NCBI GenBank assembly: GCA_016201065.1
Contig: JACQDL010000027.1
Location: 68,641-132,640 of the forward strand
Reading direction: 5' to 3'
Length of the DNA stretch: 64,000 nucleotides
Origin: Actinomycetota bacterium
GTDB lineage: Bacteria > Actinomycetota > Actinomycetes > Mycobacteriales > JACQDL01
Shown: positions 1 through 64,000 of the stretch, one piece after another
Position numbering within the stretch: position 1 is the stretch's first letter
Layout of the letters: every line of letters starts with the position of its first letter
Notes under the pieces: generated by a model
The model's input: only the letters and a program-made list of their open reading frames with translations
Told to the model about the DNA's origin: nothing
The model's database searches: none
Position numbers and translations under genes: made by a program

Positions 1-8
1 GGTGCGGG

Positions 9-1598
9 TCAACCCGCGCCCAGGACCAGGTCGACGTCGATGAGGCGCGGTCCGTCGGCGGCCACCGCGTCCCGGACCGCCTCGGCCAGCTCGCCCGCCG
101 AGGCGGGGCGGACCCCGGGCACGCCGTACGCCTCGGCGATCCGCAACGAGTCCAGCCCCGGCAGCTCCAGCCCGGGCACGCCGGTGACGTGCTCGGCGCC
201 GGCGAACCAGCGGAGGATGCCGTACTCCCGGTTGCTCATCACGACCACGGTGATCGGCACCCGGTACGTCGCCGCCGTCCACAACGCGGTGATCGCGTAC
301 TGGATCGACCCGTCGCCGAGCACGGCGACGACCGGCCGGGTCGGGTCGGCGAGCTGCACCCCGATCGCCGCCGGTAACCCGAACCCCAGGCCGCCGCCGG
401 CGCCGAAGAAGTAGCCGCCGGGGCGCTGGGTGGGCAGGTACTGCCGGAGCACCGAGGCGCTGGACGGCGACTCGTTGACCACCACCGTCTCGGCCGGCAG
501 CACCTTCGCGAGCACCGTGTACACGGCGGCCGGGGACAGCGGGGTGCCGGCCAGGTCGGCGGCGGGTGGCGCCATCGCGGGCTCCGGGTACGGCCGATCC
601 GACACCGGCACCGACTCGGCGAGGGTCCGCAGCGCCGCCGCCGGGTTGCCGAGGATCGCCTGCCCGGTCAGCGCCCGGGCCGCCTCGTCGGGGTCCTCGG
701 TGAGCTGCACCAGCTCCGCACCGTCGGGCAGCACCGAGCCGGGGATGTGCGGGTAGTAGCGGAACACCGGTGCGCCGGCCACCAGCACCAGGTCGTGCCC
801 CTCCAGCTGCCGGGACAGTGGGGCCATCGCCGGCAGCAGGGCACCCCGGTAGAGCGGGTGGTCCTCGGGGAAGCCGGACCGCCCCTCCAGGGGCGCGCCG
901 TAGACCGCCATCCGGGCCCGCTCGGCGAGCGCGACGGCGGCCGGCCAGCCGCCGTCCGCATCGAGCACCCCGCCTACCACCAGCGCCGGCCGGGTGGCCC
1001 GGGCCAGCCGGCCGGCGAGGTCGCGCATCGCCGCCGGGTCGGGCACCGCACCGGAGCGCACCGACCGGCCGAGCGCGCCGGCGGTCGAACGCGGGTCCGC
1101 CTCGGCCGCCCAGTCGTCCATCGGCAGCGAGACGAACACCGGGCCGCGCGGCGGGGCGGCGGCGATGTGGTAGGCGCGGGCGAGCACGGCCGGCACGTCC
1201 TCGGCGCGGGCCGGCTCGGCGCTCCACTTCACCAGCGGCTTGGGCAGCGCCGTGGCGTCCACGTTGGTGAGCAGAGCCTCGCCGGTGATCTGGGCCCGGG
1301 TCTGCTGGCCGGCGGTGATCACCACCGGGGACCGGTTCGCTCTCGCGTTGAAGATGGCGCCCATGGCGTTGCCGACGCCGGGCGTGGTGTGCAGGTTCGC
1401 CAGCGCCGGTCGGCCGGTGGCCTGCGCGTAGCCGTCGGCCATGCCGACCACCACGGCCTCCTGCAGGCCGAGCAGGTAGCGGAAGTCGGCGGGGAACCGG
1501 TCCAGCATCGCCAGCTCGGTGGAGCCCGGGTTGCCGAAGACCGTCGTCATCCCCAGGGAGCGGAACAACTCGTACGCCGCGTCGCGCACCGTGACCAT
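9..1598 (-). CDS. mdlC: Thiamine-diphosphate-dependent decarboxylase, benzoylformate decarboxylase-like
   Basis: ORF 9..1775 trimmed to the ATG at 1598 (MVTVRDAAYELFRSLGMTTVFGNPGSTEL...). The N-terminus is collinear with Pseudomonas putida MdlC as I remember it. ThDP motif LGDGSIQY...NREYG is present. About 529 aa. Confidence 0.8.
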   Translation of the reverse strand: MVTVRDAAYELFRSLGMTTVFGNPGSTELAMLDRFPADFRYLLGLQEAVVVGMADGYAQATGRPALANLHTTPGVGNAMGAIFNARANRSPVVITAGQQTRAQITGEALLTNVDATALPKPLVKWSAEPARAEDVPAVLARAYHIAAAPPRGPVFVSLPMDDWAAEADPRSTAGALGRSVRSGAVPDPAAMRDLAGRLARATRPALVVGGVLDADGGWPAAVALAERARMAVYGAPLEGRSGFPEDHPLYRGALLPAMAPLSRQLEGHDLVLVAGAPVFRYYPHIPGSVLPDGAELVQLTEDPDEAARALTGQAILGNPAAALRTLAESVPVSDRPYPEPAMAPPAADLAGTPLSPAAVYTVLAKVLPAETVVVNESPSSASVLRQYLPTQRPGGYFFGAGGGLGFGLPAAIGVQLADPTRPVVAVLGDGSIQYAITALWTAATYRVPITVVVMSNREYGILRWFAGAEHVTGVPGLELPGLDSLRIAEAYGVPGVRPASAGELAEAVRDAVAADGPRLIDVDLVLGAG

Positions 1599-1608
1599 GT
1601 ACCCCAGA

Positions 1609-2787
1609 CTAGCCCGGCGGACCGTCCGCCGCGCCGGCCTTGCGGGCCCGCTGCACCGCCGGGCCGATGATCTCGCACACAGCCGCGACGTCGGCCTCGG
1701 TCGAGCTCCAGCCGAGGGAGAACCGCAGCGCGGAGCGGGCGGTCCGGTCATCCGCACCGACCGCGAGCAGGACATGGCTCGGCCGCACCACCCCGGTGGC
1801 GCAGGCGGCTCCGGTCGAGCACTCGATGCCGGCGGCGTCGAGCAGGAGCAGCAGCGCGTCTCCGGCGCAGCCGGGGAACGTGAGGTGGGCGTTGCCAGGC
1901 AGCCGGTGCACCGGGTCGCCGTTCAGCACCGCCTCCGGCACCCGCGTGCGCACCCCCGCCACCAGCCGGTCCCGCAGCGCGGAAAGCCTGACGGCACTGG
2001 CCGGTTGCGCCGCGACGGCCCGTTCGACCGCAACGGCCAACCCGACCAGGGCCGGTGCGTTGAGGGTGCCGGAGCGGATGTCCCGCTCCTGACCACCGCC
2101 GTGCAGCACCGGGGTGCACGCCACCTCGCGGCGGAGCAGCAGGGCACCGCACCCCAGCGGCCCGCCGAGCTTGTGCCCGCTGAGGCTGAGCGCGTCGGTA
2201 CCGCTGGCCGCGAAGTCCACCGGGAGGGCGCCGACCGCCTGCACGGCGTCGGTGTGGAACGGCACGCCGTACTCCCGGGCGATCGCGGCGAGCTCGGTGA
2301 CCGGCTGCACGGTGCCGATCTCGTTGTTGGCCCACATCACGGTGACCAGGGCCACGCTGCCCGGGTCGGCGACGAGGGCGGCGCGCAGCGCGTCCGGCGC
2401 CACCCGGCCCACCGCGTCCACCGGCAGCCAGTCAGCGCGGGCGCCCTGATGGTCGGCGAGCCAGCGGACGGTGTCGAGGACGGCGTGGTGCTCCACCGGG
2501 CTGGCCAGGATGCGGTTGCGGTGCGGGTCGGCCGACCGGCGCGCCCAGTAGATCCCCTTCACGGCGAGGTTGTCCGCCTCGGTGCCGCCCGCGGTGAAGA
2601 TCACCTCGAAGGGATCGGCGCGCAGCGCGGCGGCGAGCCGCTCCCGGGACTCCTCGACCCGGCGCCGGGCCTGCCGCCCGGCGGCGTGCGGTGACGAGGG
2701 GTTGCCCAGGTGGCGCTGCTCGGCCGTCACCGCGGCCGCGACCTCCGGGAGGATCGGCGTGGTGGCGGCGTGGTCGAGGTAGGTCAT
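1609..2787 (-). CDS. Cysteine desulfurase (class V aminotransferase, NifS/IscS-like)
   Basis: ORF 1609..3738 trimmed to the ATG at 2787 ([16 protein letters not shown]...). PLP-lysine motif [10 protein letters not shown]. 392 aa, typical length. Confidence 0.85.
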
Positions 2788-4184
2788 CGCTCCCCCGCTG
2801 CGGAGTGGCCGGCCGGTGCCCGGAGCCGGCCGGCGAACAGAACGCCAAGACCAGCGATGGCGGCCATGGTGAGGTCGACGGTCGTGATCGCCGCCGGCAG
2901 CGGGACGATCCGCGCCAGCAGCACACCACCGAGCCCGATCGTGACGGCGCTGGCGAGCATGTCGCTGATCTGTAGCGCCGCGCTGTGGCTGCCCCGCTCC
3001 GCGGCCGGGGACAGCCGCATCAGCAGCACCGACACGCTCGGCACCGCCAGCCCCATGCCCGTACCGGAGATCGCCCATGCCGGAACGGCGAGCCAACCGG
3101 GTGAGCCGGCGAAGGCGATCGACACCAGACCGGTCGCGCCGGCACCGATCAGCGCGCAGCCGGCCCGGACCAGCGCGTGCCGTGGCGCGTGCGGCCGCCG
3201 CCCCTGGAACCACGAGCCGGCCGACCAGCCGAGCGCGCCGACGGTGAGTGGCACCCCGGCGGCGGTCGGGCTGTACCCGTGCAGCTGGGTCAACGTCAGC
3301 GGCATGAACGCCTCGACGCCGAAGAACGCGCCGGAGAGCAGCCCCCGGTAGCCGACCGTGGCCGGCAACCCGGAGCGCAACCGGACCGTGCCGGCCGGGA
3401 GTATCCGGCGTGCCGCCCACCACAACGTCACCAGCCCGGGCAGGGCAAGCACCGGCGCGGACCGGTGGCCGGGCTGGCCGGCGTACTGCACCGCGACCAG
3501 ACCGACCGCGACGAGCAGCGCGTACGGCGCCCGGCTGCCCCGGCCGGCGACCCCGACCCGACGCTCCGACCCGACCGGGTCGGAGCTGCCGAGCGTGGTG
3601 TGCCGGCGCAGCGCCCGCAGCACCAGCACCGCCCCAACGAGGACGAGCGGCACCAGGCCGAGGAACGCCAGCCGCCAGGTCAGGTGCTGGGTGACCAGAC
3701 CCGCCACGATCGGCCCGATCAGGGCGGGCAGCACCCACGCGGCCGAGACCACGGCGAAGACCCGCGGTCGCGTCGCGTCGTCGAAGACCTCGGCGATGAC
3801 CACGAACAGCGGGACGACGAGCAGCCCGACCCCCAGCCCCTGCACGGCCCGCGCGGCGACGAACACGGCCATCTGCCCGGTCACACCCGCACCCACCAGC
3901 CCGGCGCAGAACACCCCGAACCCGACCAGAAGCACCGGCCGCGGCCCGCGCCGGTCCGCCTGCTCACCGGCCAGCACCACCGCCAGCACGCTCGCCACCA
4001 TGAAGGCGGTGAACGGCCAGCTGTAGTAGCGCAGGCCGTGCAGCTCGCGGACCGCGGTCGGCATGGCGGTGGCCACCGCCATGCTCTCGAACGCGATCAG
4101 GGTGATCACTAGCACCACGCCGGCCGTGATCGGCCGGTAGGCCCGGGAGAGCAGGGACACCGGCTCGCCAGCGGGCCCGGTCAC
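2784..4184 (-). CDS. MFS transporter
   Basis: C-terminal 466 aa of ORF 2784..4673 is a run of hydrophobic helices with MFS-like loops ([14 protein letters not shown]). GTG start at 4184 chosen. The stop overlaps the downstream gene start by 4 nt. Confidence 0.7.
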
Positions 4185-4236
4185 GGACCGTGACCCTACC
4201 AGCACCCGGGCCGCGCACCCGCCAACCGCGGGTCGG

Positions 4237-5196
4237 TCATCCGGCCCGCCTGGCCAGCTCCTCGACGAGCTGCGGCACGACGGCGAACAGGTCACCGACG
4301 ACCCCGAAGTCGGCGATCTCGAAGATCGGCGCCTCCGGGTCCTTGTTAATCGCGATGATGGTCTTCGAGGTCTGCATCCCGGCCCGGTGCTGGATCGCCC
4401 CGGAGATGCCGGCCGCGATGTAGAGCTGGGGCGAGACGGTGACGCCGGTCTGCCCGACCTGCGCCGAGTGCGGGTACCAGCCGGCGTCGGTCGCCGCCCG
4501 GGACGCGCCGACGGCCGCGCCGAGCGCGTCGGCGAGCTGCTCGATGACCGCGAAGTTGGCCGCGCTACCGACCCCGCGACCACCGGAGACCACCACGGAC
4601 GCCTCGGCCAGCTCCGGCCGGCTGCTCCGGGCCTCCTCGACCCGCTCGACGATCCGGGACCGGCGGGCCTCATCGGAGAGGCTGACCGGCACCGGATGCA
4701 GCTCCACGCCGGCCGGGGCCGGCACCGCGTCCACCGAGTTCGGCCGCATGGTGATCACGGCGGTGCCGGTGCGGACAGTCGAGCGCACGGTCACCGCGCC
4801 GCCGAAGATGCTCTGGGTCGCGGTGCGGTCGGCGTCCAACCCGACCGCGTCGGTGATCAGCCCGTTGCCGGTGCGCACCGCGACCCGGGCCGCCACCTCC
4901 CGGGACTCGGCGGTGGAGGCGACGAGCAGCGCGGTCGGGGCACGGTCGGTGACCATGGCGGCCAGCACGTCCACCTTGGGCGCCACGAGGTAGTCGTCGA
5001 TGTCGTCGGCCTCCGCGGCGTGCACCGCGACGGCACCGTACTCGGCCAGCCGGTCGGCCAGCGCCGCCGCCGTACCCGGCGGGCCGAAGACCACCGCCCC
5101 CGGCACACCCAGCGACCGGGCGGCGGTGAGCAGCTCCAGGGTGACCTTCTTGACCGCTCCGCGAGCGTGCTCAACCAGGACCAGGACCTCAGCCAC
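4237..5196 (-). CDS. etfA: Electron transfer flavoprotein alpha subunit
   Basis: [10 protein letters not shown]... with C-terminal FAD-binding signature [19 protein letters not shown]. Directly downstream of etfB. Confidence 0.9.
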
Positions 5197-5224
5197 GAAA
5201 GATCAACCCCTCCTCGGACACGCC

Positions 5225-6004
5225 TCAGACCAGCTTCCGCGCCACGAGGTAGTCGGCGATCTTCACGCCGCCGTCCCCCTCGTCCTTGACCACCTGGCCG
5301 ACCTGCCGGTCCAGCCGCTGGTCCACCTCGGTGACCTGGCTATACGCCGCGGCGAGGCCAACCTCGCCGGCGGCCAGCCCCAGATCCGCCACCCCGAGGG
5401 TGGTCACCGGCTTGGACTTCGCCTGCATGATCCCCTTGAAGGACGGGTACCGCGGCTCGTTGATCTTCTCCACGACGCTGAGTACGGCGGGCAGGGTCGC
5501 CTCCACCACCTGGTAGCCGTCGTCGGTGCTGCGCTCGATCCGCACCACCTGGCCGTCCACGGTGACCGCGCGGGCCCGGGAGAGCTGGGCAACACCGAGC
5601 AGCTCGGCGAGCAGCGCCGGGAGCACGGACATCCTCGCGTCGGTGGACTCCACCCCGGTGAGCACCAGATCCCACCCGACCGTGCCCAGCGCCGCGGCGA
5701 TCGCCCGGGCGGTCTGGATCGCGTCCGACCCGTGCAGGGCGTCGTCGGTGACGTGGATGCCCGCGTCGACGCCCATCGAGAGCACCTTGCGGATGGTCTC
5801 GGTCACCCGGGCCGGTCCCATCGACAGCACGGTCACCGTGCCGCCGTGTGCCTCCTTCAGCCGCAGCGCCTCCTCGACGGCGTACTCGTCGAGCTCGTTG
5901 ATGACCGCGTCGACGCCCTCTCGGTTGAGGGTCTTGTCGGCGCTGCTCAGCGAGCGCTCCGCCCATGTGTCGGGCACCTGCTTGACCAGAACGACAGTGT
6001 TCAT
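5225..6004 (-). CDS. etfB: Electron transfer flavoprotein beta subunit
   Basis: MNTVVLVKQVPDTWAERSL... is a typical EtfB N-terminus. 259 aa. Paired with etfA. Confidence 0.9.
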   Translation of the reverse strand: MNTVVLVKQVPDTWAERSLSSADKTLNREGVDAVINELDEYAVEEALRLKEAHGGTVTVLSMGPARVTETIRKVLSMGVDAGIHVTDDALHGSDAIQTARAIAAALGTVGWDLVLTGVESTDARMSVLPALLAELLGVAQLSRARAVTVDGQVVRIERSTDDGYQVVEATLPAVLSVVEKINEPRYPSFKGIMQAKSKPVTTLGVADLGLAAGEVGLAAAYSQVTEVDQRLDRQVGQVVKDEGDGGVKIADYLVARKLV

Positions 6005-6278
6005 GGATCTCCGCGACCTCCCAGAATGTGTCGCCGTCCGTACCCCAGGGGTTCCGGCACACAGGGTTCCAGGTTGCCCATGCTACCTGCGGGTAATTTC
6101 GGGAACCGCCGCAGTCGCGCCGTGACCCGCGTCACGGCCCGGCCGCGCACTGGGGCCATCCAGCCGGTCCGGTTCGGGCCATTGAGCCGCTTCGGGAATG
6201 ATCGGTGCAACACCACAAAACGAGCTGTTATGCTCCGCGATCGCGCCTATCGGCCCGATAGAGGAGAGCCACCCCGCG

Positions 6279-7226
6279 ATGTCCCGACTTCGGCCGACCT
6301 CTCGCCGCGTCCCCTGGCACCCCGGCCGGATCGCCCTGCTCGCCGTCATGATCACGATCGGGGCGGCGCTGGTCGGGCTGCCCGGGCACACCGAGCGCGC
6401 GTCGGCCGCCCCGGCGGTGGCGGCAACCACCGGGCCGAACACAACGGTGACGTTCTCCTCAGGGCGGCAGTACGTCTACCACACCCCGCCGCCGCACGCC
6501 GGTGTCCGGTGGCCCCTGGTGATCGTGCTGCACGGCCTCGACAACACCTGGGCCACCGCGGCCGCGAGCGGGAACTGGTCGACGTTCGCCGATGCCCACC
6601 ACTTCGGGCTCGCCTACGGCGTCGGCCTGAGCTCCTCGTGGAACGCGGGACTGTGTTGCGGACAGTCCGCCGCCAGCGGGGTGGACGATGTGAGCTACCT
6701 CGTCTCGGTGGCGGACGATGTCCAGGCCACCCGCACCGAGGTCGACCCGCACCGGGTGTACGTGGTGGGCTTCTCCAACGGCGACATGATGGCGCTGCGG
6801 GCCGAATGCGAACGGCCGGACTTCTTCGCCGCCGCGGGCGGAGCCGGCGGCGACCTCACCAGTGGCTGCCGGTCCACCAGGCAGGTCCGGTACCGGCACC
6901 TGCACGGCCTGGCCGACGGCACGGTCCCCTACCAGGGTGGGACGGTGACGATCGGCGGGAAGCAGATGACCCTCCCACCGGTGGCCACCATCCCGTCGCT
7001 GGTCGCCGTGCAGTCCCCCAACCCGATCGTCGCGGTCACCGCGTACCCGGACGCCGGACACGCCTGGCCGCGGTTGGACAACGCGTTCAAGGTGGACGGC
7101 ACAGCCCTGATCTGGTCCTGGATCTCCGCCTACCGGGTACCGCTGATCGTCCCCGGTTCGCTCCCCGACCCGGTCCGACCGGCGCCACCGGTCATCCAAC
7201 CCAGGGCGCCGGCTGACGGCGCCTGA
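6279..7226 (+). CDS. Secreted esterase, PHB-depolymerase/LpqC-like family
   Basis: ATG at 6279 preceded by GAGGAGAG. Signal-like N-terminus (SRRVPW...LLAVMITIGAALVG). VIVLHG and the GFSNGDMMA nucleophile elbow (GxSxG). Confidence 0.6.
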   Translation: MSRLRPTSRRVPWHPGRIALLAVMITIGAALVGLPGHTERASAAPAVAATTGPNTTVTFSSGRQYVYHTPPPHAGVRWPLVIVLHGLDNTWATAAASGNWSTFADAHHFGLAYGVGLSSSWNAGLCCGQSAASGVDDVSYLVSVADDVQATRTEVDPHRVYVVGFSNGDMMALRAECERPDFFAAAGGAGGDLTSGCRSTRQVRYRHLHGLADGTVPYQGGTVTIGGKQMTLPPVATIPSLVAVQSPNPIVAVTAYPDAGHAWPRLDNAFKVDGTALIWSWISAYRVPLIVPGSLPDPVRPAPPVIQPRAPADGA

Positions 7227-7286
7227 CGAGCCCTCCTGACGCTAGACCCGAGGAGGTCGGCGGGCGCGTTTCGGGGTCTTGCGCTG

Positions 7287-8387
7287 TCAGGTCGGGTTCG
7301 AGGAGATCAGATCAAGGTAGCGCTCGTGGAAGTCGCTGGCTGCGGGTACCGAGGTGCGGAACCGGGTCAGCGCTTGATCAACATCGGCGAGTTGGTCGGC
7401 GACTCTCATGGAACTGACCTGGGACACCGCCAACAGGAGAGCGTCGGTAGCAGTCGTGGCGGCGGATTCGATGTCGTTCCGTTGGATTCGGGCGCGTGCG
7501 ATACGGATGAGGACGGTGGCGCGGTCACGGATGTAGGTGGGATCGATGGTCTCCAGAACGGCCTGGAAGGTCGCCTCGGCGCGGGTGGGATCACCCAGTG
7601 TCAGCCAGCAGATCCCGGCGTGGATCTGCTCATCGGCCCGCCCGAAGTAGTAGATCCACTCCGGCGCGTCGGGGTCGTCGGCGTCCAGCAGTGTTTCGGC
7701 ACGGTGCAGGGCACGACCACTGGTCGTGCTGTCGCCAAGCTTGGCCGCGGCGACGGCCTGCCGGGCGACCAGCATGGCGCGCACGGTGGATGACCCGCCG
7801 GCACCAAGGCCTTCTTCGGCGGTCTGAGCCAGAGTCAGGCCGTCGTGGGGTCGATCAAGGTTGTAGGACTGTAGCGCCATGCCCGCCAGGATGTTCGCGC
7901 CCATCGCCGTGTCTGCGGCGCTGTGTGCGGCGTGCAGGGCCGCGACCCACTGGCGCTGGGCGAAGCCGTGCATGCTTGAGTCGTAGGCCAACCAGCCCAG
8001 GAAATGCCCAAGGTTCGCGGCGGTGGCGTGCAGGCGCCTGCCGACCTCGCTGGTGTAGCTGCCGCCGAGCAGGTCGGTGACCCGTTGGTAGCGCTGGCGG
8101 ACGATCGGCAGGAGATCGGTGCCACCGATCTCGTCGTCGAGGTGCCGCAGCTTCAGCACCATGGCATCAAGCTGCTCGACCAACGCGAGATCAACTCGGG
8201 TCGTGCCGTCGTGTACCGAGGCGGAGACCGGGTCAGCCGTCACCCAGTCACGGGCGAGACCGATGAGGTCATCCCCGGCACGGAGGCCGGCGAGTGGGTG
8301 CTGGTCCATCTGGCCATCCTTCAACGCTGTGAATGCTGTGACTGTGCCGCCCACATCCCACGGCGGGGATTGCCACTCGGTATCCAT
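7287..8387 (-). CDS. Hypothetical helical (TPR-like) protein, resembles the C-terminal part of actinobacterial XRE-TPR regulators but has no HTH
   Basis: ORF 7287..8522 trimmed to the ATG at 8387 (MDTEWQSPPW...). All-helical repeat-like sequence (WIYYFGRADEQIHAGICWLTLGDPTRAEATFQAVLE). Family call is weak. Confidence 0.45.
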   Translation of the reverse strand: MDTEWQSPPWDVGGTVTAFTALKDGQMDQHPLAGLRAGDDLIGLARDWVTADPVSASVHDGTTRVDLALVEQLDAMVLKLRHLDDEIGGTDLLPIVRQRYQRVTDLLGGSYTSEVGRRLHATAANLGHFLGWLAYDSSMHGFAQRQWVAALHAAHSAADTAMGANILAGMALQSYNLDRPHDGLTLAQTAEEGLGAGGSSTVRAMLVARQAVAAAKLGDSTTSGRALHRAETLLDADDPDAPEWIYYFGRADEQIHAGICWLTLGDPTRAEATFQAVLETIDPTYIRDRATVLIRIARARIQRNDIESAATTATDALLLAVSQVSSMRVADQLADVDQALTRFRTSVPAASDFHERYLDLISSNPT

Positions 8388-8777
8388 GACCTGACCCCAC
8401 GCTGATCCGCAAATGGGGAGCGCCCTGCGCCCACGCCCCGACACCCACACCAACGAAGACGGCGGCGCCACCCATGACATTGCAACTGACCAGACGGTCG
8501 GCGCATCCGGCGAGGTGTGCACGGCTCACGTACACGATCGGTAGCTCCTCGCGCCCGGATGCCAGGGGGCTTCGGCTCGCGGGTGAACCCGAGGCGGTGG
8601 GCGTGGCTGACGTGCCCACGCCCACCGCAACGGGGATACGCGGCCACCCGCGACTGCCAGGCGGCGGTTAGCCGCGCACCGAGTGCGCGCCCACCCAAGA
8701 CCGCCACTGGCAGAAAGGGCGGCGGGGCCGGAGTACTCGACCGGACCCGCCGTTCCTGTTGAAGCCCGAGCTCGGGG

Positions 8778-9794
8778 CTAGACCCCGCGGCCGACTTCCG
8801 GGCGTACCGCCCAGCCGTCATCGTCGACGGCGAACGACGGCTTGAGCATTGCGAGGTCCGGCTCACCGGTCCTGCGCCACTGCGCGAGCAGTTCAGCGAG
8901 GCTGTTCTTCGTGTCATCGGTTCCGGCCACGAGCAGGCCACCGTTGCTGAGGCTGACGGCGAGACTGTCGGCCGTCGCCAGCCCGATTCCCCAGCCGCGT
9001 GGGCCGCCAGCGCTGGCGACGTCGTCGGTTGACGCCAGGACGAAGGCGGTGAACGCCCGCCACCGATCCGCCCCTTGGTCGAAGAAGCCCTGTTCCGGCT
9101 CGGCTTCGACCAACTCGTCCAACAGCTTCTGCGCAACCTCCGCAGGCTGTTCGTGGAGCCGGTGACCACTGACCCACCACGGCTGGCCGTCCGCCTGGCG
9201 ATCGACCGCGTCTACGTAACGAATCGGCATGCCGAAGTCGATGATCACCTCGGGAGCCATTTCGATGAAGCTGCCGGGGTGCAGCTCGCCGCCGTGGATC
9301 TGGCCGTCGAGCGTGCAGCGGACGACAGCGTTGGTTCCGGCGACATCGGCGATCTTCACCGGAGTGACCAACACTGCTCCCGGTTTGGCCTGCTTGACCC
9401 ATGCGCTGGGCACGACGTGCGGAGTTACCCAGCCAACGATCCGGTCGTAGGGTCCCGATGCCTGCCAGCCCTCAAAGCCGTCCGCAGCGTGCACCTCGAC
9501 GTTGGTATGGCCGGCGCGATCATGCAGAACGCGAGCACGCTCAACCAGGCTCGGGTCAATATCGACGGACACCACATGGCCGTCAGCGCCGACGATGCGG
9601 GAGAGCAGCGCACCGGAGTACCCCGATCCGGTGCCGACTTCCAGCACCCGCATGCCTGGCTCAAGGTCGAGCATCTGGAGCATTCCATGAATCATGGTGT
9701 CGGTGGTGACCTGCGGGATCAGGTAACCGTCCGCTGTGCTCGTCCATGCGTCGTAGTCGACAGCGGCGGCAGCCGCTGCGATGAGGTCCGTCAC
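8778..9794 (-). CDS. Protein-L-isoaspartate O-methyltransferase (PIMT) homologue, lasso-peptide tailoring enzyme
   Basis: SAM motif VLEVGTGSGYSGALL plus VVSVDID, as in Pcm enzymes. About 120 aa of extra C-terminal sequence. GTG start overlaps the B2 stop by 4 nt (GTGA). Confidence 0.85.
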   Translation of the reverse strand: MTDLIAAAAAAVDYDAWTSTADGYLIPQVTTDTMIHGMLQMLDLEPGMRVLEVGTGSGYSGALLSRIVGADGHVVSVDIDPSLVERARVLHDRAGHTNVEVHAADGFEGWQASGPYDRIVGWVTPHVVPSAWVKQAKPGAVLVTPVKIADVAGTNAVVRCTLDGQIHGGELHPGSFIEMAPEVIIDFGMPIRYVDAVDRQADGQPWWVSGHRLHEQPAEVAQKLLDELVEAEPEQGFFDQGADRWRAFTAFVLASTDDVASAGGPRGWGIGLATADSLAVSLSNGGLLVAGTDDTKNSLAELLAQWRRTGEPDLAMLKPSFAVDDDGWAVRPEVGRGV

Positions 9795-10240
9795 GTCATG
9801 CTCCGGGTTCGAGTCGGTGGTGCCGAGATGGTGATCAATGGTTGGTAGGTCGCCGCGGAAGGGGGTTCACCGATCGGGTTGTTGAAGGCGTCGGCAAGCC
9901 AGGCGTGCGCGGCCAACGGCGGTGTGCGAACACCCATGCGCCAGGTGACGCCCTGGCGGCGAGCGGCCAGCAGGACCACAGCGGTCAAGGATCGCTCCAT
10001 ACATGCCAGGCGGACCGGCACCCACCTGGCGGCATCGTCGACGGCTTCGAGTACGCCTTCGACCTCCTCCAGCGATGCGGTTCGGCGGGTCGTTCCTGCC
10101 AGCCAGCGGGCTGCCGACATCACGTGATCGAACCTGAGCGCGACCAGTGCGAGTCGGACCGTCGACGCCACGCACACGGCGGAAACGGTCGCAAGCCGGG
10201 GCGGTCGAAGGCGCTGCGGGAACGCCATCGGCGTACTCAT
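9791..10240 (-). CDS. Lasso peptide biosynthesis B2 protein (transglutaminase-like leader peptidase)
   Basis: VRLACMERSLTAVVLLAARRQGVTWRMGV...AAHAWLAD carries the Cys and His of the B2 protease. 4-nt overlaps on both sides. Confidence 0.85.
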   Translation of the reverse strand: MSTPMAFPQRLRPPRLATVSAVCVASTVRLALVALRFDHVMSAARWLAGTTRRTASLEEVEGVLEAVDDAARWVPVRLACMERSLTAVVLLAARRQGVTWRMGVRTPPLAAHAWLADAFNNPIGEPPSAATYQPLITISAPPTRTRSMT

Positions 10241-10506
10241 GGCTCTGCCCTCACGAGGCCGGTCCGCTGCAAGTCCGCGAGCAGCACGTCGAGATCGGCG
10301 CGTACACGCGCCGATCCGGTGCCGTACCGCTCGGCCACCGACCTGCTGGCCGCGTCTGGCTGTCCGTCATGTTCCAGAAGTGCCGTCCACATTGCCGCTG
10401 CGGTTGGGTTGCATCGGTACAGCCTGCCGGACTTCTCACGAAGGAGCACCAGGCCGCCGTCGTCCATCGGTGTCGAGCTGACCCCGTCATCAGGCCGGTA
10501 GCGCAC
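10237..10506 (-). CDS. Lasso peptide biosynthesis B1 protein (PqqD-family RiPP recognition element)
   Basis: GLVLLREKSGRLYRCNPTAAAMWTALLE...VRADLDVLLADLQRTGLV is a PqqD/RRE pattern. GTG at 10506 chosen (17-nt overlap with C). The alternative ATG at 10467 would remove the first beta strand. Confidence 0.8.
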   Translation of the reverse strand: MRYRPDDGVSSTPMDDGGLVLLREKSGRLYRCNPTAAAMWTALLEHDGQPDAASRSVAERYGTGSARVRADLDVLLADLQRTGLVRAEP

Positions 10507-12343
10507 GCTGGCCTCCCTCCGCGGCAACTGCTGGAGGGTCCGATCGGGTGGAACGCAACCACAGCTCGAAGCCGAGCACGGTGTCGAACGCACCGAGCCG
10601 GATCGGCACCCCTGACGCGCCCTTGTGCAGCTCTGCGCGCACGGCGTCGGCGTCGATCAGCCCGAGCTCGGCCAGCCGCGCCGACCGCAGCACATCGTCG
10701 ATGGCGTCGACATTGTGGCGCAGTCCCCGGTAGGACAAGGCCGTGTAGTCGCCCTTGGTCCGTCGGTCAACAATGCTCGCGGGCACCAGTTCGTTGACGG
10801 CGTGCCACAACAGCGGCTTTGCCCGATCAGGCGACGTGCGTACCGATGCCGGGACAGACCAGCACGCCTTGACCACACCGTCGTCCAGATACGGCGACTG
10901 CAAGCTGACACCGCATTCCGCAGCCAGCGCGACGTCTGCACGCAGGCCCCGCGCGAAGGCGTTGAGCGACAGCCAGGCGGTCGAGTCCCCGATACCGAAC
11001 TGACCCGGCACGACAGGTGCGTCGTGCTCGGCGGCATGGCCTCGGAGGCGGTCGGCGGCGAGCTGCCGCGCGTCAGGGGTCGCCCACGCGCTGACGCCTC
11101 CCACATCGAGCCACGACACGAACCTCGCCCAGCCGGTGGGCGCTGGCCCACCGAGGACAAGCCGGTCGGCCGCTTTGGTCAGCGCGTCGCGGTACGGCGT
11201 CCTGCGGACCTCGGTAGCTGCCCGGATCAGCGCTTGCGGCGACTGGTGTCGCAGACGCGCCCAGCCGTTCGCGTGCCGCCACAGCGCCCCGACCGTTCGC
11301 GGCCTGGCCAGGTCGGCCAGATAGGAAGGCACGGCCAACAACACGCCGTCGCCCCCGTCCCCGCCGAAGTGGAGGTCCGAACCTCCCGCTGCGAGACGCC
11401 GACGCCACCACCGTACCCAGGCCGTGGCGACCAGGCAGTCAGCAGGCTCATCGACCTGGGGCACGTTCTCCAGTTCCGAGTACGGCAGAACGTCCTCGGG
11501 TATCTCCATCTGCTCATGGATCAGGCCAGGCACCACGGCTGCGACGTGAACGGCCACTGCCGCATCGTCTACGCCGTCCACGGTGAGCGTGACAGCTCGG
11601 ATTGGCCCGCGAGCGTCCAACGAGGCGAGTGCAGCCACGGCCGACGAGTCGAGGCCGCCACTGAGATCCGCGGTGGGCGACTCGACTGCTGTCACGCGGT
11701 ACCCGACCGCTTGCCGCAATGCGACCCGCAACGACTCGGCACCCTCGGCCAAGCCGGCCTGCGGCTTACCAAGGTCAAGCCAGCGGGCCGGAATCGCTTC
11801 GCCCGCACGCGTGATGCGCAGCAGCCAGCCAGGCCGCGCAGCATGGACACCTCGCCACGCCGAACCTGCCCACCACACATCGGCGGACGACGGCAGGAGC
11901 ATTCGAGCCGCCAACCATTTCCGGTCCACGGACCTGCCCACAAGATCTGCTAGTTGCCTGGAGCTCGAGCCGACCACGACTTCGCCGCCGAGGGCGGCGT
12001 AGAAGATCGGGCACTGACCAGCGAGGTCGCCAGCCACCAATACGTCATCTGATCGCACCGCGATCACCACACGGCTGCCGTCGATCGCTGTCAACGCCGC
12101 CGTGTCTCCACGGGCGAGGCGTTGGGCGACCTCGGGCAACTCGGCTTGAGGCGTTGTGCAGCAGCCGACGACGAGCAGTTGGCAACCGGGCACATCGGCC
12201 CGGCGAACGTGCTGCACAGGCCCAGACTGGCCGTGCCACAACCGGAATTCTCCGGCCGTGACAACGGGCCAGTCCGGTTTCACACCTAGCTCATGATCGT
12301 GTGGCGCTCTGCGGTCGACTCTCTTGGCCAACCACCATGTCAT
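10490..12343 (-). CDS. Lasso peptide cyclase C (asparagine synthetase-like)
   Basis: 617 aa. ATP-pyrophosphatase motif DLSGGLDSSAVAAL. Starts 9 nt after the precursor stop. Confidence 0.9.
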   Translation of the reverse strand: MTWWLAKRVDRRAPHDHELGVKPDWPVVTAGEFRLWHGQSGPVQHVRRADVPGCQLLVVGCCTTPQAELPEVAQRLARGDTAALTAIDGSRVVIAVRSDDVLVAGDLAGQCPIFYAALGGEVVVGSSSRQLADLVGRSVDRKWLAARMLLPSSADVWWAGSAWRGVHAARPGWLLRITRAGEAIPARWLDLGKPQAGLAEGAESLRVALRQAVGYRVTAVESPTADLSGGLDSSAVAALASLDARGPIRAVTLTVDGVDDAAVAVHVAAVVPGLIHEQMEIPEDVLPYSELENVPQVDEPADCLVATAWVRWWRRRLAAGGSDLHFGGDGGDGVLLAVPSYLADLARPRTVGALWRHANGWARLRHQSPQALIRAATEVRRTPYRDALTKAADRLVLGGPAPTGWARFVSWLDVGGVSAWATPDARQLAADRLRGHAAEHDAPVVPGQFGIGDSTAWLSLNAFARGLRADVALAAECGVSLQSPYLDDGVVKACWSVPASVRTSPDRAKPLLWHAVNELVPASIVDRRTKGDYTALSYRGLRHNVDAIDDVLRSARLAELGLIDADAVRAELHKGASGVPIRLGAFDTVLGFELWLRSTRSDPPAVAAEGGQRALPA

Positions 12344-12352
12344 GAGAAGTGA

Positions 12353-12499
12353 TCACCAGTACTTCGCGGTCTTCATGTCCGCCGTGTCATCAGCGGCCGT
12401 ACCGCGCGTCAGCGCAACGACGTCGCCCATCTCGTCAAGCCTCGGCGGCTCGTAGCGAACGGGAGACTCCAGAACCTCGGGCACTTCAGTTGCGGCCAT
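12353..12499 (-). CDS. Lasso peptide precursor (48 aa): leader MAATEVPEVLESPVRYEPPRLDEMGDVVALTR, core GTAADDTADMKTAKYW
   Basis: ATG at 12499 preceded by GGAAGGGG. The leader matches YxxPxLx3Gx5Tx exactly (Y-17, P-14, L-12, G-8, T-2). The core starts with Gly and has Asp at position 9. Confidence 0.8.
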   Translation of the reverse strand: MAATEVPEVLESPVRYEPPRLDEMGDVVALTRGTAADDTADMKTAKYW

Positions 12500-12750
12500 G
12501 TTGGCCCCTTCCTGCACGCCCACCCGTCGACCATCCTGCCGACCGGTGACGTCGAGCACAAGATCGGGCGCCAAGAGTAGCGGGAAGGGCAGGATGCGAC
12601 GCGAGGAACTGACGGGTTGTACGTCATCTGGGGGTGCGTGCAGGTGCCACAGCCGCGGATCTTGGAACTGGGTGTCGACACACAGATGATCAAGAATGGT
12701 GGCAGGTCAGTGGGGGCGGGGGTTCCGTTCGGGTGGGTAGCCTCCTGCAC

Positions 12751-13281
12751 ATGGAAGACGACCACGTCCTGACGATCCACCGGCAATGGCAGGCGCAACG
12801 TCCCGACCTCGACCCGTCGCCGATCCTGGTGATCGGCCGCCTGACCCGCACGGCGCGCATCATCGAGCAGGAGCTGGACCGCTGCTTCACCGAGCTGGGT
12901 CTTCAGTCATGGGAGTTCGACGTGCTGGCGGCGTTGCGTCGGGCCGGTGCGCCGTACGAGCTCACCCCTACCCGGCTCGGCCAGACCTGCATGATCAGTT
13001 CGAGTGCCATGACCAACCGGCTCAACCAGCTCGAACGGGTCGAGCTGGTGCGGCGGCGGCACGGCGGTGACGGTGACCGTCGCTCGGTCTACGTCGGTCT
13101 CACCGACCGCGGGCTGTCCCTGGTGGACCGGGCCGTCGCGGTCCACCTCACGAACGAGGAGGCGCTGCTGAGCCAGCTGTCCGCGGAGGAGCGGGCGGAC
13201 CTCGGTGCCCTGCTGAACAAGCTGGCCAGCTCGGCCCGGTTCAGCCGGTCGGGTGCAGACCGCACCGTCCACAGCGGATAG
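12751..13281 (+). CDS. MarR family transcriptional regulator
   Basis: ORF 12634..13281 trimmed to the ATG at 12751 (MEDDHVLTIHRQW...). Winged-helix region WEFDVLAALRRAG...LTPTRLGQTCMISSSAMTNRLNQLERVELVRR. Divergent from the lasso precursor. Confidence 0.85.
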   Translation: MEDDHVLTIHRQWQAQRPDLDPSPILVIGRLTRTARIIEQELDRCFTELGLQSWEFDVLAALRRAGAPYELTPTRLGQTCMISSSAMTNRLNQLERVELVRRRHGGDGDRRSVYVGLTDRGLSLVDRAVAVHLTNEEALLSQLSAEERADLGALLNKLASSARFSRSGADRTVHSG

Positions 13282-14211
13282 CGCGCCGGCACCACGACGG
13301 CGCAGGTTCTGGGTCATCAGGACGGCACCCACCACCACAACCGCGCCGACGCCCTGCCGCCGGGTCAGAGCCTGGTCGAGCACCGCGTAGCCCAGCACCG
13401 TCGCGACCAGTGGGCTGAGGAATCCCAGGAACGACGAGGTGACCGCGGGCAACCGCTGCAACCCGCGGACCCACAACGAGTAGCCCAGGATCGAACCGAC
13501 CAAGATCAGGTAGCCGTAGCCACCGAGGTTGCGCCAGCTCAGCCGGGTTGGCACTCCCTCGGCGAGGAGCAACGCGGGCAACAGCACCAGTCCCCCGGCG
13601 GTCAGCTGCCACCCGGCGAACGGCAGCAGCCCCACCCCAGGTGGCGGGCCCCAGCGCTTGGTCAACACGATGCCGATGGCCAACGAGGTCGCCGCCGCGA
13701 GTGCCGCGAGCACGCCGATCCCGTCGAGGGTCGCATCCGCCCGCACCACCAGGAGGCCGACACCGGTGAACCCGACCAGACCGGCCAGTCCCTCGCGCCG
13801 GCTCGCCCGCTCGCCCAGCACGACCACCGCGAAGCCCATGACGAGGATCGGCTGAATCGACACGATCAGTGCCGCCAGACCGCCCGGCAACCGGTAGGCC
13901 GCCACGAACAGCAGGAATGAGAAGGCACCGATGTTGACCACGCCCAGCACCAGCACCCGCCAGATCCAGACCCCGCGTGGGACCACCCGACCCAGGCCGA
14001 GCAGCAACAGTCCCGCCGGCAGGGCGCGGGCCGCCGCCGCGAGCATCGGCCGACCCGGCGGGAGGAGCTCGGTGGTGACCAGGTAGGTGCTCCCCCACAC
14101 TGCGGGCGCCACCGCAGCGAGCACGGTGTCCCTGAGCACGGTGTCCCTGAGCACGGTGTCCCTGAGCACGGTGTCCCTGAGCACGCTGTCCCTGAACGCG
14201 GTGTCCCTCAT
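12907..14211 (-). CDS. EamA/DMT family transporter; both boundaries uncertain
   Basis: Ten hydrophobic segments typical of DMT (AVWGSTYLVTTELLPPGRP..., two EamA halves). Candidate starts are GTG 14235, ATG 14211 and GTG 14124. The frame has no stop until 12907, giving a roughly 130-aa tail antisense to marR. Confidence 0.6.
   Translation of the reverse strand: MRDTAFRDSVLRDTVLRDTVLRDTVLRDTVLAAVAPAVWGSTYLVTTELLPPGRPMLAAAARALPAGLLLLGLGRVVPRGVWIWRVLVLGVVNIGAFSFLLFVAAYRLPGGLAALIVSIQPILVMGFAVVVLGERASRREGLAGLVGFTGVGLLVVRADATLDGIGVLAALAAATSLAIGIVLTKRWGPPPGVGLLPFAGWQLTAGGLVLLPALLLAEGVPTRLSWRNLGGYGYLILVGSILGYSLWVRGLQRLPAVTSSFLGFLSPLVATVLGYAVLDQALTRRQGVGAVVVVGAVLMTQNLRRRGAGALSAVDGAVCTRPAEPGRAGQLVQQGTEVRPLLRGQLAQQRLLVREVDRDGPVHQGQPAVGETDVDRATVTVTAVPPPHQLDPFELVEPVGHGTRTDHAGLAEPGRGELVRRTGPTQRRQHVELP
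14121..14210. repeat. 15-bp tandem repeat, 6 copies (4 perfect GCACGGTGTCCCTGA plus 2 degenerate)
   Basis: Read directly: 14121-35, 14136-50, 14151-65 and 14166-80 are identical; 14181-95 and 14196-210 are variants. It encodes (RDTVL)n in the EamA frame. Confidence 0.95.
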
Positions 14212-14327
14212 CGCGGATCGATCCGGCCATGACACACCACGGCGAAGGCCCCCATCGGCTCCGATCGCGATACGCGATCACGCCCCGCAATCTACCCACA
14301 TCGAATCAATCGACGTCAAGTATTTCG

Positions 14328-15269
14328 ATGTGGAACCACTTGCGGCGACGGTCCGCGCGACATGTGACGGCTGTCACTCGGCCGGCCGTACCAGCCCGAG
14401 GCGGGGCTCGGTCAGGACCCGGGTACGGTACGGCCGGCGGATCCAGGGACCCCGGGGAGCGAGCCATCAGCACCCACTCCGCAGCGGGCGAGCACCGGCT
14501 GACCCTCACCGGTGAACGGACGCTGCCCGGCATCGAGGTCGAGAACTACTGGTTCCGGCGGCACGAGGCCGCCTACCAGGCGCTGCTCCCGCGCTGCCGG
14601 GGGCAGCTGGTGCTGGAAGCCGGCTGCGGCGAGGGGTACGGCGCGGCAGCCCTCGCCACCGTCGCCCGGCGGGTGGTGGCGGTGGACTACGACGGGCAGA
14701 CCACCACCCACGTCGCCACGACGTACCCGCAGCTGCACACCGTCCGCGGGAACCTCGCCGCGTTGCCGTTCCACACCGGACAGTTCGACGTGGTGGCCAG
14801 CCTCCAGGTGCTCGAACACCTCTGGGACCAGGCGGGGTTCCTCCGCGAGTGTGGACGGGTGCTGCGCCCCGACGGGTCGCTGCTGCTCAGCACACCCAAC
14901 CGGCTCACCTTCTCGCCGGACCCGAATGCCCCACGCAACCCGTTCCACAGCCGCGAGCTCGACGCCGTCGAGCTCGATGAGCTGCTGACCGGCGCCGGCT
15001 TCCGGCTCACCGGTGGTGCCGGGGCGGGGCTGACCGGAGTGCACCACGGACCACGACTGGCGGCCATGGACGCCCGGCACGGCGGGTCGCTGGTCGCCGC
15101 GCAGCTCGCCCGGCCATGGCAGGAATGGTCGGCGGGGCTGCGCGCCGACGTCGCGGCCGTGCGGGCCGGCGACTTCGTGCTCACCGGGACCGAGCTCGAC
15201 GGCAGCCTCGACCTGGTCGCGGTCGCCCGGTGGCCCGACGACCGATCCCGCAGCCCGGCGGCGGGATGA
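14328..15269 (+). CDS. Class I SAM-dependent methyltransferase (Rv3030-like, MGLP-type locus)
   Basis: VLEAGCGEGYGAAAL SAM motif and FDVVASLQVLEHL. ATG at 14328 follows an AT-rich divergent intergenic stretch. The stop overlaps the next gene start (ATGA). Confidence 0.75.
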   Translation: MWNHLRRRSARHVTAVTRPAVPARGGARSGPGYGTAGGSRDPGERAISTHSAAGEHRLTLTGERTLPGIEVENYWFRRHEAAYQALLPRCRGQLVLEAGCGEGYGAAALATVARRVVAVDYDGQTTTHVATTYPQLHTVRGNLAALPFHTGQFDVVASLQVLEHLWDQAGFLRECGRVLRPDGSLLLSTPNRLTFSPDPNAPRNPFHSRELDAVELDELLTGAGFRLTGGAGAGLTGVHHGPRLAAMDARHGGSLVAAQLARPWQEWSAGLRADVAAVRAGDFVLTGTELDGSLDLVAVARWPDDRSRSPAAG

Positions 15270-16780
15270 GGATGACCCGCGACCGGCCGGCCGGCACGTT
15301 CTGCCTGGTGTTGCACACCCACCTGCCGTGGCTGGCGCACGGCGGCACCTGGCCGGTCGGCGAGGAATGGCTGCACCAGGCGTTCACCCAGTCCTGGCGG
15401 CGGGTGGTGGTCACCCTGGAGGCGCTCGCCGCCGAGGGGCGCCGGGAGCTGGTCACCCTCGGCGTGACCCCGGTCGCCGCGGCGATGCTGGACGACCCGT
15501 ACTGCCTGGCGGAGCTGCACACCTGGGCGGGGAACTGGCAGCTCCGGGCCGAGGGGCTGGCGGCCCGGCCCGAGCCGCACCTGCGGGACCTGGCGGCAGC
15601 CGAGTTCCGGGCCGCCACCGCCTGCCTGGCCGACCTGGAGTCCCGGTGGCTGACCGGGGGCGGATCAGCGGTGTTCCGCCGGCTCGTCGACGACGGTGTG
15701 GTCGAGCTGCTCGGCGGCCCCGCCACCCACCCGTTCCTGCCGCTGCTGGACGAGCGGGTGGCCCGGCTCCAGCTCGCCACCGGGCTGGACGACGCCCGGC
15801 TCCGGTTCGGCCGCGGCACGGCCGGCATCTGGGCGCCGGAGTGCGGCTACCGGCCCGGCCTGGAACGGCTGTACGCCGACCAGGGTGTGCGCTGGTTCTG
15901 CGTCGACGGTCCGGCGCTGCGCGGTGACACCGCCCAGGCCCGCACGGTCGGCGACACCGACGTGGTGTGCTTCGGGCGTGACCTGGAGGTCAGCTACCGG
16001 GTGTGGTCGCCCCGGGCCGGCTACCCGGGCCGGGGCGAGTACCGCGACTTCCACACCTTCGACCACCAGTCCGGTTTCCGGCCGTCCCGGGTCACCTCCC
16101 GGCGGTTGCCGCCGGAGGCGAAACGGCCGTGGGACCCGGATCTGGCGGCCGCGGCGGTGCGCCGGGACGCCGCCGACTTCGTGGCCGTGGTACGCCGCCA
16201 GCTGGACGCACTGGCCGGGCGGCTGGGTCGGCCCGGGCTGGTGGTGGCCGCCTACGACACCGAGCTGTTCGGTCACTGGTGGCACGAGGGACCGGCCTGG
16301 CTGGCCGCCGTGCTGCGCGCGCTGCCGGAGGCCGGCGTGCGGGTCACCACGCTGGCCGGCGCGGTGGCGGCCGGGCACGTCGGCGGGCCGGTCAGGCTGC
16401 CGGCCGGCTCGTGGGGCACCGGCAAGGACTGGCGGGTCTGGGACAACCCTGGGGTGGCGGAGCTGGTCGCCACCGCGGAGCGGGTGCACGCCCGCCTGAT
16501 CACGGTGGTCGACGCCCACCGACCCGGTCGTGGCCGGGACGGCACGCTCGACCAGCTCGCCCGGGAGGCGTTCCTCGCCACGGCCAGCGACTGGACGTTC
16601 ATGGTCAGCAAGGACACCGCGGCGCAGTACGCCCGCGACCGGGCGGATGGGCACGCCGCCCGCTTCCACCGGTTGGCCGACCTGATCACGGCGGAGGACC
16701 GGCCGGGCGCCTCGGCCCTCGCCGGCGAGCTGCGCCACCTCGACGGTCCGTTCGGCCACCTCGACGCGCGCCGCCTGTAG
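15266..16780 (+). CDS. Glycoside hydrolase family 57 alpha-glucan branching-type protein (Rv3031-like)
   Basis: ORF 15116..16780 trimmed to the ATG at 15266. FCLVLHTHLPWLAHGGTWPVGEEWLHQA and WAPECGYRPG are GH57 hallmarks. Confidence 0.85.
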   Translation: MRMTRDRPAGTFCLVLHTHLPWLAHGGTWPVGEEWLHQAFTQSWRRVVVTLEALAAEGRRELVTLGVTPVAAAMLDDPYCLAELHTWAGNWQLRAEGLAARPEPHLRDLAAAEFRAATACLADLESRWLTGGGSAVFRRLVDDGVVELLGGPATHPFLPLLDERVARLQLATGLDDARLRFGRGTAGIWAPECGYRPGLERLYADQGVRWFCVDGPALRGDTAQARTVGDTDVVCFGRDLEVSYRVWSPRAGYPGRGEYRDFHTFDHQSGFRPSRVTSRRLPPEAKRPWDPDLAAAAVRRDAADFVAVVRRQLDALAGRLGRPGLVVAAYDTELFGHWWHEGPAWLAAVLRALPEAGVRVTTLAGAVAAGHVGGPVRLPAGSWGTGKDWRVWDNPGVAELVATAERVHARLITVVDAHRPGRGRDGTLDQLAREAFLATASDWTFMVSKDTAAQYARDRADGHAARFHRLADLITAEDRPGASALAGELRHLDGPFGHLDARRL

Positions 16781-16800
16781 CCTCCGCCGCCTGTAGCCTC
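16769..16800. repeat. 16-bp tandem duplication (CGCCGCCTGTAGCCTC x2) spanning the GH57 stop codon
   Basis: Read directly. The first copy contains the functional TAG (16778-16780). The second copy repeats it out of use. Confidence 0.9.
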
Positions 16801-16948
16801 CGCCGGCTGGAGGTTCTTCGGGCTGCCCGCCCGGTGCGCGGATGCGACGGGACGGGGTGTCTGCGGCAAGGTTGACCACACCGGCACAATCGAGGGTGGC
16901 CCGTCGCACCGGAGCTCCGCTCCAGACCATGATCATGTGAGGTTGGAC

Positions 16949-17599
16949 ATGCGGCTCAGCACGTCCGATGTCCGGAACATCACGTTCCGCAAGCCACCGC
17001 TGGGCAAGCGCGGGTACGACGAAGAGGACGTGGACGCGTTCCTCCGGCTTGTGATGGCCGTGCTGGACAGCGCGCCAGGCGCCCGGCTCACCGCCGACGA
17101 CGTGCGGCAGGTCAAGTTCCGCAAGCCGCCGCTGGGCCGGCGCGGCTACGACGAGGACGAGGTGGACTCGTTCCTGGACCTCATCACCACGGAGCTGCGC
17201 CACCGGGCCACCGAGGTGGCCGTGCCCCGCCCCCGATCCGGGGACCGGTCGGCCCTGTCCGGCAGTGAGCTGGTCCGGACGATCTGGCGGCGGGCCCAGG
17301 AGCGGGACTGGGACGGTGTCGCGGTCCTGCTCAGCCCCGACTTCACCGTGGAGTGGCCCGGCACCCAGGAGCGGTTCACCGGTCGGGACGCCTGGCTCGC
17401 CGTCAACCGGGCGCACGCCGACGGCTGGCAGCTGACCGTCGACACGATCATCGGCACCGGTGACGAGGTCGCCTCCCGGGTGCTGGTCATGTCGGACCAG
17501 GGTGCCTGGCACACCCTCTCGTTCTGGCGGCTGCGCGGCGGCGTCGCCACCTACCTCAGCGAGTACTACGTCGCGGAGTGGGGAGTCCAGCCCCGGTAG
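16949..17599 (+). CDS. DivIVA-motif (x2) protein fused to an NTF2/SnoaL-like C-terminal domain
   Basis: Two copies of the DivIVA N-terminal motif: [29 protein letters not shown] and [29 protein letters not shown]. The C-terminus ([26 protein letters not shown]...) is SnoaL-like. Confidence 0.7.
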
Positions 17600-17652
17600 C
17601 TGTGGGCGCCGGGCTCCGCCGACGGTGACCGGCTCTGGCAGCATGGTGCGCC

Positions 17653-18915
17653 GTGCGGGTGATGATGCTGTCGTGGGAGTACCCACCGGTCCTGGTGGGC
17701 GGGCTTGGTCGGCACGTGCACGCGCTGGCCGAGGCACTGGCACGCGCCGGCCACGAGGTCACGGTGATCACGCGGTACGCCGACGGCGCGGCCCAGGACG
17801 AGGTGGTGGCCGGTGTCCGGGTGATCCGGGTGCCGGAGGACCCGCCGACGTTCCCCTTCGGTACCGAGCTGCTGGCCTGGACCATGGCGTTCAACCACGC
17901 GCTGACCCGGGCCGCGCTGCGGGTCGCCGAGCAGTCACCGCCGGATGTGGTGCACGCCCACGACTGGCTGGTCACCCACGCGGCCACCACCCTCAAGCAC
18001 CACCTCCGGGTGCCGCTCGTGGCGACCGTGCACGCGACCGAGGCCGGCCGGCACCAGGGCTGGCTGCCCGAGCCGATGAACCGGACGATCCACTCGGTGG
18101 AATGGTGGCTGACCTACCAGGCGCGGCGGGTGATCGTGTGTTCGGAGTACATGCGCTGGGAGGTCACCCGGCTGTTCGACCTGCCGCCGGACTCCGTCGA
18201 CGTGATCCCGAACGGCGTGGCCCTGGGCCGCTGGGCGGGGCAGCAGGACCGGGTCGCCGAGGTCCGCTCCCGCTTCGCCGGCAGCGGGCCACTGATCGTC
18301 TTCGCCGGCCGGCTGGTCTACGAGAAGGGGGTGCACGATCTGCTGACAGCGATGCCCCGGCTACGTCGGCGACACCCCGGCATCCGGCTGGTGGTCGCTG
18401 GCGTGGGGCCGCGGGACGAGGAGTTGCGGGCCCAGGCGAGAGCCCTGCGGCTGGGCCGGTCGGTGCACTTCACGGGCTTCGTGGCCGAGGAGGAGCTGGC
18501 TGGGCTCGCTGCCGCGGCGGACTGCGCCGTCGTCCCGTCGATCTACGAACCCTTCGGCATGGTCGCCCTGGAGGCTGCGGCGGCCGGAACCCCGCTGGTC
18601 GTGGCCGACGTGGGTGGCCTCCGGGAGCTGGTGGATCACGGCATCACCGGGTTACGGTTCACCCCCTCTGACGTGGCCGGACTGGCGGCCGCCGTCGATG
18701 CGCTGCTGTCGGACGAGGTGCTGGCCCGGCGAATGTCCCGGGCGGCCCGGACCGAGGTCACCCACCGGTACGCGTGGCCCCGGATCGCGGAGCGGACCTG
18801 TGGCACCTTCGCCAGGGCGATCCGGGAGGAGCTCGCGCTGCTCGCCGAGCGGCCGGCGGTGCCACCGCTGGCCCCGGTGATGCGGGAGGGAAACCTGCTG
18901 GCGACCGGCGACTGA
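17653..18915 (+). CDS. GT4 family alpha-1,4-glucosyltransferase (Rv3032-like glycogen-synthase-type)
   Basis: MLSWEYPPVLVGGLGRHVHALAEALARAGHEVTVIT... and the C-terminal VPSIYEPFGMVALEAAAAGTPLV (EX7E region). Confidence 0.85.
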   Translation: MRVMMLSWEYPPVLVGGLGRHVHALAEALARAGHEVTVITRYADGAAQDEVVAGVRVIRVPEDPPTFPFGTELLAWTMAFNHALTRAALRVAEQSPPDVVHAHDWLVTHAATTLKHHLRVPLVATVHATEAGRHQGWLPEPMNRTIHSVEWWLTYQARRVIVCSEYMRWEVTRLFDLPPDSVDVIPNGVALGRWAGQQDRVAEVRSRFAGSGPLIVFAGRLVYEKGVHDLLTAMPRLRRRHPGIRLVVAGVGPRDEELRAQARALRLGRSVHFTGFVAEEELAGLAAAADCAVVPSIYEPFGMVALEAAAAGTPLVVADVGGLRELVDHGITGLRFTPSDVAGLAAAVDALLSDEVLARRMSRAARTEVTHRYAWPRIAERTCGTFARAIREELALLAERPAVPPLAPVMREGNLLATGD

Positions 18916-18972
18916 CCGGACGGCAGGGTCCCGCGGTCGCCGGATCCGGCCGGGCTGCGCGACACTGTTGCG

Positions 18973-19947
18973 ATGCTTGAGGTGGATTTGCTCATCGTCG
19001 GCGCCGGTCCCGCCGGACTGTACGGCGCCTACTACGCCGGCTTTCGTCGCATGTCCACGGCCGTCGTGGACGCGCTGCCGGAGCCGGGTGGCCAGGTGAC
19101 GGCGCTCTACCCCGAGAAGACGATCTTCGACGTGGCGGGCTTCCCGGCGATCAGGGGCCGGGACCTGGTCGGCAACCTCCTCGACCAGGCCGCCCCGTTC
19201 CACCCGCGGTACATCCTCGGCGAGGTGGCCAGCGAGCTGACCACCCGGCCGGACGGCTCCCTCGTGGTCCGCACCGACGCCGGGACCACCGTCCACACCC
19301 AGGCGGTGATCATCACCGGCGGGATCGGTGAGTTTCGACCGCGGCCGTTGCCGGACGGCGACGCCTGGCTGGGGCGTGGGCTCTCCTACTTCGTGCCGAG
19401 GCTGGCTGAGCACACCGACCTCGACGTGCTCATCGTCGGCGGCGGTGACAGCGCCTTCGACTGGGCACTCCACCTGCAGCCGCTCGCCCGGTCGGTGACG
19501 GTGGTCCATCGCCGCGACCGGTTCCGGGCCCACGAGCACACCGTCAGCCAGGTCAGCGACCTCGGCGTGCCGATCCTCACCTTCACCGAGGTCGCCGACC
19601 TGCGTGGCGCGGACCGGCTGGAGCAGGTGCTGCTCCGGCACAGCAGGACCGGCGAGGAACGGCTGCTGCCGGCCCAGTCGGTGATCGCCGCCCTCGGGTT
19701 CACCGCCGACCTCGGCCCGCTCGCCGGCTGGGGGCTCACCGTCAGCAAACGACATGTGCCGGTGGACCGCCGGATGGCCACCAACCTGCCCCGCGTGTAC
19801 GCGGCGGGTGACATCGCGGACTACGCCGGCAAGGTGCGGCTGATCTCGGTCGGCTTCGGCGAGGTGGCCCTCGCGGTGAACAACGCGGCGGTGGCCATCA
19901 ACCCCGACACCCACCTCTTCCCTGGCCACTCCTCCGATCCACACTGA
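18973..19947 (+). CDS. Thioredoxin-reductase-like ferredoxin-NADP+ reductase (YumC type)
   Basis: DLLIVGAGPAGLYGAYYAG FAD motif, second dinucleotide motif VLIVGGGDSAFDWAL, and the C-terminal YAAGDIA. Confidence 0.85.
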   Translation: MLEVDLLIVGAGPAGLYGAYYAGFRRMSTAVVDALPEPGGQVTALYPEKTIFDVAGFPAIRGRDLVGNLLDQAAPFHPRYILGEVASELTTRPDGSLVVRTDAGTTVHTQAVIITGGIGEFRPRPLPDGDAWLGRGLSYFVPRLAEHTDLDVLIVGGGDSAFDWALHLQPLARSVTVVHRRDRFRAHEHTVSQVSDLGVPILTFTEVADLRGADRLEQVLLRHSRTGEERLLPAQSVIAALGFTADLGPLAGWGLTVSKRHVPVDRRMATNLPRVYAAGDIADYAGKVRLISVGFGEVALAVNNAAVAINPDTHLFPGHSSDPH

Positions 19948-20011
19948 TCGGGAACCACGCACCGGCGGCCCGACGTCCCACCGCCGGCCACCAGCGGCAC
20001 GGGAGGGCACC

Positions 20012-20461
20012 GTGGACACCTCGAACACCGACGGGGCGAACACCGGCGGGGCGAACACCGGAAGGGCGCTGACCGGCGCCCGGGCCGCGCTGGAACTCGC
20101 GGACCGGGCCCGCGACGCGGTGGCCGCGCTGGCCGGCCGGGGCCGCTCACCGGACGGGGCGGTGCGGGCCAGGGTCGGCGGGGACGGGCTGCTGGAGGCG
20201 GTGCGGTTCGGCCCCGACGCGCTGCGGCAGGATCCGGAGACACTCGCCGCCCAGGTGTGCGCCGCCGTGCGGGCGGCCCAGCAGAGCCTCACCCGGCAGG
20301 CCGGCGACGCGCACGCCACGCTGCTCGCGGGCCCGGCCGGCCTGGTGATCGACCCGGCCCGGCTGGCCGGGCAGGTGGCGACGGTGCAGGCCGAGCTGGT
20401 CGCCCGGATGGCGGAGATCGACCGATGCCTGGCAGATGCCCGGCGCCGGTGCGGCGGATGA
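20012..20461 (+). CDS. YbaB/EbfC-like protein (actinobacterial T7SS-neighbourhood type)
   Basis: VRARVGGDGLLEAVRFGPDALRQDPETLAAQVCAAVRAA resembles the YbaB core. GTG start. N-terminal Gly/Asn/Thr-rich duplication. Confidence 0.5.
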   Translation: MDTSNTDGANTGGANTGRALTGARAALELADRARDAVAALAGRGRSPDGAVRARVGGDGLLEAVRFGPDALRQDPETLAAQVCAAVRAAQQSLTRQAGDAHATLLAGPAGLVIDPARLAGQVATVQAELVARMAEIDRCLADARRRCGG

Positions 20462-21005
20462 TCCCACCGCACCCCGATCCGGACGCCGGACCGTGCCGGT
20501 AGACCTGCCGTCCGGGCTCCGCCCGCTGCTGGCCGCCACCGGGCTGACCTGGCCGGACGCCGACGAGGACGCGCTGCACGAGGGTGCCGGATGCTGGCGA
20601 AAGCTCGCCGCGACGTTGGCGGCGCACGCCCCCGAGGTCGAGCGGGTCGTCCGGAGTGCCGGCGACGGCGCGGACCCGATCAGGGCACCTGCCACCGCCC
20701 GGGTCACCGGACCGCTGGCGGAGTGCGCGCGCGCGGCCGAGACCATCGGCTACGCCCTGGACACCCTCGCCGCGGCCGTGCTCGATCTCAAGGCCACCAC
20801 GACCGCCCAGCTCGGGTTGCTGGCTGCCGGGGTGTCCGCCCCGGGGTGGGGGGCGGCCGATCGCGCCGCCGCCACGGCCGCCACCGGTGCCGCGGTGCGG
20901 GACGCCAAGCGCCGGGTCGAGGCCCTCGTCGACGGCGAGCTGCGGGCGATCCTGGCCGCCGCCGGCGCCCGGCTGGACCGGGCGCGCGCCGCCGCTCAGG
21001 GCTGA
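20436..21005 (+). CDS. Hypothetical protein with WXG100/LXG-like T7SS-associated N-terminal motif
   Basis: VPVDLPSGLRPLLAATGLTWPDADEDALHEGAGCWRKLA resembles N-termini of actinobacterial T7SS-linked proteins. Start ambiguous (ATG 20436 or GTG 20493). Confidence 0.4.
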   Translation: MPGAGAADDPTAPRSGRRTVPVDLPSGLRPLLAATGLTWPDADEDALHEGAGCWRKLAATLAAHAPEVERVVRSAGDGADPIRAPATARVTGPLAECARAAETIGYALDTLAAAVLDLKATTTAQLGLLAAGVSAPGWGAADRAAATAATGAAVRDAKRRVEALVDGELRAILAAAGARLDRARAAAQG

Positions 21006-21745
21006 CCGGCACCGGCGCCAGCACCGGCACCTGCACCGGCGGGGCGGCCGTCCGGCCGGGCCGCCGCGGCGGTCTTGCGGGCGATGTCGGCCAGCGCGAC
21101 CCGCCGTGCCGCACCCGCCGCGAAGTCCGCGACCCGGTCACGGAGCACCCGCGCCGGCGCACCCGCGGCCACGCTGTAGGCCGGCAGATCCGAGGTGACC
21201 ACGGCGTTCGCGCCGACCACGCACCCGCGACCGATGGTGACCCCACGCAGCACCGTGACCTTGGTGCCGAGCCACACGTCCGGTCCGATCCGGACCGGCG
21301 ACTTGACGATCCCCTGGTCCTTGATCGGCACGTGGATGTCGGCGAACACGTGATCGAAGTCGCAGACGTAGACCCAGTCGGCGACGATCGAGGCGGCGCC
21401 GAACTCAACGTCGAGGTAACAGTTGATCGTGCTGTCCACACCGAAGACACACTTGTCACCGATCCGGAGGGTGCCCTCGTGGGCCCGCAGCGCGGTCCCG
21501 TGGCCGATGTGCACCCACCGCCCCACGATCAGCCGGCCGTAGCCGCGGCGGGCGGACAGCTCCACCCGCCGGCCGAGGAAGACGAACCCCTCGGTGACGA
21601 CGTGCGGGTTGCGCACCTTGAAAACCAGGAACCGCCAGTACCGCACGAGGTACCACGGGGTCCACGCTCGATGCCGGATCACCCAGCGCAGGCTCGCGAC
21701 GGTGAGGAACCGGGCCTGCCGTGGGTCACGACGACGGGCAACCAT
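20996..21745 (-). CDS. Hexapeptide-repeat (LbH) acyltransferase (Rv3034c-like)
   Basis: IGDKCVFGVDSTINCYLDVEFG...IGPDVWLGTKVTVLRGVTIGRGCVVGANAVV hexapeptide repeats. C-terminal (GA)n tail. Confidence 0.8.
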   Translation of the reverse strand: MVARRRDPRQARFLTVASLRWVIRHRAWTPWYLVRYWRFLVFKVRNPHVVTEGFVFLGRRVELSARRGYGRLIVGRWVHIGHGTALRAHEGTLRIGDKCVFGVDSTINCYLDVEFGAASIVADWVYVCDFDHVFADIHVPIKDQGIVKSPVRIGPDVWLGTKVTVLRGVTIGRGCVVGANAVVTSDLPAYSVAAGAPARVLRDRVADFAAGAARRVALADIARKTAAAARPDGRPAGAGAGAGAGAGQP

Positions 21746-21800
21746 GCACCGACCGTAGCGACCCGCGGCACCGACCGGCCACCGGGGTCACCCGCGGCCG

Positions 21801-21842
21801 CGTTACCGCGGCTGCGTTACCGCGGCTGCGTTACCGCGGCTC
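21801..21842. repeat. 14-bp tandem repeat x3 (CGTTACCGCGGCTG) overlapping the stop of the methyltransferase gene
   Basis: Read directly: 21801-14 and 21815-28 are identical; 21829-42 has one change. The functional TAA (complement of 21831-33) lies in copy 3. Each unit carries a CCGCGG palindrome. Confidence 0.9.
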
Positions 21843-22799
21843 CGGCTTCACGCCGGTGACCAGGGCGTTGTAGAACAACCCGGCCGGCACGACATGTGCC
21901 AGCACCCGGCCGTCCAGCTCCATCAACCGCTGCCACGTGCGGTAGGCGAACATCGCCCAGCCCCAGCCGAGCCGGTCCCGGAGTACCGCGCACTCGAAGG
22001 TGCGCACCGGCCAGCCGAACCAGGCCGCCGTCAGCTCCTCGGTGCGCACCTCGACGGCACCCGCACCGGCCCGCACGGCCAGCCGGCGCAGCTCGGCGGG
22101 CCGGAAGGTGTGCAGGTCGACCACCGACTCCAGCTCGGCGGCCCGGGACGACTCGGCCAGCTCCCGCAGCGGGCGGCGCCACCCCCGCAGCGGTGGCAGC
22201 CGGGTCGCGTTCGTCGTCGCCCACCAGGTGAGGCGGGACAGCCGGCGGGCGACGATGTCGCCGTGCCGGGTCGGCTCCCCCGCGAAGACGAACCGGCCGC
22301 CGGGCTTGAGCACCCGCAGCACCTCCCGCAGCGCCCGCTCGACGTCCGGGATGTGGTGCAGCACGGCGTGCCCGACGACCAGGTCGAACTCGCCGTCGCC
22401 GTACGGGATCGACTCGGCGTCGGCGACCCGCCCGTCGACCTCGAACCCCAGCGCGCGGGCGTTGCGGGTGGCGACCTCGACCATGCCCGGGCTGATGTCG
22501 GTGACGTGCCCCTCGGTCAGCACGCCGGCCTGGATCAGGTTGAGCAGGAAGAAGCCGGTGCCGCAGCCCAGCTCCAGCGCCCTGGGATAGGGCCAGCCGC
22601 CCCGCCCGGCGATCAGCTCGAACCGGTCCCGGGCGTAGCCGATGCACCGCTCGTCGTAGGAGATCGACCACTTCTCGTCGTAGGTCTGCGCCTCCCAGTC
22701 GTGGTAGAGGACGTTGGCCCGCTTCGGGTCGTGGCGCGCGGCCGCGATCTCCTCGGGACCCACCGACGCCCTCCCGGTCCCCTCCGGCACCCCACTCAC
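21831..22799 (-). CDS. Class I SAM-dependent methyltransferase (Rv3037c-like)
   Basis: ALELGCGTGFFLLNL and LKPGGRFVFAGEP motifs. GTG start overlaps the echA stop (GTGA). Confidence 0.85.
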   Translation of the reverse strand: MSGVPEGTGRASVGPEEIAAARHDPKRANVLYHDWEAQTYDEKWSISYDERCIGYARDRFELIAGRGGWPYPRALELGCGTGFFLLNLIQAGVLTEGHVTDISPGMVEVATRNARALGFEVDGRVADAESIPYGDGEFDLVVGHAVLHHIPDVERALREVLRVLKPGGRFVFAGEPTRHGDIVARRLSRLTWWATTNATRLPPLRGWRRPLRELAESSRAAELESVVDLHTFRPAELRRLAVRAGAGAVEVRTEELTAAWFGWPVRTFECAVLRDRLGWGWAMFAYRTWQRLMELDGRVLAHVVPAGLFYNALVTGVKPEPR

Positions 22800-23575
22800 C
22801 GCCCGACGAACCCGGCCTGGCCCGGGCCGTGCTCGACGAAGGACCGCATCCCGATCGCCCGGTCCTCGGTCGCGAACAGGGCTGCGAACAGGTGGCTCTC
22901 CAGCCGCAACCCGGTGGCCAGGTCGCCGTCCAGCCCCCCGTCGACCGCGGCCTTCGCGGCCCGCAGCGCGAGCGCCGGGCCGCCGGTGTACCGGGCCACC
23001 ATCGCCCGGGCCGCGTCGTAGACGTCGTCCGGCGCCACCACCTGGTCCACCATCCCGATCCGCAGCGCCTCCTCGGCCTCCACGAACCGGCCGGTGTAGA
23101 TCAGGTCCTTGGCCCGGGACGGGCCGATCAACCGGGGCAGCCGCTGGGTGCCACCGGCGCCCGGGATGATGCCGAGCAGGATCTCCGGCTGCCCCAGCCT
23201 GGCATTGTCACCGCACACCCGGAAGTCCGCGGTCAGCGCCAGCTCGCAGCCGCCGCCGAGGGCGTACCCGGTGACCGCCGCGACGACCGGCTTGGGGATG
23301 CGCGCCACCGCGTCGAACGCGCTGGACAGCGCCGCGGCGCGGTGCACCATCTCGGAGTAGGTCATGTCGACCATCTCCTTGATGTCGGCGCCCGCGGCGA
23401 ACACCTTCGGCCCGCCGTAGAGGATCACCGCCCGTACGTCGGCCCGCTGGCCGGCCTCGGTGGCCGCGGCGCGCAGCCCCTCCTGCACCGCGGTGCTCAG
23501 CGCGTTCATGGGTGGCCGATCCAGCCGGATCGTGCCGATCCCACCGTCCACCTCAAGCTGCACGGACTCGCTCAT
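22796..23575 (-). CDS. Enoyl-CoA hydratase/isomerase (crotonase family)
   Basis: ORF trimmed to the ATG at 23575 (MSESVQLEVDGGIGTIRLDRPPMNAL...). FAAGADIKEM and GYALGGGCELAL oxyanion-hole motifs. Confidence 0.9.
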   Translation of the reverse strand: MSESVQLEVDGGIGTIRLDRPPMNALSTAVQEGLRAAATEAGQRADVRAVILYGGPKVFAAGADIKEMVDMTYSEMVHRAAALSSAFDAVARIPKPVVAAVTGYALGGGCELALTADFRVCGDNARLGQPEILLGIIPGAGGTQRLPRLIGPSRAKDLIYTGRFVEAEEALRIGMVDQVVAPDDVYDAARAMVARYTGGPALALRAAKAAVDGGLDGDLATGLRLESHLFAALFATEDRAIGMRSFVEHGPGQAGFVGR

Positions 23576-23653
23576 CAGAGCATGGCCTCCTCGACTCCGC
23601 ACCGGCCCGGGCAGCCTAGCCTGCGCCCGCGCGGGCACGGGCCAGCCCGCGGG

Positions 23654-24463
23654 TCAGCCTGCGGCCGCGCGGGCGAAGTACCGCCCGCCGACCCGGTCCA
23701 CCCGCAGCGGGAGGCCGAACGCCGCGGAGAGGCTCTCCCCGGTGAGCACGTCGCCGAGCAGGCCGGCGGCCACCACCTCGCCCTCCCGCAGCAGCAGGGC
23801 ATGGGTGAACCCGGGCGGGATCTCCTCGACATGGTGGGTCACCAGGACGAGGGTCGGCGCGTCCGGGTCGGCCGCCAGGGCGGCCAGATGCCCGACCAGG
23901 GCTTCCCGGCCGCCGAGGTCCAGGCCGGCGGCCGGCTCGTCCAGCAGCATCAGCTCCGGGTCGGCCATCAGGGCGCGGGCGATCTGCACCCGCTTCCGCT
24001 CGCCCTCCGACAGGGTGCCGAAGCGACGGTCGGCCAGGTCCAGCACACCGAAGCGGCGCAGCAGCATCCGCGCCCGGGCCCGGTCGGTCTCCTGGTACGG
24101 CTCCCGCCACCGGCCCAGCACGGCGTACCCGGCCGACATCACCAGGTCGAGCACGCATTCTCCGGGCGGGATGTGGTTGGCGACCGCGGCGCTGGCGAAC
24201 CCGACGCGTGGCCGCAGGTCGAACACGTTGACCCCGCCGATCCGCTCACCCAGCACATGCGCCTCACCGGCCGTCGGATGCAGCTGCGCTCCGGCGATCT
24301 GCAGCAGCGTCGTCTTCCCGGCGCCGTTCGGGCCGAGGACGACCCACCGCTCGTCCAGCTCGACCGACCAGTCGATGTCGGTGAGCAGGCGCGCATCGCC
24401 CCGGCGCACACCGACCCCGGCGAGCTGGATGACCACGTCCTCGTGCACTCCCACGGGTGCCAT
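23654..24463 (-). CDS. ABC transporter ATP-binding protein (Rv3041c-like)
   Basis: Walker A GPNGAGKTT, signature LSEGERKRV, Walker B LMLLDEP. ATG at 24463. Confidence 0.85.
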   Translation of the reverse strand: MAPVGVHEDVVIQLAGVGVRRGDARLLTDIDWSVELDERWVVLGPNGAGKTTLLQIAGAQLHPTAGEAHVLGERIGGVNVFDLRPRVGFASAAVANHIPPGECVLDLVMSAGYAVLGRWREPYQETDRARARMLLRRFGVLDLADRRFGTLSEGERKRVQIARALMADPELMLLDEPAAGLDLGGREALVGHLAALAADPDAPTLVLVTHHVEEIPPGFTHALLLREGEVVAAGLLGDVLTGESLSAAFGLPLRVDRVGGRYFARAAAG

Positions 24464-24556
24464 CCAACCGCACCGGTGCCGCCGATGGGTCACAGGGACC
24501 CGCGGCGATACGGTACGGCCGGACCACGCCCATGCGGGGTCCGACAGGGAGGGCGA

Positions 24557-25513
24557 ATGGGATCCGATGCGGTGCTTGAGGTCACCGGGCTGCGCAAGGC
24601 GTTCCGGGGCATCCGGGGCGGCCGCCGGGTCGCCGTCGACGGGCTCGACATGACCGTCCCGGCCGGCGTGGTGCACGGCTTCCTCGGGCCGAACGGCTCG
24701 GGCAAGACCACGACCCTACGGATCGTGCTCGGCCTGGTCCGGGCCGACGCCGGTGCGGCGCGGATGCTCGGCCGGCCGGTGCCGGCGGCGCTGCCCGCGG
24801 TGCTCCGGCAGGTCGGCGCGATCGTGGAGCAGCCGCAGTTCTTCCCGGCGTTCTCCGGGCGGCGCAACCTGCGGTCGCTGGCCGGCATCGCCGGACTCCC
24901 GCCGGGCCGGGTCGAGGAGGTGCTGGAGCTGGTCGGGCTGCGGGACCGGGCGAAGGACCGGTACAAGACCTACTCCCTCGGCATGAAGCAGCGGCTGGCG
25001 ATCGGCGCCGCGCTGCTGAGGTCACCGCGGCTGCTCATCCTCGACGAGCCCATGAACGGCCTGGACCCGGCCGGCATCCACGAGGTCCGGGAGACGATGC
25101 GCAGGCTCACCCGGGAGGGTGCCAGCGTGCTGCTCTCCAGCCACATCCTCGCCGAGGTGGAACAGGTCTGCGACTCGGTGTCGATCATCAGCCGGGGCCG
25201 TCACGTCCGCTCCGGATCGGTCAGCGAGGTGCTCGCGGGCCGGCCCAGCGGTGAGGTGCTGATCCGGATCGCGGCGCCGGAGGAGGGGATCCAGATCCTC
25301 ACCGAGGCCGGCTTCGGCGCGCGTCGGGACGGCACGCAGGTGCGGGTCAGCGGTGTCACCGACCCGGCGCTGGTCACCGAGCGGCTCGCGCAACGCGGCC
25401 ACTACCTCGCCGAGCTGACGCCGGTGCGGGCCGACCTGGAGAGCGTCTTCCTGGAGCTGACCGGCCCCACCGAGGCTCGACCGGAGCCGGAGCGCAAGGA
25501 GGGCACACAGTGA
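24557..25513 (+). CDS. ABC-2 type exporter ATP-binding protein
   Basis: Real part of the 894-aa artefact ORF. ATG at 24557 (MGSDAVLEVTGLRKAF...). GPNGSGKTT, YSLGMKQRL, LLILDEP. Confidence 0.9.
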   Translation: MGSDAVLEVTGLRKAFRGIRGGRRVAVDGLDMTVPAGVVHGFLGPNGSGKTTTLRIVLGLVRADAGAARMLGRPVPAALPAVLRQVGAIVEQPQFFPAFSGRRNLRSLAGIAGLPPGRVEEVLELVGLRDRAKDRYKTYSLGMKQRLAIGAALLRSPRLLILDEPMNGLDPAGIHEVRETMRRLTREGASVLLSSHILAEVEQVCDSVSIISRGRHVRSGSVSEVLAGRPSGEVLIRIAAPEEGIQILTEAGFGARRDGTQVRVSGVTDPALVTERLAQRGHYLAELTPVRADLESVFLELTGPTEARPEPERKEGTQ

Positions 25514-26439
25514 GGCTGTTCGGGGTGGAGCTGCGCCGGTTGCTGGCCAGGCGGCTGTACTGGGTCACCGCGCTGGCGCTGCTCGGGCTGCTCGCGCTGA
25601 TCGTCGGCCAGGTCGCGGTGAGCTCCCGGCCGGCGAACGCCGCGACCATCGCCGCGGCGGAGGCCGAGTCGCGGCAGCTGGCCGAGACGGCGCGGCGGGA
25701 CTGCCGGCTGCACGCCCCGCCCGAGCAGCAGGCCAACTGCGATTCGCTGGTCGGCCCACCCACCGACCAGATGATCTTGACATTCCGGTTCGTCACCGAG
25801 ACCGAGCCGTTCGTCGTCGGCGCGTCGGTCATGCTCGCCCTGCTCGGCTTCGTCATCGGCGCCGGTTTCGTCGGGGCGGAATGGTCCGCCGGCACCCTCG
25901 CCCACCTCCTCACCTGGGAGCCGCGCCGGCTGCGGGTGCTCGCCGCCAAGGTCGCCGCGGCGGCCCTCGGGTCCGGCGGCACGGCACTACTGATCACCGC
26001 TGGCTACCTCGGTGCGCTGTACACCGTGGCGCTGACCCGGGGCAGCGTGGACGGGGTCGGCTCCGGCCTGATCGGTTCGCTGCTGCTGCTCGGTGGCCGG
26101 GGGGTCCTGCTCACCATGGCGGCCGCTGCCGGCGGCGCCGCCGCCGCCGCGCTGGTGCGCAGCACCTCCGGCGCGCTCGGGCTGGTCTTCGGCTACTTCG
26201 TCGCGGTCGAGCTGGTGCTGCGCGGGTTCTTCCAGGGCATCGGTCCATGGTTGGTCGCCCCGCACGCCACAGCCTGGCTGATGCGCACCGCCCGGGTGGT
26301 CACACCGGGTCCCTGCCCGACCTGCGATCCGCGGGTGATCACGATCAGCATGTGGGGAGGTGCGGCGTACCTCGGCGGGCTGCTCCTGGCCGCCGTGCTG
26401 GTCGCCGGGCTCACCTTCCGCCGCCGGGACATCACCTGA
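25510..26439 (+). CDS. ABC-2 type exporter permease
   Basis: GTG start overlaps the upstream stop by 4 nt. Six hydrophobic segments with a large first extracytoplasmic loop. Confidence 0.7.
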   Translation: MRLFGVELRRLLARRLYWVTALALLGLLALIVGQVAVSSRPANAATIAAAEAESRQLAETARRDCRLHAPPEQQANCDSLVGPPTDQMILTFRFVTETEPFVVGASVMLALLGFVIGAGFVGAEWSAGTLAHLLTWEPRRLRVLAAKVAAAALGSGGTALLITAGYLGALYTVALTRGSVDGVGSGLIGSLLLLGGRGVLLTMAAAAGGAAAAALVRSTSGALGLVFGYFVAVELVLRGFFQGIGPWLVAPHATAWLMRTARVVTPGPCPTCDPRVITISMWGGAAYLGGLLLAAVLVAGLTFRRRDIT

Positions 26440-26490
26440 CCGGCCGCGCCGTGACCGCGTTCGCGGCCGGCGGTGGGCGAGAATGCGGGG

Positions 26491-28608
<2,118 letters not shown>

Positions 28609-28699
28609 CCGGCACGGCGCCGACGCCAGCACCGGCCCCGCAACCGCGGAGCCGGCGCCCGTCGCATCGTGAGGTGGGCGGTGGCGAGCTGCGCCCCGG

Positions 28700-31246
28700 T
28701 CAGGCGAGCGTCACCACACCCAGCTCCGCCGGGGTGGCCAGCAGGCCGTGCCGGGGCAGCACCCGGACCGTGTAGCCGAACGCCCCGGTGACCGCCAACG
28801 GCACGGCACCCTCGAACCGGTGGTGCTCACCGGTGCCGACCGGTTGCATCGACACGGTCCGGATCTCGCGCAGGTGGTCGGACTCGTCCACCCGCCCGTA
28901 GACCGCCTGCACGTCCACGTCCGCCGGGGACAGCTCGCCGAGCTCGACCTCGGCCCGCAGCAGCAGGTTGTCCCCGAGCTCGGGCGTGTCGGAGGCCCCG
29001 GCCGACTCCACGTGCAGCACCCGCACCGCGGGCCAGCTCGCCAGCGTCATGGACCGCCACGCCGCCAGCTCCTTGGCGCCGGCGTACCCGTCCGCGGCCA
29101 GCTGGGCGGATGCCGCGGCGGCCGGCGCGTACAGCTCGTGCACGTAGTCGCGGACCATCCGGGAGGCGAGCACCTTCGGGCCGAGGGTCCGCAGGGTGTG
29201 CCGCACCATCTCGACCCAGCGAGCCGGCACGTCGTCCCGGTCCCGGTCGTAGAAGCGCGGCTTGACCTGGGTGTCCACCAGCTCGTAGAACGCCGTCGCC
29301 TCCAGGTCGTCCCGCCGCTCGGCGTCGGCGACACCGTCCGCGGTCGGGATCGCCCAGCCGTTCGCGCCGTCGTACATCTCGTCCCACCATCCGTCCCGGA
29401 TGGACAGGTTCAGCCCGCCGTTCAGGGCGGCCTTCATGCCCGACGTCCCGCACGCCTCCAGCGGCCGCAGCGGGTTGTTCAACCAGACGTCACAGCCGAC
29501 ATACAGGTACCTGGCCATGCCGATGTCGTAGTCCGGCAGGAAGGCGATCCGGTGCCGCACCTGCGGGTCATCGCAGAACCGCACCATCTGCTGGATGAGC
29601 GCCTTTCCGCCGTCATCGGCCGGGTGGGACTTTCCGGCGATGACGATCTGCATCGGCCGCTCGCTGTCGAGCAACATGGCCCGCAGCCGCTCCGGGTCAC
29701 GCAGCATCAGGGTCAACCGCTTGTACGACGGCACCCGCCGGGCGAACCCGATGGTGAGCACGTCCGGGTCGAACACCGACCCGGTCCACCCCAGCTCGGC
29801 CTCGCTCATCCCGCGCTGCAGGCACGAGTCGTGGACCCGACGCCGGATCTCCTCCACCAGCCGCTCGCGCAGGGTCCGCCGGATCGACCAGATCTCACCG
29901 GCCTTGACCCGCTCCACCGCACCCCAGCCACCGTTGTTGGCGGCCGTCTCGGAGCCGCCCTCACGCTCGGCCAGCTCCAGGATCTCCCGGGCCACCCAGG
30001 TCGGCGCGTGCACGCCGTTGGTGATGGAGCTGATCGGCACCTCCTCGGTGTCGAAGCCGGGCCACAACGCGCCGAACATCTCCCGGCTCACCACGCCGTG
30101 CAGGCCGCTGACACCGTTGGCACGCTGCCCGAGCCGGAGCCCCATGTGCGCCATGTTGAACACCGCGGCGTCCGCCTCGGCGCCCAGCTCCAGGATCCGC
30201 TCCATCGGCGTGCCCGGCGACTCGTTCGAGCCGCCGAAGTAGGTGGCGACCTGGTCGTGCCCGAACCGGTCGATGCCGGCGGGCACCGGCGTGTGGGTGG
30301 TGAACACCGTCCCCGCGCGAACCGCCTGCAGCGCGGCGTCGAAGTCCATCCCGTGGTTCTCGGCGAGCTCCCGGATCCGCTCCACGCCGAGGAACCCGGC
30401 ATGCCCCTCGTTGGTGTGGAACACCTCGGGCTGGGGTGCGCCCGTCAGGTCGCAGTACGCGCGGATCGCCCGCACGCCGCCGATGCCGAGCATCATCTCC
30501 TGCTGCAGCCGGTGCTCGCCGCCGCCGCCGTAGAGCCGGTCGGTGACCTGCCGCTCGGGCTGCTCGTTCTCCTCCACGTCGGTGTCGAGCAGCAGCAGCG
30601 GCACCCGACCGACCTGCGCCTTCCAGACCTGCGCCCGCATCAGCCGCCCCTCCGGCAGCCCGACGCTGATCCGCACCGGGGAACCGTCGGGGTGGCGCAG
30701 CAGGGCCAGCGGCATGCCGTGCGGGTCCAGGGAGGGGTAGCGCTCAAGCTGCCACCCGTCCGGCGACAGCGACTGGCTGAAGTAGCCGGCGCGGTAGAGC
30801 AGACCCACCCCGATGATCGGGACACCCAGGTCCGAGGCGGCCTTGAGATGGTCACCGGCGAGGATCCCGAGCCCGCCGGAGTACTGCGGGAGTGCCTCGG
30901 TGATGCCGAACTCGGGCGAGAAGTACGCGACCTGGGCCGGCAGGTTCGGCTGCCGCTGGTACCAGCGCGGCCCGGTCAGGTACTCGTTGAGGTCGTCGGC
31001 GGCGTTCTCAAGCCGCCGGATGAAGCGCCGGTCCCGGGCGAGCGTGGCCAGCCGGTCGGCGGAGACCGCGCCGAGCAGCTTGACCGGGTCGCCCTTGCAG
31101 CTTCGCCATAACGCGGGGTCGACGGATTCGAGCAGGTCCAGTGTCTCCGGGTGCCACGACCAGCGCAGGTTCATCACGAGCTCGCCCAGCTCGGCGAGCT
31201 CCGATGGCAACGTGGCCCGGACGGTGAATCGACGTAGCGCTCTCAC
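28700..31246 (-). CDS. glgP: Alpha-glucan phosphorylase
   Basis: (V)RALRRFTVRATLPSELAELGELVMNLRWSWHPET... matches the actinobacterial GlgP N-terminus, so GTG 31246 is preferred over ATG 31279. EACGTSGMKAALNG pyridoxal-phosphate Lys region. Confidence 0.88.
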   Translation of the reverse strand: MRALRRFTVRATLPSELAELGELVMNLRWSWHPETLDLLESVDPALWRSCKGDPVKLLGAVSADRLATLARDRRFIRRLENAADDLNEYLTGPRWYQRQPNLPAQVAYFSPEFGITEALPQYSGGLGILAGDHLKAASDLGVPIIGVGLLYRAGYFSQSLSPDGWQLERYPSLDPHGMPLALLRHPDGSPVRISVGLPEGRLMRAQVWKAQVGRVPLLLLDTDVEENEQPERQVTDRLYGGGGEHRLQQEMMLGIGGVRAIRAYCDLTGAPQPEVFHTNEGHAGFLGVERIRELAENHGMDFDAALQAVRAGTVFTTHTPVPAGIDRFGHDQVATYFGGSNESPGTPMERILELGAEADAAVFNMAHMGLRLGQRANGVSGLHGVVSREMFGALWPGFDTEEVPISSITNGVHAPTWVAREILELAEREGGSETAANNGGWGAVERVKAGEIWSIRRTLRERLVEEIRRRVHDSCLQRGMSEAELGWTGSVFDPDVLTIGFARRVPSYKRLTLMLRDPERLRAMLLDSERPMQIVIAGKSHPADDGGKALIQQMVRFCDDPQVRHRIAFLPDYDIGMARYLYVGCDVWLNNPLRPLEACGTSGMKAALNGGLNLSIRDGWWDEMYDGANGWAIPTADGVADAERRDDLEATAFYELVDTQVKPRFYDRDRDDVPARWVEMVRHTLRTLGPKVLASRMVRDYVHELYAPAAAASAQLAADGYAGAKELAAWRSMTLASWPAVRVLHVESAGASDTPELGDNLLLRAEVELGELSPADVDVQAVYGRVDESDHLREIRTVSMQPVGTGEHHRFEGAVPLAVTGAFGYTVRVLPRHGLLATPAELGVVTLA

Positions 31247-31418
31247 GGGGGGTGACCATACCGGTGCCGAGGGCTTCATCGGCAGTAGCCAATCGCGGAG
31301 CAAAACCGTAGTTTCGCCGCGAACCCGCGCGGAACGCGGCGACGGACTACCCACCCCAGCGAACGTCGGCGCGTCGCGACTGTGCGCCGGACGCCACTCG
31401 CCGGTAGCGTCGGCGCCG

Positions 31419-33386
31419 ATGACCGGACGGCTCGGATTGATCGATGTTTCCCCCGCTGTATCGGGTGGTCGCTACCCCGCGCGGGCGGTTGTGGGCGAAC
31501 GCCTTCCTGTCGCGGCGACCGTGTTCCGGGAGGGGCACGAGGCCGTGGCGGCGAGCGTGACGTGGCGTGCCCCGGACGGCGGCAGGATGCCGACCGTCCG
31601 GATGGTGCCGGGCGTGCCGGGCACCGACCGATGGCATGCCACCATCACGCCGACCAGCCAGGGCATGTGGACCTACGTGATCGAGGCGTGGGGTGACCCG
31701 CTGACCACCTGGTGGCACGCGATCGAGGTGAAGCTGGCCGCCGGGCAGGACGTCGACGAGCTCGGCAACGACCTCGCGGCCGGCGTGTTGCTGCTGGAGC
31801 GCGCGGTCCGGGCCGTGCCGAAGGAACGGCAGGCGGAGGTCCGGGCGGCCGCCGAGGCCCTGCAGTCGGAGTCGCTGTCGCTCGCGGAGCGGGTGGCGCC
31901 GGCGCTCGCCGACCCGACGCGCGAGCTGCTGTACGCCCACCCGGTCCGCGAGTGGGTGACCCGATCACGCCGGTACGAGCTGTGGGTGGACCGGCCGCGC
32001 GCGCTGCACGGCGCCTGGTACGAGCTGTTCCCGCGCTCCACCGGGGGCTGGGACCAGGCCGGCCGGCCGGTGCACGGCACCTTCGCGACGACCGCCAAGG
32101 AACTGCCCCGGATCGCCGCGATGGGCTTCGAGGTGGTGTACCTGCCGCCGATCCACCCGATCGGCGCGGTCCACCGGAAGGGGCCGAACAACGCCCTGGT
32201 GGCTCAGCCCGACGATGTCGGCTCGCCGTGGGCGATCGGATCCGCGGAGGGTGGGCACGACGCGATCCACCCGGAGCTGGGGACGCTCGCCGACTTCGAC
32301 GACTTCGTCGCGCACGCCCGCCGGCTGGGGCTGGAGGTCGCCCTCGACCTGGCGCTGCAGTGCGCGCCCGACCACCCGTGGGTGCGGCAGCACCCGGAGT
32401 GGTTCGCCGCCAAGCCGGACGGCTCGATCGCCTACGCCGAGAACCCGCCGAAGAAGTACCAGGACATCTACCCGCTGAACTTCGACACCGACCCGCAGGG
32501 GCTCTACGCCGAGGTCTACCGGGTGGTGAAGCACTGGATCGACCACGGTGTGCGGATCTTCCGGGTGGACAACCCGCACACCAAGCCGCTGAACTTCTGG
32601 CACTGGCTGATCTGGCGGATCAAGCAGTCCGACCCGGACGTGCTGTTCCTCGCCGAGGCGTTCACCCAACCGGCCATGATGCACACCCTGGCCCGGGTCG
32701 GGTTCACCCAGTCCTACACATACTTCACCTGGCGCACCACGAAGTGGGAGCTGGAGGAGTACTGCCGGGAGCTCGTCGCCGCGGCGGACTACATGCGCCC
32801 CAACTTCTTCACCAACACCCCCGACATCCTGCACGAAAGCCTGCAGCACGGTGGGGCCCCGATGTTCAGGATCAGGGCGGTGCTGGCCAGCCTCCTCTCG
32901 CCGAGCTACGGCGTCTACTCCGGCTACGAGCTGTTCGAGAACGTCGCCCGGGAGCCCGGCAGCGAGGAGTACCTGAACTCCGAGAAGTTCCAGCTCCGGC
33001 CGCGCGACTACGCTGCCGCCGAGGCCGCCGGCACCAGCATGGCGCCCTACCTGACCCGACTGAACGGGGCCCGCCGCCGCCACCCGGCGTTGCGCCAGCT
33101 CCGCAACCTCCGCTTCCATCAGGTCGACGACGACGCGCTGATCTGCTGGTCCAAACACGACGACGCCACCGGCGACACCGTGCTCGTCGTGCTGACCCTG
33201 GACCCACACCATCCACGGGAGTCCATGACCCGCATCGACCTGCCGCTGCTCGGCGCCGACTGGCACCAGCGGCTCGAGCTGCAGGACGAGATGACCGGCG
33301 CGCACTACGACTGGGGGCAGCGAAACTACGTGCGGCTCGACCCGCACGTCGAGCCCGCCCACGTGTTCTCGGTGCGCCCACGGTAG
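31419..33386 (+). CDS. glgE: Alpha-1,4-glucan:maltose-1-phosphate maltosyltransferase
   Basis: ATG at 31419 (MTGRLGLIDVSPAVSGGRYPARAVVGE...). WYELFPRS, IFRVDNPHTKP and FLAEAFT are GlgE hallmarks. Confidence 0.92.
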   Translation: MTGRLGLIDVSPAVSGGRYPARAVVGERLPVAATVFREGHEAVAASVTWRAPDGGRMPTVRMVPGVPGTDRWHATITPTSQGMWTYVIEAWGDPLTTWWHAIEVKLAAGQDVDELGNDLAAGVLLLERAVRAVPKERQAEVRAAAEALQSESLSLAERVAPALADPTRELLYAHPVREWVTRSRRYELWVDRPRALHGAWYELFPRSTGGWDQAGRPVHGTFATTAKELPRIAAMGFEVVYLPPIHPIGAVHRKGPNNALVAQPDDVGSPWAIGSAEGGHDAIHPELGTLADFDDFVAHARRLGLEVALDLALQCAPDHPWVRQHPEWFAAKPDGSIAYAENPPKKYQDIYPLNFDTDPQGLYAEVYRVVKHWIDHGVRIFRVDNPHTKPLNFWHWLIWRIKQSDPDVLFLAEAFTQPAMMHTLARVGFTQSYTYFTWRTTKWELEEYCRELVAAADYMRPNFFTNTPDILHESLQHGGAPMFRIRAVLASLLSPSYGVYSGYELFENVAREPGSEEYLNSEKFQLRPRDYAAAEAAGTSMAPYLTRLNGARRRHPALRQLRNLRFHQVDDDALICWSKHDDATGDTVLVVLTLDPHHPRESMTRIDLPLLGADWHQRLELQDEMTGAHYDWGQRNYVRLDPHVEPAHVFSVRPR

Positions 33387-33437
33387 TGATCGCAGGGCCA
33401 GCGATGGCTGCTGCCGACAATTCGAAAAGGGGGCGCC

Positions 33438-35144
33438 GTGACCATCGGACCCAACACCGGGGGTCTGGTCGACGACCCGGAGTGGTACAAGACCGCGGTT
33501 TTCTACGAGGTGCTGGTCCGGGGCTTCGCTGACAGCAACGGCGACGGAAACGGCGACCTGGTCGGGCTGACCAGGAAGCTGGACTACCTGCACTGGCTGG
33601 GTGTCGACTGCCTGTGGATCCCGCCGTTCTTCAGCTCGCCGCTGCGCGACGGCGGCTACGACGTCGCGGACTACTGCAGTGTGCTGACCGACTTCGGCAC
33701 GATCGACGACTTCCACCGCTTCCTCGCCGAGGCGCACGCCCGGGGCCTACGAGTGATCATCGACTTCGTCATGAACCACACCTCCGACCAGCACGCGTGG
33801 TTCCAGGCCTCCCGGTCCGACCCGGACGGCCCGTACGGGGACTACTACGTCTGGTCGGACACCGACCAGGCCTACCCCGACGCGCGGGTCATCTTCGTCG
33901 ACACCGAGGCCTCGAACTGGACCTACGACCCGGTGCGCAGGCAGTACTTCTGGCACCGGTTCTTCGCCCACCAGCCGGACCTGAACTTCGAGAACCCCAA
34001 GGTCCAGGAGGAGATCCTCAACGCGCTGCGGTTCTGGCTGGACCTCGGGATCGACGGCTTCCGGCTGGACGCGGTGCCGTACCTCTTCGAGGAGGAGGGC
34101 ACCAACTGCGAGAACCTCCCGCGTACGCACGACTTCCTCAAACGGCTCCGGTCCATGGTGGACGGCGAGTACCCCAACCGGGTGCTGCTGTCCGAGGCCA
34201 ACCAGTGGCCGGCGGACGTGGTGGAGTACTTCGGTGACCCGAAAAAGGGTGACGAATGCCACATGGCATTCCACTTCCCGGTGATGCCGCGACTGTTCAT
34301 GGCGGTACGCCGGCAGTCCCGGCTGCCGATCTCGGAGATCATGGCGCAGACCCCGGACATCCCGCCGAACTGCCAGTGGGGCATCTTCCTGCGCAACCAC
34401 GACGAGCTGACCCTGGAGATGGTCACCGACGAGGAGCGGGACTACATGTGGGCGGAGTACGCCAAGGACCCGCGGATGCGGGCCAACATCGGCATCCGCC
34501 GCCGCCTCGCCCCGCTGCTCGACAACGACCGCAACCAGCTGGAGCTGTTCACCGCGCTGCTGCTCAGCCTGCCCGGCTCCCCGGTCCTGTACTACGGTGA
34601 TGAGATCGGGATGGGGGACAACATCTGGCTGGGCGACCGGGACGGCGTGCGCACGCCGATGCAGTGGACCCCGGACCGCAACGGCGGCTTCTCCACCTGC
34701 GACCCGCAGCAGCTGAACCTGCCGGTCATCGCCGACCCGATCTACGGCTACCAGGTCACCAACGTCGAGGCTCAGCTGCGCAGCACCAGCTCGCTGCTGC
34801 ACTGGACCCGCCGGATGATCGAGGTCCGCAAGCAGCACCCGACCTTCGGCTTCGGCAGCTACGCCGAGATCGGGTCGCGCAACCCGACCGTGCTGTCGTT
34901 CGTCCGCGAGTACGCCCCCGAGGGTGCCGCTCCGGGGCGCCGTGACGTTGTCCTGTGTGTGAACAACTTCTCCCGGTTCCCGCAGCCGGTCGAGCTGGAC
35001 CTGCGCCGGTTCGAGGACTGGACCCCGGTCGAGCTCACCGGGCGGGTCCAGTTTCCCCGGATCGGGGTGCTGCCCTATCTGCTGACGGTCGCCGGTCACG
35101 GCTTCTACTGGTTCCAGCTGATCCCACCGGACGGCACCGCATGA
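33438..35144 (+). CDS. treS: Trehalose synthase (maltose alpha-D-glucosyltransferase)
   Basis: [31 protein letters not shown]..., [31 protein letters not shown]. Confidence 0.92.
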
Positions 35145-36502
35145 TCACTCTTGACCGGCTGCTCGTCGACTGGCTGCCCCAGCAGCGCTGGTTCGCCAGC
35201 AAGGGCCGACGGATCAGGACGGTCGTCGCGGCCCGGGCCGCGACGCTGCGGGCCGCGAACCCCCGTCTCGACGTGCTGCTGGTGACGGTCGGCTTCGCCG
35301 ACGGGCTGCGGGAGACCTACGTCGTACCGCTGTCGGTCCACCCGACCCCGCAGGACCACCTGCAGCACGCGCTGCTCGGTGACCTGGAGGTCGACGACCA
35401 CGTCTGGTGGGTCTACGACGGGCTGGCCGACCGCGAGGCCACCACCGTGTGGACGGAGCTGATCGCGGAGTCCAGGAAGATCGACACGCTGTCGTTCCAC
35501 CACGAGCCGGGCGTGCGGGTGCCGCGCGGGCTGCCCGGGGACGTGCTGGTCGTCGAGCAGTCCAACAGCTCGCTGGTGTTCGGCGAGCACGCGATCCTCA
35601 AGGTGTTCCGCAAGGTCGAGATCGGCCCGAACCCGGACGTGGAGATCCACCGGGCGTTGCGGCCGGCGGGAAACCCGCACATCGCACCGCTGCTGGGGCA
35701 CGTCGAGGCGACCGGACCGATCACGGTGGCGATGCTGCAGACCTTCCTGCCGGTGGCCAGCGACGGCTGGTCGCTGGCCACCGCGAGCGTCCGCGACCTC
35801 TACACCGAACGGGACCTGCGGGCCGACGAGGTCGGCGGGGACTTCGCCGGTGAGGCGCACCGGCTGGGCGCGGCCACGGCGTCGGTGCACGCCGACCTCG
35901 CCCGGCTGCTGCCGAACGACAAGGCCGAGGCCGGCTGGCTCGCCGAGGTCGCCGACGGGATGGCCGAGCGGCTGCAGCGGACGCTCCAAGTCGTGCCGGA
36001 GCTGGCCGAGCACGTCACCGGGCTGACCGCCGCCTACGACGCGATCCGGGAGCTGCCGACCAGCCTGGCGCTGCAGCGGATCCATGGTGACCTGCACCTC
36101 GGTCAGGTGCTGCGCACCGCCCAGCAGTGGGTGCTGCTGGACTTCGAGGGAGAGCCGGCCCGCCCGCTGGCGCTGCGCCGCCAGCTCGACACCCCGCTCC
36201 GGGACGTGGCCGCGATGCTCCGGTCCTTCGACTACGCGGCGCAGCATCTGCTGCTCGACGAGCCGGCGGACCCCCAGCTGGCGTACCGCGGGACCGAGTG
36301 GGCCGACCGCAACCGCGACGCGTTCTGCGACGGCTACGCCGAGGCCAGCGGCGCCGACCCGAGGGAGCACGCCGTGCTGCTGCGTGCCTTCGAGACCGAC
36401 AAGGCCGTCTACGAGGCGCTGTACGAGGCCCGCCACCGGCCGCACTGGCTGCCGATCCCGCTCGCCTCGCTGGACCGGCTGACCGGCGGCGAGGCGGGCT
36501 GA
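35141..36502 (+). CDS. pep2: Maltokinase
   Basis: ATGA overlap with the treS stop. [23 protein letters not shown]... and the kinase motif [13 protein letters not shown]. Confidence 0.85.
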
Positions 36503-36530
36503 GTCACGGCGCAGAGAATGGAGACACCCG

Positions 36531-38711
<2,181 letters not shown>

Positions 38712-38778
38712 GCGGCGGGGCGGCGGAGCGGCAAGGCGGCAAACGGACCGGGTGGCGGCGGACGGTGAGCGAGGGGTC

Positions 38779-40188
38779 ATGACACGGACCAGACTGCGGT
38801 GGGCGGCGTACCTCCTCGTGGTCGGGGCGGCGGCGAGCGGTTGCACGCAGACCGTCCCGGGCACCGGCGAGTACTTCACGAGCTCCATCGCGGTGGCCGA
38901 CGCCCGCACGGAGATCAAGGGTCTGCCGGGCGGCAAGCCCACCGCGGTCGACACGATCGCCGGGAACGCCGTCGCGGACATCCAGCAGTTCTGGACCGAC
39001 GAGTTCCCGAAGGTCTTCAACGGCAGGTCCTACCGGTCACCGCAGGGCGGCTTCTACTCCGTCGACCCGGACCACGCCGCCGACGTGCCGTGCGTGAGCA
39101 GTCCCGACGACATCCGGGGCAACGCGTTCTACTGCCCGTCGCGCGACATCGTGGCCTGGGACCGGACCAACCTGCTGCCGAGCCTGAGGTCGCAGTTCGG
39201 CCCCTTCCTCGTCGCCATGGTGCTGGCCCACGAGTGGGGCCATGTGGTCCAGAACAAGAGCCACGCCGACCCCAAACGCACGATCGTGGACGAGACCCAG
39301 GCGGACTGCTACGCCGGGAGCTGGACCCGCTGGGCGCTGGAGGGTCAGGCGCCGCATTTCCCGATCCAGCGCACCGAGCTCGACGAGGCGCTCTCCGGCT
39401 ACCTGCTCTTCCGCGACCCGGTCGGCTCCTCGGCCAGGGATCAGGACGCGCACGGCAACGGCTTCGACCGGATCAGCGCCTTCCAGGAGGGATTCGAGCA
39501 GGGCCCGAAGCACTGCACGACGTTCGACAACAACCGGCAGTTCACCGAGACCGGCTTCACCAGCACCGAGGACCAGCAGCGCAACGGCAACCTGCCGCTG
39601 GACGACCAGACCGGGTCGAGTGGAGCGGCCCAGCCGGGCGCGATCACGCTCGGAAAGCAGGATCTCAACGAGACGTGGCCCACGCTCTACCGCAAGGTCT
39701 ACGGCAGCTCCTTCCGGGTGCCGGCGGTGACCGAGCACCGCGCCGGCCAGGCCACGACGTGCGCCGGAAGCCCGGTCGACAAGGCCGTTCTCTACTGCGC
39801 CCAGAGCAACACCGTCTACTTCGACCGGTCCGCGCTGCGGACCGTCACGGAGAAGGTCAGGGGCAGCGACTACGCCCCGATGACGTTGATCGGGATCGGC
39901 TACGCGGAGTCCGCGGCGGCCCAGGCCGGCCGGAGCATCGACGGCGCCGACGGTCTGCGCCGCGCGATCTGCCTGGACGGCGCCTACACCCGGGTGGTCA
40001 CGGACCGGTCCACCGCGCCGTCCGGCACCGGCGGGCTCATCCTGTCCCCCGGGGACCTCGACGAGGCGGTCGAGGCGCTGCTGTCCTTCGCTGGCCAGGA
40101 CGCCTACTTCGGTGCCCGCTCGATGGCCGGCTTCGACCGGGTGCAGGCATTCCGACAGGGCTTCACCGACTCGCGCAGCTGCGCCTGA
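38779..40188 (+). CDS. Lipoprotein, putative neutral zinc metallopeptidase
   Basis: ATG at 38779. Lipobox LLVVGAAASGC. HEWGH zinc motif (MVLAHEWGHVVQ). Confidence 0.7.
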   Translation: MTRTRLRWAAYLLVVGAAASGCTQTVPGTGEYFTSSIAVADARTEIKGLPGGKPTAVDTIAGNAVADIQQFWTDEFPKVFNGRSYRSPQGGFYSVDPDHAADVPCVSSPDDIRGNAFYCPSRDIVAWDRTNLLPSLRSQFGPFLVAMVLAHEWGHVVQNKSHADPKRTIVDETQADCYAGSWTRWALEGQAPHFPIQRTELDEALSGYLLFRDPVGSSARDQDAHGNGFDRISAFQEGFEQGPKHCTTFDNNRQFTETGFTSTEDQQRNGNLPLDDQTGSSGAAQPGAITLGKQDLNETWPTLYRKVYGSSFRVPAVTEHRAGQATTCAGSPVDKAVLYCAQSNTVYFDRSALRTVTEKVRGSDYAPMTLIGIGYAESAAAQAGRSIDGADGLRRAICLDGAYTRVVTDRSTAPSGTGGLILSPGDLDEAVEALLSFAGQDAYFGARSMAGFDRVQAFRQGFTDSRSCA

Positions 40189-40218
40189 CCGCCAGCCGGG
40201 GTCACCCCGCCGTGCGGC

Positions 40219-41106
40219 TCAGAACAGGACGCTGGCGAGGTTGCGGCGGGCCTTGACCACCTGCGGATCGTCGTCACCGACCGTCGCGAACAGCTCGACC
40301 AGCCGGGTCCGGGCCCGGTCCCGCTCCTCGCCGGTGTGCTGGCGCACGGCCTCGATCAGCCGCCGGAACCCGGCCTCCACCGACCCGCTCGCGACCTCGA
40401 CGTCTGCGGCGGCGAGCTGCGCCGCGAGGTCGTCGGGGTGGGCGTCGGCGACCGCGACCACGTCGGCGGGCGCCGCGCTGATCCGGCGCAGCAGCTCGAC
40501 CTGCCGCAGCGCGGCCGCGGCCTGCTCGTGCGCCGGTTCCGCGGCGAGTATCTGCTGGTAGCAGCGAGCGGCCTCGGCCAGGTCACCGGCCGCCAGCGCC
40601 TCCTCCGCCGCATCCAGCCGCGAGTCGGCCGGCGCAGCGGGCGCCTCGCCGTCGGGGCGTTCGGCTCGGGTGGCCTCGACCAGCGCGGTGATCCACTGCC
40701 GCACCTGCGGCTCCGGCACCGCGCCGGTGAACTCGGCCACGAGCTGGCCGTCGAAGACCGCCTTGACGGCCGGGATGCCCTGGACCTGAAGGGCCTGCGC
40801 GATCGCCGGGTTCGCATCGACGTCGATCTTGGCGAGGATCCAGGATCCCGCACCCTCACCGGCCAGCTTCTCCAACACCGGGCTGAGCTGCCGGCACGGT
40901 CCGCACCAGGCGGCCCACAGGTCGATCACGACCGGTACCCGCTTGGACTGCTCCAGCACCTCGGCCTGGAAGGTGGCCTCGGTGACGTCGACGACGTACC
41001 TGCCGGTGCCGTTGCTGGCGGCCGGTGCCGCTGCCCGCGCCTTCAACGAGGACAGGTCAACCGCGCGACCAAGTGCCGCGGACAGAGGTGGGTTGCCAGG
41101 TTGCAT
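40219..41106 (-). CDS. Thioredoxin-domain plus TPR co-chaperone (YbbN-like)
   Basis: ATG at 41106. LWAAWCGPCRQL active-site motif followed by a helical TPR-like C-terminus. Confidence 0.8.
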   Translation of the reverse strand: MQPGNPPLSAALGRAVDLSSLKARAAAPAASNGTGRYVVDVTEATFQAEVLEQSKRVPVVIDLWAAWCGPCRQLSPVLEKLAGEGAGSWILAKIDVDANPAIAQALQVQGIPAVKAVFDGQLVAEFTGAVPEPQVRQWITALVEATRAERPDGEAPAAPADSRLDAAEEALAAGDLAEAARCYQQILAAEPAHEQAAAALRQVELLRRISAAPADVVAVADAHPDDLAAQLAAADVEVASGSVEAGFRRLIEAVRQHTGEERDRARTRLVELFATVGDDDPQVVKARRNLASVLF

Positions 41107-41165
41107 GCCGCCGATTCTTTCACTGCGCGCCGGGGGCTCCCAACCGGGCTGGACCCGACGGACGT

Positions 41166-42857
41166 TCAGAACCGCGCGGGCTCGTGGTAGTCGCCCCACT
41201 CGGCCCGCAGCGCACCGCAGATCTCACCGAGCGTGGCCTCGGCCCGCGCCGCCGCCAGCATCGCCGGGATCATGTTGTCCCCGGTGCGGGCCACCTGCCC
41301 CAGCCGGTCGACGACGTCCCGCGCCGCCGCGGCGTCCCGGTCGGACCGGCGGGCGGCGAGCATCCGGCGCTGCTCCACCTCGACCTCGTGGCTGACCCGG
41401 AGGATGTCCAGGTCCGGGGTGACCGACCCGGTGTGACAGTTCACCCCGACGATCCTCTTCTCGCCCTTCTCCAGCGCCTGCTGGTAGGCGAACGCCGCGT
41501 CGGCGATCTCCGCCATGAACCAGCCGTCCTCGATACCACGCAGGATGCCGGAGGTCATCGGGCCGATCGGATGGGTGGCGCGCTCGTCACCGAGCGCCCG
41601 GATCCGGGCGAAGATCCGCTCCGCCTCCTCCTCCATCCGGTCGGTGAGCGCCTCGACGTACCACGAGCCGCCGAGCGGGTCGGCGACGTTGGTCACCCCG
41701 GTCTCCTCCATGATCACCTGCTGGGTCCGCAGCGCGATCTCGGCGGCCGTCTCGGTGGGGAGCGCGAGGGTCTCGTCCAGGGCGTTGGTGTGCAGCGAGT
41801 TGGTGCCGCCCAGCACCGCCGCGAGCGCCTCGACGGCGGTGCGCACCACGTTGTTGTACGGCTGCTGGGCGGTGAGCGACACCCCGGCGGTCTGGGTGTG
41901 GAAGCGCAGCCACTGCGCCCGTTCGCTGGTGGCGCCGTAGGTGTCGCGCATCCAGCGGGCCCAGATCCGGCGGGCGGCCCGGAACTTCGCGATCTCCTCG
42001 AAGAAGTCGACGTGGCTGTCGAAGAAGAACGACAGGCCCGGCGCGAAGGTGTTGATGTCCAGCCCGCGGGAGAGGCCGAGCTCGACGTAGCCGAACCCGT
42101 CGGCGAGGGTGAAGGCGAGCTCCTGGGCGGCCGTCGAACCCGCCTCACGGATGTGGTACCCGGAGACGCTGAGCGGCTTGTACCGCGGGATCTCCCGGGC
42201 GCAGTACTCGATCAGGTCGCCGATGAGGCGCAGGTGCGGCTCGGGCGCGAACAGCCACTCCTTCTGCGCGATGTACTCCTTGAAGATGTCGGTCTGCAGG
42301 GTGCCGTCCAGCGCGTGGATGTCGGCACCCTGCCGCTCGGCCGCCACGAGGTACATGCAGAAGATCGGGACGGCCGGCCCGGAGATCGTCATCGAGGTGG
42401 TGACCCGTTCCAGCGGGATGCCGGCGAACAGCGCCTCCATGTCGGCCGCCGAGTCGATGGCCACGCCGCAGTGGCCGACCTCACCGAGGCTCTTCGGGTC
42501 GTCGGAGTCCCGCCCCATCAGGGTGGGCATGTCGAAGGCGACCGACAGCCCGCCACCGCCGGCGGCGAGGATCATCTTGTACCGCTCGTTGGTCTGCTCC
42601 GCGTTGCCGAAGCCGGCGAACTGCCGGATCGTCCAGCTCCGGCCCCGGTACCCGGTCGGGTAGAGCCCCCGGGTGAACGGGTACTCACCGGGCCAGCCGA
42701 TCCGCTCGAACCCGGCGACGGAGTCACCCGCGCGCGGACCGTAGACCGGCTCCACCGGCATTCCGGAGACGGTGCTGAAGTCGGCGTCGCGCACGCTCGC
42801 GGCGTCGTACCGGCGCAGCCAGCGATCCCGGCCCTCGGCGATCTCGGATGGGTCCAC
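41166..42857 (-). CDS. icmA: Acyl-CoA mutase large (catalytic) subunit, isobutyryl-CoA mutase IcmA-like
   Basis: 563 aa. TIRQFAGFG (Phe where methylmalonyl-CoA mutase has Tyr) and KEYIAQKEW (Gln where MCM has Arg), the ICM-type signatures as I recall them. No B12-binding domain. Confidence 0.8.
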
Positions 42858-42965
42858 GCTGGCTCCTCGGTCGGTGCGTTCGGCACACGGGGGATGGAAG
42901 AGATGGGTACCACGAAAATAGTAGGACGTCCTAGTAACCGCGCATAGTGGCGCCGCACCGGCCCG

Positions 42966-43490
42966 TCATCGGATGCGGACCGGCGCCTCCCGGAAGTCGC
43001 CTGCGGCGGCGCGGACCCGACGTAGCCCGCCGAAGATCTCGGCGCGGTCGGCTTCGGCGATGCCGGCCAGCCCGAACTCGATCGCCACCAGCGCCGCCGT
43101 TGCGGCCTCCACCACCTCACGGCCACGGTCGGTGAGCTCGGCCAGCACGCCGCGCCCGTCACGGGGGTTGCGTCGGCGTACCACCAGGCCGGCCGCCACC
43201 AGCCGGTCCACGGTGTTGGTCGCGCTGGTCGGGTGGACCATGAGCCGGCTGCCGATCACCTTCATCGGCAGCGCCCCGCGCCGGGAGAAGCGGAGCAGCA
43301 CCAGCGCCTCGTACCGGGCGAAGGTCAGCCCGTACGGCCGCAGCGCCTCATCGCAGCGCGCGAGCAGGAGCTGCTGGACCCGCATCACCGAGGTCGCGAC
43401 CCGCATGGCTGAGGCCGGCCCCCAGGTCGACTCCCAGATCTCGCCGGCCCGGTCGATCGGGTCGAACGGGAGATCGAGCGGGGTGGCCAT
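42966..43490 (-). CDS. MarR family transcriptional regulator
   Basis: LTFARYEALVLLRFS...MKVIGSRLMVHPTSATNTVDRLVAAGLVVRR winged-helix pattern. Confidence 0.8.
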   Translation of the reverse strand: MATPLDLPFDPIDRAGEIWESTWGPASAMRVATSVMRVQQLLLARCDEALRPYGLTFARYEALVLLRFSRRGALPMKVIGSRLMVHPTSATNTVDRLVAAGLVVRRRNPRDGRGVLAELTDRGREVVEAATAALVAIEFGLAGIAEADRAEIFGGLRRVRAAAGDFREAPVRIR

Positions 43491-43570
43491 GCCGGGACGC
43501 TACCGCTGCGGTGGCATTCCGGCATGGCCCGCGCAGATGCGCCTCTGGCGATTGGATACAATGTCCGATC

Positions 43571-44773
43571 ATGTCCCGTGGAAGCCTGGACGACCTGGTG
43601 GTCGCCGACTTCACCCGGGTGCTCGCCGGACCGCTGGCCACGATGGTGCTCGGCGACCTCGGCGCCCGGGTGATCAAGGTCGAGCGGCCAGGGGTCGGCG
43701 ACGACACCCGCGCGTGGGGACCGCCACACACGGCCGACGGCGAGAGCACCTACTACCTGGCCGCCAACCGCAACAAGGAGTCGATCACCCTCGACCTGTC
43801 CAGCGCCGAAGGCCGGACGGTCGCGCGGCAGCTGGCCGACCGCGCCGACGTGCTGGTGGAGAACTTCCGCCCCGGCCAGATGGACCGGTTCGGCCTGTCC
43901 TACGAGGAGGTCGCCACCACCAACCCCGGCGTCGTGTACTGCTCGCTGACCGGCTTCGGCACCGGCGCGGGCGCCAGCCTCCCCGGCTACGACCCGGTGG
44001 TGCAGGCGGTCGGCGGGCTGATGAGCGTCACGGGTCCCCCGGGGTCACCGTCGAAGACCGGGGTCGCGCTCGTGGACGTGATCAGCGGGCTGTACGCGAC
44101 GATCGGCATCCTCGCCGCGCTGCGCGACCGGGACCGTACCGGCGCCGGGCAGCGGGTCGAGCTGACCCTGCTCGGCAGCGAGCTGGCCGCGCTGGCCAAC
44201 CTCGCCTCGGCGTACCTGCACACCGGCGCCAGCCCGACGGCGATGGGCAACGCCCACCCGAGCATCGTGCCCTACCAGGACTTCCGCACCGCCGACCGGC
44301 CGCTGTTCGTCGGCTGCGGCAACGACCGGCAGTGGCGTGCGCTGTGCCGGGTGCTGGACGCGGAAGGGACGGCCGGTGGGCTCGCCGCCGACCCTCGCTT
44401 CGGCCGCAACCCCGACCGGGTGGCCCACCGCGACGTGTTGGTTCCGCTGCTGGCGGCGGCGTTCACGCGGCGGAGCGCGGAGCACTGGGCCGACCGGCTG
44501 GCGGCGGCCGGCGTTCCGTGCGGACCGGTCAACGACATCGGCGCCGCCTTCGAGCTGGCCTCCCGGCTGGGGCTGGAACCGGTGGTCCGGATGGTCGAGG
44601 AGGACCGGGAGGTCCAGCAGGTCGCGAGCCCGCTGCGACTCTCCGGCACGCCGGTGCGCTACCACCGCGCGCCGCCGCGGCTGGGCGCCGACACCGTCGA
44701 GGTGCTGCGCTGGCTGGCCGGACCGGACAGCGGTCGGCACGCCCCGCCGCCGGGGAGCGGTCATGGCGGCTGA
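43571..44773 (+). CDS. CoA-transferase family III (CaiB/BaiF-like)
   Basis: ATG at 43571. LVVADFTRVLAGPLATMVLGDLGARVIKVERPGVGDDTR... and NRNKESITLDL. Confidence 0.85.
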   Translation: MSRGSLDDLVVADFTRVLAGPLATMVLGDLGARVIKVERPGVGDDTRAWGPPHTADGESTYYLAANRNKESITLDLSSAEGRTVARQLADRADVLVENFRPGQMDRFGLSYEEVATTNPGVVYCSLTGFGTGAGASLPGYDPVVQAVGGLMSVTGPPGSPSKTGVALVDVISGLYATIGILAALRDRDRTGAGQRVELTLLGSELAALANLASAYLHTGASPTAMGNAHPSIVPYQDFRTADRPLFVGCGNDRQWRALCRVLDAEGTAGGLAADPRFGRNPDRVAHRDVLVPLLAAAFTRRSAEHWADRLAAAGVPCGPVNDIGAAFELASRLGLEPVVRMVEEDREVQQVASPLRLSGTPVRYHRAPPRLGADTVEVLRWLAGPDSGRHAPPPGSGHGG

Positions 44774-45443
44774 CCGGCGGCCGTTCCGCCGGCCACCGAC
44801 CGCGCAGCAGGCGGTGCTCGCCGAGCTGCGGGCGATGATCAGCGCGGGCGAGCTCAAGCCCGGCGACCAGCTTCGACAGGAGCACCTCGCCGAACGGCTC
44901 GGGGTCAGCCGGCTGCCGGTCCGGGAGGCGCTGCGGGCGCTTGCCGCCGAGGGGCAGGCGTCGTACACCCCGCACCGCGGCTACTTCGTGGCCCAGCTCA
45001 GCGTCGCGGAGCTCACCGAGTGTTACCGGGTCCGCGAGCTGCTGGAGGAGGAGGCGGTCCGGCTGGCGGTGCCCCGGATGTCCGACGCCGACATCGCCGG
45101 GCTCGCGCAGGCGATCGACGAGATGGACCGTGCCGACGCCGCGGGCGACCTGGTCGCGGTGGCGGCAGCGAACCGCCGCTACCACTTCACTCTCTACCGG
45201 GGCGCCGGGATGGCCCGCCTGGTCGACCTCATCCGGATCATGTGGGACGCCACCGACGTCTACCGTTCCCGCTACTTCGCCGAGCCGGCACACCGCCGCG
45301 CACTCAACGACGAACATCGGGCGGTGCTCGCCGCCGTCCGCGACCGTGATCCCGACACCGCCGTGCGGCTGCTCGCCGAGCACCGCGCACACACCCTCGA
45401 CACCCTGACGACCCTGCTCGCCACCACGGAGGCCACCCCATGA
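44763..45443 (+). CDS. GntR family regulator with FCD domain
   Basis: ATG at 44763. LRQEHLAERLGVSRLPVREALRALAAEG HTH. The C-terminal FCD region includes DEHRAVLAAVRDRD. Confidence 0.85.
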   Translation: MAADRRPFRRPPTAQQAVLAELRAMISAGELKPGDQLRQEHLAERLGVSRLPVREALRALAAEGQASYTPHRGYFVAQLSVAELTECYRVRELLEEEAVRLAVPRMSDADIAGLAQAIDEMDRADAAGDLVAVAAANRRYHFTLYRGAGMARLVDLIRIMWDATDVYRSRYFAEPAHRRALNDEHRAVLAAVRDRDPDTAVRLLAEHRAHTLDTLTTLLATTEATP

Positions 45444-46594
45444 CCACCGACCTGCTGGCCCTCGACCCGGAGCTCACCGTGGAGGACCGGCTGATCCGGG
45501 ACACCGTACGGCGGTTCGCCGACGACCACCTCCGGCCGCACATCGCCGACTGGTTCGAGGCCGGCGTGCTGCCCCGGGATCTGGCCGGCGAGTTCGGCAA
45601 GCTCGGGCTGCTCGGGATGCACCTCACCGGGTACGGCTGCGCCGGGTCGACCGCCGTGCAGTACGGGCTGGTGTGCACTGAGCTGGAGGCGGTGGACTCC
45701 GGCATCCGCAGCCTGGTCTCGGTGCAGGGCTCGCTGGCCATGTACGCGATCTGGCGGTACGGCTCGGCCGAGCAGAAACAGCAGTGGCTGCCCAGGCTGG
45801 CCGGCGGCGACGCGATCGGCTGCTTCGGCCTCACCGAACCGGACTCCGGCTCCGACCCGGGCGGCATGCGCACCCACGCCCACCGGGACGGCCCGGACTG
45901 GGTGCTGGACGGCACCAAGATGTGGATCACCAATGGCGGCTGGGCCGACGTCGCGGTGGTGTGGGCCCGCACCGACGACGGCGTCCGCGGCTTCCTCGTC
46001 CCCCGGGACACCCCCGGCTTCACCACCCAGGAGGTGGGCCGCAAGCTGTCCCTGCGCGCCTCGGTCACCAGCGAGCTCACCTTCACCGGGTGCCGGCTGC
46101 CGGCCGATGCCCAGCTCCCCGGCGCCACGTCGCTCGGCGCCCCGCTGTCGTGCCTCACCGAGGCGCGCTTCGGCATCCTCTGGGGCGTGCTGGGGGCGGC
46201 TCGGGAGTGCTTCCAGACCGCGGTCGACTACGCCGGGACCAGGGTCCAGTTCGACCGGCCGATCAGCGCCTTCCAGCTCACCCAGGAGAAGCTGGTCGAC
46301 ATGGCCGTCGAGCTGAACAAGGGGCTGCTGCTCGCGCTGCACCTGGGCCGGCTCAAGGACGCCGGCGCGCTCACCCCGGCGCAGGTCAGCTTCGGCAAGC
46401 TGAACAACGTCCGGGAGGCGCTGACCATCGCCCGGCAGGCACGCACCATCCTCGGCGCGAACGGGATCACCCTGGACTACCCGGTGCTGCGGCACATGAA
46501 CAACCTGGAGTCGGTGCTGACCTACGAGGGCACCTCGGAGGTCCACACCCTCGTCCTGGGTGAGCAGATCACCGGGATACCCGCGTTCCGGTGA
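45440..46594 (+). CDS. gcdH: Acyl-CoA dehydrogenase, glutaryl-CoA dehydrogenase-like
   Basis: GCFGLTEPDSGSDPGGM, KMWITNG and the C-terminal TYEGTSEVHTLVLG. ATGA-type overlap with the GntR gene. Confidence 0.8.
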   Translation: MTTDLLALDPELTVEDRLIRDTVRRFADDHLRPHIADWFEAGVLPRDLAGEFGKLGLLGMHLTGYGCAGSTAVQYGLVCTELEAVDSGIRSLVSVQGSLAMYAIWRYGSAEQKQQWLPRLAGGDAIGCFGLTEPDSGSDPGGMRTHAHRDGPDWVLDGTKMWITNGGWADVAVVWARTDDGVRGFLVPRDTPGFTTQEVGRKLSLRASVTSELTFTGCRLPADAQLPGATSLGAPLSCLTEARFGILWGVLGAARECFQTAVDYAGTRVQFDRPISAFQLTQEKLVDMAVELNKGLLLALHLGRLKDAGALTPAQVSFGKLNNVREALTIARQARTILGANGITLDYPVLRHMNNLESVLTYEGTSEVHTLVLGEQITGIPAFR

Positions 46595-46621
46595 CCCCGC
46601 CGTTCCGGCAATGCGCGCGGG

Positions 46622-46918
46622 TCAGCCGGAGAGCCGGTGCTCGATCGCCTCGACCTTGCTGTGCAGGCCGTCGGTGACACCGTCCCGCCAGTCCACCTTG
46701 ATCACGACGCTGACCCGGGGAGCGTTCGCCTTCACCGCGTACACCGCGTCCCGGACCACCGCCATCACCTCGTCCCACTCCCCCTCGATGTTGGTGAACA
46801 TCGCGTTGGTCTCGCACGGCAGGCCGCTGGCCCGGACCACCCGGACCGCCTCGGCCACCGCATCCGCCATGCTCTCCGACCCGCTGCCGTCGGGAGCCAC
46901 ACTGAATGCCACGATCAT
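46622..46918 (-). CDS. MTH1187/YkoF-like thiamine-binding protein (DUF77)
   Basis: The 98-aa C-terminal part of ORF 46622..47671 ([52 protein letters not shown]...) is a typical DUF77 pattern. Confidence 0.7.
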
Positions 46919-46960
46919 CACGGCACCTCCTGCTACCGCCCCATCCTCTACCCTGCTGCG

Positions 46961-47719
46961 GTGGACTGGAGCCTGCGTACCTGCGCCCGCAAGGGGCACA
47001 TCACCTACAAGCCGACCGAGACCGACCTCGCCGACCACCTGCGAGCCACCACACCGCACGGCGAGGCGTGGCGGTGCCTGCGCTGCGGCGGGTACGTGCT
47101 GGGCACCCCGCACGGCAGCGGTCCCGCCGACCGGGCCCCGCTGGTCCTGCGCGGCCGCGCGCTGCGGGACCTGCTCGTACTCCGGCTGCTGGCCGTCGAG
47201 CGGGCCGGCCGGGGCCTGCTGATCCTGCTGCTGGCGTACGGCGTCCTGCGGTTCCGCTCCTCGCAGGCGACCCTGCGGCAGCTCTTCGAGCAGGACCTGC
47301 CCGCCGCCCGGCCGCTCGCCGACAAGCTCAACATCAACCTCGACGAGAGCGGGGTGGTGCACACCATCCGGACCGCGCTGGGGCTCCAGTCCCGGACCCT
47401 GGTCGTCGTCGCACTGGCCCTGGCGGCGTACGCGCTGCTCGGAATCGTGGAGGGTGCCGGACTCTGGTACGCCAAGCGCTGGGCCGAATACCTCGCGGTC
47501 GTCGCCACCAGCGCCTTCCTGCCGCTGGAGGTCTACGAGCTCATCGAGAAGGTCACCGTGCTCCGGGTCTCCGCGCTGGTCTTCAACATCGCGGCCGTGG
47601 TCTACCTGCTCCTCAGCAAGCGGTTGTTCGGGTTGCGCGGCGGCCACGCGGCCTTCGAGGCGGCCAGGCACTCCGAGTCGCTGCTGGAGGTCAGGGCCGT
47701 CGCCCGCACCCGCGGCTGA
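46961..47719 (+). CDS. DUF2127-like membrane protein with N-terminal zinc-ribbon-like CxxC
   Basis: GTG at 46961. [10 protein letters not shown] followed by 4 hydrophobic segments ([28 protein letters not shown] is characteristic of DUF2127). Confidence 0.6.
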
Positions 47720-47900
47720 CCGGCCGCCGCATCAGCGCGGCGCCGCAGCAGCCATACCGACAGCGCTCCACGTGTTCTCTACTCTTGCGCTTCATCACAC
47801 CTAGTGATCGAATGAATACGGTGCCGCTGCAGCGCGGGAAACGGCACGTCGATTCCCCGTACGGCGTCCGGGCGGCCCGCGCCGCAAGGAGGAGGCGCGC

Positions 47901-48629
47901 ATGGCGAGCCCATCCCGCCGGATCACCGACACGGGCGACTGCGGCTTGGCGACACGCGGATTCCTGGCCCACCTCGGTCCACATGCGCGGGAGACACTGC
48001 TTGGTGCCGGTCGGCCGCTCCGGTTTTCGGCCCATGAGACTCTTCTCCGCGAAGGCGAACAGTCGCAGCATGTACTACTGATCGTCAGCGGACGGGTCAA
48101 GATCGTTGCCACCGCACCGAACGGCTACGAAGCGGTGTTGGCAATCCGCGGGCCTGGCGATCTGATTGGCGAGCTGGCGTGCATCGACAACATGCCCCGA
48201 TCGGCAACAGTGGCGGCCTTGGGGCCGGTCCATACGCGGATCATGCCCCGCGTAATCTTCGACGACTTCCTCACCGACCACCCCGTGGCCGCCAAGGTGC
48301 TGGTCCGGATGGTGGCGTGGAAGCTGCGCTGCGCCAACCGCCGCCGCCTGGAGTTCAGCGCCTACCCGGTCCGGCTGCGGCTCGCGTTGGTGCTGCTCGA
48401 ACTTGAGGAATGGTACGGCCGAAGCGGCCACGCCGGCCGCGACCTTGACCTTGCGCTGTCCCAGACGGACCTTGCTGGCCTGGTGGGCGCGTCCATCGAC
48501 TCGGTCTCGAAGGCAATCCGTGCGTTGAGCCAGGCCAGGGTGATCGCCACCGGCCGGCGCCGCGTCACGATCCTGCGGCTCGACGAGCTTCGCGAGATCG
48601 CAGCGCCGATCGCGGCCAGGTGCCGCTGA
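47901..48629 (+). CDS. Crp/Fnr family regulator (cNMP-binding domain plus C-terminal HTH)
   Basis: AAGGAGGAGG RBS. Beta-roll region LLREGEQSQHVLLIVSGRVKI...RGPGDLIGELACIDNMPRSATVAAL. HTH LSQTDLAGLVGASIDSVSKAIRAL. Confidence 0.85.
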   Translation: MASPSRRITDTGDCGLATRGFLAHLGPHARETLLGAGRPLRFSAHETLLREGEQSQHVLLIVSGRVKIVATAPNGYEAVLAIRGPGDLIGELACIDNMPRSATVAALGPVHTRIMPRVIFDDFLTDHPVAAKVLVRMVAWKLRCANRRRLEFSAYPVRLRLALVLLELEEWYGRSGHAGRDLDLALSQTDLAGLVGASIDSVSKAIRALSQARVIATGRRRVTILRLDELREIAAPIAARCR

Positions 48630-48706
48630 ACCCGTACTTTTCCCTGTTCCTCCACGCGGGACACGCCGACGCTGAACCGACGACGCAACAACGACAACGA
48701 GGTGTC

Positions 48707-49474
48707 ATGAAACTGGATCCGGTTTACCGCTATCTCGTCGCTGTCGACATTGAGAGTTACGGCAAACGCGACAACCAAGGCCAATCCGAGCTACGAGCCG
48801 CCTTGCGTCAGGTCCTCGCCGATGCCTTTGACGCGATCGACGTCTCGGTCGATCCGGCCGAGCGCCAGGATCAAGGGGATGCCTTCCTCACGCTCGTGAA
48901 GCCGGAAGTGTCGAAGGTACGTCTCGTCGACGACCTTGTCCGCGAGATCGAAAACGGCCTACGCCGGTCCAACCACTACCGCACCGCTGAGGGAAAGATG
49001 CGCGTCAGGCTCGCGCTCAATGCCGGCGACGTGCACCTGGACGGCACCGGCTTCCCCGGTGAGGCAGTCGTGGCCACCGGGCGCCTCATCGACTCGGTCC
49101 AGCTCAAGGAGTCGTTGGCACGGGCACCCAAGGACCTCGCCGTGATCGTTTCCGATGGGCTGTACCACGACGTGGTCGTCCACCGCTACCAGGCGATCGA
49201 TCCAGCGGAATATCGGCGTGTGGATGTCGCGGTAAAGGAGTTCCGGCAACCGGCCTGGATCCGGATCCCAGGCCACCCGGCGGCGGAGATCGTTACCGAA
49301 GCTGCGTCCGCGACCGCGTCCCCAGCAGCCCAGCGGCCGGTCACCGAGCGGGACGCGGCGTCGCCGGCCGGCACGGCCTCCGCACTGCCCGGATCGATCA
49401 ACCACAGCACGTTCACCGGGCCGACCAGCTTCGGCGGACCGGCCGCCGGGCGCGACGTCAACTACCACCGGTAG
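48707..49474 (+). CDS. Class III nucleotidyl-cyclase-like protein with low-complexity C-terminal tail
   Basis: ATG at 48707. Motif order YLVAVDIESYG / QGDAFLTLV / RVRLALNAGDVHLDG / GEAVVATGRLIDS follows the cyclase catalytic core. The tail ends FGGPAAGRDVNYHR. Confidence 0.55.
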   Translation: MKLDPVYRYLVAVDIESYGKRDNQGQSELRAALRQVLADAFDAIDVSVDPAERQDQGDAFLTLVKPEVSKVRLVDDLVREIENGLRRSNHYRTAEGKMRVRLALNAGDVHLDGTGFPGEAVVATGRLIDSVQLKESLARAPKDLAVIVSDGLYHDVVVHRYQAIDPAEYRRVDVAVKEFRQPAWIRIPGHPAAEIVTEAASATASPAAQRPVTERDAASPAGTASALPGSINHSTFTGPTSFGGPAAGRDVNYHR

Positions 49475-49717
49475 GTCGCCACGATGACCCTGCCAACGAG
49501 CACACCCGACCACGCCCAACGCACCGACTAGTCCGGCAAGCACCCCGGCACTGGCGCCGACCCGGCGTCGGGCACACGAGCGGCGACCGAAGACGCGCCG
49601 AAGGACGGGGCCACCGCCGACGGCAGCGCCGACGACCCCGATGCCGACGACGGGCGGCCAGAGGAGGAACTGCCCCGGGAGGAATGGAGCGCGGTCCGGG
49701 CTATCCGCCGGGCCGGT

Positions 49718-51688
49718 TTGGACAGCTGGGCCCCGACCTACTCGTTCGGCGGGCCGACCAGTCTTGGTGGCCCGTCCGCCGGCAGGGACGTCAACATTTA
49801 CCCCGGGCTCCTGCGGGCCGCGCCAGTGGTAGGGCTGGTGCCGCCCGACGAGCTGGACGAGTTGCGCGAGGTCCACGTCCCCGGACCTGGCTACGACAAG
49901 GCGTGCGGCACACTTCGCGACCGGCATGTCCTGATCTTGTGCGGAGACGAGTTAAGCGGACGCCGGGCGACGGCTCTCCGCCTGCTCACCCACCTTGCCG
50001 GCAAGGCCGTCTATGGCCTGCGCCCTACCGATGGTCTGGACACGGTCTGCCGCGACCACCGCCCAGACCGCGGCTACCTCCTGGATTCGCGGCCAGGCGT
50101 CAGCGCTGCGACGCTCGACCAGGTCCAGCTGTCAGCGCTGGAGGACACACTGCGGCAGGTCGGTTCCTTCCTGGTGGTCACGATCCCGGCGCACGCCGCC
50201 CGCGACTTGCCGGACCTCGACCGCTACCTCGTCGAGCACGGCCACCCGAACCCGCACAAAGTGCTGGACCGCCACCTCAGGTGCGGCTCCAGCACCCACG
50301 CGAACCTACTCAAAGGATGGCTGGCGGACCCCAGGCTCGGCGAACGCGTCGACCGCATGGTCCGACCGCAGGATGCAGTCGCGCTGGCGCTGCAGCTCAT
50401 GAAGGAGGCCGAGGCTGGGACGAGCCTGGACGACGTCCTCAAAGGGCTCGGCAGCAGCGCCACCCGGAGTGAGGCGCAGGCCTTGCTGTCCACCACGACC
50501 TACGGCGAACACGACCTGACCCGACTCCAGCAGCTGTACTGGCGTGCCTTCGTTGTCGCCCTTGCGGTCTTCAACGACACGCCGTACCTGCCTGTCGTGG
50601 CAGCGGCCCAAGACCTCGCCGAACACCTCGGCCGGACCGAGTACCCCCGCTGGGGGCCACCTGGCAAGGCGGCGATCTTCTCGTTGAAACGCGACGACTG
50701 GTTGACCGCACTCGGCGGAGAGCTCGTGTCGCGGGACCGGGAGGGCGCTTCGGACGAGCAGCGGGTGGAGCACGTGCGCATGCGCAACCGCGATCTCCCC
50801 GCCGCTCTGCTAGACGAGCTATGGACGGCGTACGACGGCGCCCGGACGCCGTTGCTGAACTGGTTGAAAGGTCTGATCCAACCGACGCAGCCGCCCGAAA
50901 TACAGGTCCGAGCTGCGCAGTCCGTGGGCTGGCTCGCGGTACACGACTTCGACTCCATCTGCCGGAGGATCATCAGGCAATGGGCGGGGTCACGCCTGCC
51001 GAGCCAACATATGGCCGCCGCGTGGGCGCTGGAGTTCGCGGCGACCTCCGGCGGGTTGGCACCACGGGTGCGAGTCCTCCTGGCCGAGTGGTGCCGTAGC
51101 GCCAACCTGGCGCACCAGGCGACCGCCGTGCTCGCCTACGGCACCACCATCGGGGTGAGGGATCCAGCGGAGGCTCTCCGCAACCTGCGCTCCCCGGCAC
51201 GGTCCGGCAACGCAACCATGACCGCCGTCGTGTCGCGCAGCGTGATCGACCTATTCACCGGCGGCGCAGAGCACGAGGTACTGAATGCACTCCAAGAATG
51301 GGACGCCGACAACGATGACCGGATACGCGTCGCTGCGGCGGGAGCGCTGGTTGAGCTCGCGTACGAGGCGGACGAAACGGGCACTCCAGCGTTGCTGAAG
51401 CTCTTCGCTGGCGCCGACCCGGCGGCCAAGTCGCTTACCGAATTGTGGCGAGCGGCGCTTCAGAACCAGCTGGTGAGAGCGGATGCCTGGGAGGCCCTCC
51501 GCAAGTGGTTCGTGTGGGCTGACAAGGATCCAACGCTCCAGGTCCCGCTGGCGCACCTGCTCACCGCCATCGAGAGAGTCGACCCCACCCTGCGGACGCG
51601 CGTTGCCTGGTACTTGCGCTTCTGGCAGCACCACCCAAAGGAGCCGTCAGCGACGGCCGAGAAGATCCGCTCCGCATGGGAGGAGTAG
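49718..51688 (+). CDS. Large NTPase-like (degenerate Walker A) plus helical-repeat protein; true start unresolved
   Basis: HVLILCGDELSGRRATALRLL sits where a P-loop would be. GYLLDS is Walker-B-like. The C-terminal ~350 aa is HEAT/ARM-like helical. TTG 49718 is the first canonical start, but coding-like sequence continues upstream in frame. Confidence 0.5.
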   Translation: MDSWAPTYSFGGPTSLGGPSAGRDVNIYPGLLRAAPVVGLVPPDELDELREVHVPGPGYDKACGTLRDRHVLILCGDELSGRRATALRLLTHLAGKAVYGLRPTDGLDTVCRDHRPDRGYLLDSRPGVSAATLDQVQLSALEDTLRQVGSFLVVTIPAHAARDLPDLDRYLVEHGHPNPHKVLDRHLRCGSSTHANLLKGWLADPRLGERVDRMVRPQDAVALALQLMKEAEAGTSLDDVLKGLGSSATRSEAQALLSTTTYGEHDLTRLQQLYWRAFVVALAVFNDTPYLPVVAAAQDLAEHLGRTEYPRWGPPGKAAIFSLKRDDWLTALGGELVSRDREGASDEQRVEHVRMRNRDLPAALLDELWTAYDGARTPLLNWLKGLIQPTQPPEIQVRAAQSVGWLAVHDFDSICRRIIRQWAGSRLPSQHMAAAWALEFAATSGGLAPRVRVLLAEWCRSANLAHQATAVLAYGTTIGVRDPAEALRNLRSPARSGNATMTAVVSRSVIDLFTGGAEHEVLNALQEWDADNDDRIRVAAAGALVELAYEADETGTPALLKLFAGADPAAKSLTELWRAALQNQLVRADAWEALRKWFVWADKDPTLQVPLAHLLTAIERVDPTLRTRVAWYLRFWQHHPKEPSATAEKIRSAWEE

Positions 51689-51690
51689 GC

Positions 51691-52533
51691 ATGTCCGACG
51701 ACAAGGTGCGCGAAGCTAGCCAGCCGCGTCGGTTCACACTGTTGCGGACCTGGCTGATCGACTGGACGCGAGAGATCAGGAGACGACGCCGCACTGAGAT
51801 CCGGATGCCGAAGCACGACACCTACTCCGAGCTGCGCACATCCCAGATCTCCGCCCCCAGCAGCGACGATCGCTTCACCTTCCAGGTCACGGTGACGTGC
51901 CTCTGGTCCGGCCCCGGCGAAGCCGCCACGGTCGCCGAGGCGATCCGGCTGCACGAGCCCGAACAGCGCAGAGTGCTCACGCAAGACCTGCGGCGCATCT
52001 CCCGCACCATCGAGCCGGACGAGTTCGCCGTGGTGGAACAGCAGTTGAACGAGTCACTTGAGGAGCCGACGCGCTACCACGACGGGCTGCTCGCCTGTCA
52101 CACCTGGGTCGAGGTAGCGCCCGAGGATACGTTGCGCAAGCACCTGCAACAACAGTGGATCACGAAATCCAATACCGACGCCGCCCATGCGTTGAAGAAG
52201 AACGCGGTGGGCCAGCTCGACGAGCTGACCAAGGAATGGGACAAGTTCCTACGTAACGTCAGGGAGGGCTCGATCTCCCCGCGTGCGGTGAAGCTTGCCG
52301 GGAACACGAACCGGGTCGGGGACGTTGCCGAACAGATGCTCAAGGACCAGGAGGAAACTCAGGCGAAGCTCCGAGAGATCTGCGCCAATGCGGTAAGCGC
52401 GCACGAGCGGCTAGACCTGTACGAGTTCGTGACGTCCTACGACTCGGCATTGCGCCAACTACTCGACTACCTGCAACTCGACCGGGCGGCGACCGACGGC
52501 ACCATCCGTCAGGACGCTCACCGCGCGAGGTGA
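51691..52533 (+). CDS. Hypothetical protein (280 aa), no family recognised
   Basis: ATG at 51691 preceded by GGGAGGAG, 2 nt after the upstream stop. Basic N-terminus, then a helical/coiled C-terminal half. Confidence 0.55.
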   Translation: MSDDKVREASQPRRFTLLRTWLIDWTREIRRRRRTEIRMPKHDTYSELRTSQISAPSSDDRFTFQVTVTCLWSGPGEAATVAEAIRLHEPEQRRVLTQDLRRISRTIEPDEFAVVEQQLNESLEEPTRYHDGLLACHTWVEVAPEDTLRKHLQQQWITKSNTDAAHALKKNAVGQLDELTKEWDKFLRNVREGSISPRAVKLAGNTNRVGDVAEQMLKDQEETQAKLREICANAVSAHERLDLYEFVTSYDSALRQLLDYLQLDRAATDGTIRQDAHRAR

Positions 52534-53039
52534 GCGGCGACCTGCCAGACGGCGACCGCCAGCGCGCTGACACCGGTCCACGCGAGTGCGCGGGAGAAGT
52601 GCCGGTACCGGGCCACAGCAATCACTGAGAGTACGTGCACCTGCCGCCATGCCTGTTCCAACAGAGCGCTCGCCGCGTCGTCTCCAAGACTGGCCGGATT
52701 CATCCCTGCGACGGAGGGAAACGCGAAGTGGTTCGGGTCTGGACCGCCACTGAGACGGGGACGCATGGCTGCGCCGAGATGCCGGGCGATTGCGAGCGAC
52801 GAAACGGCAAACGCGGCCAGGGCGACGAGCGCCACCCTGGCCAGCGCGGAGCGGACCGGCCACACGTCCGAGAAGCCCTGTGTCACCACGAAGAGCGCAA
52901 GTGCAACGTCACCGGCGGCAAGCGTCGCGATCTTGGTGTCGACGTTGGTCACCCAACCGGCGAAGGCATCGACGGTCTGCAACGCCACGGCAATCTGTTG
53001 CGCCGGGCTGAGCCTATCCTCAAGATCATCTTCTTGCAT
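52518..53039 (-). CDS. Small multi-pass membrane protein, Pycsar TM-effector-like (DUF5706-like)
   Basis: ATG at 53039 with GGAGAGG 8 nt upstream (alternative GTG 53048). NVDTKIATLAAG..., 3-4 hydrophobic helices, RPRLSGGPDPNHFAF and VLSVIAVARYRHFSRAL match my memory of this family. Confidence 0.5.
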   Translation of the reverse strand: MQEDDLEDRLSPAQQIAVALQTVDAFAGWVTNVDTKIATLAAGDVALALFVVTQGFSDVWPVRSALARVALVALAAFAVSSLAIARHLGAAMRPRLSGGPDPNHFAFPSVAGMNPASLGDDAASALLEQAWRQVHVLSVIAVARYRHFSRALAWTGVSALAVAVWQVAAHLAR

Positions 53040-53479
53040 CAGCGTCACCTCTCCGGTCGGGTTCCTTGGTCCTCGCGCCAGTAAACGAACTCGGGACCTC
53101 CGCGAGAAGGGAGAAATACGGTCTCAACCAGATCGAGCCGACAGCCGCGGCGGGCGACCGCACCTATGTGATGATCGTCAGGCGGGCGGGACAGCCCGAG
53201 CGGCCCCATTCACGATCAGTAGGGGAATCGAAGCCTAAGTCGGAGCTGGGTCGCGGGGTGGCACCGGGCGGTCCGGCGGCTCGCCTCCCCAGGGTGGCAC
53301 CGCTCCTCAGCAACAGACCCAGGGCCCATCACATCCCTGACTGGCCGTAGCACGTCCGTAGGGCGCACTGGCGGGTGGGCGTTGGAGGGCCCATCATCGC
53401 GCGAAGCCTTGGCCCGCGTGGCTGCGGAGATTCACCTGGAGTATTGCCCAGCTCGTCCGCGGTGCACCGGGACGACTTC

Positions 53480-53746
53480 ATGGTCGCCGACCCGGGGCGT
53501 TGGCGTGGCACCCGGCTGCTGGCCCACCTCACCGAACGCCTGACCAGCCTCCACGGATTCGTCGACCTCAGCGTGCACACCCTGTGGCTGCTGATGGCCC
53601 AGCGACACTGGTTGGCGCGCGACGACCCGGGACTGGCCCGTAGCCTCGAAGACCGCGGGGAACGACTCCTCAGCCAGGACGGGATCTCCCCGCAGTCCCG
53701 TCGAGAACTGATCTCGGTCCTGTACAACCTGCGCGCGATGGGATGA
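53480..53746 (+). CDS. Small hypothetical ORF (88 aa) immediately upstream of the HD gene; possible gene remnant
   Basis: High third-position G+C in this frame. The stop is 4 nt before the HD start. No family recognised. Confidence 0.3.
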   Translation: MVADPGRWRGTRLLAHLTERLTSLHGFVDLSVHTLWLLMAQRHWLARDDPGLARSLEDRGERLLSQDGISPQSRRELISVLYNLRAMG

Positions 53747-53750
53747 ACAC

Positions 53751-54362
53751 ATGACGGACCAACAGCCTGACACCGGGCACGAGGCCGAAGAGGTCAGCGA
53801 CGAACGGATCACCGGGGTCGCGTCGTACCTGTTCGAGGTCGGCGTCCTGAAGCACATCAAGCGCACGGGCTGGTGGATCGCCGGCGTCAAGGACCCCGAG
53901 ACGATCGCCGAACACAGCTTCCGCACCAGCATCCTGGCGACCGTCCTGGCCGCGCTGGAGGGCGCCGACCCCGCCCGCGCCGCCCAACTGGCGGTGTTCC
54001 ACGACACCCAGGAGACCCGCGTCGGGGACATCCCCCACGTGGGACGCCGCTACCTGACCGCCGCCGACAACGAAGCCGTCACCATCGACCAGGTCGCAGA
54101 CTGCCCCCCGGTCGTGGCCGGAGTCCTTCGCGACATCGTCGCCACCTACGAGGCCCAGGACACCCCCGAAGCCCTCGTCGCCAAGGACGCCGACAGACTC
54201 GAATGCCTGATCCAGGCACTGGAATACCGGCGCCAAGGATGCGCAGGCGTCCAGGAATGGATCGACTCCTGCCGCACCGGTCTCAAGACCACCTCCGCGC
54301 AACGTATCGCCGACGCCGCCCTGACCCTCACCGGCCTGGAATGGCAACGCACCCACGCCTGA
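53751..54362 (+). CDS. HD-domain phosphohydrolase, YfbR-like 5'-(deoxy)nucleotidase
   Basis: GVLKHIKRTGWW...ETIAEHSF...VFHDTQETRVGDIP...AKDADRLECL gives the H..HD..D metal ligands in YfbR order. Confidence 0.8.
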   Translation: MTDQQPDTGHEAEEVSDERITGVASYLFEVGVLKHIKRTGWWIAGVKDPETIAEHSFRTSILATVLAALEGADPARAAQLAVFHDTQETRVGDIPHVGRRYLTAADNEAVTIDQVADCPPVVAGVLRDIVATYEAQDTPEALVAKDADRLECLIQALEYRRQGCAGVQEWIDSCRTGLKTTSAQRIADAALTLTGLEWQRTHA

Positions 54363-54455
54363 CGAACGCCTCGGATGACAGCCGACAGGTCGCCTCCCTC
54401 CGCGAGGAACCCACAAGCGTGTAGGCGCAGTTCACGGACGAAGGTAAGCGGATGG

Positions 54456-55490
54456 TCAGGCGCTCCTCGGCGGGCTGCTTGGCGGCGATCTCCGCCAAGG
54501 TGTCCCTGCCGGGCTGCCGGGACCGAGCGGTCGGCGTACCGCGTCGACGAGCTCGTCGGCGGCGGTGTAGGGGTCGAGCGTGCCGGCCGCCACCCGGGCG
54601 GCCAGACCCGGCAGCGCCGCAGCGCCGGGCAGCTCCCGCAGCGCCGCCAGGGCGATCGCCTCGACCTCGGCCGCCGCCCGGGCCTGCCGGCGGCGGTCCA
54701 GCTCACCGGAGTCCACCAGCCAGGCGCGGTGCCGGTCGATCTCGGCCGCGAGCTCGTCGATCCCCTCACCCCGGACCGCGACGGTCTTCACGATCGGCGG
54801 GCGCCACCCGCCGGCCTCCGAATGCGCGCCGCCCAGCGCCTGCATCTGGCGCAGGTCCCGCACCGTCTGGTCGGCGCCGTCCCGGTCCGCCTTGTTCACG
54901 CAGAACACGTCCGCCACCTCGAGGATGCCGGCCTTCGCGGCCTGTATCCCATCGCCCATCCCGGGCGCGAGCAGCACCACGGTGGTGTCGGCCAGCGAGG
55001 CGATCTCCACCTCGGCCTGGCCGACCCCGACGGTCTCCACCAGGACCACGTCGACGCCGGCGGCGTCCAGCACCCGCAGCGCCTGCGGGGTGGCCCAGGA
55101 CAGCCCGCCCAGGTGCCCGCGGGAGGCCATCGACCGGATGAAGACTCCCGGATCGGTGGCGTGCTCCTGCATCCGGACCCGGTCGCCCAGCAGCGCACCG
55201 CCGGAGAACGGCGAGGACGGGTCGACGGCGAGCACGCCTACCCGGCGGCCGGCCGCCCGGTAGGCAGCCACCAGCGCCGAGGTCGAGGTCGACGTCCCCA
55301 CCCCGGGCGCGCCGGTCAGCCCGATCACCTGGGCGTGCCCGGTGTGCGGAGCGAGCGCCCGGGCCACCTCGCGGAGCACCGGGCTGGCCTGCTCCACCAG
55401 CGAGATCAGCCGGGCGATCGCGCGGGGGTCGCCGGCACGCGCCCGCTCGATGAGATCGGGAACGTCGGCGACCCGCCGCACCGCAGTCAC
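54456..55490 (-). CDS. meaB: MeaB/ArgK-type G3E GTPase (acyl-CoA mutase chaperone) with non-canonical P-loop
   Basis: AVDPSSPFSGGALLGDRVRM, LVETVGVGQAE and NKADRDG are all present. Walker A reads GAPGVGTST (Thr where Lys is expected). Confidence 0.85.
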   Translation of the reverse strand: MTAVRRVADVPDLIERARAGDPRAIARLISLVEQASPVLREVARALAPHTGHAQVIGLTGAPGVGTSTSTSALVAAYRAAGRRVGVLAVDPSSPFSGGALLGDRVRMQEHATDPGVFIRSMASRGHLGGLSWATPQALRVLDAAGVDVVLVETVGVGQAEVEIASLADTTVVLLAPGMGDGIQAAKAGILEVADVFCVNKADRDGADQTVRDLRQMQALGGAHSEAGGWRPPIVKTVAVRGEGIDELAAEIDRHRAWLVDSGELDRRRQARAAAEVEAIALAALRELPGAAALPGLAARVAAGTLDPYTAADELVDAVRRPLGPGSPAGTPWRRSPPSSPPRSA

Positions 55491-55503
55491 CGGTCGGCTC
55501 GAC

Positions 55504-56682
55504 TCAGACCTTGAGGATGAGCGCGTCGCCCTGACCGCCGCCGCCGCACAGCGAGGCAGCCCCGACCCCGCCGCCGCGCCGCCGCAGCTCCAGCGCCAGG
55601 TGCAGCGCGATCCGCGCCCCGCTCATCCCGATCGGGTGGCCGAGCGCGATCGCCCCACCGTTGACGTTGACCTTCTCCGGCCCCACCCTGAGCTCCTTCA
55701 TCGACTGGATGGCGACCGCCGCGAACGCCTCGTTGATCTCGATCAGGTCCAGGTCGGCAACGGTCAGCCCCTCCTTGGCCAGCGCGTGCGCGATCGCGTT
55801 GGCGGGCTGGGACTGCAAGGAGTTGTCCGGGCCGGCGACGTTGCCGTGCGCGCCGATCTCGGCGAGCACCGGAACACCGAGCTCCTCCGCCCTGGCCCGC
55901 GACATCACGACCACGGCGCAGGCGCCGTCGGAGATCTGCGAGGCCGAGCCGGCGGTGATCGTGCCGTCCTCGGCGAACGCCGGCCGCAGCCGCCCCAACG
56001 ACTCGACCGTGGTGTCCGCCCGGATGCCCTCGTCGGCGTCGACCACGATCGCCTCGCCCTTCCGCTGCGGAACCCGCACCGGGACGATCTCTTGAGCAAA
56101 GATGCCGTTCTTGGCGGCCTCGGCGGCGCGCTGGTGTGACCGCGCGGAGAACTCGTCCTGCTCGGCCCGGCCGAGCCCGAGCCGGGTGTTGTGCCGCTCG
56201 GTGGACTCGCCCATGGCGACGTGCTCGAATGCGTCCGTCAGCCCGTCGTGCGCCATCGCGTCGAGCACCTCGACCGAGCCGTACTTGAACCCGGACCGGG
56301 CACCGGGCAGCAGGTGCGGCGCGTTGGTCATCGACTCCATCCCGCCGGCCACCAGGATGTCGAACTCGCCGGCCCGGATGAGCTGGTCGGCCAGCGCGAT
56401 CGCGTCCAGCCCGGACAGGCACACCTTGTTGATCGTGATCGAGGGCACGGTCATCGGGATGCCGGCCCTGACCGCGGCCTGCCGGGACGGGATCTGGCCG
56501 ACTCCGGCCTGGAGCACCTCCCCCATGATCACGTACTGGACCTGGTCACCGGTGATGCCGGCACGCTGGAGGGCCGCGGCGATCGCAAACCCGCCCAGAT
56601 CCGGGCCGGAGAAGTCCTTCAGCGAACCGAGCAGGCGCCCCATCGGGGTGCGGGCGCCACTGACGATCACGGATCCGGCCAT
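55504..56682 (-). CDS. Acetyl-CoA C-acetyltransferase (thiolase II)
   Basis: ATG at 56682 ([15 protein letters not shown]...). [11 protein letters not shown] active Cys. C-terminal [19 protein letters not shown] and CGGGGQG. Confidence 0.9.
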
Positions 56683-56811
56683 TGTGGGGCCTTTCGACGA
56701 ACGGCAGGCAGGCTGATCTCGCTCACGATACCCATCGGCCGCTGGGTTCGGTGGCGGGCCGGACCGGCCACCGGAGGGGACGCCGTCCGGTCCGCGCGCT
56801 AGCGTCGTGGC

Positions 56812-57231
56812 ATGTTCACCGCGATCGATCACGTCGGCATCGCCGTCCCGGACCTGGACGCGGCCAAGCAGCTGTACACCGGCACGTTCGGCATGCGGGT
56901 GGTGCACGAGGAGGTCAACGAGGAGCAGGGCGTCCGCGAGGCCATGGTCGCCGTGGACGGCGTGGGCGGCGCGTGCATCCAGCTCCTCGCCCCGCTGTCG
57001 CCGCAGTCCACGATCGCGAAGTTCCTCGACGCGCGCGGTCCCGGGATCCAGCAGATCGCCTACCGGGTGAGCGACATCGACGCCGCCTGCGCCCAGCTCC
57101 GCGAGCGCGGCCTGCGCCTGCTGTACGACGAGCCCCGCGCCGGCACCGCGGGGTCGCGGGTGAACTTCGTGCACCCCAAGGACGTCGGCGGCGTGCTGGT
57201 GGAGCTGGTCGAACCGGCCGCCGGCCGGTAG
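56812..57231 (+). CDS. mce: Methylmalonyl-CoA epimerase (VOC/glyoxalase fold)
   Basis: [18 protein letters not shown]...[12 protein letters not shown]...[18 protein letters not shown]. Confidence 0.85.
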
Positions 57232-57415
57232 CACCGGCGCGGGTGGCGGCCGCCCGAACTCCCTTTGATCACAATCCCGCCACGGACCGCCAAAGGTGCT
57301 GGCGCCGGGTGCCCTGACGAGAGACAGTCCTGCCAGGGCCGGGCCGTCGGCGCGGCCCGGGCGCCGCCGTACCGGTCTGGCGCCGCCGCACCGCGCCGCC
57401 GTGGGGGACCAGGAC

Positions 57416-58411
57416 ATGACCGTGCCGTTGGACCTCCCCGACTCGGCCCGCCGGGCCAAGCCGGAGGCGGGCCTGGCCGGCATGGGCGGGACGATCCAGG
57501 GACGGTCCCTCGGGCAGATCGCGTGGCTCCGGCTGAGACGGGACCGGGTCGCGCTGGCCGGCGGCCTGGTCATCCTCGTTCTGGTGCTGGTGGCGATCTT
57601 CGCCCCGCTCGTCGTCAGGCTGCTCGGGCACCCGCCGACGGAGTTTCACGAGGACCTGATCGACCCGTCGTTGCAGGTCGCGAGGGGCCCGCGGGGCGGG
57701 ATCAGCTGGGACTTCCTGTTCGGCCTGGAACCGGTGAACGGCCGGGACCTGTTCAGCCGGGTCGTCTACGGCGCCCGGATCTCGCTGCTGATCGCCTTCC
57801 TGGCCACCCTGCTCTCGATGGCGATCGGTACCACGATGGGCATCGTCGCCGGCTACTTCGGCGGCTGGATCGACACGGTGATCAGCCGCCTGATGGATCT
57901 CTTCCTCGCGTTCCCGCTGCTGCTGTTCGCGATCGCGCTGGTCGGGGTCATCCCGGACCACGGGTTCGGGCTCAGCGGCAACACACTGCGGGTCGCCATG
58001 CTCGTGGTGATCATCGGCTTCTTCGGCTGGCCCTACATCGGCCGGATCATCCGCGGCCAGACGCTGTCGCTGCGCGAACGGGAGTTCGTCGACGCCGCCC
58101 GCAGCCTCGGCGCCCGGTCGCCGTACATCATCGTCCGCGAGCTGCTGCCGAACCTGGTCGCACCCATCCTCGTGTACACCACGTTGCTGATCCCGACGAA
58201 CGTCCTGTTCGAGGCGGCCCTGTCCTTCCTCGGCGTCGGGGTCCAGCCACCGACGCCGACCTGGGGCGGCATGCTCTCCGAGGCCTCGCGGCTGTACACC
58301 ATCGCGCCGAACTTCATGATCTTCCCGGGCTTGGCGATCTTCGTGACGGTGCTCGCGTTCAACCTGCTCGGGGATGGGCTGCGCGACGCGCTCGACCCGC
58401 GCGCGCGATGA
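57416..58411 (+). CDS. Peptide/nickel ABC importer permease (DppC/OppC-like)
   Basis: ATG at 57416. EAA-type loop [27 protein letters not shown]. Confidence 0.85.
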
Positions 58412-58463
58412 GCACGATGGCCAGTTTGCCACCAGTACGTCTATGAATAGGGGTGAACCAGCA

Positions 58464-60233
58464 GTGAAGACAAGACCTGCGGTCACGGCGACCGCCACCG
58501 GCGCCGCGCTCGCGATCCTCCTCGCCGCCTGCGGCGGGGGTACCAGCACCAGCGGGAACGGGGGTGGTACTGCCACGGCCGGCGTGGCGGCGTTCAACGC
58601 GGGTGTCGGCTCGGTGTTCAACCCGTCCGACGCGAAGGGTGGCACCCTTCGGCTGGCCCACTCCGGTGACTTCGACTCCCTCGACCCGGCGGACACCTAC
58701 TACGCCTACTCCTGGAACTTCATCCGCCTCTACGGGCGGTCGCTGGTGATGTTCGCCCCGGCCCCCGGGGCGAAGGGCAGCACGCTCGTCCCGGACCTGG
58801 CGGCCACGCTGGGGGTACCCAGTGACAACGCGAAGACCTGGACCTACCACCTGCGGCCGGGGGTGAAGTTCGAGGACGGCACGCTCATCACCGCCAAGGA
58901 CGTGAAGTACGCCGTCGAGCGGTCGCTGGACAAGACCGTCTTCCCGGACGGCCCGACGTACTTCAACGACTTCCTCGACCTGCAGGGCTACACCAGCCCG
59001 TACAAGGACGCGGACCCGAACAAGCTCGGGCTGAAGGCGATCGAGACGCCCGACGACGCCACGATCGTCTTCCACCTGCTCAAGCCGTTCAGCGGGTTCG
59101 ACTACTTCGCCCAGCTCCCGGCCACCATCCCGGTGCCGGCCGCGAAGGACACCGGGGCCAACTACAAGCAGCACGTGGTCTCCAGCGGCCCGTACAAGTT
59201 CGACACCAACAGCATCGGCAAGAGCTTCACGCTGGTGCGCAACGACAGCTGGGACGTCGGGACCGACCCCAACCGGAAGGCGCTGCCGGACCGGATCGAG
59301 GTCACCCTCAACGTCAACGCCGATGACATCGACAACCGGTTGCTGTCCGGAGACGTCGACGTCGCGATCGAGGGCACCGGCCTGCAGCCGGCCGCGCAGG
59401 GGCGGGTGCTGGGCGACCCGAGCCTGAAGAAGAACGCCGACTCGGCCGCCATCGCCCGGCTGTGGTACACCTCGATCAACCCGGACGTCGCGCCGCTGGA
59501 CAACATCCACTGCCGCAAGGCGGTCGAGTACGCCAACGACAAGGTGTCCTACCAGAACGCCTACGGTGGGCCGGCGGGCGGCGACATCGCCACGAACATG
59601 ATGCCCCCCATGATCCCCGGAGCGCAGAAGTTCGACGTCTACCCGGGCGGTGCCGACAACCACGGTGACGTCCCGAAGGCCAAGGACGAGCTGAAGCAGT
59701 GCGGCCAGCCCAACGGATTCTCGACGACCATGTCCTACCGGGCCGAGCGGCCCCGGGAGAAGGCCGTCGCCGAGGGGATGCAGCAGGCGCTGGCGCGGGT
59801 CGGCATCAAGCTCACGCTCAAGGGCTTCCCGCAGAGCGACTACTTCAAGCTGTACGCCGGCAAGCCGGCCTACGCCAAGGCCAACAACCTCGGGCTGATG
59901 ACCAACGGCTGGGGTGCGGACTGGCCGGACGGCTTCGGCTTCCTGCAGCAGATCGTCGACAGCAGGGTGATCCGTGCCACGGGCGGCAACACCAACCTGT
60001 CGGTCAAGGTCCCGGACGTGGACAAGCTGCTCGACCAGGCGCTGCTCACCACCGACCTGGTGGCCCGCGAGCAGATCTGGTCGCAGATCGACCGGACCGT
60101 GATGGACAACGCGGTCGTCCTGCCCGGTGTCTGGGCGAAGACGCTGGTCTACCGGCCGTCGAACCTGACGAACGTCTTCGTCAACGACGGCTTCGGCATG
60201 TATGACTACCTCGCCCTGGGCGTGAAGAAGTAG
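58464..60233 (+). CDS. ABC importer substrate-binding lipoprotein (family 5, peptide-binding)
   Basis: GTG at 58464 gives VKTRPAV...LAILLAACGGG (lipobox). Family 5 SBP-like body. ATG 58443 is an alternative start. Confidence 0.85.
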   Translation: MKTRPAVTATATGAALAILLAACGGGTSTSGNGGGTATAGVAAFNAGVGSVFNPSDAKGGTLRLAHSGDFDSLDPADTYYAYSWNFIRLYGRSLVMFAPAPGAKGSTLVPDLAATLGVPSDNAKTWTYHLRPGVKFEDGTLITAKDVKYAVERSLDKTVFPDGPTYFNDFLDLQGYTSPYKDADPNKLGLKAIETPDDATIVFHLLKPFSGFDYFAQLPATIPVPAAKDTGANYKQHVVSSGPYKFDTNSIGKSFTLVRNDSWDVGTDPNRKALPDRIEVTLNVNADDIDNRLLSGDVDVAIEGTGLQPAAQGRVLGDPSLKKNADSAAIARLWYTSINPDVAPLDNIHCRKAVEYANDKVSYQNAYGGPAGGDIATNMMPPMIPGAQKFDVYPGGADNHGDVPKAKDELKQCGQPNGFSTTMSYRAERPREKAVAEGMQQALARVGIKLTLKGFPQSDYFKLYAGKPAYAKANNLGLMTNGWGADWPDGFGFLQQIVDSRVIRATGGNTNLSVKVPDVDKLLDQALLTTDLVAREQIWSQIDRTVMDNAVVLPGVWAKTLVYRPSNLTNVFVNDGFGMYDYLALGVKK

Positions 60234-60344
60234 TCATGGCGCCTGGGGTGCCTCCCGGCACCCCAGGCACACCACACATCGAGGGCAGGTGATGGCGACC
60301 GGTGGCCGGCGGGGAGTCTGCGCCGGCCACCGCAGCCGGGCAGC

Positions 60345-61358
60345 GTGATCGTTTTCATCATCAGACGCCTGGTCGGCGCGGTGCTGCTGCTGTTCGTGGT
60401 CAGCGCGGTCACCTTCTCGATCTTCTTCGTGGTGCCCCGGCTGGCCGGGGCGACCGCGGAGGACCTCGCCTCCCGGTATGTCGGCAAGACCGCCGACGAA
60501 CAGCAGGTCCGGCAGATGGCGGACAAGCTCGGCTTCCACGACCCGCTCGTGGTGCAGTACGGGCGGTTCGCCAAGGGCATCGTGGCCGGCGCCGACTACG
60601 ACTACGGCCCGGCCGCCGAGCACTGCCCCGCGCCGTGCTTCGGCTACTCCTTCCTCACCCAGGCCCCGGTCTGGCCGGACCTGCTCGACCGGCTGCCGGT
60701 GACCGCGTCGCTGGCGGCCGGGGCGTCGGCGATCTGGCTGCTGGCCGGAGTCGCCACCGGCGTGATCTCGGCACTGCGGCGCGGCAGTATCTTCGACCGG
60801 GCGGCGATGGGGGTGGCGCTCGCCGGCGTCTCGTTACCGATCTTCTTCACCGGCCTGCTGGCGCTCGGGATCTTCAGCTACACCCTCGGCGTGACCGCGC
60901 CGGGCAGCAGCTACACCGCGCTCGCGGAGGACCCCGCGCAGTGGGCCTACGACCTGATCCTGCCCTGGATCACCATCGCCTTCCTGTACGCCGCCGGCTA
61001 CGCCCGGCTCACCAGCTCCGGCATGCTGGAGACGATGAGCGAGGACTTCATCCGCACCGCGCGCGCCAAGGGGCTGCCAGAGCGCACCGTGGTGCTCAAG
61101 CACGGGCTGCGGGCCACCCTGACCCCGATCGTCACGATCTTCGGTCTTGACGTGGGGTTGCTGCTCGGCGGCGCCATCCTCACCGAGAGCACGTTCTCGC
61201 TGAACGGGATCGGCCGGTACGCGATCCTCGCGATCGGCGCCAACGATCTCCCCAAGGTCATGGGCGTGACCATGGTGGCGGCGTTCTTCATCGTTCTCGC
61301 CAACCTGGTGGTGGACATCCTGTACGCGGTGGTGGACCCCAGGGTCCGGCTGACATGA
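60345..61358 (+). CDS. Peptide ABC importer permease (DppB/OppB-like)
   Basis: (M)IVFIIRRLVGAVLLLFVVSAVTFSIFF is a typical DppB N-terminus. EAA loop EDFIRTARAKGLPERTVVLKHGLR. Confidence 0.88.
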   Translation: MIVFIIRRLVGAVLLLFVVSAVTFSIFFVVPRLAGATAEDLASRYVGKTADEQQVRQMADKLGFHDPLVVQYGRFAKGIVAGADYDYGPAAEHCPAPCFGYSFLTQAPVWPDLLDRLPVTASLAAGASAIWLLAGVATGVISALRRGSIFDRAAMGVALAGVSLPIFFTGLLALGIFSYTLGVTAPGSSYTALAEDPAQWAYDLILPWITIAFLYAAGYARLTSSGMLETMSEDFIRTARAKGLPERTVVLKHGLRATLTPIVTIFGLDVGLLLGGAILTESTFSLNGIGRYAILAIGANDLPKVMGVTMVAAFFIVLANLVVDILYAVVDPRVRLT

Positions 61359-61371
61359 CCGGCAGGCTGTC

Positions 61372-62433
61372 ATGACCGGCACCGAAGACATGGCCGGCAC
61401 CGCCCGAGACCGGCCGGAGGACTTCCTCACCGTCCGCGACCTGCGGGTGCACTTCCCCACCGACGACGGTCTGGTCCGTGCCGTGGACGGGGTGTCGTTC
61501 CGGCTGCAACGCGGCCGGACCCTGGGCATCGTCGGCGAGTCGGGCTCCGGCAAGAGCGTGGCCAGCCTCGCGGTGATGGGGCTGCACTCCGGCGGCCCGG
61601 CGCGGATCTCCGGCGAGATCTGGCTCGACGGCGAGGAGCTGGTCGGCGCCAGCGCCGAACGGGTCCGCCGGCTGCGCGGCGCGAAGATGGCGATGATCTT
61701 CCAGGACCCGCTCTCGGCGATGCACCCCTTCTACACCGTCGGTGCCCAGATCATCGAGGCGTACCGGATCCACAACGATGTCCGCCGGTCGGTGGCCCGG
61801 GCGCACGCCATCGACCTGCTCGCCCGGGTGGGAATCCCGGAGCCGGCCAGCCGGGTGGACGACTACCCGCACCAGTTCTCCGGTGGGATGCGGCAGCGCG
61901 CGATGATCGCCATGGCGCTGTCGTGCGACCCGGAGCTGCTCATCGCCGATGAGCCCACCACGGCGCTGGACGTCACCGTGCAGGCGCAGATCCTGGACCT
62001 GATCCGGGAGCTACAGGCCGAGTTCCACTCGGCGGTGATCATCATCACCCATGACCTGGGCGTGGTCGCCGAGCTCGCCGACGATGTCCTGGTCATGTAC
62101 GCCGGAAAGCCGGTGGAGTACGGCAGCGCGACGGACCTCTTCGACCTGCCGCAACACCCGTACACCTGGGGGCTGCTGGGCTCGATGCCCCGGCTGGACC
62201 GGGACCGCTCGGAGCGGTTGCTGCCGATCCCGGGCACCCCACCGAGCCTGATCACCGTCCCGCCGGGGTGCGCGTTCCACCCGCGCTGCGGTCACACCGA
62301 TGCCGTCGGTACCGCCTGCCGCGAGAAGGTCCCGGAGCTGACCGAGGTCGCCCCGGAACACCGGATCGCCTGTCACCTCGGTGCGGCGCAACGGGAGCGG
62401 ATCTGGCGGACCGAGATCGCCCCGAAACTGTGA
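61372..62433 (+). CDS. Peptide ABC importer ATP-binding protein (DppD/OppD-like)
   Basis: [16 protein letters not shown] and [13 protein letters not shown]-terminal oligopeptide-ATPase extension with a Cys cluster (GCAFHPRC). Confidence 0.9.
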
Positions 62434-63491
62434 ACAGCGACGTTGTGAGCGCCGGAGTCGTGAGCGAGGCACCCATGAGCACACCCGAGCCAGGCGGCGC
62501 GCTGCTGTCGGTCTCCGGGCTGCGCAAGCACTTCCCGGTGCGGCGTGGCCTGATCCGGCACACCGTCGGCGCCGTGAAGGCCGTCGACGGGCTGGACTTC
62601 GCGGTCACCACAGGCGAGACGATGGCGCTGGTGGGTGAGTCCGGCTGCGGGAAGACCACCACCGGCCGGCTGCTGACCCGGCTGCTGGAGCCCACCGCCG
62701 GGTCGATCGTCTTCGACGGGCACGACATCACCCACCTGTCGCAGTCGCGGATGCGCCCGCTGCGCCGCGACATCCAGATGATCTTCCAGGACCCGTACTC
62801 GTCGCTGAACCCGCGGCACACCGTGGGCACCATCGTCGGCGCGCCGTACCGGTTGCAGAAGGTGCGCACCGAGCACGGCGTCAAGCGCGCCGTGCAGGAG
62901 CTGCTGGAGCTGGTCGGTCTCAACCCGGAGCACTACAACCGCTACCCGCACGAGTTCTCCGGCGGGCAGCGGCAGCGGATCGGGATCGCCCGGACCCTGG
63001 CACTACGGCCGAAGCTGATCGTCGCCGACGAACCGGTGTCGGCGCTGGACGTGTCGATCCAGGCCCAGGTGATCAACCTGCTGGCCGACCTGCAGGACGA
63101 GCTGGAGCTGACCTACGTCGTCATCGCGCACGACCTGTCGGTGGTCCGGCACATCGCCGACCGGGTCGCGGTGATGTACCTCGGCACGCTCGTCGAGCTG
63201 GCCGACCGGGACAGCCTGTACGCCGCCCCCCGGCACCCCTACACGGTCGCGCTGATGTCGGCGGTGCCGATCCCGGAGCCGTCCCGGCGCCTGCAGCGGG
63301 ACCGGATCAGGCTCACCGGGGACGTCCCGAGCCCGCTCAACCCGCCGCCGGCCTGCCGCTTCCACACCCGGTGCTGGAAGGCGCAGCCGGTGTGCCGGCA
63401 GACCGAGCCACCGCTGGTCGAGCTGACCCCCGGCCACCAGGTCGCCTGCCACTTCCCCGAGGACGTACCGCCGGCCACCCCGGCCGGCTGA
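62430..63491 (+). CDS. Peptide ABC importer ATP-binding protein (DppF/OppF-like)
   Basis: GTGA coupling with the upstream stop (alternative ATG 62475). GESGCGKTT, FSGGQRQR, LIVADEPVSALD, CRFHTRC. Confidence 0.88.
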   Translation: MNSDVVSAGVVSEAPMSTPEPGGALLSVSGLRKHFPVRRGLIRHTVGAVKAVDGLDFAVTTGETMALVGESGCGKTTTGRLLTRLLEPTAGSIVFDGHDITHLSQSRMRPLRRDIQMIFQDPYSSLNPRHTVGTIVGAPYRLQKVRTEHGVKRAVQELLELVGLNPEHYNRYPHEFSGGQRQRIGIARTLALRPKLIVADEPVSALDVSIQAQVINLLADLQDELELTYVVIAHDLSVVRHIADRVAVMYLGTLVELADRDSLYAAPRHPYTVALMSAVPIPEPSRRLQRDRIRLTGDVPSPLNPPPACRFHTRCWKAQPVCRQTEPPLVELTPGHQVACHFPEDVPPATPAG

Positions 63492-63513
63492 CGGAACCCG
63501 CCGGTGGGCCAGG

Positions 63514-64000
63514 ATGACGCCCATGCCTGCAGCCGCGCCGACGATCCTCGCCACGTCGATAGGGTTCAACCGTGCGGGTACCCCGTGGCAGCCTGGTCCC
63601 ATCTTCCGGTACGCCTTCGACCTTGCAGGCGCCTCGACCGAGCCTCGGCTGTGCCTTCTGGCGACGGCCGGCGGTGACCAGGAGCTGACCATTGAGCGGT
63701 GCTCGGCAGCGTTCGCCGGTTCGGGCATACGGGTGTCGCACCTTGCGCTGTTCGACAAGCCCAACGTGCCGGACGTGGCCGCACACCTGCACGCGCAGGA
63801 TGTCATCTGGGTCGACCGGGGAAGCCTGGTGAACCTGCTGGCGGTGTGGCGGGCGCACGGACTGGACGCGATCTTGCGTGGCTGCTGGCGGGCGGGCGTG
63901 GTGCTGGCCGGAGAGTCCGCCGGATCGTTGTGCTGGTTTGCCGGCGCCACAACGGACTCGTTCGGCCCGGTGCGCGGCCTGCGCGATGGTCTCGGATTCC
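63514..64000 (+). CDS. Peptidase S51 (dipeptidase E/cyanophycinase-like), 3' end truncated by the window edge
   Basis: Hand translation from the ATG at 63514: MTPMPAAAPTILATSIGF...LLATAGGDQE...VVLAGESAGSLCWF (SAG nucleophile motif). Open to the window end, so it is absent from the ORF track. Confidence 0.6.
   Translation, partial: MTPMPAAAPTILATSIGFNRAGTPWQPGPIFRYAFDLAGASTEPRLCLLATAGGDQELTIERCSAAFAGSGIRVSHLALFDKPNVPDVAAHLHAQDVIWVDRGSLVNLLAVWRAHGLDAILRGCWRAGVVLAGESAGSLCWFAGATTDSFGPVRGLRDGLGF

Follow-up and report, generated by a model that had tools for sequence, protein, structure and literature searches.

Gene content and layout of the operon

The window, the whole 64,000-nucleotide stretch that was analyzed, carries an intact five-gene operon on its minus strand, consisting of a precursor gene (A), a cyclase (C), a split B protein (B1 and B2), and a methyltransferase (M) (Table 1). 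A script that checked the coordinates, the reading frame, and the start and stop codon of each gene found no internal stop in any of the five, and in profile searches all five gene families scored above curated thresholds with their catalytic motifs intact. The families, the gene order, and the open reading frames bear out the reading in the earlier note, a lasso operon of the order A-C-B1-B2 with a PIMT-type O-methyltransferase at its end. The junctions given in that note were exact on the scripted check: A and C are separated by a 9-nt gap (TGA tcacttctc ATG), C and B1 overlap by 17 nt, and B1/B2 and B2/M each overlap by 4 nt (ATGA and GTGA, respectively). The 17-nt overlap of C and B1 recurs in the related loci L083-L086, and the 4-nt overlap of B2 and M in L084 and L086. 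From the short gap and the overlaps of stop with start codons, translation would seem to be coupled.

Table 1. Features at and around the operon (positions in the window)
Feature	Position	Strand	Details
NsdA-family TPR-like regulator	7287-8387	-	366 aa from ATG; open frame reaches 8522
Second hairpin	8588-8634	-	between M and the NsdA-family gene; 13-bp perfect stem
G+C-rich hairpin, possible operon terminator	8720-8752	-	26 nt past M stop codon, then CCCUUUCU
M, PIMT-homologous O-methyltransferase	8778-9794	-	GTG, 338 aa; N-terminal PCMT domain, ~150-aa C-terminal domain
WXXXGXP motif of M	8859-8879	-	W306-R-R-T-G310-E-P312; located by script
B2, transglutaminase-fold leader peptidase	9791-10240	-	ATG, 149 aa
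B1, PqqD-like RiPP recognition element	10237-10506	-	GTG, 89 aa
C, lasso cyclase (Asn-synthetase-like)	10490-12343	-	ATG, 617 aa
Precursor gene A	12353-12499	-	48 aa, ATG to TGA; MAATEVPEVLESPVRYEPPRLDEMGDVVALTR leader / GTAADDTADMKTAKYW core
Core peptide GTAADDTADMKTAKYW	12356-12403	-	16 aa; predicted G1-D9 isopeptide ring, 7-residue loop plus tail
D6-T7-A8-D9 codons	12377-12388	-	D6, predicted methylation/aspartimide site; T7 amide, predicted nucleophile; D9, predicted ring former
Leader	12404-12499	-	32 aa; Y-17, P-14, L-12 (YEPPRL), G-8, Thr-2
Putative operon promoter	12533-12561	-	-35 TTGTGC (12561-12556), 17-nt spacer, -10 CAGGAT (12538-12533)
MarR-family regulator	12751-13281	+	PF12802, E 1e-9
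EamA-family transporter ORF	12907-14235	-	PF00892, E 3e-32, two stretches; GC3 0.84

The diagnostic motifs named in the earlier note were all located. C matches Asn_synthase (PF00733, E 3e-35) and the macrolactam cyclase model NF033561 (364 bits, cutoff 300), carries the ATP-pyrophosphatase motif SGGLDSS at residues 228-234 (11642-11662), and is 50-76% identical to the C proteins of L083-L086. B1 passes the Pfam PqqD model (PF05402, E 4e-11) and falls under the cutoff of the NCBIfam model for the Streptomyces-type lasso PqqD protein (51.7 vs 70). B2 matches PF13471 (E 5e-20) and the lasso B2 model NF033537 (81.7 bits, cutoff 33), with Cys81 within ACMERS (residues 79-84) and His112 within AHAWL (residues 111-115). 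As the earlier note had it, the operon has neither an ABC exporter nor an isopeptidase gene within about 10 kb; the nearest ABC ATPase, at 23654-24715, is in an unrelated context.

We infer the promoter and the terminators at the level of sequence pattern. In L083 and L085, as in the window, the precursor gene is preceded by the conserved block taken as the putative promoter; a strict sigma-70 scan returned no match for the operon promoter, and consensus scans for the promoter and terminators were likewise without a match. The hairpin nearest to M is a 12-nt inverted repeat (92% complementary; -34.3 kcal/mol for 76 nt, z -2.4), and the second hairpin reaches -47 kcal/mol for 76 nt (z -3.2), a value equalled by 0 of 200 shuffles.

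The precursor and the methyltransferase

The precursor gene matches the NCBIfam model lasso_leader_L3 (27.6 bits, cutoff 19), and its ATG has a AGGAAGGGG ribosome-binding site upstream. Orthologues of the same 48-aa length in Actinokineospora and Sciscionella are annotated by NCBI as lasso leader peptides. Leader residues Y16, P19, L21, G25, and T31 are invariant in a 10-sequence precursor alignment (the negative leader positions in Table 1 follow our own count), and leaders of the lassimiditide class have been described as having conserved Y, P, and G residues and a penultimate Thr (Cao et al. 2021, 10.1101/2021.05.19.444711). Of core positions 7-9, only D9 is acidic. Group-1 lassimiditides are defined by DTAD at positions 6-9 of the core, a motif that is invariant in precursor alignment A2 and that 55 of the 82 precursor hits contain. 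The identical core, GTAADDTADMKTAKYW, was found in a Sciscionella MAG, in other metagenome contigs, and in other Pseudonocardiaceae-like MAGs. A core that stays the same in several organisms while their leaders diverge suggests that it is under purifying selection.

The PCMT domain of M (PF01135, E 1e-32) contains LEVGTGSGY at residues 51-59, and the protein is 49-74% identical to the M proteins of the DTAD lasso clusters L083-L086. According to published work, WXXXGXP, which M carries, is a motif that only lasso-associated PIMT homologues have, and TceM depends on it for activity, as it does on its C-terminal domain; among 30 M homologues, W306 is invariant and P312 at least 90% conserved. 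An AlphaFold2 model of M (pLDDT 94.6) has as its best full-length fold match the two-domain PIMT of T. maritima (1DL5), the protein described by Lee et al. as the sole solved member of the RiPP-associated clade. The presence of G1 and of DTAD at positions 6-9 in the core, taken with WXXXGXP in M, assigns the cluster to the aspartimide mode of cellulonodin-2 and lihuanodin. These features count among the hallmarks published for aspartimidylated lasso peptides, and so do the A-C-B1-B2-M order and the lack of an ABC exporter. Of the two modes that the earlier note had proposed for PIMT homologues, the aspartimide mode is retained; the other, the lassomycin/StspM type, falls away because those methyltransferases are not PIMT homologues.

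Predicted product and competing readings

It is highly probable that the region, as a complete and presumably functional operon, encodes a class II lasso peptide of the group-1 lassimiditide type, with an aspartimide modification. The dedicated methyltransferase M most likely turns its ring aspartate into the aspartimide. The class is already known from cellulonodin-2 and lihuanodin (the "lassimiditides"); the peptide is uncharacterised, as the earlier note had also judged. Read from the sequence, a single transcript would begin about 35 nt upstream of the ATG of A and span A-C-B1-B2-M, with translation probably coupled across the operon. The steps after transcription are drawn by homology to the cellulonodin-2 and lihuanodin systems. 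B1 would bind the 48-aa precursor via its YxxPxL...G...T(-2) leader, and B2 would cleave between Arg32 and Gly33. C is expected to adenylate the side chain of Asp9 and link it to the amine of Gly1, giving a 9-residue ring around the tail M10-W16, with the bulky K14/Y15/W16 region presumably retaining the thread. Only after lasso closure would M methylate the Asp6 side chain with SAM; attack of the Thr7 backbone amide on the Asp6 ester, with loss of methanol, would then yield the ring aspartimide, for a net loss of 18 Da. The calculated monoisotopic masses are 1725.767 Da for the lassoed peptide, 1739.782 Da for the methyl ester, and 1707.756 Da for the predicted aspartimide. Like the known examples, the operon appears to encode no exporter.

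An unlikely outcome, though one with precedents, is that M does methylate Asp6 and the aspartimide is only transient, leaving the methyl ester or hydrolysed Asp/isoAsp as the stable form in the producer. The methyl ester makes up 14% of the product when cellulonodin-2 is expressed, the ester accumulates in the cellulonodin-2 variants K14F and T7 to bulky residues, aspartimides of the class last no more than hours before hydrolysis when the solution is buffered or basic, and isoAsp is the endpoint in PIMT-modified lanthipeptides and some graspetides. However, Thr7 is conserved in the core, and a Thr at the n+1 position favors the aspartimide and steers hydrolysis to Asp, from which re-modification is possible; moreover, the aspartimide is the form that builds up in vivo for the two characterised DTAD peptides. 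That the cluster is silent or non-functional in its source organism seems very improbable. Actinobacterial RiPP clusters are often cryptic in laboratory culture, and a member of a negative-regulator family, NsdA, adjoins the operon, but the intact reading frames and catalytic motifs, the core shared under divergent leaders, and the identical copies of the operon in two other, independent metagenome assemblies all speak against it.

The two remaining explanations give M a different function, and we give almost no weight to either. The top Pfam hit of M is the PCMT domain, as would suit an ordinary repair PIMT (Pcm) that adjoins a plain lasso cluster by chance; M nevertheless scores below every canonical PIMT equivalog cutoff (116 bits vs 188 and 103 vs 159) and bears the additional C-terminal domain with WXXXGXP, its start codon overlaps the stop of B2, its linkage to B2 is kept in eight other loci, and no surE is adjacent to it. 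An O-methyltransferase inside a lasso cluster is the sole point in favor of a lassomycin/StspM-type reaction, in which M would esterify the precursor at its C-terminal carboxylate ahead of lasso formation. StspM acts on the linear precursor; the model of it is based on mitomycin 7-O-methyltransferase and has a His/Glu pair for catalysis. Cao et al. (10.1101/2021.05.19.444711) found it structurally dissimilar to TceM and LihM. The best Pfam match and all top fold matches of M are PIMTs, with MitM-type methyltransferases appearing as weak, partial hits only, and the DTAD ring motif is unlike the lassomycin sequence. We reject this mode for M. What lassomycin/StspM-type clusters have in common with the present one is a SAM-dependent O-methyltransferase; the family (mitomycin-7-O-MT-like), the substrate (the C-terminus of the linear precursor), and the core all differ.

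Related clusters and genomic surroundings

Among the closest characterised systems to the predicted lassimiditide operon is tceACB1B2M of Thermobifida cellulosilytica, which makes cellulonodin-2 (Cao et al. 2021, bioRxiv 10.1101/2021.05.19.444711; JACS 143:11690). Both clusters have the order A-C-B1-B2-M with M last, a split B1/B2, and no ABC transporter, and the nine-residue G1-D9 ring with DTAD at positions 6-9 is as predicted here. G1 and the residues covered by cellulonodin-2 mutagenesis (D5, D6, T7, A8, D9, T12, K14, and Y15) coincide with the core; the sole difference among the compared residues is at position 16, W here and Y in cellulonodin-2. The lassoed-only masses are 1725.77 and 1702.68 Da, respectively. 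TceM, compared via its published description, is like M in its length (~340 aa), PIMT N-domain, C-terminal domain, and WXXXGXP motif. The A-C spacer is 9 nt here and 126 nt with a hairpin in the tce cluster, which suggests that the precursor:enzyme stoichiometry may be controlled differently. The hosts differ as well (a Pseudonocardiaceae-like MAG here, a thermophilic Nocardiopsaceae member for cellulonodin-2), as does the presence of an NsdA-family gene downstream. Lihuanodin, from lihMACB1B2 of Lihuaxuella thermophila (NMR structure PDB 7LCW), matches the present cluster in G1, DTAD at 6-9, the D6 aspartimide with the T7 amide (predicted here), the WXXXGXP of its methyltransferase, and the lack of a transporter; it differs in its firmicute host, in having M as the first gene, and in ring residues K3, Y4, and S5 (NOE table).

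Published genome-mining sets of group-1 lassimiditide clusters hold 48, 58, and 67 BGCs. Predicted, uncharacterised clusters of this group in Actinokineospora, Lentzea, Actinosynnema, Kribbella, and Sciscionella share the colinear five-gene cassette, whereas their leaders and genomic neighbourhoods differ from those here. All eight fetched loci with an M at least 43% identical (L083-L086, L089-L092) have the full set of five genes, and their precursors are of the T(-2)/G1/DTAD type. Identities to Actinokineospora sp. (L083) are 76% for C, 73% for B1, 77% for B2, and 74% for M.

Downstream of M, the gene that the earlier note had called a TPR-like orphan is an NsdA-family regulator: it matches NF053720 (289 bits, cutoff 75), and genes of its type recur beside related clusters. 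The NsdA family adjoins PIMT-lasso operons in L083, L084, L091, and L002, and an HTH_31-TPR type, a remote NsdA relative (hhalign probability 91%), adjoins those in L085, L086, L089, and L090; one or the other flanks nine of the ten PIMT-lasso loci inspected. The gene is probably a cluster-associated regulator that is separately transcribed. On the other side, the MarR gene is divergent from the precursor at about 250 bp, as had been noted (251 nt between the two ATG codons). Searched with tblastn, the 11 other fetched loci that match M over its full length gave no MarR homologue, and the gene tables of the lasso loci L089-L092 list no Pfam hit of the MarR family; the gene is probably a neighbour outside the cluster. 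The EamA-family ORF is a neighbour that is not kept next to related clusters: the gene tables of L083-L086 and L089-L092 hold no EamA-family transporter.

The lower-GC patch described in the earlier note is real but modest, and the 33 G/C that the note counted by hand in 9661-9720 were confirmed exactly. The G+C content of the cluster is 67.6% vs 71.3% for the window, at the 4.8th percentile of windows of the same length and about 1.5 sd under the mean, with a still lower stretch near 50.2 kb of the window. The lasso genes have a GC3 of 0.76-0.79, compared with 0.88-0.95 for neighbouring housekeeping genes. Low GC3 extends beyond the operon, over a patch from about 7287 to 14277 that also takes in the EamA-family ORF.

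Operon architecture and core peptide

The minus strand from 8778 to 12499 carries five head-to-tail open reading frames with no internal stops, in the order A-C-B1-B2-M: a lasso precursor (A), a cyclase (C), an RRE protein (B1), a leader peptidase (B2) and a PIMT-like methyltransferase (M). The earlier note had proposed a lasso operon A-C-B1-B2 ending in a PIMT-type methyltransferase, and each of these genes was matched in profile searches (see the table of features below), B1 scoring below the cutoff of the narrower model NF033530 (51.7 vs 70). The motifs on which the proposal drew were all found: SGGLDSS, the ATP-pyrophosphatase motif, at residues 228-234 of C; the catalytic residues Cys81 and His112 in B2; and LEVGTGSGY at residues 51-59 of M. 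The junctions are likewise as described, with a gap of 9 nt between A and C and overlaps of 17 nt (C/B1), 4 nt (B1/B2, ATGA) and 4 nt (B2/M, GTGA). Because the 17-nt overlap was also called in four homologous clusters and the 4-nt B2/M overlap in at least L084 and L086, two loci with a related M, the arrangement is conserved and not accidental.

The precursor consists of the leader MAATEVPEVLESPVRYEPPRLDEMGDVVALTR and the core GTAADDTADMKTAKYW. The leader ends in ALT-R, which places Thr at position -2 relative to Gly1 of the core, and it holds the Tyr, Pro and Gly residues of the class. A lasso precursor is recognized by Thr-2, a small residue at core position 1 and an Asp or Glu at positions 7-9; here, D-T-A-D occupies positions 6-9 and Asp9 is the sole possible ring-closing residue. 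Together with the cyclase and the separate B1 and B2 proteins, Thr-2, Gly1 and Asp9 place the cluster among class II split-B lasso systems, and the predicted topology of its product is a threaded [1]rotaxane. The core also has the combination of Gly1 and D(T/S)AD at positions 6-9 by which group-1 lassimiditides are defined in the literature. The residues named in the mutagenesis of cellulonodin-2, from Thermobifida cellulosilytica, coincide with the window core at D5, D6, T7, A8, D9, T12, K14 and Y15, and the only mismatch among them is at position 16, where W replaces Y16. The window core is absent from the supplement of the pamtide paper.

A block upstream of the precursor is conserved in L083 (Actinokineospora sp.) and in the related locus L085, which disfavours a longer, TTG-started precursor ORF. 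Within it, TTGTGC and CAGGAT, separated by 17 nt (12561-12533), form a plausible actinobacterial promoter. Two G+C-rich hairpins in the 390-nt gap downstream of M (8720-8752 and 8588-8634) are putative terminators and suggest that the operon ends just after the M stop codon. A consensus scan for sigma-70 promoters and terminators returned no sites.

Coordinates and profile matches of the lasso operon, its neighbours and regulator genes at related loci
Feature	Locus	Coordinates	Strand	Details
A, lasso precursor	window	12353-12499	minus	ATG start, 48 aa; NF033521 (lasso_leader_L3) 27.6 bits vs cutoff 19
C, lasso cyclase	window	10490-12343	minus	ATG, 617 aa; PF00733 (Asn_synthase) E 3e-35; NF033561 (macrolactam cyclase) 364 bits vs cutoff 300
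B1, PqqD-like RRE	window	10237-10506	minus	GTG, 89 aa; PF05402 (PqqD) E 4e-11
B2, transglutaminase-fold Cys protease	window	9791-10240	minus	ATG, 149 aa; PF13471 (Transglut_core3) E 5e-20; NF033537 81.7 bits vs cutoff 33
M, PIMT homologue	window	8778-9794	minus	GTG, 338 aa; PCMT E 1e-32
NsdA-family gene	window	7287-8387	minus	NF053720
MarR gene	window	12751-13281	plus	divergent neighbour of precursor
EamA-type transporter ORF	window	12907-14235	minus	beyond MarR
NsdA-family gene	L083	10009-11289		NF053720 above cutoff
NsdA-family gene	L084	8835-10193		NF053720 above cutoff
NsdA-family gene	L091	2352-3983		NF053720 above cutoff
NsdA-family gene	L002 (Streptomyces, non-DTAD precursor)	1632-2927	minus	NF053720 above cutoff
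HTH_31-TPR gene	L085	9377-10582
HTH_31-TPR gene	L086	2899-4122	minus
HTH_31-TPR gene	L089	6751-7956
HTH_31-TPR gene	L090	9038-10237

The methyltransferase and the class of the cluster

Cao et al. (bioRxiv 10.1101/2021.05.19.444711) describe the class by its gene set (A-C-B1-B2-M without an ABC transporter), by its peptide (Gly1, with DTAD at positions 6-9 and its D6 strictly conserved) and by its enzyme, whose PIMT-like N-terminal part is followed by a C-terminal domain of ~110-130 aa and which contains a WXXXGXP motif. M lies inside the lasso operon, as its GTGA overlap with B2 shows, and the absence of a linked exporter reported in the earlier note holds: no ABC ATPase gene comes nearer than 11 kb, where one adjoins a gene for an enoyl-CoA hydratase. 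No isopeptidase was found in the neighbourhood either. The PCMT match of M ends near residues 150-187, and an AlphaFold2 model (pLDDT 94.6, pTM 0.91) predicts a second alpha/beta domain from ~190 to 338, consistent with the added C-terminal domain of the class. Over its full length, the model is closest in fold to PIMT 1DL5 of T. maritima, a two-domain protein that Lee et al. named as the sole representative of the RiPP-associated PIMT clade with a solved structure; a sequence search of the PDB gave no solved lasso-associated PIMT, its matches being limited to the N-terminal domain of M. The WXXXGXP motif reads W306-RRT-G310-E-P312; across 30 aligned homologues, W306 is invariant and conservation of P312 is at least 90%. 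DTAD and WXXXGXP make the cluster recognizable as a new member of the described class, and on sequence grounds we assign it to the group-1 lassimiditides, of the cellulonodin-2/lihuanodin type. It is no new type of system and will not surprise a specialist. A 2026 review, which uses the name lassimiditides, gives cellulonodin-2 and lihuanodin as the only characterized ones.

Other roles for M were weighed against this assignment. The earlier note had offered C-terminal methyl esterification, as in lassomycin and StspM, as a second mode of PIMT-type enzymes. StspM, however, is not a PIMT homologue but belongs to another family, being modelled on mitomycin 7-O-methyltransferase, and it acts on the linear precursor; we reject this route for M, whose best family and fold matches are PIMTs and not StspM/LasF-type O-methyltransferases. 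A housekeeping Pcm, which would account for the PCMT match itself, is excluded: such enzymes are single-domain proteins of ~210 aa in a surE-pcm context, whereas M has 338 aa, an extra domain and a conserved operon linkage, and it scores below the cutoffs of the canonical PIMT equivalogs (116.1 bits vs 188 for NF001453; 103.3 vs 159 for TIGR00080). A PIMT acting on graspetides or FxLD lanthipeptides is disfavoured in the same way by sub-cutoff scores (TIGR04188, 124.6 bits vs 380; TIGR04364, 116.8 vs 320) and by its surroundings, since neither an ATP-grasp nor a LanB/C gene lies beside M in the window. The interpretation in the earlier note was essentially right, its observation being borne out by ORF, junction, motif and profile checks.

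By homology, maturation would begin with binding of the leader by B1, after which B2 would cut between R32 and G33 and C would form the G1-D9 isopeptide around a seven-residue tail. M would then methylate D6, and the T7 amide would displace methanol to yield the aspartimide. In the work of Cao et al., D6 is methylated on the threaded lasso only, and the T7 amide then closes the aspartimide; by analogy, SAM-dependent methylation of Asp6 by M is predicted to take place on the threaded peptide only. The calculated monoisotopic masses are 1743.777 Da for the linear core, 1725.767 Da for the lassoed peptide, 1739.782 Da for the methyl ester and 1707.756 Da for the aspartimide, whose [M+2H]2+ ion would lie at 854.885. 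The main uncertainty concerns the final product in vivo, in which the aspartimide, the methyl ester or hydrolysed Asp may dominate, and expression of the cluster itself. Functions proposed for the aspartimide of lassimiditides include a rigidified ring, self-protection and an electrophilic warhead. At 3.7 kb, the window cluster is compact and a good candidate for expression, and its lineage is mesophilic and Pseudonocardiaceae-like. Besides cellulonodin-2 and lihuanodin, it would offer a third case from which to derive the substrate rules of the methyltransferase (D6/T7 context and tail bulk).

Related clusters

A protein from a MAG labelled 'Actinobacteria bacterium' matches M at 100% identity and one from Actinokineospora sp. 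at 74%; other relatives occur in Pseudonocardiaceae MAGs, Sciscionella, Lentzea, Actinosynnema, Amycolatopsis and Kribbella. The whole operon is present in identical copies in two other metagenome assemblies. All eight fetched loci with an M 43-74% identical (L083-L086 and L089-L092) share the order of C, B1 and M and encode a precursor with Thr-2, Gly1 and DTAD at positions 6-9. B2 was called or detected by tblastn at seven of the eight, none being called in the gene table of L091. Small reverse-strand ORFs downstream of M in L083-L085 have no counterpart in the window.

When ten precursors served as a search profile, 82 small proteins matched; 55 of them contain T-x-G-x4-D[T/S]AD, with 40 distinct cores. 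The exact window core occurs in six sequence clusters with differing leaders, including one from a Sciscionella MAG, so the peptide is not unique to this genome; this core, close to cellulonodin-2 but with a Trp terminus, is common to several uncultured relatives. Eight matches break the rule (P0166, P0169, P0172, P0178, P0173, P0180, P0183 and P0184): three, P0172 among them, have a core GSATDNI(R/K)DA..., which lacks DTAD and has N6; another reads GSAFDDTME... and has E9, and four have V-L in place of T-x ahead of Gly1. The longest contig of P0172 equals in length that of P0008, a homologue with 67% identity to M.

A scan of the genome collection with the M alignment and the generic SAM-binding pattern V[LM]E[IV]GTGSG retrieved mostly ordinary PIMTs, with full-length homologues only at L001 and L002. 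At or below 40% identity, M homologues are mostly not lasso-linked: no lasso genes were found near those of L001 (Nocardiopsis, 40%), L087 (Thermopolyspora, 38%) or L088 (Chlorogloeopsis, 34%), and we therefore consider such homologues unreliable as lasso markers. L002 (Streptomyces endocoffeicus, 34%) does have a lasso cyclase, with a non-DTAD precursor, and probably represents the published 'group 2' type, in which the modified Asp lies outside a DTAD context; its precursor gene (3003-3194, plus strand) encodes ...SVTVVTL followed by GPNTFDSSDESEYKDS.

In Lentzea and Actinosynnema loci, a DNase_NucA_NucB gene lies beside the HTH_31 regulator gene and the lasso-PIMT operon (L085, 10616-11236; L089, 7991-8614; L090, 3412-4035). 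Phage-like genes (DUF7340, DUF7341, Phage_zn_bind_8) are found nearby in L084, L085 and L090. These neighbours hint at a mobile context in those genomes.

Regulator genes and genomic surroundings

The gene downstream of M, which the earlier note called a TPR-like orphan, encodes an NsdA-family TPR-like regulator (NF053720, 289 bits vs cutoff 75). An NsdA-family gene flanks the PIMT-lasso operon at five of ten loci inspected. Four more have a gene for an HTH_31 protein of ~400 aa, whose C-terminal region aligns to the NsdA-type TPR-like region (hhalign profile-profile; probability 91%, E 9e-7). A regulator of either type thus lies within ~2.5 kb in nine of the ten loci, a small and phylogenetically clustered sample. 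Positions and orientations vary between loci, and identity between the regulators is just 22-27%, even for loci whose methyltransferases share 74%. The window copy matches only profile positions 76-432 and so seems to lack the N-terminal HTH-like part. A search of the available literature found no paper linking NsdA to lasso peptides. It is a tentative and rather doubtful idea that the NsdA-family gene serves PIMT-lasso operons as their own regulator and has been passed on with them, and we treat the association as a lead, not a result. If true, it would connect lassimiditide production with the NsdA-type circuitry for development and antibiotic repression in actinomycetes and would offer a genetic handle to switch PIMT-lasso clusters on and find their role. 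The recurrence of this neighbour suggests a possible route to the regulation and physiology of lassimiditides.

On the other side of the operon, the MarR gene is divergent from the precursor, as had been noted, with its ATG at 12751, 251 nt from that of the precursor. It converges with the EamA ORF and overlaps it by 375 nt; the last ~135 residues of that ORF match no domain and lie antisense to MarR, and gene calling in L081 and L082, two other assemblies with this region, kept EamA and dropped MarR. We rejected both genes as conserved parts of the cluster, since they are missing from all related loci, including L083-L086 and L089-L092. The wider neighbourhood is of a housekeeping kind, with genes for ETF alpha and beta, an esterase and GH57/GT4 glucan enzymes. 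The alpha-glucan/glycogen genes (14981-19947 and 26455-31471) encode a GH57 branching enzyme, a GT4 or GT5 synthase, an isoamylase-type CBM48 enzyme and a glucan phosphorylase, all ordinary housekeeping functions. An Rfam scan of the window gave no hits and a tRNA scan none, so there is no tRNA-linked island boundary.

The lower-GC patch reported for the operon is real but modest, at 67.6% G+C vs 71.3% for the window (4.8th percentile among stretches of equal length). The lasso genes have a GC3 of 0.76-0.79, their housekeeping neighbours one of 0.88-0.95. Low GC3 (0.76-0.84) marks a ~7-kb patch at ~7287-14277 that comprises the NsdA-like gene, the lasso operon, MarR and EamA; the patch has no tRNA, integrase or repeat boundary and may therefore be an old horizontal acquisition. 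More speculatively, it may have arrived in one piece, EamA taking the role of the exporter that the operon lacks. G+C is lowest elsewhere in the window, reaching its minimum near 50.2 kb, in a stretch with two long ORFs whose open frames span 718 and 336 codons (49532-51688 and 51523-52533, both plus strand) and which match nothing in Pfam or NCBIfam; a Crp-family regulator gene (47808-48629) lies upstream of them.

Follow-up and report, generated by a model that had tools for sequence, protein, structure and literature searches.

A candidate five-gene cyclic-nucleotide signalling module of biological-conflict type in an actinobacterial genome

The window analysed here, a 64-kb stretch of actinobacterial DNA, has a G+C content of 71.3%, and within it the region 47720-54455 has 67.3% between flanks of 72-77%. 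A first-pass annotation had described this region as a six-gene island of lower G+C between a DUF2127 gene and meaB. Both neighbours were confirmed by Pfam, the genes flanking the island being of housekeeping type, and the hand counts of G+C given at the time proved exact on recount (32 of 60 nt from 52141, 51 of 60 from 55561). All six open reading frames were present at the positions given, with coding-like G+C at codon position 3 (GC3). The dip is modest and clearest at that position, GC3 being 0.79-0.84 in the genes for Crp, P2, P3 and P4, 0.76 in PycTM and 0.88-0.97 in the flanking genes. The features of the region are as follows.

47901-48629, plus strand: Crp, with Pfam matches to cNMP_binding (3.9e-21) and HTH_Crp_2 (7e-14)
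48627-48649, plus strand: cis-element copy 1, TGAACCCGTACTTTTCCCTGTTC, beginning at the Crp stop codon, 75 nt before the P2 ATG
48707-49276, plus strand: cyclase-fold domain of P2 (residues 1-190), from AlphaFold2, Foldseek and alignment with 3mr7
49412-49462, plus strand: C-terminal tail motif of P2, FTGPTSFGGPAAGRDVN (residues 236-252), from a direct repeat and conservation in homologues
49484-49531, plus strand: remnant of the ancestral P3 start, MTLPTSTPDHAQRTD, from the P3 starts of homologues and GC3 across the gap
49718-51688, plus strand: P3, 656 aa, nSTAND3 / HEAT_2 by family-wide Pfam
51691-52533, plus strand: P4, SPFH fold by AlphaFold2 and Foldseek
52518-53048, minus strand: PycTM, by Pfam and PADLOC PycTM models
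53104-53126 (core 53108-53121), minus strand: cis-element copy 2, TGAGACCGTATTTCTCCCTTCTC, the second of two matches in the window
53751-54362: HD hydrolase, Pfam HD_3 (2.5e-28)

The domain matches bore out the earlier call of a Crp/Fnr regulator with a cNMP-binding domain. The phosphate-binding cassette of this domain is intact (GELACIDNMPRSATV, 48168-48212), the pattern G-[ED]...R-S-A-[TN]-V is invariant across 11 system-linked Crp proteins, and the C-terminal HTH lies at 48456-48527. The reading frame of P2 (48707-49474) starts 77 nt after Crp, and its product found no match in Pfam (including the cyclase model), PADLOC (including the PycC models) or NCBIfam. AlphaFold2 modelled the cyclase-fold domain with pLDDT > 90 across its length, and when the model was compared with the PDB using Foldseek the top 50 matches were all class III AC/GC, one of them a Pycsar uridylate cyclase, confirming the class-III-cyclase-like character proposed for this gene. 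Residues were mapped by profile-to-PDB alignment with 3mr7 and their conservation was counted over 118 sequences. Those conserved are the metal-binding Asp pair D14 and D58, R99/R101, R126 and K177; across the 118 diverged sequences D14, D58, R126 and K177 are invariant, as are several Gly residues. The canonical transition-state Asn position is occupied by Val122 and, in 40 of 41 close homologues, by Val or Ile. Because this Asn is lost and the Pfam cyclase and PADLOC PycC models are not matched, catalysis by P2 is not assured, and a cyclic product is a prediction. Proteins related to the P2 domain occur as fusions with NB-ARC or NACHT STAND modules and with EAD2, matching the 'immune clade 1' cNMP cyclases, which are STAND-linked (bioRxiv 10.64898/2026.08.12.744502).

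P2 ends in a tail predicted by AlphaFold2 to be disordered, in which a variable, disordered linker leads to the motif listed above, near-invariant in 41 homologues. The region of this motif forms a 53-nt direct repeat with 49743-49795 in P3, and a 17-aa motif is common to the C-terminal tail of P2 and the N-terminus of P3 (FGGPTSLGGPSAGRDVN, 49745-49795). When the P2 tail was scored against its own P3 head, z was 11.4 in the window and 5.6-17.5 in 10 of 11 systems; in Kutzneria a tail/head match was sought and none was detectable. Diverged systems are partner-specific, own-pair scores being 67 and 59 against 18-44 for cross-system pairs. The two motifs co-vary from system to system, in a manner that resembles BASS/EAD adaptor pairs, and we propose that the tail motif may act as an adaptor pairing with the P3 N-terminus. 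The shared motif is Gly/Pro-rich and predicted to be disordered, and amyloid-type templating is just one possible explanation for the co-variation.

The degenerate P-loop and HEAT-like repeats ascribed to P3 were recovered across its family. In the window copy the nSTAND3 and HEAT matches in Pfam are sub-threshold, while among 20 family members nSTAND3 was recognised in 9 (best 7.4e-6) and HEAT_2 in 6 (best 4.1e-8), and the repeat region in the C-terminal half could be aligned with the HEAT repeats of alphaRep/Rpn2. Walker A is degenerate: GDELSGRRAT (49943-49972) has Arg for Lys, as in 14 of the 20 members, and no Ser/Thr, and P3 may therefore not hydrolyse NTP; a possible Walker B, GYLLD, lies at 50072-50086. 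A search of P3 for a hypervariable 'sensor' segment found none. P3 is always preceded by a tail-bearing effector and always followed by P4, and we propose it as the sensor and assembly hub. Its ancestral start is the ATG at 49484, from which a leader runs to an in-frame TAG (49529-49531). In homologues the P3 frame opens at the P2 stop or overlaps it, and the leader is similar; an independent Logan assembly carries the identical leader sequence, TAG included, and GC3 stays high across the gap. Since the leader carries a nonsense codon, the window copy may rely on an internal TTG start or be freshly damaged.

P4 begins 2 nt after the P3 stop, in keeping with the tight coupling reported earlier. 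This 280-aa protein, unassigned in the first-pass annotation, has a divergent SPFH/Band-7 fold: its AlphaFold2 model (pLDDT 83.4; > 95 for residues 45-180) retrieved prohibitin, QmcA, stomatin, HflK/C, flotillin and vault as the top ~30 Foldseek matches in the PDB. After an alpha/beta core (~51820-52125) come a long coiled-coil-like helix (52126-52266) and a C-terminus made of helices. Searches of Pfam (including Band_7) and of PDB sequences gave no match; P4 has no TM segment, and an N-terminal membrane anchor was seen in 1 of 70 family members. The family comprises 107 cluster representatives; in 13 of 14 systems, a TIR variant among them, P4 follows P3, and we propose that it may serve as a scaffold.

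PycTM has hydrophobic helices and is convergent with P4, overlapping it by 16 nt. Its suggested likeness to the Pycsar effector was upheld by HMMs from both Pfam (3e-8, 34.4 bits against a cut-off of 27.2) and PADLOC (4.9e-16 over 152 of 154 model positions), and we propose this pJV1-SpdB3-type protein as the terminal membrane effector. Of 13 cyclase-bearing systems 4 have PycTM and 9 lack it, and none of the 77 wider-family loci carries it. The HD hydrolase and the small ORF preceding it, which had been counted as members of the set, were not borne out as such. The hydrolase was rejected as a sixth system gene, with no homologue in the 85 loci searched, none nearby in 14 other systems, and native-like codon G+C (GC3 0.88) that groups it with the native flank.

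The P2 operon and PycTM share a conserved 22-nt cis-element, which matches twice in the window, once before each, where 0.23 matches are expected. In the Crp-P2 spacer of 8 systems it is the sole alignable stretch, with 12 invariant columns, and its exact core occurs in 10 module loci against 0 of 85 other loci. Copy 2 lies 73 nt upstream of the PycTM start codon, and the same element stands 73-78 nt upstream of PycTM in loci L001 and L086 and in the distant Kutzneria locus L091; all four PycTM systems carry it before P2 and before PycTM, with the PycTM start at a fixed 73-78 nt. Copy 1 may be the promoter or operator of P2-P3-P4. The element lacks dyad symmetry, and a canonical Crp box was looked for and not found, so that binding by Crp is a guess.

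Beyond the window, Crp, P2, P3, P4 and PycTM recur as a module in ~15 independent actinobacterial loci, with identity as low as 28% and an order that may differ; co-occurrence holds for five of the genes in the first-pass annotation and fails for the HD hydrolase, which never accompanies them. Crp, P2, P3 and P4 stand together in ~13 independent loci, and PycTM joins them in four lineages, one at ~28% identity with a different gene order. All five genes occur in the same order in Carbonactinospora and L086/87, and Crp-P2-P3-P4 in five further lineages. Flindersiella and Kutzneria, with P3 at 28-29% identity, keep P2-P3-P4 and Crp, and Kutzneria keeps PycTM in a different order. A same-clade Crp is found in 11 of 13 cyclase-bearing systems; L092 is a cyclase system without Crp, and L093 a Crp-P3 locus without a cyclase. 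On a 616-kb Streptomyces plasmid the place of P2 upstream of P3-P4 is taken by a TIR protein, whose G-P/GRD tail is related, and Crp is missing. Neighbours elsewhere include integrases, a relaxase, a transposase, AbiEii and a caspase, with one copy on a plasmid, contexts typical of mobile or defence islands, and decayed copies exist. In Carbonactinospora, as in the window, the module lies among ordinary metabolic or DNA-repair genes. Phage and viral collections yielded no relatives.

With moderate confidence we favour a reading in which the island (~47.9-53.1 kb) was gained by horizontal transfer and is a multi-gene module for cyclic-nucleotide signalling in biological conflict, probably directed against phage or acting by abortive infection, and works as follows. 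P3, with its nSTAND3-like ATP-binding module and HEAT repeats, and its constant partner P4, the SPFH-fold scaffold, would form the sensing and assembly unit. On a trigger, the N-terminal 17-aa motif of P3 would capture or template the matching disordered tail of P2, bringing P2 cyclase domains together. In class III cyclases the active sites span a dimer, and proximity would therefore switch on synthesis of a cyclic mononucleotide. Crp would read the nucleotide and act on the 22-nt element before the P2-P3-P4 operon and PycTM, and PycTM, where present, would also read it and damage or gate the membrane, as in Pycsar. The scheme builds on the observed folds and families of the five proteins, their conserved linkage, the tail/head co-variation, the TIR swap, the common cis-element and the conserved residues of P2 and Crp; we infer the trigger, the way the signal runs, catalysis by P2, the identity of the protein on the cis-element, the role of P4 and a defence phenotype.

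Alternatively, and with limited probability, the module could be a physiological cAMP/cGMP circuit, in which cyclase and Crp serve a stress or developmental response in filamentous actinobacteria, P3/P4 act as a regulatory scaffold and PycTM is an occasional regulated membrane protein. Housekeeping signalling classically employs Crp-type transcription factors and class III cyclases, 9 of the 13 cyclase-bearing systems have no recognisable toxin adjoining, and the setting of the window and Carbonactinospora copies, like the lack of phage or viral homologues, would suit such a role. It is harder to reconcile, however, with the patchy spread, often beside mobility genes, AbiEii or a caspase, with GC3 below that of host genes, with decayed and nonsense-carrying copies, and with a TIR effector swapped in at the same position. 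PycTM, moreover, is known only from Pycsar-type defence and plasmid spread, and the fusion of cyclase relatives to NLR-like STAND modules and EAD2 is a published hallmark of conflict systems.

We think it improbable that P2 is a pseudo-enzyme and the signalling reversed, with Crp sensing ordinary cellular cAMP and switching on P2-P3-P4 and PycTM, and P2 only binding nucleotide or acting as a regulatory or dominant-negative subunit of P3/P4. The invariance of the metal-binding Asp pair, the catalytic Arg, the phosphate-binding Arg and Lys and several Gly would be difficult to account for if P2 did not bind NTP and metal; the wider P2 family mostly retains the transition-state Asn (50 of 77), and a dedicated Crp, in up to three copies, goes with the cyclase variants and not with the TIR variant. 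In favour of this reading are the loss of the Asn in close homologues, the failure of curated cyclase HMMs to match P2, the inactive cNMP-cyclase domains reported in related actinobacterial conflict proteins, and the position of Crp upstream of, and separate from, the element-controlled genes.

Service to a mobile element, through regulating the spread, exclusion or maintenance of an integrative or conjugative element, appears very doubtful. The PycTM family is named after pJV1 SpdB3, of a Streptomyces plasmid-spread family, a relaxase, integrases and an excisionase-like HTH flank some copies, and one variant is plasmid-borne; yet the relaxase locus has no PycTM, the module comes without FtsK-like Tra or other Spd genes, the window and Carbonactinospora copies have no adjacent mobility genes, and the P2-P3-P4 architecture is of the effector/STAND conflict type. 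Fortuitous juxtaposition of six unrelated genes has next to no probability and, although the HD hydrolase and small ORF are indeed unrelated neighbours, is refuted where the five core genes are concerned, since their linkage is conserved in other genomes through rearranged orders; translational coupling, the co-varying P2/P3 motifs and the common cis-element also speak against it.

The module stands close to Pycsar/Pucsar (Tal et al. 2021; bioRxiv 10.64898/2026.08.12.744502), with which it shares a class III-fold cyclase linked to PycTM, cNMP-binding modules as readers and, likely, the logic of a trigger-made cyclic mononucleotide activating a membrane effector. It differs in that P2 is unseen by PADLOC PycC models and has no catalytic Asn, its relatives being STAND-fused ('immune clade 1') and not of the Pycsar clade; in having five genes, not two, with a separate sensor-like P3 and an SPFH protein; and in that its readers include a DNA-binding Crp and PycTM is convergent and optional. 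BASS effector/NLR pairs, whose published non-Bell examples include a guanylate-cyclase effector (Dyrka et al. 2020, bioRxiv 10.1101/2020.01.06.895854), and the amyloid-motif phage-defence system Bab/Agp (bioRxiv 10.1101/2024.11.07.622273) likewise carry a short motif at the effector C-terminus and receptor N-terminus, encoded by adjacent, collinear, overlapping genes in filamentous actinobacteria, with 'all-in-one' fused versions; the overlapping or abutting P2 and P3 have the defining BASS arrangement. Here, however, the receptor is nSTAND3-like with a degenerate Walker A and HEAT repeats, not NB-ARC/NACHT, its motif follows an acidic ~70-aa leader instead of standing at the extreme N-terminus, the motif, a candidate for amyloid behaviour, is Gly/Pro/GRD-rich, and the pair is embedded with an SPFH protein, Crp and PycTM.

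In multicellular bacteria, NTP-dependent conflict systems with effector-associated domains (EADs), in which STAND NTPases recruit swappable effectors via shared adaptor modules, use cNMP cyclases as signal generators and show, in actinobacteria, cyclase/Band-7 coupling, occasional CRP-like regulators and inactive cyclase domains (Kaur et al. 2020 eLife PMC7159879; 2021 PMC8195603), and one P2 relative carries Pfam EAD2. No account of the gene set studied here was found in those two papers; it has no vWA/MoxR/VMAP or iSTAND component, its adaptor is a 17-aa linear motif and not a globular EAD, its Band-7 protein is separate and always follows P3, and it has PycTM and a shared promoter-region element. 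P4 shares with SPFH/Band-7 scaffolds (HflK/C-FtsH, QmcA-YbbJ, prohibitin, stomatin, flotillin) an alpha/beta core and then the long helix used for ring or cage assembly, but differs in its lack of a Band_7 match and, in all but one of the 70 members, of an N-terminal anchor, and in having a STAND-like partner instead of a protease or an NfeD protein.

The first-pass annotation could name no system with this architecture; the five-gene combination was indeed not found in searchable literature or PADLOC, although each building block has precedent. Four features go beyond that annotation: the motif common to P2 and P3, the SPFH fold found for P4, the cis-element that precedes both the P2 operon and PycTM, and the TAG interrupting the P3 leader. 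While its parts are all known, the module looks like a candidate for a previously undescribed, sensor-controlled relative of cyclic-nucleotide anti-phage systems.

The six open reading frames that the first-pass annotation had assigned to a low-G+C island were all recovered, as was its 16-nt overlap between the PycTM gene and P4. The features of the island, with the two copies of a cis-element common to related systems, are as follows.

47901-48629 (+): Crp-type regulator
48627-48649 (+): 22-nt cis-element, copy before P2
48707-49474 (+): P2, cyclase-like protein, class III cyclase fold by AlphaFold2/Foldseek
49718-51688 (+): P3, protein with a weak nSTAND3 match and HEAT-like repeats
51691-52533 (+): P4, SPFH-fold protein
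52518-53048 (-): PycTM, membrane protein
53104-53126 (-): 22-nt cis-element, copy 73 nt upstream of the PycTM start
53751-54362: HD hydrolase gene

The segment 47720-54455 has a G+C content of 67.3%, against 71.3% for the whole window and 72-77% for the immediate flanks, and the two G/C counts made by hand in the first-pass annotation proved exact on recount. The contrast was sharpest at third codon positions, with GC3 values of 0.79-0.84 for Crp, P2, P3 and P4 and 0.76 for PycTM, against 0.88-0.97 for the flanking metabolic genes and 0.88 for the HD gene. The flanks are made up of ordinary acyl-CoA metabolism and transport genes, with methylmalonyl-CoA mutase, MarR, CoA-transferase, acyl-CoA dehydrogenase and DUF2127 on one side and HD, MeaB, thiolase and an Opp-type ABC transporter on the other. 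No consensus sigma-70 promoter, intrinsic terminator, Rfam family or tRNA was found in or near the island, nor was it possible to delimit it by an att-site or tRNA. Separately, the methylmalonyl-CoA mutase large subunit (41166-42857, -) and its MeaB GTPase (54456-55490, -) lie 11.6 kb apart, with the island, several acyl-CoA metabolism genes and DUF2127 between them. In a 689-aa ORF at 55504-57573 (-) the thiolase domains do not begin until residue 302, and the ~300 aa before them have no Pfam match; probably either the start was called too far upstream in this high-G+C DNA or a separate upstream gene went unrecognised.

Whether the gene set co-occurs in other genomes was assessed on 15 independent P3-bearing systems. 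Crp, P2, P3 and P4, sometimes with PycTM, recur together in the arrangements listed here.

Gene order in related systems (L-numbers denote homologous loci retrieved for comparison)
Carbonactinospora thermoautotrophica and L086/87: Crp, P2, P3, P4, convergent PycTM
Five further lineages: Crp, P2, P3, P4, without PycTM
L088, among those five: caspase gene downstream in place of PycTM
Kutzneria albida (P3 identity 28-29%): Crp, PycTM, Crp, P2-like, P3, P4-like
Flindersiella (P3 identity 28-29%): P2-like, P3, P4-like, then three Crp genes

P2 precedes P3 in 13/15 systems; of the 14 systems whose contigs permit the check, 13 have P4 after P3. A Crp of the same clade accompanies 11/13 cyclase-bearing systems, while PycTM accompanies four of the 13 (in four lineages) and none of 77 loci having the wider cyclase-like domain alone. 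Homologues of the HD gene, the small ORF preceding it, DUF2127 and MeaB were absent from all fetched loci, and the module therefore extends from Crp to PycTM (~47.9-53.1 kb). Thus, of the six-gene set originally proposed, the five genes from Crp to PycTM are linked, but the HD gene co-occurs with the module nowhere. The YfbR-type assignment of that gene was correct (HD_3/YfbR-like hydrolase by Pfam), but it is a native neighbour outside the module; a role as the system's phosphodiesterase was ruled out, as it never co-occurs with the module. The small ORF (53375-53746, +; 123 aa from a GTG or 88 aa from ATG 53480) stops 4 nt short of the HD gene and has a coding-like GC3 of 0.80-0.83, with no family match and no homologue in the fetched loci.

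Several loci depart from the common arrangement. Decayed copies were seen at L005:8006-12057, a locus without Crp in which P3 and P4 are fragmented into several ORFs, and at L008:9896-10790, where P2 is split across two reading frames. Flindersiella endophytica (L090:10174-12943) has its three Crp paralogues in tandem after the P2-P3-P4 triad, and Kutzneria albida (L091) its two on either side of PycTM. At L088:12190-13561, a 137-aa ORF and a Peptidase_C14 (caspase) gene occupy the place of PycTM downstream of P4 and may represent an alternative effector.

P2 (HY241_07230 in the MAG annotation) found no match in Pfam, PADLOC or NCBIfam, including Pfam Guanylate_cyc and the PADLOC cyclase models at E <= 0.1; the only match to a PADLOC PycC model in the island was the cNMP domain of Crp. 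Its AlphaFold2 model has pLDDT >90 over residues ~30-190, and the best 50 Foldseek matches in the PDB were all class III adenylate or guanylate cyclases (probability 1.00, TM up to 0.76), among which a Pycsar uridylate cyclase ranked only 25th. The class III likeness seen in the first-pass annotation is thus upheld at the level of fold, while curated sequence models are silent. The P2 family profile reaches the cyclase 3mr7 only at E = 0.0013, in an alignment that places D14 and D58 as the metal-binding Asp residues and R126 as the catalytic Arg, with Val at the position of the canonical transition-state Asn. D14, D58, R126 and K177 show little or no variation across 118 sequences (41 close and 77 more distant relatives), whereas the Asn position holds Val or Ile in 40/41 close relatives and Asn in 50/77 distant ones. 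P2 therefore shares with class III cyclases the fold, both metal-binding Asp residues and the catalytic Arg, and differs from them in the transition-state Asn.

The family comprises 73 members, all standalone proteins of ~255 aa from actinobacterial genomes and MAGs, with no relative in phage records or IMG/VR viral contigs. The wider cyclase-like domain is found directly fused to NB-ARC or NACHT plus TPR modules, and once to Pfam EAD2, fusions that match those of the 'immune clade 1' cyclases of the Pucsar preprint (bioRxiv 10.64898/2026.08.12.744502). Two fusions have unusual partners, a PfkB-family sugar/nucleoside kinase domain in Lentzea tibetensis (L012:9989-11800) and an HTH_31 plus TPR module in Lentzea sp. 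(L009:9980-11845).

A short motif is shared between P2, which ends in FTGPTSFGGPAAGRDVN, and P3, which begins with FGGPTSLGGPSAGRDVN; at the DNA level the pair appears as a 53-nt direct repeat, in frame. Across the P2 family the tail hardly varies; a variable linker connects it to the domain, and it is predicted to be disordered in the monomer. Tail and head match over 17-20 aa; z is 11.4 for the window pair and 5.6-17.5 for 10/11 systems; the Kutzneria tail did not match its own P3 head (z = 1.8). Flindersiella and Dactylosporangium carry a different motif, and there the tails score 67 and 59 with their own partners versus 18-44 across systems. The P2 and P3 genes of the homologues are adjacent, collinear and either abutting or overlapping. 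This is the arrangement that defines BASS pairs of filamentous bacteria, effector/NLR pairs in which collinear overlapping or abutting genes have an amyloid signalling motif in common, placed C-terminally in the effector and N-terminally in the receptor, and for which a guanylate-cyclase effector is one published example (bioRxiv 10.1101/2020.01.06.895854); the P2/P3 motif also reaches the length of at least 15 aa used for such pairs. The pairing is also analogous to the effector-associated-domain scheme described by Kaur et al. (PMC7159879, PMC8195603). In contrast to BASS receptors, which are NB-ARC/NACHT NLR-like, P3 shows a weak nSTAND3 match only.

On plasmid p1 of Streptomyces angustmyceticus (L094:4736-8592; NZ_CP104318), a TIR protein stands where P2 would be, ahead of P3-like and P4-like genes, and an OmpA-family gene follows, with neither Crp nor PycTM present. 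The TIR tail (GGPHAGRDITY...GGPATYHEGRD) belongs to a related G-P/GRD class; its motif class is similar to that of its own P3 head, but the match was not significant (z = 0.3). A second architecture was seen in Kutzneria buriramensis (L066:9169-15647; CP144375) and Saccharothrix sp. Mg75 (L078:2784-5864), where a divergent Crp gene lies beside a 240-245 aa cyclase-like protein with a Q/N/G-rich tail, NVQHNTVTGSGVMFNNQSGSQHIY, with a match at the very N-terminus of the protein of 479-487 aa whose gene overlaps it and for which Pfam has no family (z = 10.1 and 8.9). The next gene in K. buriramensis encodes a BTAD, NB-ARC and TPR protein of AfsR/SARP type. The TIR swap, the NLR-fused cyclase domains and the Q/N-tail pairs are three observations that fit the picture of an effector and NLR joined by a motif pair.

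The degenerate P-loop and HEAT-like repeats ascribed to P3 from sequence found support among 20 family members, nSTAND3 being matched in 9/20 at E <= 0.01 (best 7.4e-6) and HEAT_2 in 6/20, while the window copy stayed below threshold for both (nSTAND3 14.6 bits, cut-off 27.2). No NB-ARC or NACHT match was found by Pfam, and a P3 profile run against Pfam and PDB sequences returned, apart from the weak nSTAND3, HEAT-like repeats only, the repeat region aligning to HEAT-type repeat proteins of the PDB. The Walker A sequence in the window is GDELSGRR rather than the canonical GxxxxGK[ST]; in the family Arg replaces Lys in 14/20 members and no Ser/Thr follows, a departure from what is expected of a STAND NTPase. 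A hypervariable 'sensor' segment was looked for in P3 and not found, identity being uniform along the protein.

P3 homologues start at or overlapping the P2 stop, and an acidic low-complexity leader of ~70 aa then precedes the motif. In the window the corresponding ATG (49484) lies 10 nt past the P2 stop and is followed by a TAG at 49529-49531, the next canonical start being TTG 49718, with the motif retained. The TAG-bearing stretch is identical over 370 nt in an independent Logan assembly, and so the window P3 has either restarted internally or been recently damaged. That P2 and P3 might be halves of one disrupted gene was also considered and was rejected because all 73 P2 homologues stand alone with their own stop codon and because the in-frame TAG falls within the leader of P3 itself.

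P4 found no relatives when its profile was compared with Pfam and PDB sequences. A word-index search returned only P4 itself, and an exhaustive HMMER search was needed to recover the family, which comprises 107 cluster representatives of similar length. The AlphaFold2 model built with these relatives (pLDDT 83, core >95) has the SPFH fold and the long helix after it, and the best ~30 Foldseek matches were all SPFH/Band-7 proteins, namely prohibitin (6e-5), QmcA (3e-4), stomatin, HflK/C, flotillin and vault, with a core TM-score of 0.55 to P. horikoshii stomatin. P4 thus resembles SPFH/Band-7 proteins in fold and long helix, but lacks both their sequence signature (Pfam Band_7 matched in 0/70 family members) and an N-terminal membrane anchor (a hydrophobic N-terminal segment in just 1/70). 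The structural searches proposed in the first-pass annotation therefore returned its class III cyclase for 48707-49474 and, for 51691-52533, an SPFH protein that it had not foreseen.

The predicted Crp-like cNMP sensor and PycTM-like membrane protein were both borne out by Pfam. Crp carries cNMP_binding and HTH_Crp_2 domains, both well over the cut-offs, as expected of a Crp/Fnr regulator, and its G-E...R-S-A phosphate-binding cassette is intact and does not vary among the Crp proteins linked to 11 systems. PycTM reaches 34.4 bits in Pfam (cut-off 27.2) and matches the PADLOC PycTM model over nearly its full length (4.9e-16); it is the only island component that PADLOC-DB 2.0 recognises. Domain searches thus identified Crp, PycTM and HD, but left P2 and P4 without a match and P3 below threshold.

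Directly after the Crp stop lies an element, tGAA-n-CCGTAyTTyT-n-CCT-n-TT, that is common to eight systems, the rest of the spacer being unalignable. Ten module loci contain its exact core, against 0/85 other loci, and at <=2 mismatches it occurs only twice in the 64-kb window, against 0.23 expected. In Carbonactinospora, L086 and the distant Kutzneria system, too, this same element precedes PycTM, at 73-78 nt. Its presence before both P2 and PycTM is therefore independent evidence for co-regulation of PycTM and the P2-P3-P4 operon. The element lacks dyad symmetry. Canonical Crp boxes (GTG/CAC-type palindromes, TGTGA-N6-TCACA-like) were sought in 25 intergenic regions from these systems, and none was consistent; the most obvious candidate to bind this non-palindromic element would be the Crp encoded in the system itself. 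At L086 a called 189-aa gene (12081-12650, -) overlaps the element upstream of PycTM (12094-12107), has no homologue in other systems and is probably a spurious call.

We propose that P3 and P4 would form a sensing and assembly unit, in which a trigger would cause the N-terminal motif of P3 to recruit or template P2 tails and so bring the cyclase domains together. The active sites of class III cyclases are built across the dimer, and proximity would for that reason activate P2, which would then be catalytic despite its missing Asn. The nucleotide would be bound by Crp and converted into a transcriptional output, maybe through the shared element, and, where PycTM is present, would also be read by this membrane effector as in Pycsar; the module may serve in defence. 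We consider this relay, from P3/P4 through P2 and a nucleotide to Crp and PycTM, somewhat more probable than its alternatives taken together. A more specific form, in which a STAND-like/SPFH complex activates the cyclase by prion-like (amyloid-type) templating of the co-evolving 17-aa motif and the nucleotide is read by Crp via the 22-nt element and by a PycTM pore, is speculative and, in our estimate, rather unlikely.

Among the alternatives, a physiological cNMP circuit has the TIR swap against it and is a fairly unlikely reading. That P2 is a pseudo-enzyme with Crp acting upstream has on its side the Val/Ile at the Asn position and against it the conserved Asp and Arg residues, and we regard it as doubtful. 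Elsewhere the module often neighbours integrases, a relaxase, a transposase, group II intron reverse transcriptases, AbiEii or a caspase, and one variant is carried by a 616-kb Streptomyces plasmid. A mobile-element function related to SpdB3 appears very improbable. Chance juxtaposition is refuted for the five core genes and retains next to no weight.

The module is like Pycsar in encoding a PycTM effector linked to a cyclase, but P2 falls outside the PycC family by PADLOC models. The contrast already drawn with the two-gene Pycsar operon is confirmed by gene order here and in the homologues: P3 and P4 lie between cyclase and effector, the effector is convergent on the opposite strand, and Crp is added. 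The first-pass annotation could name no such system, and the combination of a tail-bearing cyclase, nSTAND3/HEAT protein, SPFH protein, dedicated Crp, optional PycTM and private cis-element was indeed not found described in the accessible literature, nor were accession numbers of the module proteins present in searchable literature; each individual part, however, has precedent (Kaur et al., the Pucsar preprint and the BASS literature).

To our knowledge, how Pycsar-type cyclases sense infection is still unknown. The interest of the module lies mainly in this coupling of sensor to cyclase, laid out here in separate genes: the cyclase is genetically separate from the sensor-like P3/P4 pair and tied to it by a short co-evolving motif, and the activation step is therefore accessible to mutagenesis and reconstitution. 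The swap of cyclase for TIR on the same P3-P4 pair amounts to a natural experiment in effector modularity, and Crp with its private cis-element adds a transcriptional output. Three mostly separate fields are joined, namely cyclic-mononucleotide immunity, STAND/NLR recruitment via short, possibly amyloid-forming motifs, and SPFH scaffolds. Pfam, NCBIfam and PADLOC hold no entries for P2, P3 or P4, and HMMs from the present alignments would let defence-system finders annotate the module in actinobacterial genomes. If the templating form of the relay is true, it would constitute a three-layer relay, from amyloid-like assembly through a nucleotide messenger to transcription and a membrane effector, and would show by what means an infection sensor is connected to a Pycsar-type cyclase.

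What the first reader, a model, noticed from the sequence alone, without database searches (positions are those of the whole stretch)
49411..49800. Cyclase-like and NTPase-like genes are in the same frame, separated only by two TAG stops, with coding-like sequence and a duplicated peptide motif across the gap
The cyclase-like ORF (frame of 48707) ends at TAG 49472-49474, and a second in-frame TAG lies at 49529-49531. From 49532 to the first canonical start (TTG 49718), the same frame reads SGKHPGTGADPASGTRAATEDAPKDGATADGSADDPDADDGRPEEELPREEWSAVRAIRRAGL. Third-codon positions here are overwhelmingly G/C, and there is no ATG, GTG or TTG. The 18 codons between the two stops also look coding.

The motif F-G-G-P-x-x-G-R-D-V-N occurs just before the first stop (TSFGGPAAGRDVNYH). 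It recurs just after the TTG (YSFGGPTSLGGPSAGRDVNIY).

This suggests one of four things: an ancestral single cyclase-linker-NTPase polypeptide that has been split; a recent pseudogenisation; stop-codon readthrough; or a sequencing error. Which one is true decides whether the system is intact.
Basis: seen in the sequence. Interest (0 to 1): 0.62.

Follow-up and report, generated by a model that had tools for sequence, protein, structure and literature searches.

The report
Broken start of a cyclase-coupled NTPase
The two genes were never one: the first TAG is the cyclase gene's normal stop, the second is a real nonsense mutation 15 codons into the neighbouring STAND NTPase gene, and the repeated peptide is a conserved, co-evolving tag that probably couples the two proteins.

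Summary

In 16 related loci the cyclase-like gene and the NTPase gene are always separate. The NTPase start lies within -8 to +9 nt of the cyclase stop. Two Actinomadura/Spirillospora loci share the window's junction type: TAG, 9 nt, ATG, same frame.

TAG 49472 is therefore the ordinary cyclase stop and ATG 49484 is the ancestral NTPase start. TAG 49529 is a nonsense codon at codon 16, inside the acidic low-complexity N-terminal extension that all relatives have. No relative has a stop there. Five metagenome runs, representing two haplotypes, assemble the same TAG, so it is not a sequencing error.

The shared motif is present in both partners of every locus and co-varies between them (P/P, Y/Y, H/H, and matching insertions). 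It is kept despite many synonymous differences and lies in predicted disordered tails. One relative is a natural cyclase-NTPase fusion that lacks the motif. This matches the effector-C-terminus / NLR-N-terminus amyloid signalling layout.

The cassette is Crp-like sensor, class III cyclase fold, nSTAND3-like NTPase, an unknown protein and a PycTM-like protein. Whether the truncated NTPase is still made, from TTG 49718 or later, is unresolved.

The parts
47901..48629 (+). Crp-like regulator (cNMP_binding + HTH_Crp_2, 242 aa), first gene of the conserved cassette
   Evidence: Pfam gives cNMP_binding E 3.9e-21 and HTH_Crp_2 E 7e-14. It lies upstream of the cyclase-like gene in every related locus that extends far enough upstream.
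48707..49474 (+). Cyclase-like gene (255 aa): class III nucleotidyl cyclase fold (residues 1-200) plus a disordered tail
   Evidence: The AF2 model has mean pLDDT 82. Residues 1-200 are mostly above 90 and the tail 201-255 is below 50. The Foldseek top 50 PDB hits are all class III adenylyl/guanylyl cyclases, for example Cya2 2w01 at E 1e-8. There is no Pfam hit. 73 stand-alone homologues of 229-285 aa were found.
49412..49462 (+). Effector-side copy of the shared motif, FTGPTSFGGPAAGRDVN
   Evidence: It is conserved at the C-terminus of the cyclase family. It matches the NTPase-side copy.
49472..49474 (+). TAG 1: the ordinary stop codon of the cyclase-like gene
   Evidence: All homologues end 3-15 residues after the motif. 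L006, L008 and L012 also use TAG there.
49484..49531 (+). Ancestral NTPase start (ATG 49484) plus 15 codons (MTLPTSTPDHAQRTD), ended by the premature TAG 2 at 49529-49531
   Evidence: The junction 'TAG gtc gcc acg ATG' has the same layout as L006 'TAG gcg gcc gcg ATG' and L008 'TAG gtg gcc gcg ATG'. In 17 of 17 loci the NTPase start lies -8 to +9 nt from the cyclase stop. The N-terminus MTLPTSTP resembles L012 MTSPTSES and L001 MSTPASQ. No other locus has a stop in this extension. The same sequence is found in 5 runs.
49532..49717 (+). Remainder of the NTPase N-terminal extension, now cut off from its start: an acidic low-complexity linker followed by a conserved helix (about 49676-49729, EEWSAVRAIRRAGLDSW)
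   Evidence: It aligns with the N-terminal extensions of P0004, P0005 and P0080. GC3 is 0.84. In the AF2 model, residues 1-45 are disordered and helix 49-66 has pLDDT of about 83. Most of the 150 listed family representatives carry 50-150 residues before the conserved core.
49718..51688 (+). STAND-type NTPase ORF as it can now be read from the first canonical start (TTG 49718, 656 aa): motif, P-loop domain (GDELSGRR), helical domains and HEAT/ARM repeats
   Evidence: The window protein matches Pfam nSTAND3 only weakly (E 0.027). 11 of 19 family members match nSTAND3 and 7 match HEAT_2. Foldseek hits include SAMD9, Avs5, Avs4 and NLRC4/NAIP5, plus PP2A-A and importin repeats. TTG 49718 is the conserved Leu of AGLDS, which is CTG or CTC in the seven relatives that have Leu there. 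The public annotation starts at GTG 49838 (616 aa, P0230).
49739..49795 (+). NTPase-side copy of the shared motif, YSFGGPTSLGGPSAGRDVN
   Evidence: 13 of 15 core residues are identical to the effector-side copy, and 5 of those 13 use different codons. The segment is disordered in the AF2 model (residues 68-97, pLDDT about 25).
51676..52533 (+). Conserved protein of unknown family (about 280-285 aa), overlapping or abutting the NTPase stop
   Evidence: It is present downstream of the NTPase in related loci. It has no family hit. It shows weak similarity to the C-terminal extension of NTPase relative P0104 (E 7e-4).
52518..53048 (-). PycTM-like membrane protein (173-176 aa), convergent with the operon
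   Evidence: Pfam PycTM scores E 3e-8, 34.4 bits against a cut-off of 27.2. It sits in the same position in L001-L004 and in Carbonactinospora L027/L028. tblastn did not detect it in the Actinomadura/Spirillospora loci.

Best explanation
**Shown: gene anatomy.** The region holds two separate, translationally coupled genes of a conserved cassette. The cassette reads Crp-like cNMP sensor, class III cyclase-fold effector, nSTAND3-like STAND NTPase with HEAT repeats, a protein of unknown family and, in this clade, a convergent PycTM-like membrane protein.
- TAG 49472 is the cyclase gene's normal stop.
- ATG 49484, 9 nt later, is the ancestral NTPase start.
- TAG 49529 is a genuine, lineage-specific nonsense mutation at codon 16 of the NTPase gene. 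It lies in the acidic low-complexity N-terminal extension that precedes the motif.
- The shared reading frame is coincidence. Two relatives have the same same-frame junction, and the other 14 overlap out of frame.

**Inferred: role of the motif.** The repeated F-G-G-x-A-A-G-R-D-V-N peptide is a matched pair, one copy on the effector's C-terminal tail and one near the NTPase's N-terminus. The pair physically couples sensor and effector, most likely by homotypic beta-type (amyloid-like) templating as in effector/NLR pairs with BASS motifs. When the NTPase senses its trigger and oligomerises, its clustered motifs would recruit and cluster the cyclase tails. Class III cyclases need to dimerise, so this would assemble them into active form and raise a cNMP. 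The Crp-like regulator would read that signal and the PycTM-like protein would execute the response.

**Unresolved: consequence of TAG 49529.** Either the NTPase is no longer made and the system is uncoupled (about 50%), or a shortened NTPase is made from TTG 49718, which keeps the motif, or from a later start such as GTG 49838, which loses it (about 35-40%).
For: **Junction.**
- 16 related loci were examined: Logan and JGI metagenome contigs, Carbonactinospora thermoautotrophica, four Actinomadura and two Spirillospora genomes.
- All show two genes, with an ATG/GTG start -8 to +9 nt from the cyclase stop.
- L006 and L008 have the same TAG-9 nt-ATG same-frame junction.
- The N-terminal extension is homologous and typical of the family.
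- Only the window has an in-frame stop there.

**The TAG is real.**
- Four runs assemble identical sequence at 9-18x.
- A fifth run, with a linked SNP at 51541, has the same TAGs.
- TAG is an ordinary stop here, ending 8 of 39 ORFs.

**Protein identities.**
- The cyclase fold is supported.
- The STAND/HEAT assignment is supported.

**Motif.**
- It is present in both partners in all loci.
- The variable position co-varies: win P/P, L001 P/P, L029 P/P, L003 Y/Y, L004 Y/Y, L012 Y/Y, L013-15 H/H, L027 H/H.
- Matching insertions occur in both partners (L025 GHA[VI]GGNVS[KR]AGRD; L009-11 G[AP]GDAF against L006/8 GGDAF).
- Own-partner alignment scores average 88 against 50 for non-partners (permutation p about 5e-5). 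Within the GRD clade the figures are 87 against 69.
- Identical residues are often encoded by different codons (9 of 11 in L001, 5 of 13 in the window). This points to selection on the peptide rather than recent duplication.
- Both copies lie in predicted disordered segments.
- P0196 is a natural cyclase-NTPase fusion (E 3e-18) in which the motif is degenerate.

**Literature.**
- Effector/NLR pairs share C-terminal/N-terminal amyloid motifs. 42% of such gene pairs overlap, and one example with a guanylate cyclase effector is reported (10.1101/2020.01.06.895854).
- Amyloid signalling has been shown experimentally in an E. coli antiphage pair (10.1101/2024.11.07.622273).
Against: - No relative close enough was found to show which sense codon preceded TAG 49529. 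The closest NTPase is about 45% identical.
- Only assembled contigs were available, not raw reads, so a minority allele without the stop cannot be excluded.
- Apart from the TAG, the ORF and the whole cassette are intact. This fits either a very recent lesion or a tolerated one.
- No convincing Shine-Dalgarno sequence precedes TTG 49718 (read from the sequence), so the re-start is conjecture.
- The amyloid mechanism is untested. The motif contains Pro, lacks Gln, and sits 60-190 residues from the NTPase N-terminus, whereas the quoted example (Agp residues 2-25) is at the extreme end. It could not be compared with the published BASS profiles.
- Co-variation would also arise if both copies bind the same third partner.
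- The window's Walker A reads GDELSGRR (Arg for Lys), so NTPase activity itself is uncertain.
- Cyclase activity and product are unknown.
Confidence: 0.72

Rival explanations
1. The shared motif is not a homotypic or amyloid-like coupling element. It is a common docking or processing site, and both proteins present it to a third component such as the conserved ~285-aa protein, a protease or a chaperone. The gene anatomy would be the same as in the best explanation.
For: - Co-variation of the two copies is equally expected if both track one binding partner.
- The ~285-aa protein is conserved in the cassette.
- A weakly similar segment is fused to the C-terminus of NTPase relative P0104 (E 7e-4).
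- The motif contains Pro and a conserved Arg-Asp pair, which is less typical of published BASS composition.
Against: - The placement (effector C-terminus, NLR-like N-terminus, overlapping collinear genes) is exactly that of amyloid signalling pairs.
- The fused relative P0196 has lost the motif. This fits a role in joining the two proteins rather than in docking to a third.
- Some cyclase tails carry pseudo-repeats of the motif (P0058, P0065, L025), as described for amyloid motifs.
Confidence: 0.2
2. The locus descends from a single cyclase-linker-NTPase polypeptide that was split, or is still expressed as one by readthrough of both TAGs.
For: - The frame is the same and GC3 is continuous across the gap.
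- A fused cyclase-NTPase protein exists in the wider family (P0196, 948 aa).
Against: - 16 of 16 related loci have separate genes, and 14 of them are in different frames with 4- or 8-nt overlaps.
- All 73 cyclase homologues are stand-alone proteins that end just after the motif.
- No relative has a stop at the position of the second TAG, so nothing suggests programmed readthrough.
- TAG is a normal stop in this window.
- No suppressor tRNA was seen in the window.
- A motif pair on one polypeptide would be redundant, and the fused relative has lost it.
Confidence: 0.04
3. TAG 49529 is a sequencing or assembly error, and the NTPase gene is intact from ATG 49484.
For: - It is a single-base lesion in a GC-rich low-complexity stretch.
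- The rest of the gene and the cassette are intact.
- Two other contigs (L014, L004) show frame breaks in the same kind of linker, and these could be assembly errors.
Against: - Four runs from different samples assemble the identical sequence at 9-18x with no variant.
- A fifth run that differs by a SNP at 51541 carries the same TAG.
- Substitution errors are rare in Illumina consensus sequence.
Confidence: 0.03
4. The N-terminal extension is dispensable or autoinhibitory, and the TAG allele is a selected functional variant. The 15-codon ORF from ATG 49484 would act as a coupling leader, and the NTPase would be made from TTG 49718 with the motif at its very N-terminus, as in classical BASS NLRs.
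For: - The NTPase ORF downstream is fully intact (656 codons), as are all other cassette genes.
- The allele is found in two haplotypes.
- The conserved Leu codon is TTG here but CTG/CTC in the seven relatives with Leu. That synonymous change creates a canonical start. The chance of it occurring is about 0.15, given that 25 of 169 Leu codons in the cassette are TTG.
- Starting there would place the motif 8 residues from the N-terminus.
Against: - No Shine-Dalgarno sequence precedes TTG 49718, and it lies 186 nt from the stop, which is too far for ordinary re-initiation.
- The helix just upstream (IRRAG) is conserved in relatives and would be lost.
- The extension is a family-wide feature.
- The public annotation chose GTG 49838, which lacks the motif.
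Confidence: 0.3

Closest known systems
Effector/NLR gene pairs with bacterial amyloid signalling sequences (BASS; Dyrka et al. 2020, 10.1101/2020.01.06.895854; Bab/Agp BASS11 antiphage pair, 10.1101/2024.11.07.622273)
   Same: - A short motif is shared between the C-terminus of an effector and the N-terminal region of an adjacent STAND/NLR-like NTPase.
- The genes are collinear and overlap or nearly abut.
- Similarity within a pair is higher than between pairs.
- Pseudo-repeats occur on the effector side in some members.
- 'All-in-one' fused relatives exist.
- The host organisms are filamentous actinobacteria.
- A guanylate cyclase effector with a BASS motif is mentioned in that paper.
   Different: - The NTPase is nSTAND3-like with HEAT repeats, not NACHT/NB-ARC with TPR/WD.
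- The cyclase domain is too divergent for Pfam to detect.
- The motif lies behind a 60-190-residue acidic extension and a helix rather than at the extreme N-terminus.
- Its sequence (FGGxAAGRDVN, or GDAFxGDKVxGxK in Actinomadura) could not be matched to BASS1-11.
- Amyloid formation is untested.
- The pair is embedded in a larger cassette with a Crp-like sensor.
[quoted passage not shown]
   Same: - A class III-fold cyclase sits next to a protein that matches the Pfam PycTM family.
- A cyclic-nucleotide-binding domain is present in the locus.
   Different: - The PycTM-like protein has no fused cNMP-binding domain, which sits instead on a separate Crp-type transcription factor.
- It is convergent with the operon and is absent from the Actinomadura/Spirillospora versions.
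- A STAND NTPase and an unknown protein are added.
- There is no PADLOC hit for the cyclase-like, NTPase or ~285-aa proteins (the Crp-like and PycTM-like proteins were not scanned against PADLOC).
- The cyclase product is unknown.
Avs/AVAST-type STAND antiphage NTPases (Avs4, Avs5) and cNMP-cyclase effectors in NTP-dependent conflict systems of multicellular prokaryotes (Kaur et al. 2020, PMC7159879)
   Same: - The architecture is P-loop STAND core plus helical domains plus a C-terminal repeat sensor.
- The best structural matches include Avs5, Avs4 and SAMD9.
- cNMP cyclases and CRP-like regulators are noted as components of such systems.
   Different: - The effector is a separate protein joined by a peptide motif rather than an N-terminal fused domain.
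- The Walker A lysine is replaced by arginine in this subclade.

Membership tests
Effector/NLR pair with amyloid signalling motif (BASS-type) | [quoted passage not shown] | tested here: met
   In the window, 13 of 15 core residues are identical. The motif is present in both partners in the 16 loci scored.
Effector/NLR pair with amyloid signalling motif (BASS-type) | Adjacent collinear genes with a very short distance or an overlap | tested here: met
   Spacing is -8 to +9 nt in 17 of 17 loci. The paper reports 57% of pairs within 10 bp and 42% overlapping.
Effector/NLR pair with amyloid signalling motif (BASS-type) | Motif more similar within a pair than between pairs | tested here: met
   Own-partner score is 88 against 50 for non-partners, p about 5e-5. 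Within the GRD clade it is 87 against 69. Identity is maintained despite synonymous differences.
Effector/NLR pair with amyloid signalling motif (BASS-type) | NLR architecture as used in the defining screen (NACHT or NB-ARC with TPR/WD repeats) | tested here: not met
   There is no NACHT or NB-ARC hit. The family matches nSTAND3 and HEAT_2. It is still a STAND NTPase by fold.
Effector/NLR pair with amyloid signalling motif (BASS-type) | Motif matches a described BASS family profile (BASS1-11) | not testable with these tools
   The profiles and logos are figures or supplements that are not held. No Pfam amyloid-motif family was hit.
Effector/NLR pair with amyloid signalling motif (BASS-type) | Motif forms amyloid and the NLR-side copy templates the effector-side copy | not testable with these tools
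   Only indirect evidence is available. Both copies lie in segments predicted as disordered in the monomers, and the motif is Gly/Asn-containing with alternating hydrophobic residues.
Class III nucleotidyl cyclase | Cyclase homology domain fold | tested here: met
   The Foldseek top 50 hits are all class III cyclases, with E down to 1e-8 and TM (target) 0.6-0.78. The profile gives weak hits to Ma1120 and to the ANP-receptor cyclase.
Class III nucleotidyl cyclase | Sequence membership (Pfam Guanylate_cyc above threshold) | tested here: not met
   There is no Pfam, NCBIfam or PADLOC hit.
Class III nucleotidyl cyclase | Two metal-binding Asp residues and the transition-state Asn/Arg | tested here: inconclusive
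   D14 (VDIE) and D58 (QGD) are invariant in 28 sequences, and R126 is invariant. The Asn position was not mapped structurally. Activity is untested.
STAND NTPase, nSTAND3 (PF20720) | Pfam model above the gathering score | tested here: not met
   The window protein scores 14.6 bits against a cut-off of 27.2 (E 0.027). 11 of 19 relatives match at E <= 0.01, the best at 1.8e-6.
STAND NTPase, nSTAND3 (PF20720) | P-loop NTPase core followed by helical domains and a repeat sensor | tested here: met
   The AF2 model (pLDDT 80) shows a strand-helix P-loop region at about residues 130-235, then helical domains and HEAT-like repeats. Foldseek hits include SAMD9, Avs5, Avs4, NLRC4/NAIP5 and PP2A-A.
STAND NTPase, nSTAND3 (PF20720) | Canonical Walker A GxxxxGK[ST] | tested here: not met
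   The window reads GDELSGRRAT. Its subclade has GSGRR, while more distant relatives have GSGK.
Pycsar | Effector carrying a cNMP-binding domain fused to TM or TIR, encoded with the cyclase | tested here: not met
   The PycTM Pfam hit is above threshold, but the 176-aa protein has no cNMP-binding domain and is convergent. The cNMP-binding domain is on the Crp-like protein. PADLOC found nothing for the three proteins scanned, which did not include the PycTM-like or Crp-like proteins.
Programmed stop-codon readthrough / recoding | Stop codon conserved at the same position in orthologues, with the coding signal continuing | tested here: not met
   None of the 16 related loci has a stop in the N-terminal extension.

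The most novel reading that the evidence does not exclude
The cassette is an undescribed, sensor-equipped relative of Pycsar-type cyclic-nucleotide defence. A STAND NTPase would detect an invader and switch on a divergent class III cyclase in trans, by prion-like templating of a short co-evolving motif. The resulting cNMP would be read by a dedicated Crp-type regulator and executed by a PycTM-like membrane protein. In this MAG, a nonsense mutation in the NTPase's acidic N-terminal extension would either have uncoupled the system or have created a shortened, re-tuned sensor.
Probability: 0.3. Interest if true: 0.75.

Novelty: new variant of a known kind. Interest (0 to 1): 0.45.

Why it matters
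For this genome, the finding settles how to annotate the locus. It holds two genes, with one nonsense lesion in the NTPase. It is not a fusion, a readthrough or an error. The public gene call for the NTPase (616 aa, from GTG 49838) omits the coupling motif.

More generally, the locus belongs to a conserved cassette in Streptosporangiales-type actinobacteria. In that cassette an NLR-like NTPase and a nucleotide cyclase share a co-evolving peptide tag. If the tag works by amyloid-like templating, it would extend amyloid signalling from pore-forming effectors to second-messenger synthesis. It would also show one way a defence cyclase can be given a dedicated sensor. How Pycsar-type cyclases are switched on upon infection is, to my knowledge, not settled. 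The natural variants of the tag (P, Y, H, and insertion types) offer ready-made specificity tests.

Tried and rejected
- **Family scans.** Pfam, NCBIfam and PADLOC scans of the cyclase-like, NTPase and ~285-aa proteins gave no significant family. The only hit was a weak nSTAND3/HEAT match.
- **First homologue search.** The first NTPase homologue search returned only 5 hits, because low-complexity words saturated the candidate list. The profile search of representatives recovered the family, with 1983 hits.
- **Genome tools unavailable.** The genome search and the fetch from genomes were shut. I could therefore not search the MAG for suppressor tRNAs or paralogues, nor sample close relatives.
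- **No closer relative.** Nothing closer than about 45% (NTPase) or 62% (cyclase) identity exists in the collections searched. The ancestral codon at 49529 could not be inferred.
- **RNA runs.** None were found.
- **DNA runs.** They are held only as contigs, so minor alleles are invisible.
- **Metagenome scan.** The scan with the 28-sequence alignment failed because no stretch was conserved enough. It was repeated with 18 closer sequences.
- **Other scans.** The promoter/terminator scan of 47600-53300 found nothing. The window contains no tRNA.
- **Alternative starts rejected as unconvincing.** CTG 49670 has its GGAGG only 2 nt upstream. ATC 49703 has no SD. The strong GGGAGGA at 49677-49683 has no start codon at a usable distance.
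- **TAG reassignment rejected.** TAG ends 8 of 39 ORFs, and the cyclase ends at TAG exactly where its relatives end.

Full report
**1. The observation**

The sequence is as described. The frame that starts at ATG 48707 ends at TAG 49472-49474. A second in-frame TAG lies at 49529-49531. From 49532 the same frame stays open to 51688.

There is no in-frame ATG, GTG or TTG between 49532 and TTG 49718. GC3 is 0.83-0.84 across the gap, as high as in the flanking genes. Both motif copies read as quoted.

Two corrections are needed:
- The 18 codons between the stops contain an in-frame ATG at 49484.
- The in-frame CTG is at 49670, not 49667.

Being in the same frame is not unusual in this 71% GC window. 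At least six other neighbouring ORF pairs are contiguous in one frame across a single stop. TAG ends 8 of 39 high-GC3 ORFs.

**2. What relatives show**

Homologues of the NTPase and of the cyclase-like protein led to 16 related loci:
- metagenome contigs L001-L004, L012-L015, L025 and L029;
- Carbonactinospora thermoautotrophica (L027);
- four Actinomadura and two Spirillospora genomes (L006-L011).

All have the same order: Crp-like regulator, cyclase-like gene, NTPase. Where the contig reaches far enough, a ~280-aa gene follows. The window's clade and Carbonactinospora also have a convergent PycTM-like gene.

In every locus the cyclase-like gene and the NTPase gene are separate. The NTPase ATG/GTG lies between -8 and +9 nt of the cyclase stop. 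The junction types are:
- 14 loci overlap out of frame, of ATGA type or by 8 nt;
- one has a 1-nt gap;
- L006 (A. madurae) and L008 have 'TAG gcg gcc gcg ATG' and 'TAG gtg gcc gcg ATG', that is, a TAG stop, a 9-nt spacer and the same frame.

The last layout is exactly that of the window, 'TAG gtc gcc acg ATG' at 49472-49486.

The window's MTLPTSTPDH also resembles the N-termini MTSPTSESST (L012), MSTPASQVPT (L001) and MSTTTTSESQ (L003).

All relatives then have an acidic, low-complexity stretch. It is followed by a short conserved helix (IRSxRAAGLDSL in the closest relatives, AIRRAGLDSW in the window; more divergent in L027, L029 and the Actinomadura/Spirillospora loci) and then by the motif. 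In the profile search, most of the 150 listed representatives carry 50-150 residues before the conserved core.

Three conclusions follow:
- TAG 49472 is the cyclase's normal stop.
- ATG 49484 is the ancestral NTPase start.
- 49532-49717 is the NTPase's own N-terminal extension, and TAG 49529 interrupts it at codon 16.

No other locus has a stop there. L014 has a frame break in the same extension, which may be an assembly error.

**3. Is the TAG real?**

The window comes from a groundwater metagenome. Four runs from different samples of one study each assemble 49200-50000 identically, at 9-18x word depth.

A fifth run's contig (L005) differs from the window by one SNP in 3626 nt (51541 G>T, Q608H). 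It carries both TAGs. A sequencing or assembly error is therefore very unlikely.

Only contigs, not reads, were available, so a minor intact allele cannot be excluded. No RNA run holds the stretch.

**4. What the proteins are**

*Cyclase-like protein.* It has no Pfam, NCBIfam or PADLOC hit. A 28-sequence alignment gives a confident AF2 model: residues 1-200 have pLDDT mostly above 90, while the 55-residue tail is below 50. The best 50 PDB matches are all class III adenylyl/guanylyl cyclases. The profile also weakly hits Ma1120 and the ANP-receptor cyclase. The two metal-binding Asp positions (VDIE, QGD) are invariant.

*NTPase.* On its own it is only weakly nSTAND3 (E 0.027). However, 11 of 19 family members match nSTAND3 and 7 match HEAT_2. 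Its model (pLDDT 80) has four parts:
- a disordered N-terminus;
- one confident helix;
- a disordered motif segment;
- a P-loop domain, helical domains and HEAT-like repeats.

The best structural matches are SAMD9, Avs5, Avs4 and NLRC4/NAIP5, plus PP2A-A and importin repeats. Its Walker A reads GDELSGRR. The close subclade has GSGRR, while more distant relatives have GSGK.

*Other genes.* The upstream gene is a Crp-type cNMP-binding regulator. The convergent downstream gene matches Pfam PycTM above threshold but has no cNMP-binding domain.

**5. The duplicated motif**

The motif is not a local curiosity. All cyclase homologues of the closer clade end with F-x-G-P-T-S-F-G-G-[PYH]-A-A-G-R-D-[VI]-N plus 3-15 residues. 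Their NTPase partners carry the same motif after the helix.

The variable position is the same in both partners of every locus:

| Variant | Loci |
|---|---|
| P/P | window, L001, L029 |
| Y/Y | L003, L004, L012 |
| H/H | L013-L015, L027 |

Other variants also match between partners:
- L025 has a longer version, GHA[VI]GGNVS[KR]AGRD[IV]N, in both.
- The Actinomadura/Spirillospora clade has a different motif in both partners: YGGDAF[SG]GDKV with HGGDAFGGDKV in L006/L008, and YGAGDAFTGDKV with YGPGDAF[TG]GD[KN]V in L007 and L009-L011. A one-residue insertion is shared by both copies.

Smith-Waterman scores of each cyclase tail against its own NTPase head average 88, against 50 for other loci's heads (permutation p about 5e-5). 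Within the GRD clade the figures are 87 against 69, at the same p.

If two paralogous copies evolved independently, own and foreign partners should be equally distant. The excess therefore indicates co-evolution.

It is not recent duplication or gene conversion, because identical residues are often encoded by different codons. This holds for 9 of 11 residues in L001, 6 of 16 in L029 and 5 of 13 in the window.

P0196 (948 aa) is a natural fusion of a homologous cyclase domain (E 3e-18) to the NTPase. There the motif is degenerate.

In the wider NTPase family the segment before the P-loop carries other Gly/Asn/Val-rich motifs. By a simple pattern search, the GRD type occurs in 15 of 149 representatives.

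**6. Mechanism**

The layout is that of effector/NLR pairs using amyloid signalling motifs:
- effector C-terminus paired with NLR-like N-terminus;
- overlapping collinear genes;
- within-pair similarity;
- pseudo-repeats on some effector tails;
- fused 'all-in-one' relatives;
- filamentous actinobacteria as hosts.

Dyrka et al. (10.1101/2020.01.06.895854) also report one BASS pair with a guanylate cyclase effector. Amyloid signalling has since been shown to drive an E. coli antiphage pair (10.1101/2024.11.07.622273).

I therefore infer the following sequence:
1. The NTPase oligomerises on sensing a trigger through its HEAT repeats.
2. It uses its motif to recruit and cluster the cyclase tails.
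3. This brings the cyclase domains, which in class III enzymes act as dimers (established knowledge), into an active assembly.
4. The cNMP is read by the Crp-like regulator.
5. The PycTM-like protein is a candidate executioner.

Step 1 is suggested by the protein fold. Step 2 is supported by the co-variation evidence. Steps 3 to 5 are inference.

A rival is that both motif copies dock to a third protein such as the ~285-aa protein. A weakly similar segment is fused to the C-terminus of NTPase relative P0104 (E 7e-4).

**7. Consequence of TAG 49529**

Translation from ATG 49484 ends after 15 residues. Downstream in-frame options are poor:
- CTG 49670 has its GGAGG only 2 nt upstream.
- ATC 49703 and TTG 49718 have no Shine-Dalgarno sequence.
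- The public annotation starts at GTG 49838 (616 aa), which would remove the motif.

TTG 49718 encodes the conserved Leu of AGLDS. That Leu is CTG or CTC in the seven relatives that have Leu there. This could be a compensatory start-creating change, but TTG makes up 15% of Leu codons in the cassette, so the hint is weak.

Everything else in the cassette is full length. My estimates are:

| Outcome | Probability |
|---|---|
| NTPase lost or strongly reduced (young pseudogene, system uncoupled) | about 50% |
| Shortened NTPase still made | about 35-40% |
| Readthrough | about 5% |
| Error | about 3% |

**8. Novelty**

The gene-boundary puzzle itself is ordinary: a normal stop plus one nonsense mutation.

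The conserved cassette and its co-evolving tag are a new variant of a known kind, namely amyloid-type effector/NLR coupling. Its distinguishing features are:
- a Pfam-invisible cyclase;
- an nSTAND3/HEAT NTPase;
- a motif behind an acidic extension;
- a Crp-type reader.

PADLOC has no model for it. I did not find it described in the papers I searched, but that search was not exhaustive.

Noticed in passing
P0196 (948 aa, from the representative search): This is a natural 'all-in-one' fusion. An N-terminal domain homologous to the window's cyclase-like protein (BLASTP E 3e-18) is joined directly to the NTPase. The shared motif is degenerate in the linker.
   Followed up: partly
L014:1410-1720 and L004:2062-2232: Two related metagenome contigs also have frame breaks in low-complexity linkers of this gene pair. 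L014 is broken in the NTPase N-terminal extension and L004 between the cyclase domain and its motif. These may be real lesions or assembly errors.
   Followed up: no
window 49838 (GTG): The public annotation of this contig calls the NTPase as 616 aa starting at GTG 49838 (P0230). That start omits the coupling motif. Logan gene calls start at TTG 49718 (656 aa).
   Followed up: partly
window 49718-49720: The first canonical start, TTG, is the conserved Leu codon of AGLDS. That codon is CTG or CTC in the seven relatives with Leu there. It may be a start-creating synonymous change that followed the nonsense mutation. The chance of it is about 0.15, given that 25 of 169 Leu codons in the cassette are TTG.
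   Followed up: partly
window 49943-49972: Walker A reads GDELSGRRAT. The closest subclade has GSGRR (Arg for the P-loop Lys), while more distant family members have GSGK[RHQY]. The window alone also lacks the second Gly (GxEGSG becomes GDELSG).
   Followed up: partly
window 51541: There is a G/T polymorphism between runs (Q608H in the NTPase). At least two haplotypes of this population therefore carry the TAG allele.
   Followed up: yes
P0104 (887 aa), residues ~770-850: An NTPase relative has a C-terminal extension weakly similar (E 7e-4) to the N-terminal half of the cassette's ~285-aa protein. This hints that the protein works with the NTPase.
   Followed up: no
NTPase family representatives P0090-P0102: The segment before the P-loop is hypervariable across the family. 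It carries other Gly/Asn/Val-rich motifs, for example GDNSVVAGVINIS and AVNLGDGGIAADKVYIGD. The GRD type occurs in only 15 of 149 representatives. Different effector partners are likely.
   Followed up: partly
window 52518-53048 (-): The PycTM-like protein has no cNMP-binding domain. The only such domain in the cassette is on the Crp-like regulator. tblastn with the window's PycTM-like protein found no match in the Actinomadura/Spirillospora loci.
   Followed up: partly
window 14981-17599, 17629-19947, 22796-24715, 41166-43499, 45350-47719, 58347-61358: Six other neighbouring ORF pairs are contiguous in one frame across a single stop codon. This shows how common 'same frame, only a stop between' is in this high-GC window.
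   Followed up: no

Follow-up and report, generated by a model that had tools for sequence, protein, structure and literature searches.

Known Pycsar and Pucsar systems consist of two genes. The form of Pycsar with a transmembrane effector consists of PycC and PycTM (Tal et al. 2021, as cited in PMC11224242), and Pucsar is the cGMP branch of Pycsar (bioRxiv 10.64898/2026.08.12.744502). PycTM, whose family has been named the pJV1-SpdB3 3TM family (bioRxiv 10.64898/2026.08.12.744502), is a membrane effector activated by cNMP (PMC11224242; bioRxiv 10.64898/2026.08.12.744502). Cyclases also appear in other conflict-related settings: a cyclase domain occurs as a BASS-tagged effector, with guanylate cyclase among the non-Bell BASS effectors (Dyrka et al., bioRxiv 10.1101/2020.01.06.895854), and actinobacterial conflict systems include couplings of a cNMP cyclase with Band 7 (Kaur et al. 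2020, PMC7159879). The STAND-linked 'immune clade 1' cNMP cyclases (10.64898/2026.08.12.744502) and the cyclase-Band 7 architectures (PMC7159879) are both predicted immune systems.

The window analyzed here, a stretch of 64,000 nucleotides from an Actinomycetota bacterium, encodes a PycTM-family protein. Judged by comparison of related sequences, its gene (pycTM) closes a cassette of five cyclic-nucleotide signalling genes that is horizontally mobile. The features of the cassette and the neighbouring HD gene, in window coordinates, are as follows.

47901..48629, + strand: cassette gene 1, Crp/Fnr-family regulator, 242 aa (Pfam cNMP_binding 3.9e-21, HTH_Crp_2 7e-14)
48632..48645, + strand: Box 1, CCGTACTTTTCCCT, right behind the crp stop and ~62 nt upstream of the cyclase ATG
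48707..49474, + strand: cyclase-like protein, 255 aa, with a predicted class III cyclase-fold domain in residues 1-200, then a disordered linker and FTGPTSFGGPAAGRDVN as C-terminal tag
49484..51688, + strand: large STAND/HEAT-like protein (weak, sub-cutoff nSTAND3 and HEAT matches) with an N-terminal tag, YSFGGPTSLGGPSAGRDVN
51691..52533, + strand: 280-aa protein (280/285-aa ORF) of an unnamed family with an SPFH/Band-7-like predicted fold (AF2 and Foldseek)
52518..53039, - strand: pycTM, PycTM-family 3-TM membrane effector, 173 aa (PF18967, PADLOC PycTM, three hydrophobic helices)
53108..53121, - strand: Box 2, CCGTATTTCTCCCT, 69-82 nt upstream of the pycTM ATG
53751..54362, + strand: HD_3/YfbR-like gene, divergent, ~710 nt from the pycTM start

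A PycTM-family effector gene

By profile comparison, the 173-aa ORF at 52518-53039 (- strand) is a full-length PycTM-family member. The ORF exists as an earlier note on this DNA had described it, with all of the quoted motifs, and it begins with an ATG at 53039 that has the RBS GGAGAGG 8 nt upstream. Its GC content per codon position (0.73/0.51/0.75) is of the coding type and it has 17 metagenomic homologues (169-179 aa, 51-59% identity, 30 invariant columns), which together argue that it is not a chance ORF. The earlier note had likened the product to the Pycsar effectors, formerly DUF5706, which we take to be the present PF18967, and had proposed an HMM search and a TM prediction; both agree with the assignment. 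PF18967 matched with 34.4 bits, above its gathering score of 27.2 (E 3e-8 over profile positions 7-104 of 107; 34.7 bits in a scan of the protein's own genome). Three PADLOC PycTM models aligned end to end with the protein, namely PDLC02363 (4.9e-16, residues 17-168 of the scanned 176-aa GTG-start translation against model positions 4-149 of 154), PDLC02364 (3.6e-12) and PDLC02365 (1.5e-7). All 17 homologues carry the PF18967 annotation, and a PycTM copy from a distant cassette also scored above the cutoff (33.6 bits).

The Kyte-Doolittle hydropathy scale, used rather than a dedicated topology predictor, placed hydrophobic segments at residues ~37-57, 64-88 and 150-171, and a size of 173 aa with three helices fits the small 3-TM pattern (about 150-190 aa). 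The N-terminus is acidic, again as claimed (D/E 7 vs K/R 2), and basic residues border TM2 and TM3 where these face the 60-residue loop. A PDB sequence search with PycTM returned nothing significant, CALHM1 alone appearing at E 0.05, and a pattern scan of genome contigs with the PycTM alignment returned a single locus, a truncated Pseudonocardiaceae copy.

Conserved linkage and island-like distribution

The genes for the Crp-like regulator, the cyclase, the STAND/HEAT-like protein, the 280-aa family and PycTM occur in identical order in five related loci (L002-L006), one of which belongs to the cultured strain Carbonactinospora thermoautotrophica (GCA_001543895.1; JYIJ01000019.1, 258754-275491). 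In the window, the cyclase gene lies 3 kb from pycTM with two genes between them, and pycTM is convergent with the others. The linkage persists across rearrangements: in four distant cassettes (L023-L026; 27-39% identity) the cyclase, STAND/HEAT-like and 280-aa family genes follow one another in one direction, and PycTM and Crp genes follow in the other, while the relative G017 has a minimal form in which a cyclase gene leads into PycTM, plus Crp. The regulator, cyclase, STAND/HEAT-like and 280-aa family genes are found without PycTM in at least six genomes of the order, indicating that PycTM is optional and that the core system must have another output.

The distribution of the cassette is patchy and island-like. 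pycTM was present in 9 of 401 genomes of the order and in neither of the two same-family genomes, and the flanks of the cassette are different at every locus. The earlier note had set a housekeeping membrane protein with conserved synteny against its own proposal, and the changing flanks and the scarcity of the gene speak against that reading. GC3 is 0.75-0.84 in the cassette vs 0.92-0.94 in adjacent core genes, and synteny with the family relative G009 ends at meaB. An empty-site comparison with the same-family genomes revealed no clean insertion boundary or repeats. One related cassette, from which PycTM is missing, lies inside an element with integrase, relaxase and AbiEii genes. Decayed relatives were also found: the cyclase gene of L004 is truncated beside an IS, and the large gene of L008 is in fragments.

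The cyclase, its tagged partner and the 280-aa protein

The linked gene that the earlier note had called cyclase-like has, in its predicted structure, a class III cyclase fold, and its linkage to pycTM is genuine. The AF2 model (pLDDT 81.5; residues 1-200 confident) gave 147 Foldseek matches at <=1e-3, the best of which were adenylyl/guanylyl cyclases (E 4e-9, target TM 0.65-0.77). A search of the PDB with the single cyclase sequence returned nothing significant; the family profile aligned to 3mr7 and showed that both metal Asp residues and the Arg are kept and that another residue stands in for the Asn. The catalytic Asp, Asp and Arg are invariant across 38 sequences, and catalysis is putative, the transition-state Asn being missing. 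Class III cyclases must dimerize to be active. The protein had no Pfam match, and none to PF00211 or to any PADLOC model, including PycC, at E<=1, which suggests a variant of Pycsar-like signalling and not canonical Pycsar. The cyclase family was found in 52 of 401 sampled genomes of one actinobacterial order.

Homologues of the large protein (709-735 aa) are encoded after the cyclase in L002-L007. Its matches to nSTAND3 (E 0.001-0.03) and HEAT were all below cutoff and its P-loop-like motif, GxxxxGR(R/S), is RecA-like with the Walker A Lys changed to Arg; the assignment as STAND-like is a tentative one. The C-terminal tag of the cyclase matches the N-terminal tag of the large protein, and the pair is kept in the window, L002 and L005. 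The two tags co-vary per locus (GGP/GGP in L002, GGY/GGY in L005), and the motif residues do not vary among 38 cyclases. In the window the large gene contains an in-frame TAG at 49529-49531 (codon 16, 15 codons in), a position at which the same frame is intact in L002, L004 and L005. This nonsense codon may impair the copy in the window. From a TTG at 49718, just ahead of the conserved tag, runs the longest open frame, which would encode 656 aa with all conserved blocks kept.

The 280-aa protein had no Pfam, PADLOC or NCBIfam match, and 10 family members likewise had no Pfam match, Band_7 included. A word-indexed homologue search returned the query alone; a full HMMER profile search retrieved 465 cluster representatives at E<=1e-3. 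The AF2 model has a mean pLDDT of 67 (core 80-90), and the top 16 PDB matches in Foldseek were all SPFH proteins (E 3e-4 to 4e-2, target TM up to 0.5). QmcA, HflK/C, stomatin, flotillin and FliL led the list (E 3e-4 to 1e-2). With a model at pLDDT 67 and TM values of about 0.3-0.5, the SPFH-like fold is a tentative prediction.

A shared box and its candidate regulator

The closest PDB relatives of the Crp-like regulator are GlxR and Mtb CRP (2e-26). The phosphate-binding G-E...R-S residues are retained, and the recognition helix reads GAS(I/L)(D/E)SVSK in place of RETVxK. The crp gene adjoins the cyclase gene in L002-L007, L009, L020-L026 and L044-L048. A 14-nt box with the consensus CCGTAyTTyTmCCT precedes the cyclase operon and pycTM alike. 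Only two exact matches occur in the 3.65-Mb genome, both in the cassette (Box 1 and Box 2), and the lack of further exact copies argues against a wider regulon. The position of Box 1 is kept in all close cassettes, and a box ahead of pycTM is kept in the window, L002, L004, L005, L006 and L010. Close loci have exactly two boxes each, one ahead of the cyclase gene and one ahead of pycTM, and loci that lack pycTM (L007, L008) have one box each. Boxes pointing to pycTM are also present in the distant cassettes L023-L026. In distant cassettes the box takes the form of a dyad, CCGTA-N4-TACGG, with Crp/Fnr geometry, and perfect copies of this dyad lie upstream of the cyclase gene in L021, L044, L046 and L048.

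Given the placement of the box, the dyad geometry and the changed recognition helix, we infer that the CCGTA box is a candidate operator of the Crp-like regulator. Since the box is a poor palindrome in the clade of the window, it may instead be a promoter element there. The canonical CRP site, TGTGA-N6-TCACA, was also considered; upstream of pycTM and crp it gave weak matches (7-8 of 10 positions) that were confined to the window and not conserved, and it was dropped in preference for the CCGTA box. A scan for sigma-70 promoters and intrinsic terminators returned 0 sites, and an Rfam scan of 47000-55000 returned 0 matches.

Proposed mechanism and alternatives

We think it probable that pycTM encodes a three-helix inner-membrane effector that serves as the output of the mobile five-gene cNMP cassette, which would most likely be a Pycsar-related anti-invader system of the abortive-infection type. 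A trigger would be sensed by the STAND/HEAT-like protein, whose G/N-rich N-terminal tag may recruit and cluster the tagged cyclase, as the tag pair and the BASS/NLR precedent suggest. The cyclase, to go by its fold and its conserved metal and Arg residues, would produce a 3',5'-cNMP; PycTM would read this nucleotide and, from its family membership, would be expected to permeabilize or depolarize the membrane as in Pycsar/Pucsar. The Crp-like regulator may also read the nucleotide and act at the CCGTA-N4-TAC.. box, consistent with box placement, dyad and recognition helix. Since the box lies ahead of both the cyclase operon and pycTM, production of the signal and of the effector would be co-regulated. 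Finally, in the most speculative of these steps, the SPFH-like protein would probably scaffold or restrain the membrane step. A fuller version, which we put forward tentatively and consider doubtful, has three layers: templated, amyloid-like tag-tag activation of the cyclase by the STAND-like sensor, a cNMP read by both PycTM and the Crp-like regulator, and a feed-forward or licensing loop with an SPFH-like cage on the pore. If true, three signalling layers not described together would be stacked in one pathway of defence or cell death.

The earlier note had pointed to the divergent YfbR-type HD hydrolase gene near pycTM and to a possible coupling with the 280-aa gene by 3' antisense or terminator interference, which can be read as a two-part Pycsar-like unit of PycTM and the HD hydrolase. 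The geometry behind this proposal is real, as the HD_3/YfbR-like gene does lie ~710 nt away on the opposite strand and the 280-aa gene and pycTM do overlap tail to tail by 16 nt (stops 52531-52533, +, and 52518-52520, -). The pairing itself did not hold up. A tblastn search with the HD protein of the window found 0 matches in 20 related loci, 14 of which have a PycTM homologue, no HD family appears in the Pfam tables of L002-L009, and in G014 and G011 the HD gene recurs together with its own 88-aa upstream ORF but with no gene of the cassette. This pattern argues that the HD gene lies outside the cassette system and travels separately from this PycTM subfamily. Coupling through the overlap fares similarly, since the distance between pycTM and the 280-aa gene in five relatives is -16, -4, +20, +55 and +105 nt, the pair is not convergent in distant cassettes, where gene order differs, and the scan for terminator-like structure was empty. 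We regard the HD-based reading as scarcely credible. It is also highly improbable that pycTM encodes an SpdB3-like protein for plasmid spread, from an integrated conjugative element of actinomycetes, and not a nucleotide-activated effector. The family does bear the pJV1-SpdB3 3TM name (10.64898/2026.08.12.744502) and one related cassette lies in an element with integrase and relaxase, but that cassette is the one without PycTM, pycTM has no tra, spd or rep genes beside it, whether in the window or in L002-L006, and the gene is linked to cyclase and Crp genes instead.

A physiological cNMP regulon, for example for stress-related or developmental permeabilization or cell death in filamentous actinobacteria, with the Crp-like regulator as the main output and PycTM as an accessory, strikes us as unlikely. 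A dedicated transcription factor with a shared box does suggest gene regulation as an output, several cassettes lack PycTM, and multicellular bacteria are enriched in BASS/NLR-type systems (10.1101/2020.01.06.895854; PMC7159879). Against this stand the patchy, island-like spread with its changing flanks, the cassette within the integrase/relaxase/AbiEii element, the absence of exact box copies elsewhere in the genome and the fact that all characterized PycTM/PucTM proteins function in phage defence (PMC11224242; 10.64898/2026.08.12.744502). A possibility that we take more seriously, while leaning away from it, is that the cassette is decaying in the window genome, the nonsense codon in the STAND-like gene cutting off the sensor and leaving pycTM a silent or orphaned remnant. 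The frame that is broken here is intact in L002, L004 and L005, and decayed copies exist elsewhere (L004, L008). However, the TTG at 49718 would restore the frame ahead of the tag, the remaining four genes and both boxes are intact, and the TAG may be a sequencing error in what is a single assembly. Decay of this one copy would be compatible with an anti-invader role for the family as a whole.

Relation to described systems

The cassette encodes a candidate upstream sensor, the tag-joined STAND-like protein, and a transcriptional receptor alongside the PycTM effector, which makes cyclase activation and nucleotide control of effector expression directly testable; the cultured Carbonactinospora strain offers a copy. 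Its cyclase, STAND-like and SPFH-like core is fairly common in the order, to judge from the frequency of the cyclase family, and such loci would escape the rule sets now in use (PADLOC PycC models, PF00211).

With Pycsar and Pucsar the cassette shares an effector of family PF18967 (three TM helices, ~170 aa), the genetic linkage of this effector to a class-III-fold cyclase and an island-like distribution, and in G017, where the cyclase gene is immediately upstream of PycTM, it has the one two-gene-like layout. Unlike in Pycsar, neither the PycC models nor PF00211 recognize the cyclase, which bears a tag at its C-terminus; the cassette includes a further three conserved genes (for the Crp-like regulator, the STAND/HEAT-like and the SPFH-like protein); and pycTM, instead of belonging to a two-gene operon, forms a convergent transcription unit by itself and has a shared box of its own. 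The locus would not be called Pycsar under PADLOC-type rules.

The resemblance to BASS NLR/effector pairs lies in the actinobacterial host and in a short G/N-rich motif common to the C-terminus of the effector and the N-terminus of the adjacent NLR-like protein, the tags being compared by motif placement and not by BASS1-10 profiles. In contrast to BASS pairs, the partner resembles STAND proteins weakly, has HEAT-type repeats and carries Arg for Lys in its Walker A motif, and the cassette attaches downstream cNMP receptors (PycTM and the Crp-like regulator) that are absent from the BASS description (10.1101/2020.01.06.895854). Immune clade 1 and the cyclase-Band 7 architectures couple, in Actinobacteria, a cNMP cyclase to a STAND-type NTPase and to an SPFH/Band-7-like module, a set for which the cassette has its cyclase, a weakly STAND-like and a putatively SPFH-like protein. 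Those descriptions concern domain fusions or vWA-MoxR systems, whereas the cassette consists of separate genes joined by the tag pair and adds a 3TM effector of Pycsar type and a Crp/Fnr regulator of its own.

Finally, the regulator resembles GlxR and CRP(Mt) in domain architecture, in its cNMP phosphate-binding residues and in having a candidate operator with 5-4-5 dyad geometry. GlxR and CRP(Mt) operators are TGTGA-N6-TCACA or TTGAT-N4-ATCAA, whereas the half-site of the cassette is CCGTA and the recognition helix lacks the R-E...R/K residues of those proteins. Unlike GlxR and CRP(Mt), the cassette regulator has an exact-match target set that seems to be limited to the cassette itself.

pycTM encodes a member of the Pycsar TM effector family

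The features discussed here are as follows, by window position.

52518..53039, minus strand: pycTM, an open reading frame with its ATG at 53039
49484 onward, plus strand: the large-protein gene, its conserved frame starting at ATG 49484 and interrupted in the window genome by an in-frame stop at codon 16 (TAG 49529-49531)
53480-54362, plus strand: an 88-aa ORF ending 4 nt before an HD_3/YfbR-like gene

The pycTM ORF is present, its translation contains all of the peptide motifs quoted in the earlier note, and a GGAGAGG Shine-Dalgarno sequence lies 8 nt upstream of its ATG. The GC contents of its three codon positions (0.73/0.51/0.75) are consistent with a real gene, and GC3 is lower than in meaB and thiolase, two flanking core genes (0.92-0.94). 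In meaB itself (minus strand, 55287-55313), the translated MeaB-type GTPase reads GAPGVGTST, with Thr at the expected Walker A Lys position.

The predicted protein scores 34.4 bits with PF18967 (Pfam PycTM, "Pycsar effector protein"), above the gathering score of 27.2, and three PADLOC PycTM models align with it over almost their whole length (best 4.9e-16); an NCBIfam scan of PycTM gave no match. PF18967 is also present in all 17 homologues, which are of metagenomic origin, 169-179 aa long and 51-59% identical. In the literature, PycTM is the cNMP-activated membrane-disrupting arm of Pycsar (summarized in PMC11224242), and a recent preprint, which names the family the pJV1-SpdB3 three-TM family, describes a relative whose structure, solved by cryo-EM, is hexameric and channel-like (10.64898/2026.08.12.744502). 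Thus, the assignment made in the earlier note, to the Pycsar TM effectors (formerly DUF5706), was correct.

The N-terminus is acidic, and hydropathy gave three hydrophobic helices (approximately residues 37-57, 64-88 and 150-171). Since basic residues flank the 60-residue TM2-TM3 loop, the positive-inside rule would place the N-terminus and this long conserved loop in the cytoplasm. Thirty columns are invariant in an alignment of the 17 homologues and the copy from Carbonactinospora, and these cluster in GWVxNxDTK ahead of TM1 and in NHFxFPSVA and QAW..H.LS.IA..R in the loop. Residues 67-169 of the family profile (TM2, loop and TM3) showed a weak, non-significant similarity (E 0.05) to the large-pore channel CALHM1.

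PycTM belongs to a conserved five-gene cassette

On contigs bearing PycTM homologues, genes for a Crp-like protein (226-242 aa, cNMP_binding and HTH_Crp_2), a ~257-aa cyclase-like protein, a ~730-aa large protein and a ~280-aa protein are followed by pycTM, convergent to the others, and all five genes are also present in the window. Orthology of the cassette genes was found by tblastn in five related loci (L002-L006), one of them from the cultured strain Carbonactinospora thermoautotrophica GCA_001543895.1, and the flanks are unrelated between loci (cutinase, DUF899, DisA/RadA, HhH-GPD). A PycTM profile matched 9 of 401 sampled genomes of the window's order and neither of the two genomes of its family. 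In five of the eight other matching genomes (G136, G116, G105, G291 and G290), homologues of the Crp-like, cyclase and large proteins lie beside PycTM, and this distant PycTM likewise passes PF18967; there, the cassette homologues share 27-39% identity and are rearranged, with the 280-aa, large-protein and cyclase genes reading away from pycTM and crp (U285<-Big<-Cyc | PycTM->Crp). The remaining three carry a minimal layout with a cyclase directly upstream of PycTM, together with Crp, but lacking the STAND-like and 280-aa genes (G017), an ordinary PF00211 cyclase adjoining PycTM (G376), or an orphan PycTM copy (G028). Because linkage survives both rearrangement and deep divergence, there is strong evidence that the cassette is a functional unit.

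Several loci had further peculiarities. In place of an FGGP tag, the cyclase of the minimal variant (L020, 10608-11558) has a C-terminus made up of a Q/G/Y-rich stretch, VQGLFTAGQVYYQGHLTVNAG, and a long tail rich in His and Asp, and a dynamin-like GTPase gene lies upstream. A cassette of the Crp, cyclase, large-protein and 280-aa genes without PycTM (L007, 195-16804) sits among a phage-type integrase, a relaxase, AbiEii and a PhdYeFM antitoxin-like gene, which suggests carriage on an integrative mobile element. Cassette decay is exemplified by L004 (8386-11051), where crp alone separates a shortened cyclase gene (178 aa, without its tag) from nearby IS genes (DDE_Tnp_1, DUF4096), and by L008, where the large gene is fragmented.

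The HD gene and the 3' overlap

The proposed link to the nearby YfbR-type HD gene did not hold: tblastn found no HD homologue in any of 20 related loci, and no HD family occurs in the Pfam tables of L002-L009. The HD gene instead recurs with the 88-aa ORF, which has no Pfam match, in G014 (73% and 52% identity, respectively) and in G011, where neither meaB nor any cassette gene lies in the vicinity, and the two may form an independent module within the same variable region.

At their 3' ends, pycTM (stop codon TGA, 52518-52520) and the 280/285-aa ORF on the plus strand (stop at 52531-52533) do overlap by 16 nt, but the suggestion that this overlap couples expression was not sustained. The distance between the two genes varies (-16 nt in the window, -4 in L005, +20 in L004, +55 in L006 and +105 in L003) and the genes are not adjacent in rearranged cassettes; therefore, the overlap is incidental. 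Scans for terminator-like and Rfam elements found none.

The cyclase, the large protein and the 280-aa protein

Neither Pfam nor PADLOC has a match to the cyclase-like protein. Its AF2 model, in which residues 1-200 are predicted confidently and 203-255 are disordered, resembles class III adenylyl/guanylyl cyclases (E 4e-9, target TM 0.65-0.77, 147 matches at <=1e-3), and alignment of the family profile to 3mr7 showed that the two metal-binding Asp residues and the Arg of the transition state are conserved and that the Asn is replaced. At its C-terminus the cyclase carries a tag, FTGPTSFGGPAAGRDVN, that matches the start of the large protein, YSFGGPTSLGGPSAGRDVN, and the pair co-varies between loci, an architecture like that of BASS amyloid signalling pairs, among whose effectors Dyrka et al. 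(bioRxiv 10.1101/2020.01.06.895854) list a guanylate cyclase domain. The large protein is weakly STAND-like and HEAT-like, with Arg in place of Lys in Walker A. Its homologues are open across the region of the window's TAG, and the window frame reopens at TTG 49718, just ahead of the conserved tag.

The family of the 280-aa protein is large and unnamed (465 cluster representatives; no Pfam match in 10 sampled members), and the model of this protein, of moderate confidence, resembles the SPFH proteins QmcA, HflK/C, stomatin and flotillin. Coupling of cNMP cyclases to Band 7 in actinobacterial conflict systems was noted by Kaur et al. (PMC7159879).

A box shared by the cyclase operon and pycTM

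When the sequences preceding pycTM were aligned, a block ~70-80 nt upstream of the start codon proved to be conserved. The same box, CCGTAyTTyTmCCT, also stands between the crp stop codon, which it directly follows, and the cyclase gene, giving exactly two boxes per locus in the window and L002-L006; beyond the two sites of the window cassette, the 3.65-Mb genome contains no exact match. L007 and L008, without pycTM, have a single box ahead of the cyclase, and rearranged cassettes have a head-to-head pair between cyc and pycTM, each box directed at its own gene. Crp/Fnr operators have a 5-4-5 geometry (e.g., FNR, TTGAT-N4-ATCAA), which is shared by the perfect dyad, CCGTA-N4-TACGG, that forms the box in PycTM-less relatives. 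The Crp-like protein keeps the G-E...R-S phosphate-binding residues, and replacement of the CRP recognition residues RETVxK by (I/L)(D/E)SVSK fits a non-canonical half-site. From box placement, dyad geometry and this recognition-residue change, we infer that the Crp-like regulator probably controls both the cyclase operon and pycTM.

A second conserved block in the pycTM leader, CACTTGACTGTTCAC (GTTCGTTTACTGG in the window, 53066-53085), lies ~25 nt downstream of the pycTM box, with equivalents in L002, L004, L005 and L023, and a hexamer, GAyNCT, occupies the matching position after the cyclase box with a 17-nt spacer. This architecture looks promoter-like, yet fits no consensus.

PycTM as an optional module and comparison with Pycsar

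The cyclase family is far more widespread than PycTM: it occurs in 52 of the 401 genomes, often in several copies and within 600-1600-aa open frames, and the 280-aa family in 34; at least six genomes carry Crp|Cyc-Big-U285 (the Crp, cyclase, large-protein and 280-aa genes) without PycTM. The Crp-cyclase-STAND-SPFH-like core is therefore the broader system and PycTM an optional effector module of it, which tempers any claim that PycTM is "the" output. Within the order, one family of large (8-10 Mb) genomes has six or more cyclase copies per genome (e.g., G115, G126, G213, G269 and G290), many of them inside the 600-1600-aa frames, suggesting all-in-one fusions of the cyclase domain with other modules.

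Each part of the locus has precedent, and the combination was not found described in the literature searched. The locus is a Pycsar-related variant rather than canonical Pycsar, since neither the PycC models nor PF00211 recognize the cyclase and the genes are not arranged as a two-gene operon.
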